Assembly: GCA_017852795.1 (NCBI GenBank)
Contig: JAFMKU010000008.1
Span: 1 to 55,200 of the forward strand
From: Candidatus Neomicrothrix sp.
Lineage (GTDB): Bacteria; Actinomycetota; Acidimicrobiia; Acidimicrobiales; Aldehydirespiratoraceae
Length of the DNA: 55,200 nt
Direction of reading: 5' to 3'
This document shows, in pieces, positions 1-55,200 of this stretch. The notes under the pieces are model-generated. The model did not search any database. It was not told the origin of the DNA and worked only from the letters and a program-made list of their open reading frames with translations. The first letter of the stretch is position 1, and every line of letters begins with the position of its first letter. Both the position numbers and the translations under genes were made by a program.

Positions 1-1048
1 CACTGGAGTAGTCGGGACCAACCGGTAAACCGTCGATGATCTGATCGAGATACTCGGTCATGCCCATCCCGGTTTTGATGGTGCCGTGGTGTTCGCAGTG
101 GAACGTCGTCATCGCTTCAGTGATACGGGTGACCAGTTGGTTTCCGTCTTGGTCGCGGCGACGGTTTCGCAGCGGGATCAGGGCGTTGATGTCTCCCGTG
201 ATCGAATACTCGGCACCGGTTTCGCTTTTGGCCCAGATGCGAACGGCGGTCTGGTGGTGGAGTTCGTCGTAGTCCGATTCGATCCGGCAGTCGGTCAACA
301 GGTGGTACTGATCGCCTTCGAGCACCATGCCGCTGCGACGAGGTTCGCGCCCAGGGCGACCAATGATCGACACCATCAAGGCGAAACCTTCATCAAAGAT
401 CATCGGGCACCAGCGGTACCAGGAGAGCGCCTGCCAATAGCGAGGACCCCACGACTTGTCCCGAAGGCCGAGTCCGTTCATCTCCCATGCCTCATCGCCA
501 ACTTCGAGGGTGCCGGTTACCCGGGTGTGCTGCTCGTAGTGGGCTTTGGCGAACGAGTTAAGCGGGTCGGTTTCAATGTCGGACCCGTCGGCGTTGACCG
601 GACGGCCGCCGTACATCGGTGAAACCCCGTGGACGTCGAGGCGCACCCGGCAGTTCACCTGCGGGTTGGTGGTGAACGCTTCGCGAGGGTTGGTCATCTG
701 GGCTGGTTCATCGAGCAAGACGACCGGTCCGTCGTAGTTGATGGTCAGATGCTTGAACGGTTCCACGACCGCTATTTCCAAACCCCCGGCGTTCATCTCG
801 GTGTTGTCCACGATCTGAGGTCGGCCGAACATGAACCCAACCCGGCCGTCCGGCAGATAGATGCACACCGACATCTCGGCGTAACCCTCGTTGACTCGGT
901 TCCCCAACCGGAACCAGGCCCCTAGCCCCTGGGCCGCGTCGAACCCGTTGAGATACATCGATTCGTTGTAGTTGGAGGCCGCGTCAGGCTGGTGGGGGTA
1001 TTCATCCTCAGGGTTGAGGACATTGAGAACCGTCGGATCTTCGCTCAT
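1..1048 (-). CDS. Conserved hypothetical protein (tocopherol-cyclase/AttH-like, DUF7064/DUF7065-type); 3' end runs off the window
   Basis: Absent from the ORF track because it has no stop inside the window. ATG at 1048 reads MSEDPTVLNVLNPEDEYPHQPDAASNYNESMYLNGFD...HYEQH...GLRDKSWGPRYW... and stays open to position 1. NESxY, HYEQ and RDxSWGPR are typical motifs of this family. Confidence 0.7.
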   Translation of the reverse strand, partial: MSEDPTVLNVLNPEDEYPHQPDAASNYNESMYLNGFDAAQGLGAWFRLGNRVNEGYAEMSVCIYLPDGRVGFMFGRPQIVDNTEMNAGGLEIAVVEPFKHLTINYDGPVVLLDEPAQMTNPREAFTTNPQVNCRVRLDVHGVSPMYGGRPVNADGSDIETDPLNSFAKAHYEQHTRVTGTLEVGDEAWEMNGLGLRDKSWGPRYWQALSWYRWCPMIFDEGFALMVSIIGRPGREPRRSGMVLEGDQYHLLTDCRIESDYDELHHQTAVRIWAKSETGAEYSITGDINALIPLRNRRRDQDGNQLVTRITEAMTTFHCEHHGTIKTGMGMTEYLDQIIDGLPVGPDYSS

Positions 1049-1221
1049 GGCCTTACCCTGCCTCAGAACGAGGCTGAGCGCTAGCCGCACCCGGGGTTGA
1101 AGCCACCGGATACGACTCCAGCTCGATACGTGGGGAACCGAACCGTCAAGCGGTGATCCACTTCACGAGGTGGCGCGAACCCGGCCGCCCTCTACACTGT
1201 CGATCTGCCCTTCATGGGTGT

Positions 1222-1295
<74 letters not shown>

Positions 1296-1300
1296 CTGGA

Positions 1301-1328
1301 CAAGTCCCCTGCAACCGCGGGGGACTTG
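1301..1328 (+). terminator. Hairpin downstream of tRNA-Arg, probable intrinsic terminator
   Basis: CAAGTCCCC-TGC-AACC-GCG-GGGGACTTG inverted repeat followed by CTGGTTTT. Confidence 0.65.
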
Positions 1329-1435
1329 CTGGTTTTGGGACCTGTTTGGCGACACGGTGGGCGTGACTGTGCCCGGCGCAGGCCCGAGCAGCTCCAAGAC
1401 CAACGGCGACTTCTTAAGAGGTCGGGGCATGAAGC

Positions 1436-1705
1436 TCACCCTCCCTCACCTTCGGCAGCACTTGACGCAATTGGAACTCGTCTCAGCCACAACAAGACCG
1501 GAATCTCGCTAGCAGCGAGCCCGATGGTCAGACCGGGGTCCGGCCAGTAGACCCCCGGCCCGGCAATAACTGCAATAACTGCAGAGGCCACGGCGAGGAG
1601 TGCCAGGCCCGTTAGTTCAGCGAGTAGCCAGCCAACGACAAACCATGGTCAGGACCGTTTCAACGATCGAAGCCACCAAGTAGAAGCCGCCGAAAACCTT
1701 GCTCG
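1436..1705 (-). pseudogene. Possible degraded membrane-protein gene remnant
   Basis: Hydrophobic peptides in two frames (KVFGGFYLVASIVETVLT, then PWFVVGWLLAELTGLALLAVASAVIAVIAG...) that switch frame near 1645. No clean start. Confidence 0.3.
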
Positions 1706-1717
1706 CAGGGCTTCAGC

Positions 1718-2095
1718 TCACCAGCGGGCGAGGTTCCAGGCCCAGGCCAGCGCGAACACGCCGGAAACCAAAACGGGTCGGCGGGCTAACGGGGCCGAGA
1801 CTGCGGTCAACGCTCGATCGATCCGGTCTGGGGCACCAAAGGTCGCCACAACCCGACGCCACCGAAGCAACAGGGTTAGGGCAACCGCCACCAACCCCAG
1901 CGTGATCAGCAGGTTGTGTTCCAGCGCGGCCATCGGGTCGAGCCGTAGGAGATCAAGCATCACCCTGGTGCCCCCACACGCAGGGCATGGCTTTCCGGTA
2001 ACCATCGCGAACACGCAGAAGTTCCCGGTCTGGTCAAGGTCCGGGGCCAGCGTCAGCGCAGCCGGTAACCCCAGCGCAGCTTCAATCAGAACCAC
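1718..2095 (-). CDS. DUF2752-family membrane protein
   Basis: C...GKPCPACGGTR motif, AALEHNLL, hydrophobic helices. Confidence 0.8.
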   Translation of the reverse strand: MVLIEAALGLPAALTLAPDLDQTGNFCVFAMVTGKPCPACGGTRVMLDLLRLDPMAALEHNLLITLGLVAVALTLLLRWRRVVATFGAPDRIDRALTAVSAPLARRPVLVSGVFALAWAWNLARW

Positions 2096-2451
2096 GCCTT
2101 TTCGCCGTGAACATAGGTGGCGTCGAATTCCTGATCGCTCTTGGTGAGATACAAGATCCCCTCAATCAGGCCGATGATCGGACCCGCGATACCGCAGGTA
2201 ACGATGGTGATGAGAATGGTGAGAATCCCGGCCGTGGTGTACCCGAGATAGAACTTGTGAACTCCAAGCCCTCCGAGCACGATCCCAAGCACACCGGCAG
2301 TGACCCGCTTACCTGAGACCTCTCCACCCGCAGGCGCCGGAACCGCTCCCGGAGGCGGAGGGGCCGGTTGGCTGGTTGCGTCTTGAGCGGTGCCGCACGA
2401 CGCGCAGAACTTGGCGTCGCCGATCTCATCTCCACAGTTGGTGCAATGCAT
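2086..2451 (-). CDS. Zinc-ribbon plus TM2-domain membrane protein
   Basis: CTNCG...FCASCG ribbon, Pro-rich linker, TM2 motif AGVLGIVLGGLGVHKFYLG, and IEGILYLTKSDQEF. Confidence 0.88.
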   Translation of the reverse strand: MHCTNCGDEIGDAKFCASCGTAQDATSQPAPPPPGAVPAPAGGEVSGKRVTAGVLGIVLGGLGVHKFYLGYTTAGILTILITIVTCGIAGPIIGLIEGILYLTKSDQEFDATYVHGEKAWF

Positions 2452-2527
2452 TTTGTTTCCTTTCGGTGTTCTTGAGCCAACGAGGCTCTGTTTTCTAAAC
2501 CTGCACGAACGAAATGCTCATCAACCT

Positions 2528-2890
2528 CTATCCATCGGACAGCAGCACCACAGCCGTGATGCCAAGGACATACAGCGCCAGCATCGCCAGGCCGATGTAA
2601 CCAATAACCAAACCTGCAGTGGCGAGGCCGCCACCATCTTCGCCTCGTTCTCGAATCTGGCGCTTCGCGATATGGCCAAAGATGACCGCCAGCGGCGCGC
2701 AGCAGGAGATGGCCAACACCAGCGAAGCAATGGCCATGCCATTTGTCGAACGGGTCGGAGTCTCAACCGGTGTTGCGGTCGGTGTCGCAGCGACTGGACC
2801 AGCGAGCGGCGATCCGCAGGCCGCACAGAAGTTTTCCCCGTGTTCAGCCGTTTTCGAACACTGTGGGCACTGCTGAACCACCATCGACAC
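2528..2890 (-). CDS. Zinc-ribbon plus DUF4190 membrane protein
   Basis: CPQC...FCAACG ribbon; TNGMAIASLV...FGHIAKRQI...GGGLATAGLVIGY is the DUF4190 signature. Confidence 0.85.
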   Translation of the reverse strand: MSMVVQQCPQCSKTAEHGENFCAACGSPLAGPVAATPTATPVETPTRSTNGMAIASLVLAISCCAPLAVIFGHIAKRQIRERGEDGGGLATAGLVIGYIGLAMLALYVLGITAVVLLSDG

Positions 2891-2918
2891 TTCCCCCTTC
2901 AGCCCTCAAGGCTCGCAT

Positions 2919-4004
2919 CTAGTCTGACCGAGCGCAAGGATTCCTTACCGTTCCGGCCACCGCAGGCAACACATCGAGCGGATGCACGACCCCAGCGGCG
3001 GCGTCACACACCGACGGAATGGCGTTGACAATCCGGTTGGCCGCGGTGGCGTTCCCTCCGCCAGCCGCACCCGGTTCGCCCAGTTCGGTGCCGTGCACCT
3101 CAACGGTCAAATTGGGGCGGCCGGTGATCGTGACTGCGTGGAGTCCTTGCCCGGTGTGAGGAAGCGGCCACTCGGGGGCACAGTCATCGTCGATCCGGGT
3201 GATGTGCTCCATGACAATCAACGGTTCCCCGGCAACGATTCCCTGGACTTCGAAACGAAACGCCCCCAGCGTGCCCTGCTCAAAGTCACCCATCCCAGCA
3301 ACCGTCACCGTCCGGTCCAGCGGGCGTTTCTCGACCACGGTCCGGAGTTCGTCCACCGTCACACCGAGACCGTCAGCCACCACCCTCACCACCGGACCCC
3401 ACACCATTTCCAGCGCGAAGTCGTACAGCATCGGTGGGGTGGCTTCCATTGGGCCGCCAAACCCGATCAGGTTCCGGACCGCGTCGGGCTGGTCATAGAG
3501 CGCATAGTTGAAGATCTCACGGCTTCGGATCTCGGTGATGTCGGCACTAACTCCGGCCAAAAACAGCGGGAGGATGTCGCAGATCCACCCTGGGTCAATC
3601 CCCGACGCGAACAGTGAAGTACCACCCTCACGACAGGCTTGGGTAAGCGGGTCCATCAGGTTCGATGGCGCCGACGGTGGGTGGTAAAGCGGGTAGAACG
3701 ACGGCGTGACCACGTTGGTTCCCGACCGCAGGATGTGTTCGACCTCGGCCTGCGATTCGACCGGCCGAAAGTCAGAATTGACGCTGTACACCACGGCGTC
3801 AACGTCGGCACTTTCCGCGAGCGCCACATCGTCGCTGGCGGCCACGCCAACCGGATCGATGCCAGCCAGCAACCCTGCGTCCACCCCGACCTTGTCCGGG
3901 TTAGCAACGATCACGCCAACCAACTCCAGATCCTGATGGGCGGCGACCGCCCGGATCGCTGGCCGGCCCACGTTGCCTGTTCCCCACACCACTACTCGTC
4001 GCAT
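2919..4004 (-). CDS. NAD(P)-dependent amine dehydrogenase / dihydrodipicolinate-reductase-like protein
   Basis: WGTGNVG Rossmann motif and SGIDPGW. Start placed at ATG 4004, which overlaps the upstream stop (TGATG). Confidence 0.8.
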   Translation of the reverse strand: MRRVVVWGTGNVGRPAIRAVAAHQDLELVGVIVANPDKVGVDAGLLAGIDPVGVAASDDVALAESADVDAVVYSVNSDFRPVESQAEVEHILRSGTNVVTPSFYPLYHPPSAPSNLMDPLTQACREGGTSLFASGIDPGWICDILPLFLAGVSADITEIRSREIFNYALYDQPDAVRNLIGFGGPMEATPPMLYDFALEMVWGPVVRVVADGLGVTVDELRTVVEKRPLDRTVTVAGMGDFEQGTLGAFRFEVQGIVAGEPLIVMEHITRIDDDCAPEWPLPHTGQGLHAVTITGRPNLTVEVHGTELGEPGAAGGGNATAANRIVNAIPSVCDAAAGVVHPLDVLPAVAGTVRNPCARSD

Positions 4005-6766
4005 CACGTCTCCCATCGTCGAGTTATTGTCGCCCAGAACCTCGCCCCCCACCAGAGAAACGCCATCATCAGCAGCGATCCACCCGCGAGCACCAGACCC
4101 GTTCTGAGGTGCCGAGGGTGAAACGTCAACTCCACCGTGTGGTCACCGGCCGGGATCTCAACCCCCATGAACGCGGCGTCGCTGCGCACGATCTCCGCTG
4201 GAACCCCGTCGACGGTGGCCTGCCACCCGGGATACTCCACCACCGAAAACACGACCAACGCGGGCACGGTTGACGACACCGAAGCCGACACCTGATCACC
4301 GGCAAACGACGAAGCGTTCACCACAAACTCGGCGTCGGCTACCGGTTGGGTCGGCAAGTCAGTTGCGGTCTGGGTCACCGCAACCGGCCCAGTGCGTTCC
4401 ATCACCCAAGCCGCAGCCTGATCAGCGTCGGGTTCTACCGTCGCCGCGGTAAACACACGAACCGGAGTAGCCGAGGTGCGCTCGGTCAAGATCACGTCAC
4501 CGGTTCGAAGCAGCCGCAGATCATCACCGCCAGTGACAAACCCAACGTTGAGCGAATCGTCAGCACCCCGGGCAACCAGCATGGCGCCAGGGGTCTCGGC
4601 CACCACGCTGACTGTCACTTCGGACCCGACCGGCCACTGCTCGCCCATCACCGCGACCGGCATCTCAAAAGGTCCGAGCCGGGTCCGGGTCCGCTTATCG
4701 GTCACCGTTTCACCATCAACCCGCACCTCGACCAACACCGCGGTCGGCGCCCGGAAATCAACATCGAACAGCACCGCTCTCACTCCGCCGGCGGGCACCA
4801 CCGTGGTGAACTGCTGCGGGTCAGCCGCATCAACGAACAACTGCGGATCTCCCGGGTCGATGCGCTCCCCGGGCGGCGTGCTGATCGGATACTGCGCCCA
4901 GATCCCCACCCCCATCGCATCCCAGATCGGAAGCTCGGCTGGTGTGTTGATCGGGATCGCCGGATAGGTCGGTGTGCCGCCACCACGAGGGTCAAGTACA
5001 TAGTCACCGGCTTGGCGCAGCAGCGCCTGATACCCGTCGGATTTCAGCATCTGACCACGAATGTCATCGATACCGAAACTCGCGGTGGTGTTCGGGAAGA
5101 ACACATACCCTTCGCCACCGAGCCGCAACCCATCGGGCAGCTCGGCGACAACGACCTCATGGGCGGGAGTGGCTCGCAGCCGTTCGTCCGGGTCGACCGT
5201 GGTCGGAACCGCCATCAACAACACCAGCAGTTCAGCCGCAATCACCGAAACCAGCACCAGCCCCGCTCCCATCGGAGACAACCATCGGCGCAACCGGGCC
5301 ACCACCACCGCCAGCACCACCCCCGCGGCCACCGCTGGCACCAGCAACGCTTGCCCGCTTTCTGCCAGCAAACCGCGAGCCGACGCTTCGTGATACCAGT
5401 GCCGAAGCGAAGGAAGCAGCGCCAGCACCGACACCACCGCGATCGTGGCCGCGACCCGCACCGGCCGTCGCAGCGAACCGCTGCGGGTCAGGCTGTCGCC
5501 GGTGTCGCGGTCTTGGCCGGTGAGCTGATCAACCCCGAACCCGGCCAGCAACGCCACCGCCAACGAAATCAGCACCTTGGAACGAGTCATAAGCCCGGCG
5601 GCACCCGGCAGCAGCGATCCCAACGCCACGCCGACCGGGCCACCGATGTAGGCCACCAGCAAACCGAAGCCAAGGAACGCCGCGACCCCTCGGACCGCGG
5701 CTCGAACCCGTCGGTCATCGCTCGACCATCCAGCCGCCATCCCCAACAGCGCCAACAGCAGCGCGGCGGCACCGGTAACGATGTTGAATTCGCTCCAGTT
5801 TCCCGCGCCGAACCAGGCCGGGGCGTTCCCGTCGGATCCCCAAAATCCGGAACCAAACGCGGTCAACAGGTACTCGGGACCGGCCGACGAATCCGGCGAC
5901 CAGGTCCGCTGACTGGTATCGGCCCAGGAGTAGTACTCGCCAAACCCGATCAGGTGCGGGGCTGCCAACCCAAACCCCAGCGCACCCGCGGCAATACCAA
6001 CTCCACCCAACCGGAACAGTGAGCGCTTCGATTCGGGTTCGACCCGGTCGCTTGCCGGAACTGTCCGGAACTGCCAGTCGTGACGCTCGCTGCCCAGCCG
6101 CACCAGCACATACATCAGTGCCCCAATCACGAGGTAGGCCGTGACCTGCGGGAAGTTTGACCAGATCATCAACGCCACCACACCGGCGATCGGAACACTG
6201 CGGCGCCAGCGTGGGTCGCGGATCGCCAACTCAACCGCCCACAGCAACCCGGGGGCCAGCGCCGCCACCGTCGAATGCGGCCAGTTCAACCAGCCCACCA
6301 TGAACCCTGAGAAGGCATACGCCGACCCGGCCGCTACCGCTCCCCAACGGTTGCGGTTCCACGACCGCAGCAAGCCAACCGTCAACAAGAACGCGATCAG
6401 AGCGCGAACCGCCGCCACCAGACCGGGGGCATACCAGGCGGGCACGAGCAGGTAGAGCACGTTGACGAACGGCACCCCACCTTTTAGGAACGGTTGTCCG
6501 CCGGCCAACGTCTCGTTCCACCAAGAAAATTCGCCGTTCACCAAACGGTCCCGCAGCAGCGACCAGTGAGCATGAATGTTGATCGGGTCACCGGGGCCGT
6601 TTTCTGGATCAAAACCCGGCAAAACGTGAGCGTCGAAGGGGGCGTGGGAGGCCACCAGATCGTGGCTGACCAGACTCCCACCACCGATCAGCGCGGGGCC
6701 GAACGCCACCAGGATCAACACGACCCCGAAGAGCCCGACGAGGAGTCGCCTGCTTCGCTCGGTCAT
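4004..6766 (-). CDS. YfhO-family polytopic membrane protein (GT-C-like glycosyltransferase)
   Basis: About 12-14 TM segments, WWNETLAGGQPF, AYAFSGF, and a C-terminal YPGWQATVDG...GVEIPAGDHTVELTF YfhO motif. Start ATG 6766 follows a TAGGGT hexamer. Confidence 0.8.
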   Translation of the reverse strand: MTERSRRLLVGLFGVVLILVAFGPALIGGGSLVSHDLVASHAPFDAHVLPGFDPENGPGDPINIHAHWSLLRDRLVNGEFSWWNETLAGGQPFLKGGVPFVNVLYLLVPAWYAPGLVAAVRALIAFLLTVGLLRSWNRNRWGAVAAGSAYAFSGFMVGWLNWPHSTVAALAPGLLWAVELAIRDPRWRRSVPIAGVVALMIWSNFPQVTAYLVIGALMYVLVRLGSERHDWQFRTVPASDRVEPESKRSLFRLGGVGIAAGALGFGLAAPHLIGFGEYYSWADTSQRTWSPDSSAGPEYLLTAFGSGFWGSDGNAPAWFGAGNWSEFNIVTGAAALLLALLGMAAGWSSDDRRVRAAVRGVAAFLGFGLLVAYIGGPVGVALGSLLPGAAGLMTRSKVLISLAVALLAGFGVDQLTGQDRDTGDSLTRSGSLRRPVRVAATIAVVSVLALLPSLRHWYHEASARGLLAESGQALLVPAVAAGVVLAVVVARLRRWLSPMGAGLVLVSVIAAELLVLLMAVPTTVDPDERLRATPAHEVVVAELPDGLRLGGEGYVFFPNTTASFGIDDIRGQMLKSDGYQALLRQAGDYVLDPRGGGTPTYPAIPINTPAELPIWDAMGVGIWAQYPISTPPGERIDPGDPQLFVDAADPQQFTTVVPAGGVRAVLFDVDFRAPTAVLVEVRVDGETVTDKRTRTRLGPFEMPVAVMGEQWPVGSEVTVSVVAETPGAMLVARGADDSLNVGFVTGGDDLRLLRTGDVILTERTSATPVRVFTAATVEPDADQAAAWVMERTGPVAVTQTATDLPTQPVADAEFVVNASSFAGDQVSASVSSTVPALVVFSVVEYPGWQATVDGVPAEIVRSDAAFMGVEIPAGDHTVELTFHPRHLRTGLVLAGGSLLMMAFLWWGARFWATITRRWET

Positions 6767-6837
6767 AGCCCGAAACCCTAGCCGCTGGGCCGTAGCGACA
6801 ACTTCCACAACCCTGGCGTCCTGACACAAACTCGGCC

Positions 6838-6866
6838 TTGACATTCCATTCGTATGAATGCAATCT
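6838..6866 (+). promoter_or_regulatory. Putative sigma-70 promoter with an operator palindrome for the MarR/kynurenine operon
   Basis: TTGACA (6838-6843), 17 bp spacer, CAATCT (6861-6866). Palindrome CATTC-gtat-GAATG (6847-6860) lies in the spacer. Confidence 0.5.
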
Positions 6867-7331
6867 GGTGCGGTGACCGCCGCGGATCAACCCTTTCTCA
6901 GCACCTACCTTCCCTACCTTCTGCGCCGGGCCGATCAGTCCATCTCGGCCTCGTTCTACGACGTGCTCACCCACCACGGCATCGCCCGATCCGAATGGCG
7001 CGTGCTGGCCGTACTCCACGAATTCGGTCCCCTCCCGGTGCTCGAAGTAGCCGACGCGGCCCTCAGTCCCCAACCCACCGTCACGCACGCGCTGCGACGC
7101 CTCGAACAACGAGGATTGGTTACTCGCACCGACAGCGAAACCGACCGGCGGCAACGCATCGTCACCATTACCGAACAAGGCTTCCAGATCACCCAAACCC
7201 TCATCGACGAAGCACGCGACCTTGCCCATCGGGTGCTGGCCGATATCCCGGGTCTCGATGACCTAGCCGCCCAACTGCGGACCCTGACCGACACGGTCAA
7301 GCACCGCGCCGAACTTCAGACGAGGAACTGA
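6858..7331 (+). CDS. MarR-family transcriptional regulator (true start may be GTG 6873)
   Basis: YLPYLL...EWRVLAVL...QPTVTHALRRLEQRGLVTR...DRRQRIVTITEQG winged-helix motifs. The stop overlaps the next start. Confidence 0.92.
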   Translation: MQSGAVTAADQPFLSTYLPYLLRRADQSISASFYDVLTHHGIARSEWRVLAVLHEFGPLPVLEVADAALSPQPTVTHALRRLEQRGLVTRTDSETDRRQRIVTITEQGFQITQTLIDEARDLAHRVLADIPGLDDLAAQLRTLTDTVKHRAELQTRN

Positions 7332-7888
7332 TGCCCGAGTACGACCCGAGCAGCCCCCACGACCGCCGACCGTTCGACCTTCACGGCTGGATCGACGCAC
7401 ACCGAGACGAACTGACCCCTCCGGTGTCCAACAAGCAGGTGTGGCGACAGGCCGACATGATCGTGATGATTGTCGGTGGCGGCAACCAGCGAAACGATTT
7501 CCACATCGACCCTCGAGAAGAATTCTTCTATCAGCTCCGAGGAGACATGGACCTGTGGATCTGGCCCGAACACGGCACCGCCCCCTACAAGATGCCGATC
7601 CGGGAAGGCGAGGTGTATCTGCTGCCCCCCAACCTCCGCCATTCTCCCCAACGGCCCGACCCGGACTCGGTTGGTTTGGTCGTTGAGTATCAGCGAAACC
7701 AAGGAGAGCTCGACGCGTTCGAATGGGCCTGCCCCGAATGTGCTGGCCTCGTGCATCGGGTCGAAGTTCAGGTGCAGGCCATCGACCAAGACCTCCCACC
7801 GTTGTTCGCCGCGTTTCACGCCGACACCGCGGCTCGCACCTGTCCGAACTGCGACACCCTCCATCCGGGACGGGAGGGCCGGCTGTGA
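7331..7888 (+). CDS. nbaC: 3-hydroxyanthranilate 3,4-dioxygenase
   Basis: PPVSNK, VGGGNQRNDFH, EEFFYQ, HSPQR and the rubredoxin-like CPEC/CPNC site. Confidence 0.95.
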   Translation: MPEYDPSSPHDRRPFDLHGWIDAHRDELTPPVSNKQVWRQADMIVMIVGGGNQRNDFHIDPREEFFYQLRGDMDLWIWPEHGTAPYKMPIREGEVYLLPPNLRHSPQRPDPDSVGLVVEYQRNQGELDAFEWACPECAGLVHRVEVQVQAIDQDLPPLFAAFHADTAARTCPNCDTLHPGREGRL

Positions 7889-9126
7889 CCGTGCTGCGCG
7901 CCGACCAACTCGACGCCGACGACCCGCTTGCCGGTTTCCGGCAAGAATTTGAGCTGCCCACCGGCATCTATCTGGTCGGCAATTCGTTAGGGGCGTTGCC
8001 ACGAACCGCTCGCAGCTACCTCAACACCGAGCTCGACCGTTGGTCCACGCTCGGTGCTGAAGGCCACTTCACCGGAAACTTGGCGTGGCGCGACTACCAC
8101 GAACTGCTCACCGACCAGTTGGCGACGCTGGTCGGGGCCCGGCCGGTTGAGGTCGTGGCCATGAACGCCTTGACCGTCAACCTTCACCTGCTCATGGTCA
8201 GCTTCTACCAACCCCGCGCTGACCGTCACAAGATCCTGATCGAAGACCACGCCTTCCCTTCGGACCATTTCGCAGTCGAGTCACAAATCCGCCAGCGCGG
8301 TTACGACCCTGCCCAATCGCTCATCACCATCGGCCCTCGGCCCGGTGAGGAAACTCTCCGAGAAGAAGACATTCTGGCCGCCATCGCCGAACACGGCGAC
8401 TCGCTGGCAATGGTGCTCCTGCCCGGCGTCCAGTACTTCACCGGGCAGGTCCTACCGATGCGGGCCATCACCGACGCCGGACACGCTGTGGGGGCGGTTG
8501 TCGGTTTCGATCTCGCTCACGCGGTCGGCAACATCCCGCTGGAACTCCACGAATGGGGAGTCGACTTCGCGGCCTGGTGCACCTACAAGTACCTCAACAG
8601 CGGCCCCGGATCGGTCGGTGCGGCCTACGTGCACGAACGCCACGTCGCCGACCCAGACCTTCCCCGGTTCTTGGGATGGTGGGGCACCGCCACCGCGACC
8701 CGCTTCAAGATGGACACCACCTTCGAACCCATCCCCACCGTCGAAGCCTGGCAGGTGTCCAACGCCCCGGTGCTGCCCATGGCGGTGCTGCGGGCCTCGC
8801 TGGACTTGTTCGAAGCCGCCGGCGGCATGGTCCCCCTCCGAGCCAAATCCGAAAAACAGATCGCTTTCCTTGACCACCTTCTGGCGCAACGGTTGGGGTC
8901 GCGGATCACCAGCATCACCCCAACCGCGGCGGCCGATCGCGGCTGCCAAGTGGCGCTGCGAGTCACCGCCGGCGACGGGCGGCGGGTATTTCGCGAACTT
9001 CAGAACGCCAACGTGCACTGCGACTGGCGCGAACCCGATGTCATCCGGGCCGCCCCCGTTCCTCTCTACAACACGTTCGCCGACATCGAACAGTTCATCG
9101 ACATCCTCGACGAGGTCACCCAATGA
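7885..9126 (+). CDS. kynU: Kynureninase
   Basis: YLVGNSLG, LTVNLHL, AFPSD, DLAHAVGN, WCTYKYLNSGPG (PLP Lys), DWREPDVIR. GTG start overlaps the nbaC stop. Confidence 0.96.
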   Translation: MTVLRADQLDADDPLAGFRQEFELPTGIYLVGNSLGALPRTARSYLNTELDRWSTLGAEGHFTGNLAWRDYHELLTDQLATLVGARPVEVVAMNALTVNLHLLMVSFYQPRADRHKILIEDHAFPSDHFAVESQIRQRGYDPAQSLITIGPRPGEETLREEDILAAIAEHGDSLAMVLLPGVQYFTGQVLPMRAITDAGHAVGAVVGFDLAHAVGNIPLELHEWGVDFAAWCTYKYLNSGPGSVGAAYVHERHVADPDLPRFLGWWGTATATRFKMDTTFEPIPTVEAWQVSNAPVLPMAVLRASLDLFEAAGGMVPLRAKSEKQIAFLDHLLAQRLGSRITSITPTAAADRGCQVALRVTAGDGRRVFRELQNANVHCDWREPDVIRAAPVPLYNTFADIEQFIDILDEVTQ

Positions 9127-10466
9127 GCCGAGCCGTCATCATCGGAGCCGGTCCAGCCGGCGCTTTACTTTCGATCTACCTAGCCCGTCAGGGCTACGAG
9201 ACCGTCGTCTACGAACGACGAGCCGACCTTCGACAATCCCGCGTTGAGGGGGGTCGATCCATCAACTTGGCACTCGCGACCCGAGGGATCGTCCCGTTGA
9301 TCGACGTCGGCGCGCTCGAACAGGTCGATGCCATCACCATCCCGATGCGGGGCCGCATGATCCACTCGCCCGACGAATCCGAGCCAGTCATGCAGCCCTA
9401 CGGAAACCACGTTCACGAAGTCATTCACTCCGTTTCACGCAGCGAACTCAACGCCATCCTGCTCGACCTGGCCGAGCAGACCGACGGAGTGCAACTCGAG
9501 TTCAACCGACAACTCGCCGACGTGGACCTCGACGGGCGCCGTATCCATTTCGCCGACGGCGGCACCAGCGACTTTGATCTGTTGGTCGGCGCCGACGGGG
9601 CCGGTTCTGTGGTGCGCACCGCGCTGGCCGAGGCTGGTTCGTGTCGCCATCGAACCGAATGGCTCGACCACGACTACAAAGAACTCACCCTGCCGTCCCG
9701 GCCCGATGGGAGCCACCAACTCGACCCCCACGCCTTGCACATCTGGCCCCGGGGCGACCTGATGGTGATCGCCTTGGCCAACCCGGCGGGTGACTTCACC
9801 GTCACCTTGTTTGCCCCTCGCACCACCTTCGCCGAACTCACCCCCGACACGGTCAGCGACTACTTCAGCGATCACTTCCCCGACCTGGCCAGGCTGATCC
9901 CCGACCTCGGTCAGCAGTTCGCCGACAACCCCACCGGTGCGCTCGGCACGCTGTGGGCCGACGGGTGGAGTCACAAGGACCGCGCCGTGCTCGTCGGCGA
10001 CGCCGCGCACGCCATCGTTCCGTTCCACGGGCAAGGAATGAACGCCGCTATGGAGTCGGTACGGGCGTTGGATCGGCAGCTTCGAGCCCATCCCGGCGAT
10101 GTCGAAACGGCGCTGCACCAATTCGAGGCAGAACGGAAACCCAACACCGACGCCATTGCACAAATGGCGCTCGACAACTACCTCGAAATGCGTTCTGGGG
10201 TGGTCGATCCGAACTATCTGGCCAAACGAAACCTGGCCCTCGAACTCGAACAACGACACCCTGAGCGAATCAGGCCCCGGTACAACATGGTGATGTTCTC
10301 AACGATGCCGTACGCCGAAGCCCAAGCACGGGCCGCCCAACTCAACGAGTTGCTCGACACCGCCCTCAACAATCCCGATGCCGACCTCGACATGCTCGTG
10401 GAGGCCATCGCTGCCCTCCCACCGGAAGATCCGTTGATGGACCCGAACGCCCTCTCCCTGGCATGA
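9123..10466 (+). CDS. kmo: Kynurenine 3-monooxygenase
   Basis: GAGPAG, GRSINLALA, PMRGRMIH, YKEL, LHIWPR, GDAAHAIVPFHGQGMN. Confidence 0.94.
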   Translation: MSRAVIIGAGPAGALLSIYLARQGYETVVYERRADLRQSRVEGGRSINLALATRGIVPLIDVGALEQVDAITIPMRGRMIHSPDESEPVMQPYGNHVHEVIHSVSRSELNAILLDLAEQTDGVQLEFNRQLADVDLDGRRIHFADGGTSDFDLLVGADGAGSVVRTALAEAGSCRHRTEWLDHDYKELTLPSRPDGSHQLDPHALHIWPRGDLMVIALANPAGDFTVTLFAPRTTFAELTPDTVSDYFSDHFPDLARLIPDLGQQFADNPTGALGTLWADGWSHKDRAVLVGDAAHAIVPFHGQGMNAAMESVRALDRQLRAHPGDVETALHQFEAERKPNTDAIAQMALDNYLEMRSGVVDPNYLAKRNLALELEQRHPERIRPRYNMVMFSTMPYAEAQARAAQLNELLDTALNNPDADLDMLVEAIAALPPEDPLMDPNALSLA

Positions 10467-10493
10467 CACCCCCTCACATGGAACACACCTGAC

Positions 10494-11291
10494 ATGAACT
10501 CCGAACCACTGACCTACAGCAACTATCTGAAGATCAACGAGCTGCTGGATCTCCAACAGTGCCGCTCGATCGACCCCGATAGTGGCCAACCCGAACACGA
10601 TGAGACGCTGTTCATCATCGTCCATCAGGTGTACGAGCTCTGGTTCAAACAGCTCCTCCACGAACTCGACTACATCGTCACGCTGCTTGACCGTGACGAG
10701 ATCAATGGCGGCCGCCACCACCTCAAACGGGTACTCAAGATTCTCAAGACGCTGGTCGGCCAGATCGACATTCTTGAAACGATGACGCCAGCCGAGTTCG
10801 CCGGGTTTCGGTCGTTTCTGCAAAGCGCCAGCGGGTTTCAATCCGTGCAGTTCCGCGAGTTGGAGTTTGTGCTTGGGGTCAAGGATCGGGTGCAGGTGGA
10901 TTGGTTTGGTGGCGATGCCTCGATCCGGCTGCAAACCCGACTGGAAGCGCCGACCCTGTGGGATGCGTTCGTTGGGGTGCTGGCCCGAGCCGGCTACCCG
11001 GTGCCTGACGACGCCCTCACCCGTGACGTGACGACACCGATCCGCGAACACGAAGGGCTTCAGCAGGCCATCATTGCCTGCTACGCCGACGAAGGTTTCG
11101 CTGATCTTTGCGAGACACTCACCGACCTTGACGAAGGAGTCCAAGAGTGGCGGTACCGCCACGTGATGATGGTCCGGCGAACCATCGGCACCAAACCTGG
11201 AACCGGCGGATCCGACGGTGCCTCCTACCTCGCCACCACCCTGTTCACCCCGAGTTTCCCCGACCTGTGGGCAATCCGAACCGCCTTCTAG
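10494..11291 (+). CDS. kynA: Tryptophan 2,3-dioxygenase
   Basis: YSNYL, HDETLFIIVHQVYELWFK, ASGFQSVQFRELE, WRYRH, GTGGS. Confidence 0.96.
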   Translation: MNSEPLTYSNYLKINELLDLQQCRSIDPDSGQPEHDETLFIIVHQVYELWFKQLLHELDYIVTLLDRDEINGGRHHLKRVLKILKTLVGQIDILETMTPAEFAGFRSFLQSASGFQSVQFRELEFVLGVKDRVQVDWFGGDASIRLQTRLEAPTLWDAFVGVLARAGYPVPDDALTRDVTTPIREHEGLQQAIIACYADEGFADLCETLTDLDEGVQEWRYRHVMMVRRTIGTKPGTGGSDGASYLATTLFTPSFPDLWAIRTAF

Positions 11292-11299
11292 GAGCATTC

Positions 11300-12736
11300 A
11301 TGCACCCCTATCCCGAACTGCGACTCTTTATCGGTGGTCAATGGTCAACGACCGACACCACCCGGCCGGTCATCAACCCGGCCACCGAAGCAGAGATCGG
11401 ACGTTTGCCGGTAGCTGGAGCGGCAGAACTCGATGCCGCGCTCGAAGCAGCCCAGAAGGGGTTTGCGGTCTGGCGTCGCACCGCGCCTCGAGATCGGGCA
11501 GATCTCATTCGGGCCGCGGCCGGGGTGCTTCGGTCTCGTCAGGACGAGATCGCCGATGCCATCACCGCCGAACAGGGCAAACCGCTTCACGAAGCGAAAC
11601 TCGAAGTGATCCGGGGCGCCGAATTCTTCGAATGGGACGCGGGGGAAGCGGTACGAACCTACGGTCGGGTCATCCCCAGCGCGCCCGGGGTTCGCTACAT
11701 CGTGCACCACGAACCCATCGGTCCGGTCGCCGCGTTTTCTCCGTGGAACTTCCCGCTGAGCCAACCAGCCCGCAAAGTAGCGGGGGCATTGGCCGCCGGA
11801 TGTTCGATCATTCTCAAAGCCGCGGAAGAAACCCCGGCCGGTGCGATCCATCTGGCTCGAGCCTTCGAAGAAGTCGGTCTTCCCGCCGGTGTGCTCAATC
11901 TGGTGTTTGGCGTTCCTGATGAGATCTCTTCGCATCTGATCCCCAGCCCCACGACCCGCCTGGTGGCCTTCACCGGTTCGACCTGGGTGGGGCGGCATCT
12001 GACCACGATGGCATCCGAACACATGACACCGGTGTTGATGGAACTCGGCGGGCATGCGCCGGTGATCGTGAGCAACCACACCGACGTGGCCGCCGCTGCG
12101 GTGGTTTCTGCTCGCCGCAAAACCCGCAACGCGGGGCAGGTCTGCACCTCACCGACCCGGTTCTTCGTTCACCGCCAGGTGTACGACGAGTTCCTCGAAA
12201 CGTTTGCGGCAGAAATTGGCCGGACCGTGGTGGGTGACGGCACTGACCCGACCAGCAACATGGGTCCGTTGGCTAACGAACGCCGGGTCCCGACCCTGCA
12301 CCGACTCGTGACCAACGCCATCGATGCCGGAGCCGATCTGATCACCGGCGGCGAACCTCTGGACCGCCCCGGCTATTTCTTTGCTCCGACCGTTTTGGCC
12401 AACGTGCCCGCCGAAGCCCAAGTCATGCAGGAAGAACCATTCGGTCCCTTGGCCATTGTTAACCCGGTTGACGACATCGCCGAAGCGATCGCGGCCGCTA
12501 ACGCCGTGCCGTTCGGGCTGGCCGCCTACGGGTTCTCGGACCGGGCCGACGAAATCGATCAGATGGTGGACGGTGTGGAAGCCGGGAACCTTTCCATCAA
12601 CACGCTCGAAGCGTCGCTGCCGGAGACGCCGTTCGGCGGGGTGAAATCCAGCGGGTACGGACGTGAAGGCGGATCCGAAGGTCTCCACCACTACATGACG
12701 GTCAAAAACGTTTCCCATTCGATCGCCATCAACTAG
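11300..12736 (+). CDS. NAD(P)-dependent aldehyde dehydrogenase (SSADH / alpha-ketoglutarate-semialdehyde dehydrogenase type)
   Basis: PWNFP, FTGS, MELGGHAP, GQVC, EEPFGP, PFGGVKSSG. ATG 11300 follows GGAG. Confidence 0.9.
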   Translation: MHPYPELRLFIGGQWSTTDTTRPVINPATEAEIGRLPVAGAAELDAALEAAQKGFAVWRRTAPRDRADLIRAAAGVLRSRQDEIADAITAEQGKPLHEAKLEVIRGAEFFEWDAGEAVRTYGRVIPSAPGVRYIVHHEPIGPVAAFSPWNFPLSQPARKVAGALAAGCSIILKAAEETPAGAIHLARAFEEVGLPAGVLNLVFGVPDEISSHLIPSPTTRLVAFTGSTWVGRHLTTMASEHMTPVLMELGGHAPVIVSNHTDVAAAAVVSARRKTRNAGQVCTSPTRFFVHRQVYDEFLETFAAEIGRTVVGDGTDPTSNMGPLANERRVPTLHRLVTNAIDAGADLITGGEPLDRPGYFFAPTVLANVPAEAQVMQEEPFGPLAIVNPVDDIAEAIAAANAVPFGLAAYGFSDRADEIDQMVDGVEAGNLSINTLEASLPETPFGGVKSSGYGREGGSEGLHHYMTVKNVSHSIAIN

Positions 12737-12752
12737 CCCCAAGGACACTGTC

Positions 12753-13706
12753 ATGGACTACACCCGCAGCGACGCCAAAGCCCACGCCCGAGCCCACATG
12801 ACCGGGATTTGGGCCGCGGCGCTCACCCCGTTCGACGACCAGCTCCGCATCGACGAAGACGGCTTCCGGCACAACATCAACCATTGGGTCGACGATCTGG
12901 CAATCCGCGGGTTGTTTATCGCCGGCAAACAAGGCGAGGCGTTTTCGATGTCGGTCGCGGAACGAAAACGGACGTTCGAACTCGCGGTCGAAGCCACCGC
13001 GGGACGGGCGCAGACCATCATGAGCTGTTCGGATCCGAACCTTGACGTGGTGCTTGATCTGGCCCGGCACGCGCAGACGGTTGGCGCCGACTGGATCGTG
13101 GTCCACGCGCCACAACTGCCGTTCTTCAAAGCGCAGGACGAAACGCTGCTCGGCTACTACCGGACCATCGCCGAGTCGGTTGATATTGGCATCGCCCTGT
13201 GGAGCCATCCCGACAGCGGCTATTTGATGTCACCGCAGCTCTGCAACCGTCTGGCTGATCTCGAAACGGTGGTGGCCATCAAATACAGCGTGCCCCGACC
13301 GGCCTACCGGGAACTGACCGAACTGGCCAGCGACCGGCTGCTGGTTAGCACCGCGTCCGAAGAGGAATGGCTCGACAACATCATCGAGTTGGACTGGCGT
13401 CTTTACCTTTGCTCGTCGCCGCCGTTCCTGCTGCAAAGCGCCAAAGACCGCCGGATGCTCGATTACACCCAGGCTGCTTTCGAGGGCCGAATCGACGACG
13501 CTCGACGGATCAGCGCCAGCCTCGAACCGGTACGCGCGGCGCTGCGCGACACCCGTCCCGCCGAAAAGCCTCACGCTCAACAGAAGTACTGGCAGGAACT
13601 GCTCGGTCAGGTAGGTGGACGAGTGCGGGCACCGCTGTTGGAACTCACCGACGACGAACGCGCCACGATCCGCGACGCATTCGAGCAAAGCGGTCTGCAA
13701 CGGTGA
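12753..13706 (+). CDS. DapA/NAL-family Schiff-base lyase, not a canonical DHDPS
   Basis: LTPF, GKQGE in place of GTTGE, LWSHP in place of LYNVP, catalytic Lys in AIKYS, and RAPL. Confidence 0.85.
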   Translation: MDYTRSDAKAHARAHMTGIWAAALTPFDDQLRIDEDGFRHNINHWVDDLAIRGLFIAGKQGEAFSMSVAERKRTFELAVEATAGRAQTIMSCSDPNLDVVLDLARHAQTVGADWIVVHAPQLPFFKAQDETLLGYYRTIAESVDIGIALWSHPDSGYLMSPQLCNRLADLETVVAIKYSVPRPAYRELTELASDRLLVSTASEEEWLDNIIELDWRLYLCSSPPFLLQSAKDRRMLDYTQAAFEGRIDDARRISASLEPVRAALRDTRPAEKPHAQQKYWQELLGQVGGRVRAPLLELTDDERATIRDAFEQSGLQR

Positions 13707-14485
13707 GAGTGGCTTTCGTCGGATGGGGGGCGATCAGCCGCGCTGCTGCCGAACTGCTCCACGACGACATCAAGGTGGTGGCCGTCGCCACCCGCCGTCC
13801 ACGGTCCGCTGCGGAACTACCGGCCGGCGCTCAATGGCTTTCGTCGGTGGACGAACTGGCTGGCACGGCACCCGCTTTGGTGGTTGAGGCCGCGGGGCGA
13901 GACGCAGTTGTTCCCTGGGGGTTAGCGGCGCTAGCCGCGGGTGCTGACGTTGCGGTGTCTTCGGTTTCGGCGTTCGCCGATCCCGAACAGCTCACGGTTC
14001 TGCGCCAGGCCGCGATCAACGCCGGGTTGCGGGTGCATGTGCATCCTGGGGCGTTGGCCGGGGTCGAGGCGCTGGCTGCGGCCCGACTGTTAGGGCTCGA
14101 CGAGGTGAACCATCGGATCGTCAAACCCCCCGCAGCGTGGCAGGGAACGCCAGCGGTGGACCTCTGCAATCTCAACGAGATCACCGAAGCCACCGAGTTC
14201 TTCAGCGGTTCGGCCGCCGACACCGCTCGACTCTTTCCGCAGAACGCCAACGTCGCCATGACCACTGCCCTGGCCGGAGTCGGCCCGGATCGCACCCAGA
14301 TTCGACTCGTCGCCGACCCGGCGTCAACCAGAAACCGGCACGAACTGTCGGCTCGGGGGGCGTTCGGGGTGTTGGACGTGACAGTCGCCAACCATCCTCT
14401 GCCGGAGAACCCAAAGACCTCGGCGCTTGCCGCACTGTCACTGGCCCGGCTGATCAACGGACAGGTAGCCGGGCTTTCGATCTGA
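13703..14485 (+). CDS. nadX: L-aspartate dehydrogenase-like protein
   Basis: GWGAIS, VEAAG, GALAG, FPQNANVA, NRHE, NPKTSALAALS. GTG 13703 overlaps the upstream TGA. Confidence 0.88.
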   Translation: MRVAFVGWGAISRAAAELLHDDIKVVAVATRRPRSAAELPAGAQWLSSVDELAGTAPALVVEAAGRDAVVPWGLAALAAGADVAVSSVSAFADPEQLTVLRQAAINAGLRVHVHPGALAGVEALAAARLLGLDEVNHRIVKPPAAWQGTPAVDLCNLNEITEATEFFSGSAADTARLFPQNANVAMTTALAGVGPDRTQIRLVADPASTRNRHELSARGAFGVLDVTVANHPLPENPKTSALAALSLARLINGQVAGLSI

Positions 14486-14505
14486 ACGGCCGTTGGTTGT
14501 CATCA

Positions 14506-14545
14506 CCGGTGGCAGGACGCAAAGCCGGTGGCAGGACGCAAAGCC
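14506..14545. repeat. 19-bp perfect tandem duplication CCGGTGGCAGGACGCAAAG x2
   Basis: Copies at 14506-14524 and 14525-14543, followed by CC. Confidence 0.9.
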
Positions 14546-14589
14546 CGCCACAACGGCTAACCTCAGCCTCCGTACCCCCACGGGTACAC

Positions 14590-14681
14590 GGAGACGTGGC
14601 CGAGCCAGGTTGAAGGCGCTTCCCTGCTAAGGAAGTAACGTCGCAAGGCGTTCGAGGGTTCGAATCCCTCCGTCTCCGCCA
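14590..14681 (+). tRNA. tRNA-Ser(GCT)
   Basis: GGAGACG/CGTCTCC acceptor stem, anticodon arm CTTCC-CTGCTAA-GGAAG, long variable arm, TTCGAAT, encoded CCA. Confidence 0.96.
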
Positions 14682-14692
14682 AGTCAAAGGTT

Positions 14693-16468
14693 TCAAGAGC
14701 TTTCGGGCGTGATGACCGGACAGTCGGCGCCGACGACATAGACCCGGATTCCTGCGAGTTCTGGTTGGTTGTTGAGCCATGTCTCGGCGTCCGCGCAGGT
14801 CATCAACGCACCAGGGTCGTACGGAAGCCAACCCGAGTAGCCGTTCACGGTCGGGACTTCGGTCTGGTAGGCCGCGAGCATGGCTTCGGTGTCGGTCGCG
14901 AACCACGGCACACCATCGACGTCCAGCAACAAAAACGCGTCCGCCTCCAACTCGTCGACGGCTACTCGAAGTTCCGCCTCGTACGCTCCGGCGTCGGTCA
15001 CAAACCCGGCTGACCGTGACGACGGAAGCTGCTGACTTCCGAGCTCAAGAAACAACACGGCCAACGCCAACAACCAGGTCCACGCTGGGAAACGGATGTG
15101 TATCCGCCGCAACCCGGTCCCGCAGGCGATCGCTACCGGGAAGGCCAGCACCAAAGCGATCCGACCCGGGGTCCGAACCGAATCCAGCCCGGGCAGGACT
15201 TTGGCCATCAGCACAAAAATCGACCAGCGGCCCACCTTCACCACGAGCAGCACACCCGCTACTGCCACCACCGCGTGGAGGTGCGCCAGCCGTCCGCGGA
15301 ACCCACTGCTGGGAAGCGCCCAGAGCGCCAGGAACGACACCACCACGCCGAACAGCAGCGCGTGTTCATGCACGTTGATCTGAGCGAGATCGTCACCCAT
15401 CCACTGCCACCAGTCCGAAACTGGGGCGGTAACCAACGATTTGGGGGTCGGTGAATAGTTGAGCGCGTCGGCCGACGTGCGTGACAAGCCAAGACGTGAC
15501 GCGTGGGACTGGTAGGCCAACGCGACCCAACCCGCGACACCCACCACACCTAACCAGCTCGCCCAACCAGAAACCCGAGCCCAACCACTCCACCCGGTCC
15601 AGGCCAACGAGCCCTTCCAAGCACACCCTGGTCGACCCTTGGCCTGCCACCGGTCCCAGAGCCGTCTGGTCCCTATCGCCCGCGGGTCACGACCCGACAA
15701 GAACTCGGCGGTGTGGGCCCGGTCGTTGTCGAGCCAAAGCAACCCCACCGTTGCCGCTACCGTGGCCAACACCAACAAACCGGTCAGCAACGCCACCCCA
15801 GGCGAACAGAGAAGCCCCACCGCCAGCCAACCGCTGACGGCGCGTCCCCGACGCAACACCAACGACCGGTCGGTGAGCAACGCCACACCAAGCCGGGTGG
15901 CTTCGAAAAGCGCCCACGGGATGTACCAGCGATGCACCAACTGGGCATGGTTGGCCTGCATCGTCACCGGAAACGCCAGCAGGAACACCCCTGCGATGAC
16001 CACCGACGTGGCCGGCGTGAACCACCAGCGGCGGGCAACGGCGTAGGCCGCGAGGCCCGACAGCAGAACCCCGGCGAAATACCAGACCGCGAAACTGTTC
16101 GAAATCCCTACCCCCATCCAGCGAGGCAACAGGTACGCCCACCCCGACCCGAGATGGTTGTCGCTGTAGAGGATCACGTCGTCAAGCGGCCAGAAAAACA
16201 GGCCGTCAAAGAGACCGACCCGGCCCCGAGACCAGAGATGAAGATGCTCAAGCACCGCCATGTTGAATCGAGTATCGCCAACATCGCCCGGTACCCGATC
16301 CGCCCACGGTCCGATTCGGCCCCACGTGGCAAAAACCGCTGAAGCGACCACCAGCAAGGCCACAACCAGCGACTGGCGTCGTTCGTCGAGCTCCTGACCG
16401 GCCAGACCGGTGCTCACCGGAGGGGTGACAACCGGTTCCTCAGCAGAATCGCTCCGTTGACTCACCAC
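14693..16468 (-). CDS. Polytopic membrane protein, GT-C/YfhO-like putative glycosyltransferase
   Basis: PGDVGDTRFN acidic loop after TM1, YSDNHLG, VRTPGR, PTVNGYSG and many TM helices. Confidence 0.7.
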   Translation of the reverse strand: MVSQRSDSAEEPVVTPPVSTGLAGQELDERRQSLVVALLVVASAVFATWGRIGPWADRVPGDVGDTRFNMAVLEHLHLWSRGRVGLFDGLFFWPLDDVILYSDNHLGSGWAYLLPRWMGVGISNSFAVWYFAGVLLSGLAAYAVARRWWFTPATSVVIAGVFLLAFPVTMQANHAQLVHRWYIPWALFEATRLGVALLTDRSLVLRRGRAVSGWLAVGLLCSPGVALLTGLLVLATVAATVGLLWLDNDRAHTAEFLSGRDPRAIGTRRLWDRWQAKGRPGCAWKGSLAWTGWSGWARVSGWASWLGVVGVAGWVALAYQSHASRLGLSRTSADALNYSPTPKSLVTAPVSDWWQWMGDDLAQINVHEHALLFGVVVSFLALWALPSSGFRGRLAHLHAVVAVAGVLLVVKVGRWSIFVLMAKVLPGLDSVRTPGRIALVLAFPVAIACGTGLRRIHIRFPAWTWLLALAVLFLELGSQQLPSSRSAGFVTDAGAYEAELRVAVDELEADAFLLLDVDGVPWFATDTEAMLAAYQTEVPTVNGYSGWLPYDPGALMTCADAETWLNNQPELAGIRVYVVGADCPVITPESS

Positions 16469-16518
16469 ACCGAGCCTAGTGCTCTGTACCGAGCCCGTAT
16501 CGGCGGTAACCTGACCGG

Positions 16519-17256
16519 ATGGTTGGATCGAGCGGGATCGGAAACATCAGTGCAGTCATGCCGTGTTACAACGAGCAGGACACGGTTTTGGAATGCGTCA
16601 AGGCGGTGCTCGGCCAACCGTCGGTTGGTGAGGTAATCATCGTCGACGATGGTTCAACCGACCAGACTCGAGAGCTCCTCGAGTCGATCGACGACGAACG
16701 AGTACGGGTCTTTCTTCAACCCCACAACGCCGGCAAAGGCGCGGCGCTGCGTCGAGGTTTCGCCGAAGCGACCTTGCCGTATGTGGTGGTGCAGGACGCC
16801 GATCTCGAATACGACCCTGCCGAGTTTTCCAAACTGGTCAAGCCGCTCGAAGAAGGCGTTGCCGATGTGGTCTACGGAAGTCGGTTCGCTGGCGGCGAAG
16901 CCCACCGAGTCCTTTACTTCTGGCATTCGGTCGGTAACCGGTTCCTGACGTTGGCGTCAAACATGACGACCAACCTGAACCTGACCGACATGGAGACCTG
17001 CTACAAGATGTTTCGACGGGAACTCATCCAGTCGATCACCATCGAAGAAGACCGGTTCGGTTTCGAACCGGAGGTAACGGCCAAAGTCGCGGCGGCCCAA
17101 TGCCGGATCTACGAGGTGTCGATCTCGTACCGCGGCCGAACCTACGCCGAAGGCAAAAAGATCGGTTGGCGCGACGGGGTACGGGCCCTCTGGTGCATCG
17201 TCAAATATGCCCGGACCGCGCGGAACACCACCCCGCTATTTAGCGCCGAGTCGTAG
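16519..17256 (+). CDS. GT2 glycosyltransferase (polyprenol-phosphate glycosyltransferase / Dpm1-like)
   Basis: [41 protein letters not shown]. Confidence 0.93.
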
Positions 17257-17746
17257 GACCCGCGGTAAACAACGCGAAACCGACCCCGGCCATCAACCCG
17301 GTGAGCGCCACAAACCCCATCCCTGACCAGGCCTGAGCGTCCATCACCTCCACCGGAGAATCGCCGGCTAGCGCCACGAACGACGCAACCGCCAACACCA
17401 CGTTCCCACCGACATGCCACCATGACGGCGGAGCCGAAGCTCGGCCGAAACAACCACACGACGACAACCCCCGTCGCACCGCCCGCGCCGTCACCGCACC
17501 AAACAACAGAAACAACCCGCCGGTCAACGCCCCGATCCACGACCAACCGGAAACAAGCCCAAGCAGGCCAATTCCGACCTCTCCGGACCCAAGCAGCCGA
17601 ACTGCGGTCCGGGCTTCAACCAACGGCACGGCGATCCCCAGCTCAGCGAATACACCGGCCGCTGATGCCGGCTGGCGGAGTTTGACCAGCCCGGAAAGCA
17701 CCAGCAGGACCGATGCTGACGAGAACACTGCGACCAGCACGACCAT
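17240..17746 (-). CDS. MauE/DoxX-family membrane protein
   Basis: SGLVKL, CGCFG motif, HVGGN, about 5 TM helices. Confidence 0.8.
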
Positions 17747-17776
17747 AGGAACTCCGACTGTAGTTGCGGCCTGCTA

Positions 17777-19429
17777 CTACTCAGCGGTTGGCGCCGGTTT
17801 CAGCTTGGGCAGCATGATCCCGAGGCGGATCAACCCCAATCCGACCAGCAAGAACAGCAATGCTCGCCACAAAGCCTCGACTTCGGCCATGTCGATGACC
17901 AGCAGCTTGGCAACCGTTACGGCCAACGCCGCCAGACCCACCCCACCCAGCTCTGGCAACCGCCGGGAGGCCCCGACAACAAAGGCCGCCGCGCCGATCA
18001 CCGCCCAGATCACCGAAACGGTCGCCTGCCCTTGAGGCCCGTGCACAAACAAGGCCGCCACCGTCACCATCAACAACGGAACCAGCGACAACGCCAACCC
18101 GTTGCGAACCCGGCCCGGCCGAAGTGCACGAACCGCGATCCCGAGCAGCACCAACATCACGACCCGAACCACATTGTCACCGACCGACAACTCGTCGAAC
18201 CATGCGTTGATCCCGCCGAACAGCAGGCGGAACGAAACCACACCCAGCAGCAACGACCCGTAAACGAACACCCGCCGGTTTCCGTCCAAGTTGCGGGCCA
18301 AGACCACCAACCCCAAGCCCTGAACGGCCAAACCGACAAACAGCAACTCCCAATGGAGCAACAACAGCAGCAGGCTGACGCTGGCCGCCAGACTCGACCC
18401 GAGCAGCATCGACACCCAGCGGTTCCGGCCAAGGCGCCGTCCAAGCAGCAGCGAACAACCCAACCAGCCCGCAGCGACACCGGCTGCGATCCAACCTGCC
18501 TCATGACGACTGATCGGAGCGGACGTCATGAACGCCACCAGCAGCGCCCACCCGCCGGTCAATGCCAACAGTTGGTTCTCCACCCGTTCAGCCCAGCGCT
18601 GCGGGTCGACAGGGGCCACGGTCACCAGTGAAGCCATCACTCCCAACGCACCGAGCACCACCACGACCCGAACCGACCAGGCATCGGCCTGCCCGGCCGC
18701 GATCACCATGATCAACAGCCCGAGTCCGTGAACAACGACCCGAGCGACCGTCCACCGCCGAATCGCGGCAACACCCCGAGCCAACCCCACCAGCGCCACC
18801 AGCCCGATCACGGTTCGCAGATCGCTTTGTTCCCAATGATCAACCACCAGATAGGCGACCGCTCCCCCGCCCACGATCACCACAGCTAACCATTCGAGGC
18901 GCGCCCGATACATCAACAGCAACGCCAACACTGCCACGACCGAAACCATCACGTAACTGGTGACGTCGTTGGTCTGTTGGAAAAACAGCGATGACGCGAA
19001 CGTGGCGTACAGGCCTGCGACACCCCCGCTGGCTAGCGCCGTGCTCCACCGGGGACGACGCGCTCGAAACCGCAAACCTACGACGATCAAAAACAACGAG
19101 AGCGCGACCGCACCGATCAGTTGCAGGATCGGGCCAACCCAGCCTTTGCTGATCGCGGTCGACGCGGCGAACCCCACGGCGAGCACGACCAACGCCACCC
19201 CACCCCAGGTAAACGCTTCTTCAACCCCGATCCGCTTTCGCGCCGCAGTAAACAGTACTTCTCGGTGGTGTACCGGAGCACCCACCGGAGGTGGCGGAGA
19301 TACCTGCACGACCCGCATGATCTCCACCGGGGGTGAAGCGGGTACTGATGCCGCTACTGGCTGATCTGCTGCTTCCAAACGGGCCACTCGGGCCTCAAGT
19401 TCCGCCAGGCGACGTTCAATGTCCGACAC
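17777..19429 (-). CDS. DUF2339-family membrane protein
   Basis: N-terminal coiled coil (LEARVARLE), WVGP, and C-terminal SVIWA...VAKLLVIDM...WRALLF. Confidence 0.8.
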   Translation of the reverse strand: MSDIERRLAELEARVARLEAADQPVAASVPASPPVEIMRVVQVSPPPPVGAPVHHREVLFTAARKRIGVEEAFTWGGVALVVLAVGFAASTAISKGWVGPILQLIGAVALSLFLIVVGLRFRARRPRWSTALASGGVAGLYATFASSLFFQQTNDVTSYVMVSVVAVLALLLMYRARLEWLAVVIVGGGAVAYLVVDHWEQSDLRTVIGLVALVGLARGVAAIRRWTVARVVVHGLGLLIMVIAAGQADAWSVRVVVVLGALGVMASLVTVAPVDPQRWAERVENQLLALTGGWALLVAFMTSAPISRHEAGWIAAGVAAGWLGCSLLLGRRLGRNRWVSMLLGSSLAASVSLLLLLLHWELLFVGLAVQGLGLVVLARNLDGNRRVFVYGSLLLGVVSFRLLFGGINAWFDELSVGDNVVRVVMLVLLGIAVRALRPGRVRNGLALSLVPLLMVTVAALFVHGPQGQATVSVIWAVIGAAAFVVGASRRLPELGGVGLAALAVTVAKLLVIDMAEVEALWRALLFLLVGLGLIRLGIMLPKLKPAPTAE

Positions 19430-19462
19430 CTGTCCATGGTGGCACAGTTTGAATTCTGTGGG

Positions 19463-21178
19463 TCAGCAGTTCCGGCGAAACACCGGACTGTGATCGGCCG
19501 GGAGCGGATCATGCCCAAGAATCAGATCCGCGGCCTTCTCCGCGATCATCATCGTCGGCGCGTAAATGTTGCCGTTGGAAACGACCGGCATCACCGACGC
19601 ATCGACCACCCGCAACCCCTCCACACCATGCACCCGCATGGTGTCGGGATCAACCACCGCGTTCGGGTCAGACGCGGGCCCCATCTTGCAGGTACAGGAT
19701 GGGTGCAACGCGGTTTCGGCGTCGCGAGCCACCCAGTCAATGATTTCTTGATCGGTGCTCACCGAGGGACCCGGTGAGAGCTCTCCACCGTTGAACGGAC
19801 CAAACGCGGGTTGGTTCAAGATGCCTCGGGCTACCCGCACCGCCTCAACCCATTCGCGCCGGTCTTGTTCGGTGGTCAGATAGTTGAAGGTGACAGCCGG
19901 TTTGACCGTGGGATCGGTGGACGTGATGCGGACGCTTCCCCGCGCATCGGAATACATCGGCCCCACATGGACTTGGTAGCCGTGGCCGCCCTCCGGAGCC
20001 GACCCGTCGTAACGGACCGCAATCGGCAGAAAATGGAACATCAGGTTGGGGTACGGCTCGTTGTCGTTGGATCGAACAAACGCACCAGCCTCGAAATGGT
20101 TCGACGCGGCCGGGCCCCGCCGAAACAACCAGGCCAAACCAATCAGCGGCCGCCGGTACCAGGCCAACTGCGGCTGCAGCGACACCGGTTCGGTGCAGGC
20201 GTATTGGATGTACACCTCGAGGTGATCTTGAAGGTTGGCACCAACCCCAGGTCGGTCAGCAACGACGTCAATCCCCAGCGATTCGAGATGCTGGCGGTCG
20301 CCAACCCCCGACAATTGCAGCAGTTGGGGAGAATTGAACGCGCCACCGCAGGAAATGATTTCGCGGGCAGCAACCCGGTGAGTTCGGGCCCCGCGGGTAC
20401 CGAGACCAAACCGCCCCTGCCGGTATTCGACGCCAACCGCCCGGTTTCCTTCGAACAGGATCCGGTCGGCTTGGGCTCGGGTACGCAACGTCAGATTGGG
20501 ACGGTCAAGAACGGGATGCAGATACGCCCGAGCGGCCGACAACCGGCGGGCCCGGTGCACGTTCTTGTCGAACGCCGCGAACCCTTCCTGGCGAAAACCG
20601 TTCACGTCGTCAGTTCGGCCGTAACCGGCCTGCTCACCGGCTTGCAGCCAGGCCCCGAACAGCGGGCTCGACGCCGGACCCCGTTCAAGCACCAGCGGAC
20701 CTTCAACACCTCGCAGTTCTGCTCCGGGATAGGCATCGGCCTGCGCTCCGGCACCGAGACAGGTTTCCATGCGTTTGAAATAGGGCAGGCACTGCTCGTA
20801 GCTCCACTGTTCCATACCGGGAACAGCAGCCCATTTGTCGAAATCCATCGGGTTGCCCCGTTGGAAAATCATGCCGTTGATGCTCGATGATCCTCCAAGC
20901 ACCTTGCCGCGGGCGTGGTACACCCGGCGCCCGTTCATCCCTGGTTCCGGCTCGGTTTCGTATTTCCAGTCGTACAGCCGGTTGCCGATGGCAAACATGA
21001 GCGCGGCTGGCATGTGGATGTACACATCCCAGCGGTAATCGGGACGGCCCGCTTCGAGCACAAGCACCTGGTTGGACGGATCCGCGCTCAACCGGTTGGC
21101 CAGCGCGCAACCAGCTGAGCCGCCACCAACGATCACGTAGTCGTAAACCTTTTCTTCCGTAAACGACGGTTTGGTCAT
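19463..21178 (-). CDS. betA: Choline dehydrogenase (GMC oxidoreductase)
   Basis: [56 protein letters not shown] 21178 follows GGAG. Confidence 0.9.
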
Positions 21179-21237
21179 CGGCGCTCCCTTCACTTGCGAC
21201 CCTCACCCTAGTGGGGTGCTTGGTCTAGCCTCACGCC

Positions 21238-22260
21238 ATGACCGATACCGGGAACGCTCGCAGCGCGGCCACGCTGGTTCCGACTGTGGATCTTGCCAAC
21301 CCCACCACATTGGAACTTGACGCCGTCGATGCTGCCTGCCGTGACCACGGGTTCTTCTTGTTGACCGGGCACGGCGCCGACGAGCTGATCGCTCGCATGT
21401 GGACGGTAACCGAAGCGTTCTTCTCGCAGGGAGCCGAGACCAAAGACCCGGTTCGTCGTAGTGCCGAAAACCCGTTCGGCTACTGGGACCGTGAACTCAC
21501 CAAACGCCGCCGTGACCACAAAGAGGTGTTTGATTACATCGATCCGACGATCGACCAGGCGGCACCCGACCAGCCGGATCGAAACCGTTGGCCCGACCCG
21601 GACCGGTGGGCTGGAGCCGAAGAATTTCAGCGCACGCTCAGCGAGTTCTTTGCCACGTTCGCCGGGTTGGCGACCGACACGTTGGGGATTGTCCGGCAAG
21701 CGCTGGGGTTGCCTGCCGCGTCAACGCCGCAAGAGTTGGGGTTCGTCAACTCGCCGCGTTCGTCAACCGTGCGACTCAACCACTACCCGGTCGGTGATCC
21801 GGTGCCGGCCGCAGAACGCGGCCAGTTGGCGCCGCTGGGCGAAACGGCGCTCGGCTACCACACCGATCCGGGCGTGTTGACGTTGCTGCTTCAGGATCAA
21901 ACCGGTGGGCTTCAGGCCGAATCGGCTACCCATGGTTGGATTGACGTTCCACCGGTTGCCGGGTCGATCGTGGTCAACCTCGGCGACACCATGCAGGTGT
22001 GGACCAACGACCGCTACCGAGCCGCCGTGCATCGGGTGGTGCCAATGACCGAACAGAGTCGCTACAGCATCCCGTTCTTTTCTAACCCGCGGCGCGACGC
22101 CGAACTTGCTCCGCTGCTTGCGGTGCTCGACCGGCACGCAGAAACCACCCGCTACCGCCCGTTTTCGTGGCGTGAATACATCGGCGGCCGCATGTCGGAC
22201 AACTTCGCCGACTACGGGGTTGACGACATCCAAATCAGCCATTTCCGAATTGGCAGGTAA
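21238..22260 (+). CDS. 2-oxoglutarate/Fe(II) dioxygenase, isopenicillin-N-synthase family
   Basis: GFF, RLNHYP, HTD, HRV and RYS facial-triad and 2OG motifs. Confidence 0.9.
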   Translation: MTDTGNARSAATLVPTVDLANPTTLELDAVDAACRDHGFFLLTGHGADELIARMWTVTEAFFSQGAETKDPVRRSAENPFGYWDRELTKRRRDHKEVFDYIDPTIDQAAPDQPDRNRWPDPDRWAGAEEFQRTLSEFFATFAGLATDTLGIVRQALGLPAASTPQELGFVNSPRSSTVRLNHYPVGDPVPAAERGQLAPLGETALGYHTDPGVLTLLLQDQTGGLQAESATHGWIDVPPVAGSIVVNLGDTMQVWTNDRYRAAVHRVVPMTEQSRYSIPFFSNPRRDAELAPLLAVLDRHAETTRYRPFSWREYIGGRMSDNFADYGVDDIQISHFRIGR

Positions 22261-22265
22261 CCGCT

Positions 22266-23816
22266 ATGACCAACGACTCGACCCTGGATCCGGCCGAACC
22301 CGCGCCTCAGGCCACCACCGTCACTGGTGACATCGCTGGCCGTTGGATCACCAGAGGACCAGACGGCGAAACCGATGCCGCACCGATCCAGGCCTACCTC
22401 GGAATCCCGTTTGCCGCCCCTCCGATCGGCAGCCAGCGGTGGTGTTCGCCGGCCCCACCGGAGGCGTGGAACGGCGTTCGAGACTGCACCCGTCCCGGGC
22501 CAGCGGCAATACAGATCCGCCGCCCACCGGGTGGTCCCCTACCGCCTCAGGACTACGACTGCGACGAGGACTGTCTAAACCTCAACGTCTATACCCCGTC
22601 AACCACCGGCCAACGCCCGGTGCTGTTCTGGGTACATGGCGGCTCGTACATGAATGGTCGTGGCGCCAACAACAACGGCACCTTTTTGAGCCGCAACGGT
22701 GACCTGGTGGTGGTCACCGTCAATTACCGGATGGGGCTGCTGGGGTTCATTGATCTGGCCTGGCTTGACCCCGACCGGGCCGGGTCTCACAACCTCGGCA
22801 TTCAGGATCAGATCGCGGCGCTGCGTTGGGTGCGCGACAACATCGCCCAGTTTGGCGGCGATCCAAAGCAGGTAACGATCTGCGGCGAATCGGCTGGCGC
22901 CGGTTCGGTGTTGGCCCTTCTGGCTTCCCCGGCCGCCGACGGTCTCTTTCATCAGGTGATTAGCCAATCGGCTCCCGCCGCGTTTGGGCCTCCAAGCGAT
23001 TCGTTAGCTCGGAAACTGGCCGAACACTTCGGAGCCGAAACGATCGACGACCTCCTAACCCGGTCGGCCGACGAAATCCTCGAAGCGCAACGCCAACTGG
23101 CCGGCGCCGCCATCGCCGAGACCCAACAGGCCGACCCACCAGAACTCCCCGACAACACGGGACGGTTCTTCCGGCCCGCGGTCGATGGCGTGACCGTGAC
23201 CAGAGACGCGGCTCAAGCAGCCGGCGAACGGGGCGTCCCGATTCTGATCGGCACCAACGACGACGAAGGATCCCTGTTTTCGCTCCATCTCAATCCGAAC
23301 CTGACCATCGACGATCTCACTGCGATGGCTGAGGTTCGAGTCGGGGCGTTACGGGCTCGCGAAATCGTCGCCACCTACCAGACGGCCTACCCAGACTTCA
23401 GCCCCCACCAGATTGCGGTGCAGTGGATGGGTGACCTGCGGTTCTGGACCTGCACGTTGGATGTGGCCGACGCAGCCGTGACAGCCGGTACTCCCGTGCA
23501 CGTCTACCGGTTCGGATGGAAAAGCCAGGGTTTGGGGGGAATGTTCGGCGCGATGCACGCCATGGAAATCCCGTTCATCTGGAAAACCCTGCCGGGCTGG
23601 GACGCGTTGTTTGGGACGACACCACCCGCCGATCTCAGCGACGAGATGCACTGGGCCTGGATCAACTACATCAAAACCGGCGATCCGAGCCATCCCGGGA
23701 TTGGCGACTGGGCCCCGTACAACCTTGCTACTCGGCCGACGATGCGGTTCGACACGGTGACCGAAATGGTGACGGATCCGGGGGCGAGCACCCACCGGGT
23801 CTGGCGTCAGCCCTGA
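22266..23816 (+). CDS. Type-B carboxylesterase/lipase
   Basis: GIPFA, EDCLNLNV, HGG, GESAG nucleophile, GTNDDEG, GAMHAMEI. Confidence 0.93.
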   Translation: MTNDSTLDPAEPAPQATTVTGDIAGRWITRGPDGETDAAPIQAYLGIPFAAPPIGSQRWCSPAPPEAWNGVRDCTRPGPAAIQIRRPPGGPLPPQDYDCDEDCLNLNVYTPSTTGQRPVLFWVHGGSYMNGRGANNNGTFLSRNGDLVVVTVNYRMGLLGFIDLAWLDPDRAGSHNLGIQDQIAALRWVRDNIAQFGGDPKQVTICGESAGAGSVLALLASPAADGLFHQVISQSAPAAFGPPSDSLARKLAEHFGAETIDDLLTRSADEILEAQRQLAGAAIAETQQADPPELPDNTGRFFRPAVDGVTVTRDAAQAAGERGVPILIGTNDDEGSLFSLHLNPNLTIDDLTAMAEVRVGALRAREIVATYQTAYPDFSPHQIAVQWMGDLRFWTCTLDVADAAVTAGTPVHVYRFGWKSQGLGGMFGAMHAMEIPFIWKTLPGWDALFGTTPPADLSDEMHWAWINYIKTGDPSHPGIGDWAPYNLATRPTMRFDTVTEMVTDPGASTHRVWRQP

Positions 23817-25522
23817 CGTTTCTGAATGTTGGCCCATTCGTCGCGCAGCCCGACGGTGCGATGGAACCGGGTCGGTGATGTGTTCGGGTCATCGTCAAGG
23901 TCACGCGCGAAATAGCCGAGTCGTTCGAACTGCACGACCTCACCGGGGGCGATGTCAGCCAGCGCCGGTTCGGCTTTGGCGGTTCGAGTCAACCGCGAGT
24001 CCGGGTTGAGTGACGCCATCGGATCGGCGCCGTCGGCACCGGGAAGCGCTTCGGTGAACAGCCGCTCGTACAACTCCACCTTTACGTCAAGAGCCGTCTC
24101 GGCCGCGACCCAATGAATGGTGGCTTTGACTTTGCGACCATCGGGGGCTTGCCCACCGGCGGTTTCTGGATCGTAGGTACAGATCAGACGGATGACCTCA
24201 CCGTCAGGACCGGTTTCGACATCGTTGCAGGTTATGAAGTAGCCAGCCCGTAGACGCACTTCGCGGCCGGGAGCCAGCCGGAAAAACTTGCTGGGCGGGT
24301 CGAGCATGAAATCGTCGCGTTCGATAAACAACCGACCCGAGAACGGCACTTCTCGAACACCGGCAGTGTCGTCCTCAGGGTTGTTGATCGCCTCGCGGGT
24401 GTCGGTCTGTCCGTCAGGCCAGTTCGTGATCACCACTTCGAGCGGATCAAGCACCGCCATCCGTCGCAGGGCCGTTGCGTTGTGTTGGCGCCGCACGAAC
24501 GACTCCAACAATTCGATCTCGTGGGTGCCGTTGACTCGGGCGATCCCGATGTGCCCGCAGAAGTCGCGGATGGCCTGCGCCGGGTAGCCGCGTCGGCGAA
24601 GGCCGCGCACGGTCGGCATTCGGGCATCATCCCAACCATCCACATGGCCGTCGTCAACCAGTTGCAGCAGCCGCCGTTTGCTGAGCACGGTGTGGGTCAG
24701 GTTGAGGCGAGCAAACTCGGTTTGGCGGGGCCGGTCGTCGCCTAACCCAAGCGCTCCGTGGAACCAGTCGTAGAGCGGCCGGTGACTATCAAACTCCAAC
24801 GTGCACAACGAATGGGTGGTGCCTTCGATGGCGTCCGACTGGCCATGAGCCCAGTCGTAGGTCGGATAGATCACCCAGCTATCGCCGGTACGAAAGTGAT
24901 GCTGATTGCGGATCCGGTACATCACCGGGTCACGCATCTGCATGTTTTCGTGGTTCATGTCGATCTTGGCCCGCAGCACCCGTTGACCTTCGCCAAACTC
25001 ACCGGCCGTCATCCGCTCAAACAAGTCCCGGTTCTCGTCCACGCTGCGATCCCGCCACGGCGAATCCACACCGGGGGTGGTGAAACCGCCACGGTTCTCC
25101 GAGATCGTTTCTGCGTCTTGGTCGTCGACGTAGGCCAGACCTTGTTCGATGAGCTGCACCGCCCAGCGGTGAAGTTGATCAAAATAGTCCGAGGCGTACA
25201 CGACCTCAGACGGTTCAAAGCCGAGCCAGGCCAGATCTTCACGGATCGCGGCTACGTAGCGTTCGTCTTCGGTTTCCGGGTTGGTGTCGTCGAAACGAAG
25301 CACCGTGCGACCGCCGTGTTCGGCCGCGACGCCAAAGTTCAGACAAATCGATTTGGCGTGCCCGATGTGTAGAAAGCCGTTGGGCTCCGGCGGGAACCTG
25401 GTCTGAACCCGGCCGCCGTACGGGCCATGATCCGCGTCGCTTTGAATCAGTTCCCGAATGAAGTCCGTACCGGAGTTGCTGGTAACCCGGCCGCCTTCGT
25501 TGTCGTTGGGTTCTGCTTCCAC
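23807..25522 (-). CDS. glnS: Glutamine--tRNA ligase
   Basis: TRFPPEPNGFLHIGH, RFDDTNP, RDPVMYR, HSLCTLEF, VLSKR, RLAPGREVRLR, QFERLGYF. GTG 25522 preferred as start because longer starts overlap the divergent gene. Confidence 0.93.
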   Translation of the reverse strand: MEAEPNDNEGGRVTSNSGTDFIRELIQSDADHGPYGGRVQTRFPPEPNGFLHIGHAKSICLNFGVAAEHGGRTVLRFDDTNPETEDERYVAAIREDLAWLGFEPSEVVYASDYFDQLHRWAVQLIEQGLAYVDDQDAETISENRGGFTTPGVDSPWRDRSVDENRDLFERMTAGEFGEGQRVLRAKIDMNHENMQMRDPVMYRIRNQHHFRTGDSWVIYPTYDWAHGQSDAIEGTTHSLCTLEFDSHRPLYDWFHGALGLGDDRPRQTEFARLNLTHTVLSKRRLLQLVDDGHVDGWDDARMPTVRGLRRRGYPAQAIRDFCGHIGIARVNGTHEIELLESFVRRQHNATALRRMAVLDPLEVVITNWPDGQTDTREAINNPEDDTAGVREVPFSGRLFIERDDFMLDPPSKFFRLAPGREVRLRAGYFITCNDVETGPDGEVIRLICTYDPETAGGQAPDGRKVKATIHWVAAETALDVKVELYERLFTEALPGADGADPMASLNPDSRLTRTAKAEPALADIAPGEVVQFERLGYFARDLDDDPNTSPTRFHRTVGLRDEWANIQKRQG

Positions 25523-25592
25523 CCCGCTATCCAACCGGTCCTCGACACGCACTGCAACACGCGGACGCCGGTTCACCTGCCAGAATGCTGAC

Positions 25593-26774
25593 GTGACTGA
25601 GCGGCTTCCCCTCGACGGCCTTCGGGTGATCGACTTCTCACGGGTGTTGGCTGGTCCGCTGATCGGCCAGTTGCTCGGTGATCTCGGAGCCGAAGTCATC
25701 AAGGTGGAACGGCCGGGTTCGGGCGACGACACCCGCACCTGGGGTCCTCCGTGGAAAGACGACGACCCGTCGGCAGAACGCGAAGCCACCTATTACCTGT
25801 CGTTGAACCGCAACAAACGGTCGATCGTTTTGGATCTCAAAGACCCTGACGACGCGCAGTTCGCCCGGCGTTTGGCCCTCACCGGTGACATTGTGCTCGA
25901 CAATTTCAAACCGGGTTTGATGGCTGAACTGGGGCTCGATCGGGAGTCGCTGGCCGAGGACAGACCCGACATCATCACCGCCACCGTGACCGCGTTCGGA
26001 TCGCGTTCTGGGGCGGCTGAGCTACCGGGGTACGACCTGGTGGCGCAGGCCATGGGTGGGTTGATGCACCTGACCGGCGAAGCCGACGGCCGACCGCTTC
26101 GGGTTGGGGTGCCAATCGTGGACATGCTGACCGGCTACAACGCCACCGTTGGTGTGCTGGCGGCGTTGGCCGATCGCAACGTTTCGGGGCTAGGTCGTCA
26201 CATCGAAGTGTCCTTGTTTGACACGGCGCTGGCTGCCCTGCTCAACCACCACACCGGAGTGCTCATGGGTGGCGCCGACCCAGCTCGGGGTGGAAACCGG
26301 CATCCGTCGATCGCTCCGTATGAAAGCTATTCGTGTGCCGACGGTGACATCATCGTCGCCGCCGCCAACGACAAACTCTTCGCCGGACTGTGTCGAGCAT
26401 TGGGCTGCACCGAACTGCTCGACGATGCCCGATTCGCGAACAACACCGACCGCCGGGCCAACGTCGAACCACTCAACGAGGTCATCAATTCGGTGTTAGC
26501 GACCGATACCCGGACGGTCTGGATCGAACGGATCCGAGCTGAGGACGTGCCGTGTGGTCCGATCAACTCCTTGCCGGAGGCGATCGCCTGGGGCCAGGAA
26601 ATGCGGACCGAAACGTTGGTCACCGGCCAAGACGGCTACGTCGCGGTTCGCAATCCGATCCGGGTCAACGACATCGCGTTGACTTCGGCCCGGCGCCCGC
26701 CGAGGCTTGGCGAACACAGCGACGAGATCCGAGCCGAGGTCGACGGCGGGCCGGTTACTCCCCGCGACGAATGA
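25593..26774 (+). CDS. Family III CoA-transferase (CaiB/BaiF)
   Basis: DFSRVLAGP, GAEVIKVE, NRNKRS, GYD catalytic Asp, PPRLGEH. Confidence 0.92.
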   Translation: MTERLPLDGLRVIDFSRVLAGPLIGQLLGDLGAEVIKVERPGSGDDTRTWGPPWKDDDPSAEREATYYLSLNRNKRSIVLDLKDPDDAQFARRLALTGDIVLDNFKPGLMAELGLDRESLAEDRPDIITATVTAFGSRSGAAELPGYDLVAQAMGGLMHLTGEADGRPLRVGVPIVDMLTGYNATVGVLAALADRNVSGLGRHIEVSLFDTALAALLNHHTGVLMGGADPARGGNRHPSIAPYESYSCADGDIIVAAANDKLFAGLCRALGCTELLDDARFANNTDRRANVEPLNEVINSVLATDTRTVWIERIRAEDVPCGPINSLPEAIAWGQEMRTETLVTGQDGYVAVRNPIRVNDIALTSARRPPRLGEHSDEIRAEVDGGPVTPRDE

Positions 26775-27744
26775 TGGCGTCAGCCGCAGCCCGTCCTGAC
26801 CGGAAGGCGCCTTCGACTTTGGGACCATCGAACGCTTCGCCGGCGAGGGCGATGATCGGATCGGTTCCCCAGAGGACGGTGGGTTCGGGCCAGCAGGCCA
26901 CCGGTCCGGCGTAGCGCCACCGCTGCACCTGAAATGCGACGATGCGGTCTGGGTTGGCGGCCGGGCCGAGCAAATGAGCCGCGGCAGCTAACGCTCGTTC
27001 GAGCAGCACCGAGTCGGGTTCGTCCCAAAGCAGTTCGCTGGTCGCGTTCGACAAGTGGATGGTCAGCGCAGGAACCTCAGAGATGCCTTTGGCTTGGTTG
27101 TCGGCAACGAACGCAAGATCCGGGTGTTCAGGATCGTCGTGGTGTTGGCTGGCCCCGAACGGCGGCAAGCCGTCGGGCGCGTCGTTCGGCACGACCAAAA
27201 CGGTGATCGTCGGTTGGTACTGGATCTGAGCTAACCGGTGGGCCAATCCCGGTTCGGGAAGCAGACCACAGAACGCCATGGTGGCTAGCGCTTGAGGAAC
27301 CGGTGCGGTGTGAATGACCGCGGTCGCAGGTCGTTCGGCGAGTTCTCGACCCAGATCATCGATGCGATACCCCAATTCGGGGGTGACTCCGGCCCGGTGC
27401 TGAAGCCATTTAGCCAAAGCCGTCATCGCGTCAGTTCCCCTCCAGCGGGGGTGCCCGTCGGGTTCGGCACCGAACCCTCGGGTCCATTCGGTTACCGCCC
27501 CATCGCGAACCGCGGCGTCAACAAGCGCAGCAAACTCGGAACTGCGACTGGTAAAGAATTGGGCGCCGTGGTCAAACCGGGCCTCACCCAGCTCGCAGGT
27601 CAACCGCCGGGACGCCATCCGGCCCCCAACCCCTCGGCTTTTGTCCACCATTCGGATCTGGTCGGGACCCAGCCCGTGCTCCACCAGTCGATCGGCGGCG
27701 GCAAGGCCAGCGATCCCGGCCCCGATGATCAAAACGTTCATCAC
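26755..27744 (-). CDS. Renalase-like FAD-dependent oxidoreductase
   Basis: GAGIAG, DKSRGVGGRMASRR, DHGAQFF, QRWRYA, VEGAFRSG. Confidence 0.88.
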   Translation of the reverse strand: MMNVLIIGAGIAGLAAADRLVEHGLGPDQIRMVDKSRGVGGRMASRRLTCELGEARFDHGAQFFTSRSSEFAALVDAAVRDGAVTEWTRGFGAEPDGHPRWRGTDAMTALAKWLQHRAGVTPELGYRIDDLGRELAERPATAVIHTAPVPQALATMAFCGLLPEPGLAHRLAQIQYQPTITVLVVPNDAPDGLPPFGASQHHDDPEHPDLAFVADNQAKGISEVPALTIHLSNATSELLWDEPDSVLLERALAAAAHLLGPAANPDRIVAFQVQRWRYAGPVACWPEPTVLWGTDPIIALAGEAFDGPKVEGAFRSGRAAADAIIRRGE

Positions 27745-27788
27745 TCAGCTATCCATCAAGAAGCCGACGTGGTGCAGTCGGTTGATGG

Positions 27789-29078
27789 CTAGGACGGCCA
27801 GGGGACGCCGTAGTCGTCGAACCACCAGCGAGCTTCGCGGATGGCGTTGGGATCGGTCCGACGGTCGAGGTCTTGGTGAAGGTCGGTCGGTCGGGGGCCA
27901 ATCTCGGCCGCAATCTCGTTGAGTGCGCCTTCATCGAGCCCGTAGCAACGCACCGCGTTGAGACCAAGCAGCAGACGGGTTTCTTCGACCGGGATCTCGG
28001 TGAAGTCGGTTTCGAGCCGCGTCCGGGTGTGGGGCCACGACCCTTCCGGATGGGGATAGTCGGTGCCCCACATGAGGGCGTCGACTCCGTTGACGTAGCG
28101 ACGACGAAGTTCCACTTTGGCCATGGTGGAGGCGCCGATGAACACGTTGGTTCCGACGTACTCCGACGGGAGTCGCTCAATGAGTCCCTTGGTGCGGGAA
28201 CTCATCTTCTTGACCTTCCAGTTCGTGCCACCAAACATGACGTCGGTCTTCCAGAGAAGATCGCCGAGCCACCAAGATCCGCATTCCACCGGTGCGTATT
28301 TGAAGTTCGGGAACTTGTCGAATTTGCCCGACAACAGGAACTGCCAGAGCGGCCGGTGGGTCCAGAACGCCACTTCGAGCATGTACTGGGCCATGTTCTC
28401 GTTGTAGGCCTCGGTGTCGGCCTCACCCGAATGGGTGTGCACGACCAGCCCCGTTTCGTGACATGCCTGCCAGATCGGGTCGTACATTTCGTGGCCGTAC
28501 GAAGGGGCACCGTGCCACATGGTGGGGATCATGATCCCGCGGATACCAGGCTTGTCCGCTAGCGCATACACCTCTTTGACCGACTCCTCGACCCCGTGGG
28601 TTACCGGCACCAGCGCCACACCGGCGCGACGAGGCGGATTGGATGCACAGAACTCTTCGAGCCAACGGTTATGCGCTCGGGCCCCGGCCCAGGCCAGCTT
28701 CGGATCGGTGATCACGCCAGCTTGAAGACCCGCACCAAACGGCGGAGCTTCCATACCGGTAACCGCATCACCATCGGCGAAGATCACCTCGCCAGCAATA
28801 CCGTCCGCGTCGAGGGCCTTGTCGCGAATGTCGGGGTCGTAGGCACCTTTGAGGCCCCATTCGTTCTCGGTTTCCCACTGTTCGACATAGTCGCCGTTGA
28901 GTTCCTCAACCATGGCCCGATGCTCATGACGAGTCTTGAGCCATTCATCGAACTGATCGTGAACCGAGCTTTCGAGGTACTCCCGATAGTCCTCAACGTA
29001 GAGCCCGGCATGGGTGTCTGAGCTGACAATGACATACGGATCGTTCGAGGTATTGATGCCTTCAAGTGGGTTGGCCAT
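27789..29078 (-). CDS. Amidohydrolase_2-family metal-dependent hydrolase
   Basis: SSDTHA, HNRWL, YDPIW, HTHSG, WGTDYPHPEGSWP. Confidence 0.88.
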   Translation of the reverse strand: MANPLEGINTSNDPYVIVSSDTHAGLYVEDYREYLESSVHDQFDEWLKTRHEHRAMVEELNGDYVEQWETENEWGLKGAYDPDIRDKALDADGIAGEVIFADGDAVTGMEAPPFGAGLQAGVITDPKLAWAGARAHNRWLEEFCASNPPRRAGVALVPVTHGVEESVKEVYALADKPGIRGIMIPTMWHGAPSYGHEMYDPIWQACHETGLVVHTHSGEADTEAYNENMAQYMLEVAFWTHRPLWQFLLSGKFDKFPNFKYAPVECGSWWLGDLLWKTDVMFGGTNWKVKKMSSRTKGLIERLPSEYVGTNVFIGASTMAKVELRRRYVNGVDALMWGTDYPHPEGSWPHTRTRLETDFTEIPVEETRLLLGLNAVRCYGLDEGALNEIAAEIGPRPTDLHQDLDRRTDPNAIREARWWFDDYGVPWPS

Positions 29079-29168
29079 AGCCCTAGCGTCACAGACCTGT
29101 TCCGGGGGTGCAAAATCGTTCGCGTTCTGATTTTCGTGCTTTCGGGTCCCGCGTGCGAACATCTGACC

Positions 29169-29942
29169 ATGAGCGAACCCACAACGACCGCACCCACCAG
29201 TCGCAACGGAGAGATTTCCGGGTGGCCAAAACTGGTCATGACCTACCCCACCGCGGAAGGCAACATCGCACCGTTGCTCCCCGCCGGCCTAGAACCGACC
29301 GGTGACAATACGGTCACGGTTGGGATCTACTGCGTGCCGATCCACGGCGAACCCGAATACGGCGTATCGATCAAAGTTCCCGCTCGATGGAACGGCGTGG
29401 ACGGTCTCTACAACCTCGGAATGGGCATCGACCAGGAAGCAGCGGTGTTTATCTCGGCGGAACGCAACGGCCAGCCGAAGTACCTGTGCGATATCGACTA
29501 CTACCGGTTGGGGTCACGGGTCGGCGCCCGTGCCACCCACCAGGGATACACCTTTGTGGAATACCAAGGTGAAGTGACCGGTGAAGCTGGTGCACCGGCC
29601 GGAGACTGGACCGAGCACGAATGGTGGACCAAGTACAGCCGGGAGATCGGTGGAGGCCAGGGTTACGACCTCGCTCCGGTCGTCGTTGACGTGGCCACCA
29701 CCATGGAAACGATCCACGTCGAAACGTTGGACGGCGAACTGCGGTTGCTGGATTCGCCGTGGGATCCGGTATCTCGTTACCTCCCGATGGCTGGCCCTGC
29801 CACGGCAACGCTGGTGACCAACGCCATGAAGAGCCGCAATATCTCCAACGCCGGACCGCTGGATCCCGATGCGTTCTGGAACCACGCCGACGTTATCGGC
29901 GGGAGTCGGTGGCCGGGTGAAAGCGGCGGCCCGCGCTACTAA
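29169..29942 (+). CDS. Acetoacetate-decarboxylase-like (ADC superfamily) protein
   Basis: LLPAGLEP, E...GQPK Schiff-base Lys region, SPWDP. Confidence 0.75.
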   Translation: MSEPTTTAPTSRNGEISGWPKLVMTYPTAEGNIAPLLPAGLEPTGDNTVTVGIYCVPIHGEPEYGVSIKVPARWNGVDGLYNLGMGIDQEAAVFISAERNGQPKYLCDIDYYRLGSRVGARATHQGYTFVEYQGEVTGEAGAPAGDWTEHEWWTKYSREIGGGQGYDLAPVVVDVATTMETIHVETLDGELRLLDSPWDPVSRYLPMAGPATATLVTNAMKSRNISNAGPLDPDAFWNHADVIGGSRWPGESGGPRY

Positions 29943-30018
29943 GCGCTGATGCTCAAACCTCGTCTGGCAACGCCCGCTACGACCGCAACGTCCACGTAGC
30001 GAACCCGAACCGTTCCGG

Positions 30019-31496
30019 CTAGCGGGTGATATACCGATAGGTGCGGGCCATGAACGCCGCCATCTGCTCACGGGTCACAGGATTCTTCGGTGAAAAGGTT
30101 AAATATCCCGTGCCTCTGGTGATCCTCAACTGAAAGATACATCCGATCGGATCGTCGACCCACTCGGAGGTCACATCGGTAAACGGGTGCCTTCCCGAAC
30201 ACGACCTACGCTCGATCGTCTCGATAAACCGGGCGAGGAACGCTGCCATCTGCTCGCGAGTGACCATGTCCGACGGCGAATACTTTCCGGGACCTGGTTG
30301 CTGCCATCAACCCGAACCTTGTACAACACGATCGGGCTACCACCATCACTCAACGGTGCGTTCCACCGGGCTTGAGGTGCGCCCGAATCAGTGAACTCCA
30401 TCACCACGTCAACCGGCACCGACGGGCTCGGTAGCCGCCCGACCGGTTCGGTCGGGCCTGAACCTGCTCCGGAATTGAAGGCTTCCACGCTCACCTGGTA
30501 CTCGGCGTCCGGGTTCAGACTGTTCACGATCGTGCACTTCGTCTCATCGCCGGTTGTCGTGCAGGAGTCGCCGCTGGGTTCCATAGTCGCGACATAGGAG
30601 ATGATCTCGCGACCCCCGTCTTCGGTGGGCGGCGTCCACTCCACGTCCAACATGCCAAGCCTTGTCTGGTACACCCGCACATCGGTTGGCCGATCTGGAC
30701 GATCCCAAATCTCGGCGCTCATCGAGGAGGTGGCCGGGCCTGAGCGCCCCACCACATTGTGGGCATACACCGTGGCCCGATACGAAGAACGCAACTCGAG
30801 CCCCCAAGCCCCTGAAATCACACAGGAGTACTCGTTCGTATCCGGTCGGGCCTGAGCAATGCAGGAACCGGGTTGAGGGTCGGCGAACGCCTGATAGGCG
30901 ACGATTGGGCTGCCCCCCGAATCGGCTGGCGCCGTCCAGATCACACGAAGATGACTCGGCGACGACGTTTCCACCTTCACGTTCTGAGGAGCTCCCGGGA
31001 TCACCACAAAGGTGAGGGGCGTTGATTCGGCAGACCACGCGGACCAGTAGCCAGCCTCGTTGACCGCCCGCACCGACGCCCGGTATTCGACCCCCGGTTC
31101 AAACAGGTCGGTGTCAATAACCGAACAGTTCGGTATCGCCATGCCGGACTCGTCAAAGCCAAGCGTGCAGGTCGCTCCTCCCGGTTCGAGGGTGGCGGTG
31201 TAGCCCACGATCGGGCTCTGCCCGCTGATGTCGGGGGTGCGCCACCAGATACGAAAGCCTTGGGCACCAACCCGACGCAACTGCACGTCATGGGGCGGGT
31301 TTGATGCCAGCGCGGTCACCTCACTGTCTTGCGCCGCTGACTCGGGATCGGCTGTCAACGGACCGGCCGATGCCGGCGTCACGACCAAAGTCAAGCTTGC
31401 CGATGCGACAAGTAGCGCCAGAACAGAACTCAGCACCCTCCTATAGGTAAGGACACTTTCCAGCCGACGTACATCATCCCATTCTCGCATGGGCAC
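30019..31496 (-). pseudogene. Secreted fibronectin type III repeat plus SLH-domain protein, broken by an out-of-frame junction
   Basis: Signal peptide and three FN3 repeats (WxxPxxxGGSPIxxY). A fourth repeat is cut near 30300. SLH motifs (YSPSDMVTREQMAAF, FSPKNPVTREQMAAF) continue in another frame that has a TGA just upstream of the junction. Confidence 0.75.
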
Positions 31497-31577
31497 CAGA
31501 CTGACACTCTTGGAGCGCTTTGTGACTTCGCCCTTTCCGGACCCGCTTGATCTGGGTTACCGAAAGACCGAACGGCG

Positions 31578-32075
31578 TTACTTTCGCAGGCCAGTGAAAC
31601 CGTTGGCGTGCAACTCGAGCCCGGCAACACCGGCCTGCGGGTACATCTCCTCAAAGGTCCGGCTGTACCCGGTGTGCGAAATCCGCCAGCCGGCCTCGGT
31701 CTTGACGTAGCGATCCTCGTAAAACGCCGCGCCTCGCAGGTTCACACTGAAATCACCAACGATCACCTGATCCTCAAGTTTCCAGGTGCCCGTGGCGGTG
31801 CCGTCATCAAAGACATCGATCTCTGGCTGGTGGCAGGCGTGGCTGGACAAAAACTCGACCGACCCCATGCTTTCGTGGAGGAAGGCAATGATCCCCGCCC
31901 GGTCATCAAATGCGTATTTACCGTCGCTGTAGGACGCGGTGCAGTCTTCGGTCAGCACGTCAACCAGCTCATCAAACCGATGCTGGTCAACAAGGCGCAG
32001 GTAGGCGTACTTGCAGCGCTTGATCAACTCAAGCTCAACCAACAGATCCGGGGTCACGGGAAGCAAAGAAGTCAT
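31578..32075 (-). CDS. SnoaL/NTF2-like protein (BaiE/LinA-type dehydratase fold)
   Basis: IKRCKYAYLRLVD, SSHACHQPEI, ATGTW, YEDRY, WRIS. Confidence 0.85.
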   Translation of the reverse strand: MTSLLPVTPDLLVELELIKRCKYAYLRLVDQHRFDELVDVLTEDCTASYSDGKYAFDDRAGIIAFLHESMGSVEFLSSHACHQPEIDVFDDGTATGTWKLEDQVIVGDFSVNLRGAAFYEDRYVKTEAGWRISHTGYSRTFEEMYPQAGVAGLELHANGFTGLRK

Positions 32076-32273
32076 GCCCCTATCGTTGCCTACCTGACCA
32101 GCGGAAGCGATTCGAAACGTCGAACAAACCCGCCGGAGGCAAACCGCGACAGCACGCAGAACCGACCCGACGACGACTCGACGGGCAGCTACGGAGCCTC
32201 ATCGCGCCGGTGCCGACACTCCTCCCAAGGCGAACGCCATGACTCACCACCGCACCAGGCGAAGGTGATTGGG

Positions 32274-32750
32274 TCAGCCCAGAAGCTCAGGGAGTTGCTG
32301 TGCCACCTCTTCTGGCGAAACCATCGGGCTGAACCGAGCCAGAACCTGACCATCGGCTCCGACCAGGAACTTCTCGAAGTTCCAAGTGATGTCGGAGGAC
32401 TCGCCGTCCCCTGGCTGTTCTGACTTCAGCCAGCGATACAACTCGCAGGCATCGTCGCCGTTGACATCAATCTTGGCAAACACCGGAAAATCGATGTCGT
32501 ATTTGTCGGTGATAAACGCCCGGATTTCTTCAGGCGAACCCGGTTCCTGACCACCGAACTGGTTGCACGGGAAACCCAGAACCTGAACCCCGTTGTCATC
32601 ATGATGAAGCGCACGCAGACCTGCGTACTGAGGCGTAAGGCCTCAAGCAGATGCGACGTTGACCACTAGGCAGGCCGAACCGGAGTACTGCGAGAACGAA
32701 ACCTCGTCTCCGGCCAGCGATGCCATTGCAAATTCGTGAAAGCTGGACAT
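32274..32750 (-). CDS. Glutathione peroxidase-family protein, probable selenoprotein (Sec36 from TGA at 32643-32645), 158 aa
   Basis: Manual translation from ATG 32750 gives MSSFHEFAMASLAGDEVSFSQYSGSACLVVNVASA-(TGA)-GLTPQYAGL...LGFPCNQFGGQEPG...FPVFAKIDVNG...WNFEKFLV. The TGA sits exactly at the peroxidatic position of NVASxCGLTPQY, with a SECIS-like hairpin downstream. Confidence 0.93.
32611..32628 (-). promoter_or_regulatory. Bacterial SECIS-like element
   Basis: mRNA UGA-GGCCUUACGCCUCA-GUACGCA-GGUC-UGCGUGC forms a 7-bp stem with a GGUC loop. The apex GCAGGUCUGC is the same as in the E. coli fdhF SECIS. Confidence 0.8.
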
Positions 32751-32804
32751 GACCGAAACGCTATCGCAGCCACGGCAGCGAACCAGCCTGTGATCGTCGC
32801 TGCG

Positions 32805-33839
32805 CTACGCCTTGGATCGTCGGGCCGCCCAGTGGGTGGTCGCTCCCGCAGCCTGGAACCGTTCCGGACGGTCTTCGGGACCCAACAAATCGGTCGCCAA
32901 CCACAGGCGTTTTAACCACCGCACCCGACCAGTGGTCGGATCGTCGACGTACGACCGACGGCCGTGCAGCACGTGATAGTTGTTGATGAACTGCATGTCC
33001 CCGGCGGCAAAAGTCATCTCTACCTGATTGTCGGTCGCGGTGAGTAACGCGTCGAAAGCGTCCATGGCGGCCCGCTGATCGTCGGACAACCGTGGTGCGT
33101 CCGGGTGCCGTTGCGAAGCTTCGATATAGGGCCGTATGTAGCGGACAAACAGACGGTCGCGATGCCGAGAAAACGCGGGCACCCGATAGTAAGGGTCTCC
33201 GCCGTCGCGTTGTTCACCCCGAAAGTCATAGGGCAATCCGCCGTAAAGCACCCCGGCGAGTTCAGGATCCGCAACCACCAGTTGGTTGTGAGCACGAACT
33301 GCGTTGGCTATCAAACTCTCACCGCCCCGAACCCCGGGATCGAGACACAACAAACCGACCAGATCCGAACCGTCGGAATGAAACACCTGTCCTACCCCGC
33401 CAAGCTCGTTGCCTCGCGCGGTGGGATCATCAGGGCGTTTCCCTTGGTCTTTCACATCGCCCAACAGGTGGCCTTTGGCATTCTGCGGCCAGGGAACGCC
33501 GAGGTGAAGCCCGATCCCCCAATAGATCCACGACGAGTCCTCAGTCCCAACCTGTTCCACCGGCAACCCGGAAATTCTCTGGAAGCCGCGGCCGTTGATC
33601 AGTTCGTCGGCGATCTCGGACAGACGAACCGACAGCGTGGGAAGTGGGAACGTTTCACGGCTCACATCCAATACGTCATCGGCTGCGCTGCGAGCAACCG
33701 CGAGGGCCTCGGTCAACTCAACAAGGTCGGTGTCGCTCAACTGGTAGGTCCACCGATTCGAGTCAGCGACGTCAGCGGCGGACCATTCGGCCTGCCGGTC
33801 CAGCACCGTGACCGCACCGGCGGCCAAAGGTTCCGCCAT
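32805..33839 (-). CDS. TauD/TfdA-family 2OG/Fe(II) dioxygenase
   Basis: GRGF, QNAKG, FHSD (HxD), NNYHVLHGR, RLWL. Confidence 0.9.
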   Translation of the reverse strand: MAEPLAAGAVTVLDRQAEWSAADVADSNRWTYQLSDTDLVELTEALAVARSAADDVLDVSRETFPLPTLSVRLSEIADELINGRGFQRISGLPVEQVGTEDSSWIYWGIGLHLGVPWPQNAKGHLLGDVKDQGKRPDDPTARGNELGGVGQVFHSDGSDLVGLLCLDPGVRGGESLIANAVRAHNQLVVADPELAGVLYGGLPYDFRGEQRDGGDPYYRVPAFSRHRDRLFVRYIRPYIEASQRHPDAPRLSDDQRAAMDAFDALLTATDNQVEMTFAAGDMQFINNYHVLHGRRSYVDDPTTGRVRWLKRLWLATDLLGPEDRPERFQAAGATTHWAARRSKA

Positions 33840-33840
33840 C

Positions 33841-35574
33841 TCAGCTCACCGGCGCCGCTTGCGGTCCCCGTACCAACCGGCCCGGCAACGCACCGGTCGC
33901 TTCGCCTGAGGCATAGGTTTCAACCCCGGCCACCAGCGTGTGCAGGTATCCATCGGCTCGCTGCACCACCCGTCGGCCACCACCCGGCAGGTCGTAGCGC
34001 AACTCGGGAGCATGCACCTGCAAACGGTCGAAATCGATCACGTTGAGGTCCGCTCGGAAGCCGGGCGCCAACACCCCTCGGTCGCCCAATCCGACCAGAC
34101 GCGCCGTGTCTCGACATTGACGTTGCACCAGAAACTCGAGATCGATTCGTTCTCGTTGGCGATCACGGCCCCAGTGCTGCAACAGCGTCGTCGGAAACGA
34201 ACCGTCACAGATCGTGCCCACGTGGGCGCCACCGTCGGACAACGACGGCACGGTGAACGGATGGGTCAACAGCTCTCGGGTCCCGTCCAAGTTTCCTTGT
34301 CCATAATTAGAAAACGGAACCCACAACATGGCGGTGCCGTCCTGTTCCAACAGCGCATCCAACGCCACCGCTTCGGCGGTGCGACCGGTGCGGGTCGCGA
34401 TCGCTGCGATCGAAGTGTTCGGGTCGGGTTCGTAGTTCGGGAAGCGACCAAGCGCGAACATCGAATCAAACTTCTCGATCAGCCGACCTCCCACCAACGT
34501 GGCGTCTCGGCCACCAGCCGCAGCCAGAAGCCGTTCCTGGAAGGCCGGGTCTTGGAGGGCCTGAGTGCGTTCAGTCAACGGAAGGTCGGCGACTTCGCGA
34601 TACACCTCGTTGCGAAGAAACGGGTTCAAAGTGCATTCGAACCCGAGCAGCAAACCAATGGGGCGCACCGCGGTCTGGCCGGTAACCATCAGACCATCGG
34701 CTCGAGCTTGCTCTACGTGGGCCAGCAACGCACGGTGATAGTCGAAACTGCGTGAGCTTTCGACCAGCGTGAAACTGATCGGTCGTCCCGACCGTTCGCT
34801 CATGGCCCGCACAATCGCGAACTCGCCGTCAATGTCAGAAAAGTCGCTGACCAATTGCAAGACCCCTCGGCCGGTACGTCCGACCGCTTCGGCGATGCCC
34901 ACCAGTTCCTCTTCGGCCGCAGTCAACGTCGGCGTGAACTCCCCGGTAGACGTGCGATGGTTTTGGGTACGACTGGTGGTGAACCCCAAGAAGCCAGCTT
35001 CGATCGCCTCCGCGGCCAACGACCCCATCTCGGTGATGTCGGCTGCGGTGGCGTCTTCTCGCCGAGCCCCTCGCTCCCCCATCACAAACAACCGCAACGC
35101 CCCATGCGGGACCTGCGCGGCGATGTCCATATCTTTGGCGCCGTCCAGCGCATCGAGGTACTCCGGTAGCGAGTTCCACGTCCACGGCAAACCTTCATGC
35201 AACGCAGTACCGGGGATGTCTTCCACGCCCTCCATCAACTCCACCAACCGTTGATGATCCGATGCATGAACCGGAGCGAACCCGACCCCACAGTTTCCAA
35301 ACACGACGGTCGTCACCCCGTGCCACGACGATGGTTGCATCGTGGACTCCCAGGTGGCTTGGCCGTCGTAATGGGTATGCACATCGACAAACCCGGGGGT
35401 TACCAGTGCGCCATCGGCATTGATCTCTCTCGTCGCAGAACCCAACGAGCCAGCGTCATCTACCGCCACGATCCGCCCATCGGTGACCGCCACGTCCGCG
35501 GTGCGAGCCGGTGCCCCGGTCCCATCGATCACGGTGCCGCCCCGAATCACCACATCAAACTCAGCCATGGCCAC
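33841..35574 (-). CDS. N-acyl-D-amino-acid deacylase-family amidohydrolase
   Basis: PGFVDVHTHYD, HGVTTVVFGNCGVGFAP, SDGGAH, GFRADLNVID. Confidence 0.9.
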   Translation of the reverse strand: MAMAEFDVVIRGGTVIDGTGAPARTADVAVTDGRIVAVDDAGSLGSATREINADGALVTPGFVDVHTHYDGQATWESTMQPSSWHGVTTVVFGNCGVGFAPVHASDHQRLVELMEGVEDIPGTALHEGLPWTWNSLPEYLDALDGAKDMDIAAQVPHGALRLFVMGERGARREDATAADITEMGSLAAEAIEAGFLGFTTSRTQNHRTSTGEFTPTLTAAEEELVGIAEAVGRTGRGVLQLVSDFSDIDGEFAIVRAMSERSGRPISFTLVESSRSFDYHRALLAHVEQARADGLMVTGQTAVRPIGLLLGFECTLNPFLRNEVYREVADLPLTERTQALQDPAFQERLLAAAGGRDATLVGGRLIEKFDSMFALGRFPNYEPDPNTSIAAIATRTGRTAEAVALDALLEQDGTAMLWVPFSNYGQGNLDGTRELLTHPFTVPSLSDGGAHVGTICDGSFPTTLLQHWGRDRQRERIDLEFLVQRQCRDTARLVGLGDRGVLAPGFRADLNVIDFDRLQVHAPELRYDLPGGGRRVVQRADGYLHTLVAGVETYASGEATGALPGRLVRGPQAAPVS

Positions 35575-35619
35575 ATGATGACGGCCACGGGCCGAAAAGG
35601 CCAGTCTGTGTCGCCGCGC

Positions 35620-37539
35620 CTAGGCCGACAGTTCGGGCCGGTTACGGAAATGCTCTAGCGCTTCGGGATTGGCGAGCGCTTCCACGTTGGCTAATGGCCG
35701 TCCGGTGATCACGTCACGCACCGCCAGTTCGGTGATCTTGCCGGAACGAGTTCGCGGAATGTCATCAACCGCCAAAATCACCGACGGCACATGGCGAGGG
35801 GTCACTTCGGAACGAATCCGGGTCCGAATACGGTCCCGTACCTCGTCGGTCAACGCTTCGCCGCCCGCCATCTTCACGAACAGCACGATCCGGGTGTCGC
35901 CGTTCCAGGGTTGGCCCACCACCACGCTTTCTTCGATCTCTGGCATCGTGTCCACCCGCCGATAAATCTCGGCGGTGCCAATCCGTACCCCACCCGGGTT
36001 CAACGTGGCATCAGACCGGCCCGAGATGACATAACCACCGCGAGACGTGCGCGAAACGAAATCGCCGTGGTGCCACAAGCCCGGGAACCGGTCGAAATAG
36101 GCCGCGTCGTAGCGAACATCCCCCGGGTCATCCCAGAACCGCAACGGGGTCGACGGAAACGCCGACCGGCACACCAATTCACCTTCGATCCCATCGGCAA
36201 CCGGGTGACCTTCGGAGTCAACCACGTCGATGTCCATCGCCAGTACCGGCCCTTGGATCTCCCCGGCGTACACCGGAAGCATCGGGTTCCCGCCAACGAG
36301 GCAACCACAGAGGTCGGTTCCTCCCGATATCGACGCCAGATGTAGGTCCGAAGCGATCGAGTCGTACACGAACCGGAACCCTTCCGGGGTCAACGTCGAA
36401 CCGGTCGACGCTAACGCTTTCACCGACGACAACTGGTGGGTTTCGACTGGGCGAACCCCGGCATTGGCGCAGGCATCAAGGAACTTCGCCGACGTCCCGA
36501 ACAGGGTCACCCCAACTTCATCGGCCAGGTCAAACAGGCGGTTCGCGTCCGGAAACGTGGGTGCCCCGTCGTAGAGCACCAGCGTCGCGCCGGTGGCCAG
36601 ACCCGACGCCAACCAGTTCCACATCATCCAACCGGCGGTTGTGAAATAGAACACCCGGTCCCCGGATCGAACATCGCAGTGGAATACGTGCTCGACAAGA
36701 TGCTTCAACAGCACCCCACCGGTGCGGTGCACAATGCATTTGGGTTTGCCCGTCGTGCCCGACGAAAACAAGACGTACCAGGGGTGGTCGAACGGCAGGC
36801 GCTCAAAGGTGGCGGGAACCATCGTCACCGCGTCAAGCCAACCTGGTTCGACCACGATCGAGGCCCGCAGGCTCGGCAAAGCAGCTTCGATCTCGGCTAG
36901 GCGACCCGAACAGTCATGACGCTTGCCGTTGTAGGAATACTCCGGCACCGAAAACAACACGGTCGGTTCGATTTGCCCGAACCGGTCAATCACCCCATCG
37001 GCTCCAAAATCCGGTGAGGTGCTGGCGAACACAGCCCCGAGACCGGCGGCCGCCAACATCACGGCATAGGTTTCGGGTCGGTTCGGCAACCAGGCCACAA
37101 CCGTGTCACCGACCCCTACCCCGGCGTCGCGCAACAGCACCTGCACCCGAGCCACCATCTGGTGCAGATCGGCCCGAGTCACGTCAACCGCTTCGCCGTC
37201 CTCCCCGCGGAACAGCAACGCCAACTCGTCGCTTGGTTCTCCCAGAAGGTTCTCGGCCACGTTCAACGTGGCATCCGGAAGAAACCGGAAGTCCCGCAGC
37301 CGATCCCCTTCGACCAGCAACCGTTCACCGCGGTCACCAACCACCCCAAGCAGATCCCAGACCGCCGCCCAGAACGCTCCGGGGTCGGCAACCGACCAGG
37401 CGTGAACCGCGGCGTAATCGTCGGCGGGAACACCGGACAAGGCCACCCCGTGATGCTGGTGGGCGTACTGAAACAGTCGGTTCAGGTTGGCGCTCGACAC
37501 CCGGCTTGGAGATGGAGACCACAAAGGCACATCGGTCAT
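35620..37539 (-). CDS. Acetoacetate--CoA ligase
   Basis: FSSGTTGKPKCIVH, GWMMWNW, SISGGTD, GRSDATLNPGGVRIGTAEIY, PRTRSGK. Confidence 0.93.
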   Translation of the reverse strand: MTDVPLWSPSPSRVSSANLNRLFQYAHQHHGVALSGVPADDYAAVHAWSVADPGAFWAAVWDLLGVVGDRGERLLVEGDRLRDFRFLPDATLNVAENLLGEPSDELALLFRGEDGEAVDVTRADLHQMVARVQVLLRDAGVGVGDTVVAWLPNRPETYAVMLAAAGLGAVFASTSPDFGADGVIDRFGQIEPTVLFSVPEYSYNGKRHDCSGRLAEIEAALPSLRASIVVEPGWLDAVTMVPATFERLPFDHPWYVLFSSGTTGKPKCIVHRTGGVLLKHLVEHVFHCDVRSGDRVFYFTTAGWMMWNWLASGLATGATLVLYDGAPTFPDANRLFDLADEVGVTLFGTSAKFLDACANAGVRPVETHQLSSVKALASTGSTLTPEGFRFVYDSIASDLHLASISGGTDLCGCLVGGNPMLPVYAGEIQGPVLAMDIDVVDSEGHPVADGIEGELVCRSAFPSTPLRFWDDPGDVRYDAAYFDRFPGLWHHGDFVSRTSRGGYVISGRSDATLNPGGVRIGTAEIYRRVDTMPEIEESVVVGQPWNGDTRIVLFVKMAGGEALTDEVRDRIRTRIRSEVTPRHVPSVILAVDDIPRTRSGKITELAVRDVITGRPLANVEALANPEALEHFRNRPELSA

Positions 37540-37563
37540 GAACTCCCACACTACGGTCTCTGC

Positions 37564-38577
37564 GTGGCCTCACTTCCTCGAAAAGCGATTCGACGACCGG
37601 TCAGCCTGCTGATGGTCGCGGTGAGCGGCCTTCTCACCCTGATCGCCAGCCCAATTGTTCTTCCCGTTTTGTACCTTGCCGACCTAGTGAGCGGACACTG
37701 GCGGGGGCGACTGGTTCGCTACTGGCTGCTGGCCGGTGCCGTGGTCTGGACTGAAATCACCGGGGTGATCGCGGCAACCGCGATCGGACTCTGGTTCGCC
37801 AATGGACGGCGAAACCCGTCGGGTTGGATGGCTGCGAATTACCGACTCGAGTGCTGGTGGGGGCGACGCCACTACCGCAACCTGCACATTTTTGCCGGGG
37901 TTTCCATCGAGCTCGATAACCCCGACATTCTCCATGGGCCGCCGACCATCGTGCTGGCCCGCCATTCCAGCCACATCGACGCGCTGATACCTCTGCTGTT
38001 TGTCGACGCAGCAGGCCGCCGGGCGTTCTACACCCTCAAACAGGACCTCAAATGGGCGCCCGCGATGGACATCGTCGGGGACCGAACCCACAACGTCTGG
38101 ATCGACCGAGCTCCCCGTCCTGGCTCACCGCTGTTCGGAAAAGTTGAGCAGTTAGCGGCCCGAATGACCGAACGAGATTCGTGTGTGATCTTCCCTGAAG
38201 GCACGTTCCGGACTCCGGAACGCCACGCCAGCACCATCACCCGGCTCCGCCGAAACCGACCCGACCTCGCCGACCGTGCTGAACGGTTGCGTTACGTCCT
38301 TGCCCCCCGCCCGGCGGGAACGTTGGCCCTGCTCCGGGGAGCACCCGAAGCCGACATCGTGATTTTGGCCAACTACGGCGTCGAAGGCCGAAGTTCGATC
38401 AGCGAGATTCTGGCGACGATCACTGAGAAGCGCCCGGTCGTGGTGCACGGCACCCGGCACGCCCGTGCTTCGCTTCCCACCAGCGACGAAGATATTGCCT
38501 CGTGGCTGGTGGATCGTTGGCTCGAAATGGACGACTGGATCCACGACCACATCACCCCCCAACCCAACGGAGCATGA
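37564..38577 (+). CDS. PlsC-like lysophospholipid acyltransferase
   Basis: RHSSHID (HxxxxD), FPEGT, LAPRPAG, N-terminal TM segments. GTG 37564 is 6 nt after TACGGT. Confidence 0.85.
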   Translation: MASLPRKAIRRPVSLLMVAVSGLLTLIASPIVLPVLYLADLVSGHWRGRLVRYWLLAGAVVWTEITGVIAATAIGLWFANGRRNPSGWMAANYRLECWWGRRHYRNLHIFAGVSIELDNPDILHGPPTIVLARHSSHIDALIPLLFVDAAGRRAFYTLKQDLKWAPAMDIVGDRTHNVWIDRAPRPGSPLFGKVEQLAARMTERDSCVIFPEGTFRTPERHASTITRLRRNRPDLADRAERLRYVLAPRPAGTLALLRGAPEADIVILANYGVEGRSSISEILATITEKRPVVVHGTRHARASLPTSDEDIASWLVDRWLEMDDWIHDHITPQPNGA

Positions 38578-38581
38578 ACGA

Positions 38582-39385
38582 ATGAGCAGCCACTTTGACG
38601 TACTTGGAACCGCCGGCCTTGCCGTCTTGAGCTTGATGGTGGCCGTTTGGCTCCTCAGTTTGGCGCTCAAGAACGCCAGCATCGTCGACATCTTTTGGGG
38701 TCTGGGGTTTGTGCTGGTGGCTTGGGCCAGCGCCGCGGTCGGTGACGGACATGATGGAAGGTCCACCCTGCTACTCATCTTGGTCAGTGTCTGGGGGTTG
38801 CGGCTCGGCGGGTATCTGCTGTGGCGCAACTGGGGGGAGCCTGAAGATTTCCGCTACCAGTCGATGCGGCGGCGGCAAGGGGCCGGGTTTCCACTGAAGT
38901 CGCTGTTTACCGTCTTTGGACTTCAAGGGGTGGTGATGTTCGTGGTGAGCCTTCCCGTCCAACTCGCCATGACCCCCGAAAGTCCCAAGCTTGGGGTGCT
39001 GGCCATCCTTGGTACGGCCCTGTGGGCGGTCGGGATGTTCTTTGAAGCAGTGGGTGACATCCAGTTGGCCCGGTTCAAAGCCGACCCCGCCAACGCCGGT
39101 TCGGTCCTCAACACTGGCCTTTGGCGCTACACCCGGCACCCCAACTACTTCGGTGATTTCTGTGTCTGGTGGGGAATCTGGCTGGTCGCGGCCGAAACCG
39201 GTGACGCGGCGTTCGCGGTTGTCGGTCCGATCCTGATGAGCATCATGTTGATGCGGGTGTCGGGTGTCCCGATGCTTGAACGCAGCCTCCGTAAACGGCG
39301 GCCCGGGTACGCCGACTATGTCGCGCAAACCGCAGCATTCTTCCCCCGCAAACCCCGCACCCCAAGCGCCGGAGGCACTTCGTGA
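38582..39385 (+). CDS. DUF1295-family (steroid-reductase-like) membrane protein
   Basis: NASIVDIFWG, WGLRLG, EDFRY, GLWRYTRHPNYFG. Confidence 0.9.
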   Translation: MSSHFDVLGTAGLAVLSLMVAVWLLSLALKNASIVDIFWGLGFVLVAWASAAVGDGHDGRSTLLLILVSVWGLRLGGYLLWRNWGEPEDFRYQSMRRRQGAGFPLKSLFTVFGLQGVVMFVVSLPVQLAMTPESPKLGVLAILGTALWAVGMFFEAVGDIQLARFKADPANAGSVLNTGLWRYTRHPNYFGDFCVWWGIWLVAAETGDAAFAVVGPILMSIMLMRVSGVPMLERSLRKRRPGYADYVAQTAAFFPRKPRTPSAGGTS

Positions 39386-40161
39386 GCGCGCCCGCTGCTT
39401 CGCTCGACGATCTCCAACTGGCCGTTGACCTCGCCCAGACCGGGGGCGCCACCACCTTGCAGTGGTTCCGTCAGCCCGGGCTGGATGTGGTCAAGAAAGG
39501 TGACGGATCTCCGGTAACCGCCGCCGATCTTGCCGCCGAAACCGAGGTTCGAGCTCGGCTGGCAGCCAGTCGACCCGACGACGGGATCATCGGTGAAGAG
39601 CACGACGACGTTTCCAGTTGCAACCAACGCACCTGGGTGATCGACCCGATCGACGGGACGAAAGCGTTCACTCACGGGGTGCCGTTGTACGCCACTTTGG
39701 TTGCGCTCGTTGACGAACATGGCCCCGCGGTTGGAGTGATCCATCTCCCTGCCCTCGGCGAAACCATCGCCGCCGGTCGAGGGTTGGGGGCCACCTGCAA
39801 CGGAGAACCGTGCCGCGTGTCCACCCACGCCAGCCTGGACGGGGCGTATGCCATGACCAGCGGGTTCGGCTACTGGGAGTCCGATGCGCTGGCCCGCATG
39901 ATGGAAAGTCCCGCGGTCCTTCGCACCTGGGGTGACGCCTACGGGTACGCACTGGTCGCGACTGGTCGCGCCGAAGCCATGATCGACCCCAAGGCCAGCC
40001 CGTGGGATATTGCGCCGATGGCGGTCATTCTTGCCGAGGCTGGTGGCACGTTCTCGAGTTCAGTCGGCGACACCGGCCCTGACGCCTGGCGAAACGGTTC
40101 TGGTGTGGCGACCAACGGCCACATCCATCAAGAAATCATCGATCTGTTGAACCGGGCCTGA
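39382..40161 (+). CDS. hisN: Histidinol-phosphatase, inositol-monophosphatase family
   Basis: KGDGSPVT, GEE, DPIDGT, WGDAYGY, WDIAP. Confidence 0.8.
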   Translation: MSAPAASLDDLQLAVDLAQTGGATTLQWFRQPGLDVVKKGDGSPVTAADLAAETEVRARLAASRPDDGIIGEEHDDVSSCNQRTWVIDPIDGTKAFTHGVPLYATLVALVDEHGPAVGVIHLPALGETIAAGRGLGATCNGEPCRVSTHASLDGAYAMTSGFGYWESDALARMMESPAVLRTWGDAYGYALVATGRAEAMIDPKASPWDIAPMAVILAEAGGTFSSSVGDTGPDAWRNGSGVATNGHIHQEIIDLLNRA

Positions 40162-40173
40162 GCCAACCGTTCG

Positions 40174-41166
40174 TCACACAAACGTCGAAATGCCTTCGAA
40201 GCGAACCGGTTTCACTCCTCGCGTCGCCAGCGTTGACAACAAACCAACCGTGTCCGACACCGCGGCCAACCCGGCCGCACCTGGTGGGAACCGACCCTCG
40301 AGAACGTGCACTCCGACCGCAGCCGCCATCGCCCCCGCCGCTACCGCCGGCCGTTCTACCGCTCCCAACACCGAGACTTGGCGTTCCTGTCCGACCCGGC
40401 CTCGCAGCTCAACTCGTATCGCTCCGATGCCGCCTTCGGGGTGAGGGCGACGAAGCATCGGGAGTGGTGCACTCAACCGGTCGCGTCGAGTCGCGGCCTG
40501 CCGGGCCGTTACCCGCTGCACTCCGGGGAAATTCGGTGCGAGCAGCAAGGCGTCGGCCAACGCGGCACGGTAACAATCGCGGCCGCCGACCGGTTCCGGG
40601 AACCAGACCAGCTCCCGTCCAGAACCGCCGGCCCGGCGCATCCAATCCCCGTCGCGCCAATCCACACCGGTGGTGCTCAACGCGCGCTGATGTTGCCGGG
40701 CACAAGCGGGTCCACCGGTGCCGACTTTGGCCACGTGGATTTCGTCGACTTCATCAAACGCCCGGGCGGCGTGACGGGCCAGAAGGCAGCTCAACCCCGG
40801 CATGAACCCGGCGCCAACCACGACCGGAACCCGTTGCATCCTCGCTTCGCTGTCCAATTCGAGGAGCCGACGAACCTCCGCGGTCTGATTAGAGGTCGTT
40901 ACTACCGGAACCCCCGCTTTGACGGCCCGGCGGGCCAACCCCACCTGCGTTCCGGGTGGGGTCGCCACGATCACCATGTCGATACGGGGATCAACGCCTC
41001 GGCCGGCACCAACCGTTGAGCCACGTCCTAACGAGGACACCAACCGGGTCGCGGCCTCGGCGTTCACGTCACGAACCTCCAACACCTCCACCGTGTCGGT
41101 CGATTGCAGTTGGCGGGCGATACGAGAACCGGTCGCCCCTGCTCCAAACAGCAAAACGTGACTCAT
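40174..41166 (-). CDS. Saccharopine-dehydrogenase-like NAD(P)-dependent oxidoreductase
   Basis: FGAGATG Rossmann motif and GAGFMPGLS. ATG 41166 overlaps the upstream TGA. Confidence 0.7.
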   Translation of the reverse strand: MSHVLLFGAGATGSRIARQLQSTDTVEVLEVRDVNAEAATRLVSSLGRGSTVGAGRGVDPRIDMVIVATPPGTQVGLARRAVKAGVPVVTTSNQTAEVRRLLELDSEARMQRVPVVVGAGFMPGLSCLLARHAARAFDEVDEIHVAKVGTGGPACARQHQRALSTTGVDWRDGDWMRRAGGSGRELVWFPEPVGGRDCYRAALADALLLAPNFPGVQRVTARQAATRRDRLSAPLPMLRRPHPEGGIGAIRVELRGRVGQERQVSVLGAVERPAVAAGAMAAAVGVHVLEGRFPPGAAGLAAVSDTVGLLSTLATRGVKPVRFEGISTFV

Positions 41167-41318
41167 CAGAGCAGGTCGTCGCCGCGTAGCTCGCGCCAAC
41201 CACCGGTCTGAGGGGCAATTCCGCCGGTACCCCGGACCCGAATCAGCGCGGCAGCCATCAGTCCCGCCCCGATCGCCACCATGGCTCGACGGATCAGCGT
41301 TGGCAATCCTCCACCCAT
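41166..41318 (-). CDS. Small single-TM protein (50 aa)
   Basis: GGAGG 5 nt before ATG 41318, one hydrophobic helix, TGATG coupling to the next gene. Confidence 0.55.
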   Translation of the reverse strand: MGGGLPTLIRRAMVAIGAGLMAAALIRVRGTGGIAPQTGGWRELRGDDLL

Positions 41319-41348
41319 CGGCGCCTCCCGAACGTTCCGCACGGCAAC

Positions 41349-41368
41349 ACCCTGCAAGCCCGCAGGGT
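41349..41368 (-). terminator. Hairpin downstream of tRNA-Ile
   Basis: ACCCTGC-AAGCCC-GCAGGGT inverted repeat. Confidence 0.45.
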
Positions 41369-41376
41369 TCCTAGCG

Positions 41377-41450
<74 letters not shown>

Positions 41451-41465
41451 GTGCGGTAGGTAACG

Positions 41466-42137
41466 CTATCCCTCGTCAACCGCGTTGACGACATCTCCGA
41501 CCGGGAGATCCACATCCGGTTGAGGTGCAGTCGTTTCCTGAAACACGGTGACCGGTTGAACTCCAGAAACTTGACGGGGCCGCAGTTGCTTGGGGCGAGG
41601 CCGAGCGGTCTCTTCTTCAACCACAGTCATGCGGATACCGCCGGTCAAATCCGAGATCAAGTTGAAAAGGACAGCCATCAGCACCGTGAAACCTGAACCG
41701 GCAACAACCATGACCAAGCCGCCAAGGGCGGCGGCACGAAACACCTGATCTCCGTTGATCGTGAAACTCTTCAACGCGAACAGGTCGGTGATGAACGACT
41801 CAATGTTTTCGATCGATCCTGAGCTGACCGCCAAACTCCACAGGATCACCCCGGAGATCAACAAAATGCCCCAGAGGCAGAAGTAGAAGATCAAGGCGAC
41901 CTTCATGACCGACCACGGTTCGATGTGACGAACGAGGCGACGAACTCGGCGGGCCCGCAGCCGTTGAGCTGACCGTTTCGAGAACCAAGCACCAAAACTG
42001 TCTAGGAACGCTTCGCCGGATTTCTTCTCGGGTCGGCCAAGCACCGAACCTGCCGCGGCGCCATCCATACCGCTCGTTGGCATACCACCAGTCGCTTGCT
42101 GGAAAACCGCTTCGTCAACGTCGGGGAGATCACTCAT
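41466..42137 (-). CDS. DUF3566 membrane protein (Rv0007-like)
   Basis: IEPWSVMKV...FNLISDLTGGI signature, in its usual position between gyrA and tRNA-Ile. Confidence 0.88.
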   Translation of the reverse strand: MSDLPDVDEAVFQQATGGMPTSGMDGAAAGSVLGRPEKKSGEAFLDSFGAWFSKRSAQRLRARRVRRLVRHIEPWSVMKVALIFYFCLWGILLISGVILWSLAVSSGSIENIESFITDLFALKSFTINGDQVFRAAALGGLVMVVAGSGFTVLMAVLFNLISDLTGGIRMTVVEEETARPRPKQLRPRQVSGVQPVTVFQETTAPQPDVDLPVGDVVNAVDEG

Positions 42138-42186
42138 AGGACTTCATTAGTGTACGGGGAACGCTACGACCTATGGGTTCAGGCTG

Positions 42187-43029
42187 TTACTTCTCGTTGC
42201 CCAACGCTTGTTCAACGTACTCCACCAATGTTTCGCGCCAGGCCAGCAAATTCTTGTAGTTGGCGACGTCATCGGGCATGGTTTGAAGCGTTTGCAGCAG
42301 CCCTAGGTCGAGTTCAGGAAGCACCGACCAGAGCGGCCACCGGTGCACCCGAACCGTGAACACCATGGCATCAGGATGTTCCACGAGGCGCCGCAGCGTC
42401 TGACGCTCGATTCGAAGGTGCAGATCGTCGACGGTGGTGGTTTGCGGGTCCATTCTTCGTTGGCCGGCGGGCAGTCGCAACGTCGCGGTATCCACAACCG
42501 ACCAGTTCGGACGCCAGACGATGGATCCCGGCCGAAGCCGAGCAAAGAGTCGATCCACGGCCAGAGCAATGTCGTCGAAGCGGGGCACTACCGCATGTAT
42601 CCCAGCCAGAGACCGGCCAAGATTCGCAGCCGGGCTCCAACCGGTCGGGAAACACACCGCACCTGCGGTCATCACCCACTCGTCGTCTTTGCGCTCCATC
42701 AACACCAGATCTTCGTGAATTCGAAGCGCCGCTCGTTCCAGTGGGGGTTCTGGTCCATCATCGACCAACGGCAGGTTGTGATCGGCCAACGCCTGATTCA
42801 CGAGTGCAAGTACCTCACCCGCTGGTCCCTGCGAACCGGGCAGAGACACCACCGCGTCATCAGCATGTTCGGAAAGCACCCAAGCTTTCTCCATAAGGTC
42901 GGCATGTAGATCTTCCATGTCGAACTGGAGCCAACCCTGCTTTGAGGCGTTGCGGGTCGCTACTCGCCACCGCCACGGTTCGTTGTTGAACAGCGAAACC
43001 GGCACGACTTCCCGAAAGGCCATCACCAT
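42187..43029 (-). CDS. DUF3445 / heme-dependent oxidative N-demethylase alpha-subunit-like protein
   Basis: EDLVL, VCFPTGW, IHAVVP, RPNW, LRIERQTLRRL, FTVR. Confidence 0.82.
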   Translation of the reverse strand: MVMAFREVVPVSLFNNEPWRWRVATRNASKQGWLQFDMEDLHADLMEKAWVLSEHADDAVVSLPGSQGPAGEVLALVNQALADHNLPLVDDGPEPPLERAALRIHEDLVLMERKDDEWVMTAGAVCFPTGWSPAANLGRSLAGIHAVVPRFDDIALAVDRLFARLRPGSIVWRPNWSVVDTATLRLPAGQRRMDPQTTTVDDLHLRIERQTLRRLVEHPDAMVFTVRVHRWPLWSVLPELDLGLLQTLQTMPDDVANYKNLLAWRETLVEYVEQALGNEK

Positions 43030-43072
43030 GGTTGGCAGTCTGGTCTAGAACTCCGGTCGAAGGGAAGCACCG

Positions 43073-43432
43073 TCACCGCCCTGCCGAGTCACGCGCCCAG
43101 ACCAGTTCACGAACGGCGCGGGCTCGGGCCCGCATACGGCCCACCCGAACCAGCACCTCGGCTCCATCTGCGGTCGGAGTGAACCAGACCAGCACGGCCC
43201 CGTTGGCTTCGGCTAGTTCGCGAGCCGACGCTTGGCCGAACCGGGCACCGGCCAGCGCCGCCGCGTCCGCGGCGGTTCGAGCCTGTGCGGCGTCGTCAAC
43301 CAAGGCGCCGAGTTGCGCGATCAGCACCATTACCCCGACCGCAACGAGCAGCACCACAAGAAACCACGGAACCATTTGTCCTGAACAGTTCGCACATCGA
43401 CGCGTATTCGACACCCTCAGCCGTTTGGCCAT
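43073..43432 (-). CDS. TadE/TadG-like pseudopilin (Rv3654c-like)
   Basis: G-Q followed by a hydrophobic helix, ARTAADAAALAGA, ARELAEANGA, ARARA. Confidence 0.75.
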   Translation of the reverse strand: MAKRLRVSNTRRCANCSGQMVPWFLVVLLVAVGVMVLIAQLGALVDDAAQARTAADAAALAGARFGQASARELAEANGAVLVWFTPTADGAEVLVRVGRMRARARAVRELVWARDSAGR

Positions 43433-43499
43433 GGCACCTCTCCCCTATCCGGCTGTTGCCGGGTTGCTTGGTGAAGGGGAAGAAGAACGAGCGCCGTGG

Positions 43500-46079
43500 T
43501 TAGGCGTCGGTGGGGGGAACCTCAGTCTCGGTTGGTGCGGCACCATCGGTTGACCCGCTAACGTCCGGGGCCGCTTCGCCATCGGGTGGTGCGGCACCAT
43601 CGGTTGACTCTTCGGCGGCAAGCAGTCCCTCTTCGTGGTGGACGAGGGCGATTGATGCCACTTGGTCATCGTCGTCAACCCGAACGACGCGCACACCAGC
43701 CGCGCTTCGGCCCTGCACCGAAATGTCGCCGGCCCGGGTTCGCATCATCACGCCTTGTCGGGTGATGACCAGGATTTGGTCGTCGTCGTCGACCATCAAG
43801 GTGCCCACCACCGGGCCCTTTTCTTCACTGATCCGAATACCGACCACGCCCATGCCGCCTCGGCCCTTGACCGGGAACTGATCGACGTTGGTGCGTTTGC
43901 CGTGCCCGTTTTGGGTGATGTGAAGCAGCGACGATCCTTCCCGAGCAATGTCGCAAGACACCACTCGATCACCGGCCTTCTTAAACTTCAGACCGATCAC
44001 GCCTGCCGCGTTGCGACCCATTTCTCGAACCTTGTCTTCGGTGAAACGAATGGTTTGACCAAAGCCGCTCGACAACAAGATGTCGAAGACCCCGTTGGTC
44101 GGAATGACTTTGACCAGTTCGTCGTCGTCGTTGAGTTTGATCGCGATCAACCCGGCGCGCAGCGACGAGTTGTAGGCGGTGAACCGGGTTTTCTTGACCC
44201 GGCCTTTGGCCGTGGCGAAGAACAAGTAGCGGTTCGTCTCATAATCGCGGGTGTCGATAATTGCCTGAATCGCTTCGCCTTCATGCAACGGCAGCATGTT
44301 GACAATCGCCGTTCCCCGCGAGGTACGGCTGGCTACCGGTATCTCGTGGGCTTTCAGGCGGTACACCCGTCCACGATTCGAAAAGAACAGCAAGTAGGAG
44401 TGGGCGGTGGTGTGAATGAGGTGCGTCATCGTGTCCTCATCTTTGACCTTGGCCCCTGCGATCCCCCGGCCGCCCCGGCCCTGCGCCCGGAACTCTTGGG
44501 CGGGGGTGGTCTTGACGTAGCCGGTTGAGGTCATCGTGAACACCAACGGGTCGTCGTCGATGAGGTCCTCGATGTCAAACTCGCCCGGATCGATTTCGAG
44601 GCGTGAACGACGATCACTTCCGAACTCGTCGGACACCGCGGTCAACTCTTCAATGATCACGGCCCGCAGCCGAGCATCATCACCGAGGATCGCTTGCAGT
44701 TCAGAAATCGTCTCGTTGAGTTCGGTCGCTTCGGACTCAAGGTCGGAGCGGCCCAAACGAGTCAGGCGACCAAGTTGCATGTCAAGAATGTGGTTGGCCT
44801 GAACTTCGCTGAACTCGAACGGTGCCGACATCAGCGCTTCGCGTGCCGAACCGCGATCGGCGCTGGCGCGAATTGCAGCGATGATCTCGTCGATGAGGTC
44901 TAGTGCTTTGAGGAGACCCTCGACAATGTGCAGTCGCTTCTGGGCTTGATCAAGTCGATATTCGGAACGGCGGGTGACAACCTCAATTTGATGATTGACG
45001 TACGCCACCAGCGCGTCGCGGAGGTTCAGGGTGCGAGGAACGCCGCCGACTAGCGCCACCATGTTCACCCCGAAGCTGGTTTGCAGCGGGGTGCTCTTCC
45101 AGAGGTTGTTCAGAACGACTTCAGGGTTGGCATCCCGTTTCAGCGTGATGACAAAGCGGGTGTCGTCACCTGAAGATTCGTCGTTGACGTCCGCGATTCC
45201 TTCGATCTCACGGTTGTTGACCAATTCGGCGATGCGTCGTGCCACCGCACCCGCCGAAACCTGGTACGGAAACTCGGTAACGACAATGGCTTGACGGGTG
45301 CCAATCTCAACCACTTCGGTTGAGGCCCGCATCTTCACCGATCCACGACCGGTCCGGTAGGCCGATTCGATCCCCTGGCGCCCCAAAATCTGTCCGCCGG
45401 TTGGGAAATCCGGGCCTTGCACGAACTCCATGAGTTCATCAACGGTGGCTTCCGGGTTGCCGAGAAGGTGGGTAACTGCCGCACAGACCTCGTTGAGGTT
45501 GTGGGGCGGAATGTTGGTCGCCATTCCCACCGCGATGCCCTGACTGCCGTTGACCAACAGGTTCGGGAACCGGGCCGGCAACACGGCAGGTTCGGTGAAA
45601 TCGCCTGAGTAGTTGTCGATGAAATCAACGGTGTCTTCGTCAATGTCGGCCAGCATCTGCATGGCCAGACGATGCAGCCGGGATTCTGTGTAACGGGCGG
45701 CAGCCGGAGGATCTTCAGGAGAGCCGTAGTTGCCGTGGAAATCGATCAGCGGGTGACGTAGCGAAAATGGCTGCGCCATGCGGGCCAGTGCGTCGTAGAT
45801 CGCCGAGTCACCGTGCGGGTGAAAACGTGCCATCACGTCGCCGGTAACTCGGGCACATTTCACGTGAGCCCGGTCGGGACGGAACCCTTGATCAAACATC
45901 GACCACAAAATGCGGCGATGCACTGGCTTCAAACCGTCTCGGGCATCGGGCAGTGCTCGGCTGATAATGACCGACATGGCGTAGTCGAGGAAGGAGGTTT
46001 CCATCTCCGACTGAATCTCGATCACCGTGATGTTTTCGGCCGTTTCGCCGTTGAGTTCCTCGGGTGGGGTATCAGACAT
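43500..46079 (-). CDS. gyrA: DNA gyrase subunit A
   Basis: RALPDARDGLKPVHRR, HPHGDS, AARYTE catalytic Tyr, GyrA-box QGRGGRG. Confidence 0.98.
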   Translation of the reverse strand: MSDTPPEELNGETAENITVIEIQSEMETSFLDYAMSVIISRALPDARDGLKPVHRRILWSMFDQGFRPDRAHVKCARVTGDVMARFHPHGDSAIYDALARMAQPFSLRHPLIDFHGNYGSPEDPPAAARYTESRLHRLAMQMLADIDEDTVDFIDNYSGDFTEPAVLPARFPNLLVNGSQGIAVGMATNIPPHNLNEVCAAVTHLLGNPEATVDELMEFVQGPDFPTGGQILGRQGIESAYRTGRGSVKMRASTEVVEIGTRQAIVVTEFPYQVSAGAVARRIAELVNNREIEGIADVNDESSGDDTRFVITLKRDANPEVVLNNLWKSTPLQTSFGVNMVALVGGVPRTLNLRDALVAYVNHQIEVVTRRSEYRLDQAQKRLHIVEGLLKALDLIDEIIAAIRASADRGSAREALMSAPFEFSEVQANHILDMQLGRLTRLGRSDLESEATELNETISELQAILGDDARLRAVIIEELTAVSDEFGSDRRSRLEIDPGEFDIEDLIDDDPLVFTMTSTGYVKTTPAQEFRAQGRGGRGIAGAKVKDEDTMTHLIHTTAHSYLLFFSNRGRVYRLKAHEIPVASRTSRGTAIVNMLPLHEGEAIQAIIDTRDYETNRYLFFATAKGRVKKTRFTAYNSSLRAGLIAIKLNDDDELVKVIPTNGVFDILLSSGFGQTIRFTEDKVREMGRNAAGVIGLKFKKAGDRVVSCDIAREGSSLLHITQNGHGKRTNVDQFPVKGRGGMGVVGIRISEEKGPVVGTLMVDDDDQILVITRQGVMMRTRAGDISVQGRSAAGVRVVRVDDDDQVASIALVHHEEGLLAAEESTDGAAPPDGEAAPDVSGSTDGAAPTETEVPPTDA
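43533..43608. repeat. 22-bp direct repeat in the gyrA acidic tail (encodes STDGAAP twice)
   Basis: TGGTGCGGCACCATCGGTTGAC at 43533-43554 and 43587-43608. Confidence 0.85.
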
Positions 46080-46092
46080 CGTTCATCCCCTC

Positions 46093-48105
46093 TTAGAAAT
46101 CCAGGTTCCGTACTTCGCGGGCGTTGGTAACGATGAAGTTCTTGCGTTGTTCAACGTCGTCACCCATCAGGATCGACATGACCTCATCGGCAATCGCCGC
46201 CTGCTCCACTGAAACCTGCAGCAACGACCGTGAGTCCACCGACATCGTGGTGTCTCGAAGTTCGTCCCAGTCCATCTCGCCAAGGCCTTTGAGGCGCTGG
46301 AAGTCTTTGGTGTAGTTCGGCCGCTCGGCGAGGAACGCATCCTTGGCGGTGTCGTCTTTGAGATACACCGTCTCTCGCGTTGAAACTTTGGTGCTGTACA
46401 GCGGTGGCTGGGCGATGTAGACGAAACCGGCTTCTACCAGCGGTCGCATCTGACGGAAGAAGAACGTCAGCAGCAGCGTACGAATGTGGCTTCCGTCAAC
46501 ATCGGCGTCGGCCAGCAGGATGACCTTGTGGTAGCGGGCTTGGGACGCATCGAATTCTTCGCCAAACCCGGCCCCGATGGCAGAGATCAACGTTTGGACC
46601 TCGTTGTTCTTCAGCATCTTGTCGATGCGGGCTCGTTCAACGTTGAGGATCTTGCCGCGGATGGGAAGGATCGCCTGCGTTTCAGGGTTGCGGGCTCGAA
46701 CCGCGGAACCACCGGCTGAGTCGCCTTCGACGATGAAAAGTTCTCGTCGAGCTGGATCTTTAGCCGAGCAGTCTTTGAGTTTGTCGGGCATGCCAGCCCC
46801 ATCAAGCAAAGACTTTGACCGGATGGCTTTGCGTGCATCGGACGCAGCAACTCGGGCCCGAGCCGCGTTGGTGGCCTTGGTAACGATCGCTTTTCCTTCG
46901 GCCGGGTGTTCTTCGAGCCAGCTCGCCATCTTTTCGTTGGTGACCTTCTCAACCAACGACCGCATGGAAACGTTGCCGAGTTTCGATTTGGTCTGGCCTT
47001 CGAACTGCGGTTCCCCGATCCGCGCCGAAATGATTGCCGTCAAACCCTCGCGGATGTCTTCACCTTGGAGGTTGTCCTCTTTTTCTTTGAGGAGCCCTTT
47101 GTCTCGCGCGTAGGCGTTCACGGTACGGGTCACCGCGGTACGAAAGCCTTGTTCGTGCATGCCGCCTTCGAGGGTGGCAATGCCGTTAGCGAAGCTGTGA
47201 AGTCCGTCGCTGTTGAAGCCGGTGTTCCACTGGAAAGCAATCTCGACCTCGTGAGGGTTGTCATCGATGGCTTCTTCACCGCTGAAGTACCCCACGGTGG
47301 CGAACAGCGCTTCTTTTGAGCTGTTGACGTGGCTCACAAAATCGATGATTCCGCCTTCGTAACAGAACGTCGTCCAGCCTTCTGCTTCGTCGGTTTCGCC
47401 AGGTTCATCAGTTGGTGCGGTTGGTGCACGGAGGTCACGAACCCGGATCTCCAGGCCCCGATTTAGGAACGCCATCATCTGAAAACGTTCAAGCAGGGTC
47501 TGGAACCGGAACTCAACTTCGTCAAAGATCGTTGGATCGGGCCAGAATCGGACGGTGGTGCCGGTACGCGGCTCAGTGGTTCCGTTGTTTGGCGTGTCAC
47601 CGATGACCGCCAGGCGTTCTTGAAGTTCGCCACCGTTACCGAACGCCATAGCGTGCCGTTTGCCCTGCCGGTCGATCTCAACCTCAACCCGACGCGACAA
47701 CGCGTTCACCACTGAAATACCAACACCGTGAAGGCCACCAGAGACCTTGTACCCGTCACCGCCAAACTTGCCGCCGGCGTGAAGCACGGTCAGCACCACT
47801 TCGGCGGCCGTGAGATCCTCGTATTTAGGGTGCTTGTCAACCGGAATGCCACGACCGTCATCGGAAACTTCGCATCCACCGTCGGCGAGAAGCGTGATGT
47901 CGATTCGTTTGCAGTGTCCCGCCATCGCTTCGTCCACCGAGTTGTCGACCACCTCCCACACCAGATGATGCAGGCCGGTCGGACCGGTGGAACCGATGTA
48001 CATGCCGGGTCGTTTGCGGACCGCTTCGAGCCCTTCAAGAACCGTGATGTCTTGAGCGCCGTAGGAGTTGGAATCAGACGAAGTCAACGGGTGCTCCTCA
48101 GGCAA
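46093..48105 (-). CDS. gyrB: DNA gyrase subunit B
   Basis: VRKRPGMYIG, EVVDNS, GGLHGVG, EGDSAGG, DADVDG, KGLGEM. Confidence 0.98.
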   Translation of the reverse strand: MPEEHPLTSSDSNSYGAQDITVLEGLEAVRKRPGMYIGSTGPTGLHHLVWEVVDNSVDEAMAGHCKRIDITLLADGGCEVSDDGRGIPVDKHPKYEDLTAAEVVLTVLHAGGKFGGDGYKVSGGLHGVGISVVNALSRRVEVEIDRQGKRHAMAFGNGGELQERLAVIGDTPNNGTTEPRTGTTVRFWPDPTIFDEVEFRFQTLLERFQMMAFLNRGLEIRVRDLRAPTAPTDEPGETDEAEGWTTFCYEGGIIDFVSHVNSSKEALFATVGYFSGEEAIDDNPHEVEIAFQWNTGFNSDGLHSFANGIATLEGGMHEQGFRTAVTRTVNAYARDKGLLKEKEDNLQGEDIREGLTAIISARIGEPQFEGQTKSKLGNVSMRSLVEKVTNEKMASWLEEHPAEGKAIVTKATNAARARVAASDARKAIRSKSLLDGAGMPDKLKDCSAKDPARRELFIVEGDSAGGSAVRARNPETQAILPIRGKILNVERARIDKMLKNNEVQTLISAIGAGFGEEFDASQARYHKVILLADADVDGSHIRTLLLTFFFRQMRPLVEAGFVYIAQPPLYSTKVSTRETVYLKDDTAKDAFLAERPNYTKDFQRLKGLGEMDWDELRDTTMSVDSRSLLQVSVEQAAIADEVMSILMGDDVEQRKNFIVTNAREVRNLDF

Positions 48106-48298
48106 TTCTCAAGGACGGGAAGACCTGACCGTTCAGTGCTTCCATGGAGTTTCGAGATGTACCGAGGCTCACCGTCAAAAGACGGACATTTTCCCAAAAA
48201 ATCAGGGGTTTTTCAGACCAGAAACGTGTCATTGCACGCAGTTGAAAGAAGCCATTCACGGTGCAATCACACTAGCAGTTTGGTGTGACTCAGGCGTG

Positions 48299-48613
48299 TC
48301 AGACGACCCGTATTCGAAGCCGCTGAATCCGATCCGATCCCGTCACCTGAGCGAGCCGTTCAATCAGCTCTTTTTCTAGCCAACGAAACTCGGTAGCCCA
48401 GGCTGGATCGGTAACTGAAATGGTCAACTCATCACCATCAACCGACCCTGGCGATGACCGTTCGGCGAGGTCTGGACCGACGATGGTTTCCCATTCACCA
48501 AACACGCTCGACAACATGTCAACGGTTGGCGCGTTTAAGCCGCCGAGCAACCGTTCGAGACTGTTGGCGATCGACTGAGGGTCGGTTTGTTCTGGCTTTC
48601 GACGATCAACCAT
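48299..48613 (-). CDS. dciA: DciA/DUF721 helicase-loading protein
   Basis: WETIVG...P...L.I......WATE pattern; lies between recF and gyrB. Confidence 0.85.
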   Translation of the reverse strand: MVDRRKPEQTDPQSIANSLERLLGGLNAPTVDMLSSVFGEWETIVGPDLAERSSPGSVDGDELTISVTDPAWATEFRWLEKELIERLAQVTGSDRIQRLRIRVV

Positions 48614-49718
48614 CGCCGCGCTCCCCTGCTGTTTGTTGGCTGGTCGCCGAGATTTGTCCGTTAGCGACGGTGAGTACTCGTGCCGGTTCTGTACCGGGTG
48701 GCAAACCGGCAGCGGTAGTCAAAAACCGTTGGGTGTTAGGTAACGCATCCACCAACGCGGCAGCCCGCCCCGGGTCCAGTTCCGAAAACACATCATCAAG
48801 CAGCAGCACCGGACTAATCAGGCCAGTTTCTCGAACCACCGAGTCGACCGCTAACCGCAGCGCGAGCGCCAACGACCGTTGCTCTCCTTGACTGGCGTGC
48901 GTGCGGGCTGGGTTTTCCGAAATGGTCAGAAACACTTCGTCTCGATGGGGCCCAACGGTGGTTAGTCCGCGGCGAAGATCCAACCCCCGAGAATCGTGCA
49001 GCGCATCAGCCAATGAGCCCGACCAGGAACACTGGTACTGCGCTACCGCGTTGTCACGTTGTTGAGAAACTTCCTGGTACGCCCGAGAAAGATGGGGCTG
49101 GAGTTGCTCCAGCAACGTCAATCGGGCATCTCGAAGGGTTTCGCCGGCATCGACCAATTTCGTGTCCCAGACCTCCAAGGTAAGTTCCGCGTCGGCGTCG
49201 AGGCGCCCGTGAACACCCCGTAACAAGGCGTTTCGTTGTTTCAATATCCGGTCAACCTCGGTGCGTAAGGCAGTCAATCGGGGGTTGTGGCTGACCAATG
49301 CTTGATCGAGCCAAGCTCGCCGCTCACCGGGGCCACCTTTGACGAGCGTCAGGTCATCAGGCGAAAACACCGAAACTTGAAACACGGTTAGCAGGTCGCT
49401 CAACCGTGAAACTCGCTGCCGGTTGACTTGGACCCGGTTCCGTCCAACCCGTGGAATCTCTGCTTCGACGAGTTGCTCACGTCCGTCGTCGGTTTGGATC
49501 ACCGCTCGCAGAACCGCTGACTCTGCACCGGAACGGACCAGCGCATCATCGGTCACACCCCGAAACGAACCGATCCCACTCAACCAGGCAATGGCCTCAA
49601 TCAGGTTGGTTTTACCCTCACCGTTTTCTCCCAGGATCGCCGTGAGCCCATCATCAAAAGAAAGCTCCACCGACTCATACGAACGCCAATCCGTAAGCGA
49701 AAGGGTCCGTAAGCGCAC
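48606..49718 (-). CDS. recF: DNA replication/repair protein RecF
   Basis: GENGEGKTN Walker A, GPHRD, SQGEQR, LLLDDVFSELD. Confidence 0.97.
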   Translation of the reverse strand: MRLRTLSLTDWRSYESVELSFDDGLTAILGENGEGKTNLIEAIAWLSGIGSFRGVTDDALVRSGAESAVLRAVIQTDDGREQLVEAEIPRVGRNRVQVNRQRVSRLSDLLTVFQVSVFSPDDLTLVKGGPGERRAWLDQALVSHNPRLTALRTEVDRILKQRNALLRGVHGRLDADAELTLEVWDTKLVDAGETLRDARLTLLEQLQPHLSRAYQEVSQQRDNAVAQYQCSWSGSLADALHDSRGLDLRRGLTTVGPHRDEVFLTISENPARTHASQGEQRSLALALRLAVDSVVRETGLISPVLLLDDVFSELDPGRAAALVDALPNTQRFLTTAAGLPPGTEPARVLTVANGQISATSQQTAGERGDG

Positions 49719-49725
49719 CGTAGAG

Positions 49726-50826
49726 CTAGCTCACACGAACTGGCATCAGCAGGTAGAGGAACTTTGGATCGTCCTCTGACTTCAGCAGCGCCGGTTTGAG
49801 TTCGTCGACCGTCTCCAAGGTCACCTCGTCGCCGGGTGCAACCTCGATACCGTCAATGAGGTACTCCGGGTTGAACGCCACGGTCAGGTCGTCACCGGTG
49901 TAGTTGGCGTCTACGGCTTCGTGGGCTTGGCCGACGTCTTGAGTAACCGCGACCAGCTCCAGTCCCCCGCTGGACATCACCAAACGGATCGGTGTTGATT
50001 CTTGGGCCATGAGGCGAACTCGACGGACGGCGTCAAGCAGAGCTTCTCGGTTGACTGTCAACCGGTTTGGGTGGTTGCTGGGGATCAGGCCGCGATAGTT
50101 CGGGAACTCGCCTTCAATCAGCCGGGTGGTTACCCGCACCGAACCAACCTGGAAGCTGGCGTCGCGGTCGGCAAGTTGCAACGAAATGCTGTCGTTGTCG
50201 CCAATGACTCGGGATAGCTCCTTGAGGGCCCGGCTCGGCACCAGAACCTTCTGGCCGGATTTCAGGATTTCTGAACCGGAGAGATCGCGAACCGACAAAC
50301 GGTATGAGTCCGTGGACACCAAGCGGAGACCTTCTTCCTCGGCGGCCATCAACACCCCGGTCAGAATCGGTCGAGAGTCATCACTGGAAGCGGCTTTGCC
50401 CACCTGATCGATGGCGGCACGAAACTCATTAGCGTCCAAGGTGACCGGTTCGCCGCTGGCGCCTGACAGTTCAGGAAACTCATCGGCGGGGATCACCCGA
50501 AGCGAGAACTCCGAGGGTTGCGACACAATGTTGGCGTCTTCGCCCTCAACGGTGATGTCAACCGAACCGGGGCGCAACGAGCGAACCACATCGGAGATGA
50601 GTTTGGCGGGAAGCACCGCGACGCCGTCATCAGAACCGGCCACCTCGAGACCAACCGAAATGGTGAGATCCAAATCGCTACCGGTGATCGTCAGTTGGTT
50701 CCCGGCCAGTTCGAGGCGCACCCCAGACAACACCGGGAGCGCTCCACCCCGTGTGGTCACGGCGCGGCCTGCTGCATTGAGGGCCTCAAGGAGGGCGTCT
50801 CGTTCAGATCGAAACTTGATGCTCAT
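49726..50826 (-). CDS. dnaN: DNA polymerase III beta sliding clamp
   Basis: RPILTGV, STDSYRL, FPNY, AFNPEYL, YLLMPVR. Confidence 0.98.
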   Translation of the reverse strand: MSIKFRSERDALLEALNAAGRAVTTRGGALPVLSGVRLELAGNQLTITGSDLDLTISVGLEVAGSDDGVAVLPAKLISDVVRSLRPGSVDITVEGEDANIVSQPSEFSLRVIPADEFPELSGASGEPVTLDANEFRAAIDQVGKAASSDDSRPILTGVLMAAEEEGLRLVSTDSYRLSVRDLSGSEILKSGQKVLVPSRALKELSRVIGDNDSISLQLADRDASFQVGSVRVTTRLIEGEFPNYRGLIPSNHPNRLTVNREALLDAVRRVRLMAQESTPIRLVMSSGGLELVAVTQDVGQAHEAVDANYTGDDLTVAFNPEYLIDGIEVAPGDEVTLETVDELKPALLKSEDDPKFLYLLMPVRVS

Positions 50827-51091
50827 GGTGTTATTGCTGCTCCATGTTGGATTGATAACGATAGTAGAAGTTCATAGGTCCTGTGGATTGGGGACGAACA
50901 TCTCTTTCGCTTGAAATCTTGGGCTTTTTCTGTCCCCAACCCATCCACCTTGTGCACCGTTGTCGGGTTGAGAAACGGGTTGTCGTGGACAGTAACGAGG
51001 TTGTGCTTGGGGTATTCACCACTGGCAAACACCATGTCCCCAACGTTACCCACAAGGGGTTTGAGGGTGTGGTGTTGGCCGGCAGCCATTC
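50827..51091. other. oriC core (dnaA-dnaN intergenic region) with DnaA boxes and DnaA-trios
   Basis: Box-like 9-mers TGTGGATTG 50882, TGGGGACGA 50889, CTGTCCCCA 50930, CGTGGACAG 50984, ATGTCCCCA 51034 and TTACCCACA 51046. A trio-like tract lies at 50850-50877 next to the terminal box. Confidence 0.85.
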
Positions 51092-52483
51092 TTAACGGGT
51101 CAACCGTTGTTGGAGTTCTGTTACCTGGTCAAAAACTTGACGCCGTTCGCTCATGCAAGCCTCGATTTTGCGACAGGCGTGCATCACGGTGGTGTGGTCC
51201 CTGCTCCCAAACGCTTTACCGATGTCGGGGAACGAAAGGTCGGTCATGTTCCGGGTAACAAACATGGCGATCTGGCGGGCGTCGACTAGCGGCCGCCGGC
51301 GGCTTCCGCCGATTACTTGAGCAACGCTGAGATCAAAGAGTTCTGCGGTTAGCTCGATGATCCGTTCGGCGGTCACCGGTTTCTTGGCCGATTGGTCGAG
51401 GAGGTCGCTGAGCACCAGGGAGGCCAGATCTACGGTGAGTGGCTGTTGGGTGAGGTTTGCGTAGGCCGTGACTTTGATCAAGGCACCTTCGAGTTCTCGA
51501 ATGGATTCGGTGATGTTCTCGGCGATGAAGGTCAATACGCCATCGGGAATGATGATCGTCTTTGATTCGGCTTTGCGGGAAAGAATGGCGAGGCGGGTTT
51601 CAAGATCGGGGCGCTGAATGTCTGTGATCAAACCCCACTTGAACCGGCTACGTAGACGATCTTCAAGGGTCGGCATGGCATCAGGGGTGCGGTCTGAGGT
51701 CAAGACGATTTGCTTGTTGTTCTGGTGGAGCTCGTTGAAGGTATGGAAGAACTCTTCCTGAAGGCCGTCTTTACCTTCCATAAACTGGATGTCGTCAATG
51801 AGCAACACGTCAATGTCCCGGTACCGCCGTTTGAACGAAGGCAACGCGTTGGTGCGGATCGCTTCCACGAACTCGTTGAGGAACGTTTCGGTAGAGACGT
51901 ATCGGACTCGGTAGGCCGGATAGTGGTCAGCTACGTAATGTGCGATTCCTCGAAGGAGATGGGTTTTTCCCAGCCCAGAGTCGCCGTGGATGAACAACGG
52001 GTTGTAGCTGGCAGCAGGAGCTTCAGCGACCGAAAGTGCGGCGGCGTGAGCAAAACGGTTTGAGGGACCAATCACAAAGTGATCGAAGGTGAACTTTTCG
52101 TCTCGAAGAAGCGATGAGGTGGGTGATTGGCTGGTTGTTGGGGAGGTACCGGTGGTGAGCGCGACGGGCGGGACTTCGATTTCGTCGGTGAACCAATCCA
52201 GGTCGTCGTCGGTGTCCAAACTCCAGTCGGTGTCGATCTCTACCCGTACCGATACTTCATTGGCAGTGGTTTCTTCGAGGGCGTGACGAACGAGTCCAAG
52301 AAAACGGCCCTCGATTCGTTCCTTTTGCAGTCCGTTAGGAACAAGGAGCACCAACTCCCCTTCATCAAACCCAACCGCTTGTGCCCCGCTGAAGGTGGTC
52401 CGCCAGACTGCGTCACTTACTTGAGCACGAATGCTTGCTGCACAGTTTGTCCATACACCTTCTGCGTCCTCTGATTCCCCCAC
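51092..52483 (-). CDS. dnaA: Chromosomal replication initiator DnaA
   Basis: YNPLFIHGDSGLGKTHL, LLIDDIQF, RLRSRF, RELEGAL, RDHTTVMHA. Confidence 0.99.
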   Translation of the reverse strand: MGESEDAEGVWTNCAASIRAQVSDAVWRTTFSGAQAVGFDEGELVLLVPNGLQKERIEGRFLGLVRHALEETTANEVSVRVEIDTDWSLDTDDDLDWFTDEIEVPPVALTTGTSPTTSQSPTSSLLRDEKFTFDHFVIGPSNRFAHAAALSVAEAPAASYNPLFIHGDSGLGKTHLLRGIAHYVADHYPAYRVRYVSTETFLNEFVEAIRTNALPSFKRRYRDIDVLLIDDIQFMEGKDGLQEEFFHTFNELHQNNKQIVLTSDRTPDAMPTLEDRLRSRFKWGLITDIQRPDLETRLAILSRKAESKTIIIPDGVLTFIAENITESIRELEGALIKVTAYANLTQQPLTVDLASLVLSDLLDQSAKKPVTAERIIELTAELFDLSVAQVIGGSRRRPLVDARQIAMFVTRNMTDLSFPDIGKAFGSRDHTTVMHACRKIEACMSERRQVFDQVTELQQRLTR

Positions 52484-52680
52484 GGCGTCGTCCCTTCAAG
52501 CGCACCCAGATGCAATGAACCCAAATTCTGGAACATCGCACGTATCGATTTCCTACCTCAGGAGTTGAGGCCGCTACCGCGGGGTCACTCGCTGTTTAGT
52601 AGTTCCGGGAACCTACCAACTTCGGGCTATGTCGCAAGTTGACCAACCGCGGGGTGGTATTTCGCCTGCTCAGAGCCAGT

Positions 52681-52771
52681 TTTTCGCGAATGAATTACAA
52701 GAATGAAAGATGAAATGACATGAATGTAGTTTGTCCACAGGTTCGTCCCCAGATCTGTTGATGGTGGATAT
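52681..52771. promoter_or_regulatory. AT-rich tract and DnaA boxes upstream of dnaA (autoregulation or second origin segment)
   Basis: Perfect actinobacterial box TTGTCCACA at 52731-52739, TCGTCCCCA at 52743, GGTGGATAT at 52763, and an adjacent ATGAA-rich tract. Confidence 0.7.
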
Positions 52772-52921
52772 CGAGGATCGACAAGCACAACGCGAGTGAC
52801 GATCGTGTTGCCGCGCGGCTTTCAGCGACCTAGTTTGGTCCCTTGATGTATCGGGTTTTCACCGCTGGTGAAAGCCGTTGTTTGACAGGTCCATTCTTCT
52901 ACCTGTCGTAAGGGAGAGCTC

Positions 52922-53056
52922 ATGAAGCGCACGTTCCAACCCAATGTCCGAAAACGAGCCAAGAAGCACGGCTTTCGTTCGCGTATGTCCACCCGCGGCG
53001 GACGAGCAGTTCTTCGTGCTCGCCGGCTAAAGGGTCGAGCTCGCCTTTCGGCATGA
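52922..53056 (+). CDS. rpmH: 50S ribosomal protein L34
   Basis: Below the ORF-track cutoff. Translates to [44 protein letters not shown]. Confidence 0.98.
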
Positions 53057-53412
53057 TCGGTCGGCTTTCGGGCCGTCAATCGTTTCTGAGGCTTCAGGCC
53101 GAGGGACGAAAAGATGGTCGGGGTCCTATTCGACTAGTTTCGCGGACCGACAACACCACAATCCCACGCGTAGCGTTCGCAGTACCACGCAGCGTGGGAA
53201 ACGCGGTGGTTCGGAACCGTACCAAGCGTCGAATCCGAGCGGTAATCCATGAACTGGACACCCGTTCCGGAGTGCCTGGGGGCGATTATCTCGTCCGGGT
53301 CACCGGCCCAATTGAGCACTGGTCACATCACCAACTTCAGAGCACCATGGCTCACCTTCTGATTACTCCTACAGACAAGCCTGCGTCGTTACCGGTTGGA
53401 GCTTCGACGTGA
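53053..53412 (+). CDS. rnpA: Ribonuclease P protein component
   Basis: [23 protein letters not shown] (RNR motif) and synteny. Confidence 0.95.
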
Positions 53413-53651
53413 ACGTGGGCGCCCGGGTTCTGGACCGATTGGTGGCTGGCTACCAGTACGTCTTTGCTGGCCGGGTTTCTCCGTGCCGCCACGTGCCGTC
53501 GTGTTCAACCTATGCCCGTGAAGCACTTGAGATGCACGGCGGATGGCGGGGAACCCGGCTGGCTGTCACCCGCATTGTTCGCTGTAACCCGTGGGGAACC
53601 CACGGCTATGACCCCGTCCCATCCCGTCAGGAAACCTCATGTTTGAGCTAA
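53409..53651 (+). CDS. yidD: Membrane protein insertion efficiency factor YidD
   Basis: [22 protein letters not shown]. Confidence 0.95.
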
Positions 53652-54775
53652 TTGCGTCCATTTTGGCTTGGTTCTACGATCTCTACCCGTCCTATGGCGT
53701 GGCCGTGGTGGCGTTGACCATGGTGGTCATGATCGTCGTAACTCCCCTCACGCTCAAGAGCACGCGGTCGATGTTGCAGATGCAGCGTCTTCAACCCGAA
53801 CTGAAAGCCATTCAGAACAAACATCGCGATGATCGGCAGAAACTCAACGAAGAGTTGATGGCGTTCTACAAAGCCAACGGCATCAACCCTCTGGGCGGCT
53901 GTTTGCCGATGTTGGTCCAACTTCCGGTCTTTCTTGTGTTGTTCCGAGTGGTCCAAGGAGTGACTCAGCGGGTAACCGACATCGGTATTCAGGCCGGTTG
54001 GACCGCGGGACGGGGCGGCAGTCGCCTCAACGATGTCGCAGGAATCTCCAATCACGAACTCCCCTTTGATCCCAGCAATCTGCCGCAAACCACACAGATG
54101 TACAAGGATCTAACCGGGGTCGGCGAAGACGTACTGAACCGGCCCACCGAGATGTTCTCGTTCGGCATGGACTTGTCACGGTCAGCGCTTGACGTGGCGA
54201 GCGAAAGCATTGTCAAGGGTCTCCCCTACATCATGCTGATTGTCGTGGTGCTGGTGTCAAGCTTGTACCAGCAAAAGCAGATCCGCGGCCGCAACACCGG
54301 AGCAGTCGTCAACCCGCAGCAAGAGATGATCATGAAGATTCTGCCCTTCATGCTTCCCGTATTTTCGCTCACCATGCCGGCCGCGCTGGTGGTGTACTTC
54401 GTGATCAGCAACCTGTATCGGATCGGGCAACAGGCGTACATCACCAAATCGTTGTACCGGGGCGAGGAAAGCCTGGGGGCGCAAGTGGCCCGCACCCGTG
54501 ATGCAAACCGATCAGATGGCGCGAACGAATCCGCAGGGAAACGAGCGGGTTCCGGTGGTCGAACCACCGAAAAGAAGGACCAGTCAGGCAACAAGCGTTC
54601 TAACGACACCTCATCAAAGAAGACTGGCTCAAAGAAGACCGAACAATCATCCAAGAAGAGCAGTTCAAAGCAAACAGGTGCCGGCCGTACCGGCAACGCA
54701 CCTTCTCGTCACCATTCAAGTGGAGGACGAACGACTGAACCTGGCTCGCCGCAGCACAAGAAGCCGAAGCGCTAA
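53639..54775 (+). CDS. yidC: Membrane protein insertase YidC
   Basis: [37 protein letters not shown]. Confidence 0.95.
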
Positions 54776-54807
54776 CGCTGCGTTTACCCACAGAAAGGGG
54801 TCTACAC

Positions 54808-55200
54808 ATGGAATGGGTAGAAACCACAGGAAAGACAGTGCATGAAGCCCGTGAAGCCGCACTCGACATGCTCGGTGTTCACGAGGACGACGCAGAATTT
54901 GAAGTGATTACCGAGGCCAAAACCGGCCTATTGGGAAGATTGAAAGAAGAAGCTCGAGTTCGGGCTCGGGTTCAACCCGCAGCCCCGCGGGTGAAAAACG
55001 ATCGAAATCGTCGCCGGAAGGGCAGTAAGTCACGGCAAGGCGGTTCATCGGGTGATGACAACGGCAACCGGGACAATTCCCGGAAGTCAGGGTCGTCGAA
55101 GAACCGGTCACGATCAGGGAACAACAAGGAAAGCGCCGAGCAGACACGCGCTGCTCAACCAGAGAAGGCCAACCAGGGCCGGTCCAAGCAAACAGGAAGT
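54808..55200 (+). CDS. jag: Jag/KhpB (EloR) RNA-binding protein, 5' part (runs off the window)
   Basis: MEWVETTGKTVHEAREAALDMLGVHEDDAEFEVI...GLLG...ARVRA is the Jag_N domain; synteny after yidC. Confidence 0.9.
   Translation, partial: MEWVETTGKTVHEAREAALDMLGVHEDDAEFEVITEAKTGLLGRLKEEARVRARVQPAAPRVKNDRNRRRKGSKSRQGGSSGDDNGNRDNSRKSGSSKNRSRSGNNKESAEQTRAAQPEKANQGRSKQTGS

Follow-up and report, generated by a model that had tools for sequence, protein, structure and literature searches.

The window, that is, the whole 55,200-nucleotide stretch of DNA analysed here, carries at 6858-14485 eight plus-strand genes which, from the open reading frame listing and start refinement, are co-oriented and either overlap or nearly abut (Table 1). 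The junctions, read from the MarR gene to the AspDH-like gene, measure -1, -4, -4, +27, +8, +16 and -4 nt, in line with the original prediction of eight co-oriented genes with overlaps or gaps below 30 bp. Families were assigned to the eight genes through Pfam, NCBIfam and PDB sequence searches. A tRNA-Ser gene at 14590-14681 ends the block.

Table 1. Genes and control region of the block, with positions in the window and main supporting matches.
Feature	Position	Strand	Support
Candidate promoter/operator	6838..6860	+	Read from sequence
MarR-family regulator, 157 aa	6858..7331	+	Pfam MarR_2 5.7e-14, MarR 2.1e-13; start codon uncertain
3-Hydroxyanthranilate 3,4-dioxygenase (HAO/NbaC), ACMS-forming	7331..7888	+	Pfam 3-HAO 2.8e-43
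Kynureninase (KynU)	7885..9126	+	TIGR01814 424.6 bits (cut-off 246.4); KYNU_C 8.2e-23
Kynurenine 3-monooxygenase (KMO)	9123..10466	+	FAD_binding_3 2.4e-23; PDB matches
Tryptophan 2,3-dioxygenase (TDO/KynA)	10494..11291	+	Pfam Trp_dioxygenase PF03301 2.2e-63, 215 bits
Aldehyde dehydrogenase (ALDH), NAD(P)-dependent	11300..12736	+	Aldedh PF00171 2.4e-150, 501.6 bits
Divergent DHDPS/NAL-family (DapA-like) Schiff-base enzyme	12753..13706	+	PF00701 2e-30, 106 bits
Aspartate dehydrogenase (AspDH/NadX) homologue	13703..14485	+	Asp_DH_C 1.7e-31, NAD_binding_3 6.7e-12; putative GTG start

Among the tryptophan genes, HAO scored above two NCBIfam equivalog cut-offs (NF009763, 235.9 bits against a cut-off of 220; TIGR03037, 214.3 against 145.95). 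The putative GTG start of KynU was chosen because the protein then matches its model from position 2. All 10 PDB matches of the KMO at E<=1e-20 are KMO structures (top match 5y66, 2.3e-92), and the TDO fell below its NCBIfam equivalog cut-off (TIGR03036, 260.3 bits against 390.7). TDO, KMO and KynU would convert tryptophan to 3-hydroxyanthranilate, whose ring HAO would then open to yield ACMS.

Examination of the region 5' of the MarR gene revealed a TTGACA hexamer at 6838-6843 and a palindrome, CATTC-N4-GAATG, at 6847-6860, whose end runs into the start annotated for MarR; a consensus promoter scan gave no match. Orthologues of this regulator (55-60% identity) stand first in the same operon in five Acidimicrobiia loci (L002, L020, L024, L033 and L040), and a comparable palindrome was found just upstream of MarR in all five of these MarR-bearing loci, the L002 copy being degenerate. 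The eight-gene block probably represents a single operon under MarR control.

The last three genes are an ALDH, a DapA-like gene and an AspDH homologue. On its sequence the ALDH is assigned to the succinate-semialdehyde (SSADH) / alpha-ketoglutarate-semialdehyde (alpha-KGSA) dehydrogenase clade, its top PDB matches being 9zh8 (6.2e-140), the alpha-KGSA dehydrogenase 5x5t (5.9e-139) and the SSADH 5vbf (1.6e-133). There is no muconate-semialdehyde dehydrogenase among its best 60 PDB matches, and in NCBIfam it scored 284.5 bits with TIGR03216 as compared to 432.6 with the SSADH model. The DapA-like protein reached the cut-off of no NCBIfam model (dapA equivalog, 84.5 bits against 206.15; KdgD-type models, 74.2-75.9 bits, under their cut-offs). 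Its predicted structure (pLDDT 95.4) matched DHDPS/NAL enzymes in Foldseek with TM scores of 0.80-0.84 at an identity of at most 24%, and Lys177 aligned with the Schiff-base lysine of the family. The motifs GKQGE, HAP, WSH and KYS are invariant in 81/81 sequences, as are 92 of 317 positions overall, and several of the invariant Lys and Arg residues could serve in polycarboxylate binding. In one natural fusion (P0271) a DapA-like domain (58% identity) is joined to a two-module extradiol-dioxygenase-like domain, which fits a DapA-like enzyme acting directly on a ring-fission product. The AspDH homologue passed a subfamily cut-off (NF009828, 232.9 bits against 177) and missed the NadX equivalog cut-off (TIGR03855, 155.1 against 206.55). 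In its alignment with PDB 2dc1 (4.2e-30) the His of RNRHEL falls on the His of ENIHEI; a catalytic His at this canonical prokaryotic position would fit C2/C3 chemistry on an iminoaspartate-like substrate.

As had been claimed for the cluster, no ACMS decarboxylase (ACMSD), 2-aminomuconate deaminase, nadA or nadC is present among its genes. The window encodes a single Amidohydro_2 protein (27789-29162, minus strand); it lies 13 kb from the cluster, and its 12 PDB matches include no ACMSD. Nor does the window carry a candidate kynurenine formamidase like those of related loci.

We surveyed 80 loci encoding DapA-like relatives of 63-79% identity, which belong to Acidimicrobiia, to many Alphaproteobacteria and to a small number of other lineages; since many of the loci share a genus or stem from MAGs, the counts below are not independent events. 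HAO, scored as present at an identity of at least 40%, was found in 64/80 loci, and in 56 of the 80 its start lies within 300 bp downstream of the DapA-like gene; orthologues of the ALDH (58-75% identity) and of AspDH were found in 52/80 and 47/80, respectively. The genes were thus found in the company of HAO, as the original prediction required, and not normally among unrelated genes. Of the 52 loci whose flanks reach 8 kb or more on each side, 46 have HAO, 47 an ALDH or a molybdenum enzyme and 39 AspDH; 34 combine the three functions. Curated HAO equivalog cut-offs were exceeded by the linked dioxygenase of L062, as in the window. Some loci lacking HAO carry other tryptophan genes (IDO directly upstream in L074, kynureninase in L032), and in L001, L005, L049 and L056 the trio occurs without HAO.

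The linkage extends over two or more phyla and a number of gene orders, with regulators that vary by lineage. The order MarR-HAO-KynU-KMO-TDO-ALDH-DapAL-AspDH is shared by the window and five Acidimicrobiia loci, and ALDH-DapAL-HAO-AspDH occurs in L014, L022 and L047. Most Alphaproteobacteria have LysR | [ALDH or Mo enzyme]-DapAL-HAO-ABC transporter-AspDH, a Sinorhizobium plasmid has LysR | DapAL-HAO-AspDH-ALDH, and Phaeobacter plasmids carry a split form with kynU. The alphaproteobacterial versions, often plasmid-borne, are accompanied by a regulator of the LysR family and an ABC transporter for uptake, and nadA and nadC are absent nearby. Since the association is kept despite these differences in order and regulators, the trio is a conserved partner of HAO rather than a chance neighbor. 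ACMSD is absent from the loci: of the 86 neighbor families that recur in at least two loci, 80 representatives were scanned, and none was an Amidohydro_2/ACMSD, RidA, NadA or NadC protein.

In 13/80 loci the usual place of the ALDH is taken by a molybdenum aldehyde-dehydrogenase-like gene, which in NCBIfam scored highest with glyceraldehyde dehydrogenase alpha (517.9 bits, under cut-off). The two are mutually exclusive (ALDH only in 52 loci, molybdenum enzyme only in 13, both in 0, neither in 15), pointing to aldehyde oxidation being required. Thirteen of the 52 full-flank loci lack AspDH, which is thus not obligatory; in the four of these that are Acidimicrobiia (L021, L025, L027 and L058) the DapA-like gene is followed by unrelated genes. 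With oxaloacetate as the product, a dedicated enzyme would be unnecessary. A conserved HSL-type alpha/beta hydrolase adjoins AspDH in 31/59 alphaproteobacterial loci, and one AspDH::hydrolase fusion was seen.

We found no account in the literature of a module made of HAO, DapA-like protein, ALDH and AspDH. The HAO-linked trio probably disposes of the unstable ring-opening product ACMS by an undescribed route, and HAO, the DapA-like protein and an enzyme for aldehyde oxidation, in most cases joined by an AspDH homologue, appear to constitute a conserved, horizontally mobile module. From the enzyme families we infer the following substrates, order and products. The DapA-like enzyme, with the Schiff-base lysine kept in a remodelled and strongly conserved active site, would add water at C4 of ACMS or of its oxidised acid and cleave the C3-C4 bond. 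C1-C3 with the 3-carboxyl would leave as iminoaspartate or oxaloacetate, and C4-C6 as a C3 aldehyde, namely malonate semialdehyde where oxidation preceded cleavage and malondialdehyde otherwise. The ALDH (the molybdenum enzyme in 13 loci) would oxidise the aldehyde group, either in ACMS itself or in the C3 fragment, and AspDH, with NAD(P)H as reductant, would form L-aspartate from the C4 imine or from oxaloacetate and ammonia, retaining the nitrogen and balancing the NAD(P)H from the ALDH. A series of cleavage, aldehyde oxidation and iminoaspartate reduction would fit these families. A preprint on an AspDH-family reductase that works in tryptophan catabolism, with 2-aminomuconate as substrate (10.64898/2026.06.05.730449), also speaks for a role of such enzymes here. 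The explanation as a whole, in which the module removes ACMS without ACMSD through C3-C4 cleavage, is put forward tentatively, with slightly less than even confidence; the original prediction, which had the same outline, is partly supported.

Alternatively, although this is unlikely, the genes could feed a known muconate or AMR-like route, in which C3-C4 stays uncut and later steps are encoded elsewhere. The DapA-like enzyme would then perform a KdgD-like Schiff-base deamination and beta-decarboxylation of ACMS or its acid, giving 2-hydroxymuconate semialdehyde, oxalocrotonate or 2-aminomuconate; oxidation of the semialdehyde would fall to the ALDH, and AspDH would reduce 2-amino- or 2-imino-muconate like human ASPDH/AMR. 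A lysine iminium at C2 would ease loss of the 3-carboxyl (beta-keto/iminium acid chemistry), which favors such a step, as do the sub-cut-off matches to KdgD-type models. The action of the AspDH-family reductase of the preprint on 2-aminomuconate (10.64898/2026.06.05.730449) favors it as well. However, lower-pathway genes (4-oxalocrotonate tautomerase or decarboxylase, hydratase, aldolase, glutaryl-CoA genes) are not recurrent in the loci, the ALDH is no close relative of muconate-semialdehyde dehydrogenases, and the AspDH of the window does not share the histidine placement of AMR (see below). A full tryptophan-to-ACMS operon with just three more genes also argues for a short route.

It is rather improbable that ACMS is not the true substrate and that the module instead handles another ring-fission product or 3-hydroxyanthranilate in modified form (such as an acylated or esterified precursor that the linked alpha/beta hydrolase would release), with enzyme roles outside the ACMS model. 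The recurrent HSL-type hydrolase and its fusion to AspDH, both outside what ACMS cleavage explains, point in this direction, as do the loci that have the trio without HAO and the P0271 fusion, whose dioxygenase is of the VOC type and not a cupin HAO. Yet the linked dioxygenases of the window and L062 are above the HAO equivalog cut-offs, the Acidimicrobiia operon encodes exactly the enzymes that make 3-hydroxyanthranilate, and the hydrolase could be a kynurenine formamidase.

HAO and AspDH are each part of a quinolinate route, and PGAP gives the Phaeobacter AspDH an NAD biosynthesis GO term. Two such routes might simply be co-regulated for NAD supply, as the original prediction allowed, with ACMS cyclising spontaneously, AspDH providing iminoaspartate for NadA, and the ALDH and DapA-like genes unrelated. 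This reading is disfavored and very improbable, given that nadA and nadC are absent from the window and from the recurrent neighbors, that the alphaproteobacterial forms accompany LysR and uptake transporters, often on plasmids, that HAO linkage is tighter for the DapA-like and ALDH genes than for AspDH, and that the AspDH of the window misses the NadX cut-off. Finally, it is scarcely credible that chance alone placed beside the kynurenine genes a common sugar-acid or hydroxyproline pair, in which an alpha-KGSA dehydrogenase accompanies a deaminase of the KdgD-like or pyrroline-hydroxy-carboxylate type: the best named PDB match of the ALDH is indeed an alpha-KGSA dehydrogenase, and known pathways pair DapA-family dehydratases with enzymes of this type, but the survey contradicts it, with HAO linked in 64/80 loci across phyla and gene orders and no sugar-acid or hydroxyproline genes recurrent in the loci.

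The solved structures nearest to the ALDH act on saturated C4/C5 semialdehydes, and give no pointer to ACMS as opposed to a fragment as its substrate. The DapA-fold lyase had been predicted to be NahE-like; its membership in the DHDPS/NAL family, with Lys177, stands, whereas no specific likeness to NahE-type hydratase-aldolases was seen in NCBIfam or among the PDB matches listed. At the position of the DHDPS/NAL catalytic tyrosine the protein has Trp150, and the Thr/Tyr/Tyr relay is missing, with GKQGE replacing GTTGE and no PYY motif. With neither relay nor NahE likeness, hydratase-aldolase chemistry is thus ascribed by analogy. In AMR, as described in the preprint (10.64898/2026.06.05.730449), the histidine lies two residues upstream, whereas the AspDH of the window keeps it at the canonical position.

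The eight genes, all on the forward strand, are tightly packed, with successive junctions of −1, −4, −4, +27, +8, +16 and −4 nt in the 5' to 3' direction. ORF, Pfam and NCBIfam evidence bears out the operon as it was originally predicted, including the lack of an ACMS decarboxylase (ACMSD), a deaminase, nadA and nadC within the cluster; Pfam and NCBIfam searches retrieved neither ACMSD (Amidohydro_2) nor a RidA-type deaminase between positions 6858 and 14485. TDO, KMO and kynureninase (KynU) were all found in the window by Pfam, NCBIfam and PDB searches, with no candidate kynurenine formamidase in the window. The upstream half of the operon is an ordinary kynurenine pathway, including 3-hydroxyanthranilate 3,4-dioxygenase (HAO), the product of which, 2-amino-3-carboxymuconate semialdehyde (ACMS), is the point at which NAD synthesis and full tryptophan oxidation part ways. 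To our knowledge, textbooks give ACMS two fates only, spontaneous cyclisation and ACMSD. The downstream half, a trio of an aldehyde dehydrogenase (ALDH), a DapA-like protein (gene DapAL) and an aspartate dehydrogenase-like NadX homologue (AspDH), fits none of the described fates.

Features of the window in and around the kynurenine operon
Feature	Position	Strand	Remark
YfhO-like ORF (946 aa)	4004-6844	−	divergent from MarR gene
TTGACA and palindrome CATTC-N4-GAATG	6838-6860		palindrome follows TTGACA
MarR regulator	6858-7331	+	Pfam MarR_2 and MarR
HAO	7331-7888	+	above two curated equivalog cut-offs
Kynureninase (KynU)	7885-9126	+	above equivalog cut-off
KMO	9123-10466	+	KMO structures are 10/10 PDB matches at E<=1e-20
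TDO	10494-11291	+	clear Pfam match; under NCBIfam equivalog cut-off
ALDH	11300-12736	+	nearest are alpha-ketoglutarate-semialdehyde and succinate-semialdehyde dehydrogenases
DapA-like	12753-13706	+	PF00701 member; no curated cut-off reached
AspDH-like	13703-14485	+	above NF009828 subfamily cut-off; under NadX equivalog
Tandem duplication	14506-14543		19-nt unit, two perfect copies
tRNA-Ser	14590-14681		downstream of operon
Amidohydro_2 protein (457 aa) and acetoacetate-decarboxylase-family protein	27789-29942		overlapping head to head; no NCBIfam match at this pair
Replication-origin neighbourhood	43500-54775		gyrA, gyrB, recF, dnaN, dnaA, then rnpA, yidC

The window's only Amidohydro_2 protein lies 13 kb from the operon; it resembles DitZ and PtmU3 and matched no ACMSD structure, which rules it out as a hidden ACMSD. 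Upstream of the operon, the annotated (putative) MarR start is only 13 bp from the divergent YfhO-like ORF and is overlapped by the palindrome. Like palindromes, some in two copies, lie 5' of MarR in all five MarR-bearing related loci (L002, L020, L024, L033, L040), and the palindrome is a likely candidate for the MarR operator. The 19-nt unit (CCGGTGGCAGGACGCAAAG) duplicated downstream sits between the AspDH stop and tRNA-Ser. Consensus scans of positions 6000-15500, which are uninformative for a high-G+C actinobacterium, returned no promoter and five terminator-like sites, fewer than the shuffle mean of 8.5, and an Rfam scan of the whole window gave three tRNAs and no other match. The G+C content of the window ranges from 0.56 to 0.65, dropping from about 0.63 to 0.56-0.58 in the origin neighbourhood; the genes dnaA, dnaN, recF, gyrB and gyrA at 43.5-52.5 kb place the window near the chromosomal origin.

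The DapA-like protein belongs to the DHDPS/NAL superfamily (PF00701, E 2e-30, residues 16-312), and its predicted structure, a (beta/alpha)8 fold (pLDDT 95.4, pTM 0.92), matched DHDPS and N-acetylneuraminate lyases in Foldseek with TM 0.80-0.84 at no more than 24% identity, with no closer, specialised match. The strand-6 Schiff-base lysine (VKEA of 2yxg, VKFT of 4woq) has its aligned counterpart in Lys177 (AIKYS), which is present in all 81 DapA-like sequences. GKQGE stands at the GTTGE position, no PYY motif is present and the catalytic tyrosine (YNVP) has Trp150 as its aligned residue; these features, with 92 of the 317 positions in all, are likewise invariant across the 81 sequences. These features describe a Schiff-base enzyme whose pocket appears rebuilt, highly constrained and rich in conserved Lys, Arg and His. 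A true DapA (4-hydroxy-tetrahydrodipicolinate synthase) was rejected, with 84.5 bits for TIGR00674 against a cut-off of 206.15 and loss of the Tyr/Thr relay, which we take to be Thr44/Tyr107/Tyr133 in E. coli numbering. Hydratase-aldolases (NahE/PhdJ) were found neither among the NCBIfam matches nor in the best 60 of each PDB list or the Foldseek rows listed, and the ESM Atlas returned only clusters of 'dihydrodipicolinate synthase family protein' and no structure. The clade is narrow, with 85 matches at E<=1e-30, many of them fragments, among 1.84 billion 50%-identity representatives, and the closest relatives of the window protein are named as Acidimicrobiia or Acidimicrobiales MAG proteins. 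It constitutes a new, sharply defined DHDPS-family subclade, which databases label merely as 'dihydrodipicolinate synthase family protein'.

For the ALDH, the best 60 PDB matches are led by alpha-ketoglutarate-semialdehyde and succinate-semialdehyde dehydrogenases; we found no literature on the top match, 9zh8. Two more specific assignments were rejected: a 2-aminomuconate or 2-hydroxymuconate semialdehyde dehydrogenase (TIGR03216, 284.5 bits versus 432.6 for the succinate-semialdehyde dehydrogenase model, and none in the best 60 PDB matches), and the succinate-semialdehyde dehydrogenase subfamily TIGR01780 itself (432.6 bits, cut-off 646.35). The AspDH carries PF01958 (Asp_DH_C, 1.7e-31) and PF03447 (NAD_binding_3, 6.7e-12), passes NF009828 (232.9 bits, cut-off 177) and keeps the motifs FPxNxNVA, NxH and NPK(T/S)S. 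Its catalytic His is canonical, the His of RNRHEL aligning with ENIHEI of 2dc1 and HNIHIV of 1j5p, and this residue (H213) is invariant in 32 of 32 module sequences. The NadX of NAD biosynthesis (TIGR03855) was rejected at 155.1 bits against a cut-off of 206.55. A metazoan-type 2-aminomuconate reductase (AMR) was also rejected: in metazoan ASPDH/AMR the catalytic His is displaced two residues upstream of the prokaryotic site, according to a recent preprint (bioRxiv 10.64898/2026.06.05.730449), and by alignment with 2dc1 and 1j5p the window protein has Asn at that position and His at the canonical one. Whether the DapA-like protein and AspDH might pass a labile imine from one to the other was addressed by a complex prediction, which gave 'no answer' (score 0.00, mark 0.32).

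Relatives of the DapA-like protein at 63-79% identity were collected from a scan of one genome per species, giving 80 loci that by title comprise 19 Actinomycetota (mostly Acidimicrobiia, one Gaiellales), 59 Alphaproteobacteria, one Povalibacter and one Chthoniobacterales MAG contig. Many of these represent related genera or MAGs, and mis-binning is possible; the 4.9-kb 'Chthoniobacterales' contig, for example, groups with Acidimicrobiia in the DapA-like tree. For comparison of the loci, the eight proteins of the window and representatives of recurrent neighbour families served as tblastn queries. Presence and absence were counted with these named queries because our ORF caller, which picks the longest non-overlapping ORFs, wrongly chooses antisense ORFs in high-G+C DNA. 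Clustering of ORFs, which may miss small genes and neighbours present at single loci, yielded 86 neighbour families recurring in at least two loci. Representatives from 80 of the 86 were scanned with Pfam, and none was an Amidohydro_2, RidA/YjgF, NadA or NadC protein.

Linkage of module genes to DapAL in the locus survey
Linked gene or arrangement	All loci	Loci with 8 kb or more on each side
HAO (at least 40% identity)	64/80, plus a copy of about 40% in L037	46/52
HAO start at most 300 bp downstream of DapAL	56/80	
ALDH	52/80	38/52
Mo enzyme	13/80	9/52
AspDH	47/80	39/52
HAO, (ALDH or Mo enzyme) and AspDH together		34/52

The linkage to HAO persists across different gene orders, and tryptophan genes are found where HAO is missing, as in L074, with an IDO gene directly upstream of DapAL, and L032, with kynureninase ahead of ALDH-DapAL-AspDH; the trio is therefore a partner of HAO and tryptophan genes, and a functional link between the trio and HAO is highly probable. 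KynU, KMO and TDO occur at 6, 10 and 11 of the 19 actinobacterial loci, respectively, and at none of the others. AspDH is the least constant member of the module, and at four loci (L021, L025, L027, L058) the operon stops at DapAL and is followed by unrelated genes.

The step upstream of DapAL comes in two forms. An ALDH alone is present at 52 loci, a molybdenum aldehyde-dehydrogenase-like subunit (Mo enzyme) alone at 13 (L026, L029, L036, L038, L039, L046, L048, L052, L057, L064, L070, L073, L077), neither at 15 and both at none. The Mo subunit (740-760 aa, molybdopterin-binding) takes the ALDH slot just upstream of DapAL; on an annotated Paroceanicella plasmid (L083) its gene (6725-9004) overlaps DapAL by 4 nt, and no Fe-S or FAD subunit genes stand beside it. 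Among curated models, the subunit best matches glyceraldehyde dehydrogenase alpha, under the cut-off. Mutual exclusion and the shared slot together resemble a non-orthologous replacement of the aldehyde-oxidising step. Of three long proteins containing a DapA-like domain, one (P0272) is a fusion to part of the Mo subunit, and another, beside P0272 and P0271, is probably an artefact.

The gene order of the window is repeated in five Acidimicrobiia loci, and three others in this class show the order ALDH-DapAL-HAO-AspDH, flanked by an alpha/beta hydrolase gene and a LysR gene. In most Alphaproteobacteria, a minus-strand LysR gene precedes [ALDH or Mo enzyme]-DapAL-HAO; a Liv-type ABC transporter of five genes comes next, followed by AspDH and an HSL-type hydrolase, with ALDH sometimes last. 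The module is often found on plasmids: 47 of 72,556 annotated plasmid records match the DapA-like protein at E<=1e-60, and tblastn with the database protein P0141, aimed at more distant relatives, again gave 47 records from the same genera. The order is LysR, then DapAL-HAO-AspDH-ALDH-ABC on a Sinorhizobium plasmid, and LysR, then Mo enzyme-DapAL-HAO-ABC-AspDH on the Paroceanicella plasmid; the Phaeobacter inhibens plasmids have divergent units made up of HAO-ALDH, kynU, two transporters, AspDH and DapAL. In a FastTree topology without support values (80 loci and the window, rooted on four distant relatives, no rows dropped), the actinobacterial sequences form one clade nested inside the alphaproteobacterial diversity, which suggests transfer of the module between phyla. 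Like the alphaproteobacterial copies, the HAO of the ALDH-DapAL-HAO-AspDH-type Acidimicrobiia loci shares just 53-56% identity with that of the window; together with the nesting, this suggests that DapAL-HAO may move between phyla as a unit.

Further genes recur beside the module. An HSL-type alpha/beta hydrolase (Abhydrolase_3/BD-FAE) follows AspDH in 31 of the 59 alphaproteobacterial loci (L003-L071; e.g. L062, 17025-17930), is fused to AspDH in P0274 (519 aa) and has a best NCBIfam match of about 130 bits, under the cut-off; an Abhydrolase_3-type hydrolase also flanks the operon in three Acidimicrobiia loci (L002, 1745-2770; L040, 2080-3021; L042). The HSL-type enzyme may act as a kynurenine formamidase or carry out a pathway step not yet recognised. 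At L034, L035, L041 and L060, a salicylate/3-hydroxybenzoate hydroxylase-type flavin monooxygenase, accompanied by a LysR regulator and a binding protein of its own, lies beside the module and is possibly an anthranilate or related hydroxylase supplying 3-hydroxyanthranilate.

The cluster is of the aromatic ring-cleavage catabolic type; its lower branch, although assembled from known enzyme families, is undescribed. ACMS is formally iminoaspartate with a 3-oxopropenyl group on C3, and the canonical route from it takes about seven enzymes. Since the operon is complete from Trp to ACMS and holds only three further genes, the route must be short, and a C3-C4 split into C4 and C3 units would be the shortest way to central metabolism. 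DapAL is the gene most tightly tied to HAO, and we therefore take its product as the enzyme receiving ACMS or its acid. After transimination on Lys177, water would add at C4 and a retro-aldol cleavage would yield oxaloacetate or iminoaspartate and a C3 aldehyde; a 3-carboxy-2-imino substrate would be handled in the way of NahE, or of a meta-cleavage hydratase with its aldolase. The ALDH or Mo enzyme would take away the aldehyde, before or after cleavage, and AspDH would turn the C4 imine, or oxaloacetate and ammonia, into aspartate. Because iminoaspartate hydrolyses on its own, the occasional absence of AspDH fits a helpful but dispensable last step. We regard this division of labour as a serious possibility that falls somewhat short of an even chance. 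More tentatively still, the module may constitute a widespread ACMSD-independent 'aspartate branch' of tryptophan/3-hydroxyanthranilate catabolism in marine Acidimicrobiia and many Alphaproteobacteria, often plasmid-borne, in which lyases of a new DHDPS-fold subfamily would break ACMS or its acid between C3 and C4; the AspDH homologue would deliver L-aspartate and the ALDH or Mo enzyme a C3 acid, in a redox-neutral way and with the nitrogen kept. By extension, the tie between AspDH and HAO would be ancient and bacterial, and metazoan ASPDH/AMR a later variation.

Among the alternatives, a DapA-like enzyme that decarboxylates and deaminates, feeding a known muconate or AMR-like route, is unlikely although it deserves weight. 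Human ASPDH reduces 2-aminomuconate in tryptophan catabolism, which shows that the AspDH scaffold is able to serve this pathway (10.64898/2026.06.05.730449); by NCBIfam and PDB comparison, the module ALDH is nearest to enzymes for short carboxy-semialdehydes, not to muconate-semialdehyde dehydrogenases. Distinctly less probable is a different ring-fission product or modified compound as the substrate of the module, at which the linked HSL-type hydrolase hints, as does P0271 (611 aa, metagenome), where a DapA-like domain 58% identical to the window protein is fused to a two-module VOC/extradiol-dioxygenase-like domain (83 bits for the HpaD model, 58 bits for the catechol 2,3-dioxygenase model). 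This fusion equally hints that the DapA clade acts directly on ring-fission products; the tie of the module in the survey is to HAO. An operon co-regulating two quinolinate routes for NAD is unlikely, and neither nadA nor nadC was found in the window or among the recurrent neighbours of the 80 loci. A chance position of the trio beside the kynurenine genes is also unlikely, as in the 80-locus survey the trio is the partner of HAO and tryptophan genes and does not normally sit beside unrelated catabolic genes.

Full-text searches of the literature outside subscription journals and supplements turned up no account of a bacterial module that combines HAO, a DapA-like protein and AspDH. The proposed cleavage, if true, would be a bacterial counterpart to the 2026 finding of human ASPDH in tryptophan catabolism (10.64898/2026.06.05.730449). 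It would add a third, enzyme-catalysed fate of ACMS and a short route from an aromatic amino acid to aspartate, and would give a function to an unnamed DHDPS-family clade that is tightly conserved across phyla. It would also explain 'aspartate dehydrogenase' genes in catabolic clusters of bacteria with other NAD routes, and bear on the use of tryptophan-derived carbon and nitrogen by marine Acidimicrobiia and roseobacters.

The known nba-type route of Pseudomonas and Burkholderia uses ACMSD, 2-aminomuconate-semialdehyde dehydrogenase, a RidA-type deaminase and the 4-oxalocrotonate branch. Clusters of this type share with ours the TDO, KMO, KynU and HAO start and the need to remove ACMS before it cyclises to quinolinate, but their lower-route families are absent from the window cluster and not recurrent in the 80 loci, where a DapA-like protein, a succinate-semialdehyde dehydrogenase-like ALDH (or Mo enzyme) and AspDH stand instead. 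The bacterial kynurenine route to quinolinate for NAD is a five-gene pathway with the same TDO-KMO-KynU-HAO set; our module, in contrast, has no linked nadC and has extra catabolic-type genes, uptake transporters, LysR/MarR regulators and many plasmid copies. The meta-cleavage lower pathway consists of 2-oxopent-4-enoate hydratase and 4-hydroxy-2-oxovalerate aldolase, and NahE-type hydratase-aldolases belong to the DHDPS/NAL superfamily. The logic proposed here would be alike, with hydration of a 2-oxo/imino-enoate and a C3-C4 split via a lysine Schiff base, whereas the products would be C4 (oxaloacetate/iminoaspartate) and C3 units rather than pyruvate and an aldehyde; with NahE the DapA-like protein shares the fold family but no specific sequence likeness among the matches listed, and it has Trp150 in place of the catalytic tyrosine. 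The AspDH has the Pfam domains, NF009828 subfamily score and conserved motifs of NadX (Thermotoga maritima 1j5p, Archaeoglobus fulgidus 2dc1), but it falls under the equivalog cut-off and its context is catabolic, not nadA/nadC. The preprint on metazoan ASPDH/AMR (10.64898/2026.06.05.730449) is silent on bacterial operons, and the terms 'operon', 'dihydrodipicolinate' and 'Actinobacter' occur nowhere in it. Compared with the system it describes, the bacterial His is canonical and no ACMSD is linked to make 2-aminomuconate, whereas both systems have in common an AspDH-family enzyme downstream of HAO in tryptophan catabolism and its genomic co-variation or linkage with HAO.

Follow-up and report, generated by a model that had tools for sequence, protein, structure and literature searches.

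Selenocysteine (Sec)-containing glutathione peroxidases (GPx) are a catalogued family of bacterial selenoproteins. The Sargasso Sea study included GPx, with the motif UxxT, among the bacterial selenoproteins (PMC1088965), a 2006 survey recorded one GPx selenoprotein, that of Treponema denticola, and described the Actinobacteria as a selenoprotein-rich phylum (PMC1794560), and a 2026 review places a "GPX-like protein, PF00255, UxxT" under the heading "predicted with high confidence", separately from families that have been identified by experiment (PMC13188914). For the Actinomarinales, which are a sister order, a 2026 preprint reports Sec machinery and approximately five selenoproteins per genome; its text does not contain the term "glutathione peroxidase". 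We found no mention of a Sec-GPx from Acidimicrobiales in the literature searched, where supplementary survey tables may list such genes. The gene that we describe here, found in a 55,200-nucleotide stretch of DNA (hereafter the window), resembles the catalogued GPx-like selenoproteins in its Pfam family, in the predicted Sec at the peroxidatic position within U-G-L-T (UxxT), in a putative SECIS element that immediately follows the UGA within the coding sequence, and in the existence of widespread Cys homologues, but differs from them in its clade, the uncultured Acidimicrobiales (Actinomycetota). The Sec-GPx family itself is already catalogued, so that the novelty is modest and concerns the Acidimicrobiales lineage.

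The window corresponds to contig C47 of a 2.32-Mb genome that consists of 118 contigs and is 92% complete. A complete GPx-family coding sequence lies on its minus strand at 32274..32750, with an ATG start at 32750, 158 codons and a terminal TGA stop at 32274-32276. The sole in-frame stop within these 158 codons is a TGA at codon 36 (32643..32645, minus strand), flanked by VNVASA and GLTPQY, which we predict to be a Sec codon at the peroxidatic position of the motif U-G-L-T (UxxT). The plain list of open reading frames contains just a 69-aa tail of this gene (32274..32483, GTG start), as the first-pass annotation had noted, and its further description of the locus, namely a frame that extends back to the ATG at 32750 with a single TGA at codon 36, proved accurate throughout when we read the minus strand again. 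The GPx motifs that it had cited, FPCNQFGGQEPG and WNFEKFLV, are likewise both intact in the read-through frame. This hidden TGA-interrupted GPx frame is real and more than a product of chance, since the TGA occupies the same alignment column in all 22 TGA-bearing orthologues, which come from 22 genomes. Two genes flank it on the same strand, a TauD/TfdA-family dioxygenase upstream (32805..33839, minus strand; PF02668, 114.3 bits), which ends 55 nt before the GPx start, and a SnoaL-like domain protein downstream (31578..32075, minus strand; PF13577, 89.9 bits); both are part of the genomic context, with no functional link to GPx shown. An antisense open reading frame (31608-32423, plus strand, 271 aa) has no Pfam match and was taken as spurious.

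The read-through protein matches the Pfam family GSHPx (PF00255) with 125.7 bits (cut-off 27), and this match, which involves residues 4-109 and profile positions 1-108 of 108, crosses the TGA. At E <= 1e-10, 41 GPx sequences of the PDB match it, the top relatives being of the GPx4/Hyr1 type (6vpd, 150.4 bits). In the motif NVAS-x-[C/U]-G, 74 homologues have a Cys codon exactly where the window gene has its TGA, and Q68, W123 and N124, which we take to be the remaining residues of the GPx catalytic tetrad, are invariant in a 16-sequence alignment. In the redox motif U36-G-L-T39, the Thr is replaced by Ala in one of the 22 orthologues and conserved in the other 21. No conserved resolving Cys was seen in the orthologue alignments, C102 being Ala in most of the orthologues. 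The best relatives with solved structures include the eukaryotic Sec-GPx4 (2obi/GPX4, 130.7 bits) and the yeast Hyr1, also known as Gpx3 (3cmi/Hyr1, 142.5 bits), with which the window GPx shares a length of about 160 aa, the lack of an oligomerization insert and the conserved Gln, Trp and Asn. In contrast with the predicted window protein, eukaryotic GPx4 uses a 3'-UTR SECIS with SBP2 and eEFSec, and Hyr1 uses a Cys together with a resolving Cys. The Cys-type GPx of other Actinomycetota, annotated as BtuE-like "glutathione peroxidase", share its fold and motifs. Among the NCBIfam models, NF007900 (BtuE-type GPx) gave 158.7 bits, under its equivalog cut-off of 270, and TIGR02540 (gpx7) gave 119.6 bits, under its equivalog cut-off of 207.3; by these scores the predicted product is related to both and a member of neither equivalog.

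We searched 41 genomes (the window genome and 40 relatives) in six frames and obtained 32 matches in 31 of them. Exactly one TGA interrupts 22 of these matches (57-99% identity), and the other 10 (47-52% identity) lack a TGA, one of them having a TAG. The codon at the site was read in the 30 matches returned as loci, two TGA-less matches being left out: all 22 TGAs share one column, in which the eight TGA-less loci have TGC or TGT. Each of the 22 orthologues consists of a 35-codon N-terminal part with an ATG or GTG start, the TGA codon, and a C-terminal part of 119-125 codons ending in TGA (14), TAG (7) or TAA (1). Selection has acted on both parts: the Nei-Gojobori dN/dS has a median of 0.203 N-terminal of the TGA (IQR 0.142-0.318; 197 of 231 pairs usable) and of 0.160 C-terminal of it (IQR 0.130-0.215; 224 of 231 pairs), with a median dS of about 1 on both sides, and comparisons of the window copy with the others gave medians of 0.222 and 0.131, respectively. 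When 80 named public loci were added to the 30 from the six-frame search, the site was TGA in 36 and TGC or TGT in 74 of the resulting 110 loci, a set that contains duplicate rows because some of the named loci are searched genomes (L027 = L057, L028 = L059). Both the low dN/dS on either side of the TGA and the alternation of TGA with Cys codons at this site, to which the first-pass annotation had looked as checks on its proposal, were thus observed, although the relatives are kin and the 22/22 counts do not represent 22 independent events.

Immediately after the UGA, the mRNA can fold into an apical hairpin (32611..32628, minus strand) with a 7-bp stem (GUACGCA/UGCGUGC) and a GGUC loop (32618-32621, that is, +25..+28 when the U of UGA is numbered 1), which is contained in the minimum free energy (MFE) fold of the 61 nt that begin with the UGA. 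Bacterial SECIS elements have been described as stem-loops with a small apical loop that contains a G (PMC1088965), and the GPx hairpin likewise lies directly downstream of the UGA and has a small G-containing loop. The E. coli fdhF SECIS has exactly the same 10-nt apical core, GCA-GGUC-UGC (GCAGGUCUGC), for which a search of the literature in full text yielded nothing relevant. The two elements also have in common a UGA that can pair in a lower stem and a SelB with a C-terminal winged helix, but their host proteins are unrelated, the fdhF loop is at +22..25, so that the GPx loop is 3 nt further from the UGA, and the apical stem of the GPx element is a perfect 7 bp whereas the fdhF element presumably has a bulged U. 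In fdhF, SelB contacts the G and the U of the loop. GGUC-containing loops also occur at +22 to +40 after the TGA in the SelD, FdhA-like, ArsC-like and AhpD-like genes of the same genome, and its Prx-like gene has the loop CGGGU after the TGA.

Comparison of the Sec forms is consistent with constraint on this hairpin. Among 19 distinct sequences, 99.2% of the cells of the apical stem are paired, and two pairs vary (U-G/U-A and C-G/U-G), neither of them by a double compensatory change. Codons +5 to +10 are nearly frozen across the 22 Sec forms (CAG, GCA, GGT and CTG in 22/22, TAC and CGT in 21/22), with third-position entropies of 0-0.27 compared with values that reach 1-1.8 in the flanking codons, and codons +11 to +13 are frozen too; the same codons vary freely in the eight Cys forms. 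Three of the frozen codons, GCA, GGT and CGT, have A or T in the third position despite the 62% G+C of the genome. Because no double compensatory change was seen, the support for the apical structure comes from this suppressed synonymous change, which another constraint at the nucleotide level could in principle also cause. For the complete SECIS we propose a two-tier element (32605..32645, minus strand) in which a lower stem UGAGGC:GCUUCA, including the UGA itself, surrounds an internal stretch of 11 nt together with the apical hairpin. We favor this model because its lower stem is 96.5% paired, versus 89.5% for the small 5' hairpin UGAGGC/GCCUCA of the MFE fold, which we rejected; the lower stem includes one double compensatory change (C-G to A-U), and the covariation support is thin, being matched by 29 of 500 shuffles. 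The 61-nt stretch has an unexceptional folding energy (z = -1.44; 19 of 200 shuffles fold as well), but the validated E. coli fdhF element (NC_000913) itself has z = +0.10. Folding energy therefore does not discriminate SECIS elements here, and we discarded the z-score as a criterion. An Rfam scan of positions 31500-33500 (E <= 10) detected no SECIS family, its one match being an unrelated snoRNA-like hit of 15.7 bits.

The first-pass annotation had predicted that an organism with this gene should carry selA, selB, selC and selD, and all four are present in the genome with scores above curated cut-offs. The tRNA-Sec gene selC reaches 68.2 bits (Rfam cut-off 47) and is called tRNA-SeC with anticodon tca by ARAGORN, that is, tRNA-Sec(UCA). 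SelA (332.9 bits) is directly followed downstream by SelB (276.8 bits, over its cut-off), which has the domains GTP_EFTU and EFTU_D2 and a C-terminal winged-helix SelB-wing_3, and neither of them has internal stops. SelD (370.1 bits) has a single in-frame TGA of its own, between SHGAG and GCK. Across the 41 genomes, SelA is over the cut-off in 34 and tRNA-Sec is found in 33, and both exceed their cut-offs in every one of the 22 genomes that carry a TGA-GPx, a co-occurrence among kin rather than among independent events. Conversely, a TGA-GPx is absent from all seven genomes in which SelA does not reach the cut-off. The site is a Cys codon in G027, G030 and G031, G037 has a TGA-less match for which the site codon was not read, and G026, G032 and G038 gave no GPx match. 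In G026 (84% complete, 510 contigs), two other candidate selenoproteins occur in TGA forms, and its Sec machinery has therefore probably just escaped assembly.

The closest public records that carry a name are metagenome-assembled genomes (MAGs) of the uncultured Acidimicrobiales type. Of the 80 named loci, 14 have the TGA, and these are labeled as Acidimicrobiales (8), Ilumatobacteraceae (3), Acidimicrobiaceae (1), Candidatus Aldehydirespiratoraceae (1) and Actinomycetota bacterium (1). In a quick maximum-likelihood tree of the loci, reconstructed with the Sec/Cys site masked, the 36 Sec rows are all on one side of a single branch (SH-aLRT 100, length 0.43), and therefore a single change of state suffices to explain their distribution. 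The Cys GPx of eight other genomes of the order Acidimicrobiales are placed in a separate clade with Streptosporangiaceae and Actinosynnema sequences, and one genome (G039) carries both the Sec and the Cys GPx. Because of this separate position and of the genome with both kinds, the predicted Sec GPx is best described as a distinct, long-kept lineage and not as an allele of the local Cys gene that arose recently. We found the Sec form in 20 of the 25 genomes searched of one family (f1), the window genome included, and on this distribution the putative selenoprotein is fixed across a family-level Acidimicrobiales clade.

Taken as a whole, we consider that the window gene is most probably a genuine Sec-decoded GPx (probability of about 0.93), and the recoding of the UGA as Sec that the first-pass annotation had suggested is supported by conservation, Sec machinery, SECIS and selection on both sides of the codon. 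Several other explanations have to be weighed against this one. A draft genome of 118 contigs might contain a sequencing or assembly error at the TGA, but the same TGA is present in 21 other genomes and in 14 further public records, some of them duplicates, and also in contigs of other runs, a check akin to the one on raw reads that the first-pass annotation had proposed. At least part of the stretch occurs in 20 of the 24 public runs listed, and we compared four of these runs over positions 32150-32900, two from DNA (X4 and X12) and two from metatranscriptomes (X15 and X17). Positions 32643-32645 are unchanged in contigs of both DNA runs, neither of which is flagged as the source (X4 record 17 and X12 record 7), and in contigs of both RNA libraries (X15 record 9, covering 32150-32736, and X17 record 14), with no differing letter in any of the four. 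The TGA being unchanged in these contigs, an error in this MAG is therefore ruled out for practical purposes. The RNA-library contigs are also a weak hint, and not proof, that the GPx gene is transcribed: DNA may be present in libraries of this type, and neither strand nor expression level can be read from contigs. Another explanation is a plain nonsense pseudogene, in which a Cys codon (TGC/TGT) mutated to TGA in a GPx gene that is now decaying. A lone TGA that breaks the frame and standard gene calling that yields fragments only would be expected from such a gene; however, 22/22 orthologues, some with as little as 57% identity, retain the TGA without any further lesion, all of them have proper starts and stops and parts of regular length (35 codons before and 119-125 after the TGA), and the Sec forms are one well-supported clade diversified across several families. 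The dN/dS of about 0.2 on both sides at a dS of about 1 is a pattern for which a decaying pseudogene cannot account, and we find this explanation hardly credible.

The in-frame TGA might also be an ordinary sense codon for Trp or Gly in an alternative genetic code, for which we see nothing in favor beyond the TGA itself. Such a code is excluded by the use of TGA as the commonest ordinary stop, ending 896 of the 1557 open reading frames of at least 300 codons, and as the terminal stop of the GPx gene; 14 of the 22 orthologues end in it as well, SelA and SelB are free of internal stops, and the residue aligned in homologues is Cys, not Trp or Gly. We regard the chance of an alternative code as extremely remote. 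The real product might instead be the short C-terminal protein found in public protein sets, of about 121 aa and translated from just after the TGA, with the 35 upstream codons being non-coding. Gene callers routinely cut bacterial selenoproteins short at UGA, and these sets contain the GPx of this clade mostly as "glutathione peroxidase" fragments of 101-121 aa (70-86% identity). Those of 121 aa that were aligned start with MTPQY, two residues past the TGA, and two of them bear the name "MAG: glutathione peroxidase [Actinomycetota bacterium]". Nevertheless, a protein of this kind would be without the peroxidatic residue. Purifying selection acts on the 35 codons before the TGA (median dN/dS 0.20), these codons align with the N-termini of full-length Cys homologues, and the Pfam match includes them from residue 4 on. 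There is also no conserved start at codon +2, since this codon is CTT, CTC, ATC, CTG, ATG or TTC depending on the orthologue, and a short product appears highly improbable to us. The remaining rival is that the UGA is read through by near-cognate insertion of Trp, Cys or Arg, or that it mostly terminates translation, so that the product would be no selenoprotein. One public homologue (P0002, 75% identity) is indeed recorded with Arg at the Sec site. Against this stand the complete Sec pathway in every genome with the TGA form, a hairpin whose apical core is the same as that of the SelB-binding fdhF element, the alignment of the TGA with the catalytic Cys, and the similar arrangement of the SelD and FdhA-like genes of the same genome. 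To our knowledge, only Sec or Cys supports catalysis at the catalytic Cys site of GPx. Non-Sec read-through is, in our opinion, very unlikely.

If the UGA is decoded as Sec, the product would be a 158-residue thiol peroxidase of the monomeric (GPx4/Hyr1-like) type with selenocysteine as its peroxidatic residue. During translation, the UGA at codon 36 would not be read as a stop; the hairpin directly after it in the mRNA (7-bp apical stem, GGUC loop), probably located above the lower stem that contains the UGA, would be bound by the winged-helix C-terminus of SelB, as known from bacterial Sec decoding, and SelB would bring Sec-tRNA(Sec)(UCA) to the ribosome. This tRNA would be charged via SelA with selenophosphate supplied by SelD. 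The true stop would be the second UGA (32274-32276), which is not accompanied by such a hairpin. In the enzyme, the selenolate at residue 36 would reduce hydroperoxides together with Gln68, Trp123 and Asn124, and a low-molecular-weight thiol or a thioredoxin may serve as the reductant. The binding of SelB to the hairpin, the insertion of selenium and the enzymatic activity are inferred.

The GPx gene is probably not the only selenoprotein gene that escapes annotation in this genome. Further hidden selenoproteins had been predicted in the first-pass annotation, and we detected six more TGA-containing candidates elsewhere in the genome with a home-made scan and family searches. Besides SelD (C38), with its one TGA in the context SHGAG-*-GCK, they include an ArsC-family candidate (YHNPN-U-NSS, motif UxxS, 50.2 bits), a CMD/AhpD-like candidate (C-H-Y-U, 42.5 bits), an AhpC-TSA/Redoxin (Prx-like) candidate with a TPR repeat (W-U-G-C, 44 bits), a GRDB (GrdB)-like candidate (U-P-L-C, 28.1 bits) and an FdhA/FdhF-like molybdopterin oxidoreductase candidate (217.5 bits), whose motif CNRT-U-HAPS can be compared with CARV-U-HGPS in E. 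coli. In 25 genomes, at least one TGA is present in 16 of 17 rows for the ArsC-like, 14 of 17 for the AhpD-like, 19 of 23 for the Prx-like and 27 of 28 for the GrdB-like candidate, figures that are counts of stops and not of alignment columns. Two other loci considered as selenoprotein candidates (L055 and L056) were rejected, each being two adjacent genes in the same frame. The genome-wide TGA scans left 1128 candidates with a GC3 filter, which was too loose, and 282 with a codon-usage filter. Since the latter dropped the GPx gene itself, the scan is not exhaustive and seven genes are a minimum.

These candidates suggest a broader reading, which we consider evenly balanced between true and false, namely that a family-level clade of uncultured aquatic Acidimicrobiales possesses a vertically inherited Sec-GPx of single origin within an aerobic selenoproteome that comprises seven or more genes (GPx, SelD, FdhA-like, ArsC-like, AhpD/CMD-like, Prx-like with TPR, and GrdB-like), all of them decoded via GGUC SECIS elements of the E. 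coli fdhF type. As its SECIS apex is identical to that of fdhF, the window gene could be the first bacterial Sec-GPx to be expressed and assayed directly in E. coli. The value of the finding would be mainly in annotation and ecology, what is known of Sec decoding being unchanged. Because databases hold this GPx as fragments without the catalytic residue, the redox and selenium metabolism of these Acidimicrobiales is probably under-called and, if the broader reading is true, selenium would be an overlooked micronutrient requirement of these lineages.

In public collections, the glutathione peroxidase (GPx) of this clade, which in the window is encoded at 32274-32750 (- strand) with an in-frame TGA predicted to specify selenocysteine (Sec) at codon 36 (32643-32645), is represented mostly by fragments of 101-121 aa that lack the catalytic residue (e.g., P0010, P0015, P0019, and P0035). 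The 121-aa entries that were aligned start with MTPQY, directly 3' of the TGA, and two of the NCBI fragment entries are titled 'MAG: glutathione peroxidase [Actinomycetota bacterium]'. One full-length public homologue (P0002, 158 aa, 75% identity) has an arginine at the Sec position (VNVASA-R-GLTPQY), which may reflect either a genuine CGA variant or an artefact, and another public homologue, P0003, is recorded with a C at this position, which may be either a real cysteine or a U converted for display. The relative G039 possesses two GPx genes, one of the Sec type (C213:19429-19899, 62% identity) and one devoid of TGA (C38:106-573, 50% identity).

The genome to which the window belongs (G000) also encodes several other candidate selenoproteins. 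They include an ArsC family protein with a UxxS motif (C94:15998-16378, - strand, L053), a CMD/AhpD-like protein with CxxU (C4:18979-19557, + strand, L050), an AhpC-TSA/Redoxin protein with a TPR repeat and U-G-C (C24:66553-67557, - strand, L051), and a GRDB-like protein with UxxC (C86:4619-5791, + strand, L052); for these four, the TGA is present in most relatives, counted per match whatever its column. SelD is itself a candidate (C38:35289-36326, + strand, L054): its TGA falls within SHGAG-*-GCK, and 3' of it lies the hairpin UGGCGCA-GGUCG-UGCGCCG, with the loop at +36 to +40 (the U of UGA being +1). A further candidate, on the + strand, is a molybdopterin oxidoreductase of the FdhA/FdhF-like kind (217.5 bits with Pfam Molybdopterin), with its TGA at C97 6261-6263 (L138 1062-1064) within CNRT-*-HAPSVVGL and a GGUCU loop at +22 to +26; E. 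coli FdhF carries Sec at the same position.

An Rfam search at the GPx locus reported no SECIS, the hairpin 3' of a Sec UGA. Shuffled sequence folds as well as the experimentally established SECIS of E. coli K-12 fdhF (L137; z = +0.10), which makes minimum free energy z-scores poorly suited to screening for SECIS elements in bacteria. Absence calls in these MAGs are weak: we did not find SelA or tRNA-Sec in G026, a genome of the same order (84% complete, 510 contigs), although it contains Prx-like and GrdB-like matches with TGA, so that its machinery is probably unassembled. Within the window, the weak, sub-threshold match of the tRNA-Sec model is the gene of an ordinary tRNA-Ser(gct) (14590-14681, + strand), the other tRNA genes being an ordinary tRNA-Arg(acg) (1222-1296, + strand) and an ordinary tRNA-Ile(gat) (41376-41450, - strand). 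The GPx neighbourhood comprises genes for a protein containing three fibronectin type III domains (30171-31496, - strand) and an Amidohydro_3-family protein (33841-35574, - strand), together with an antisense ORF of 271 aa overlapping the GPx 3' end (31608-32423, + strand), which had no match in a Pfam search and looks spurious.

At the base directly 5' of the Sec UGA (window 32646), 21 of the 22 TGA-bearing GPx orthologues have a U despite variation of the residue preceding Sec (A, T, N, S, or R), and a U also precedes the TGA in six of the seven G000 candidates, GPx included. Since the U is kept while the encoded residue changes, and recurs across these genes, the sequence pattern points to a context preference at the nucleotide level.
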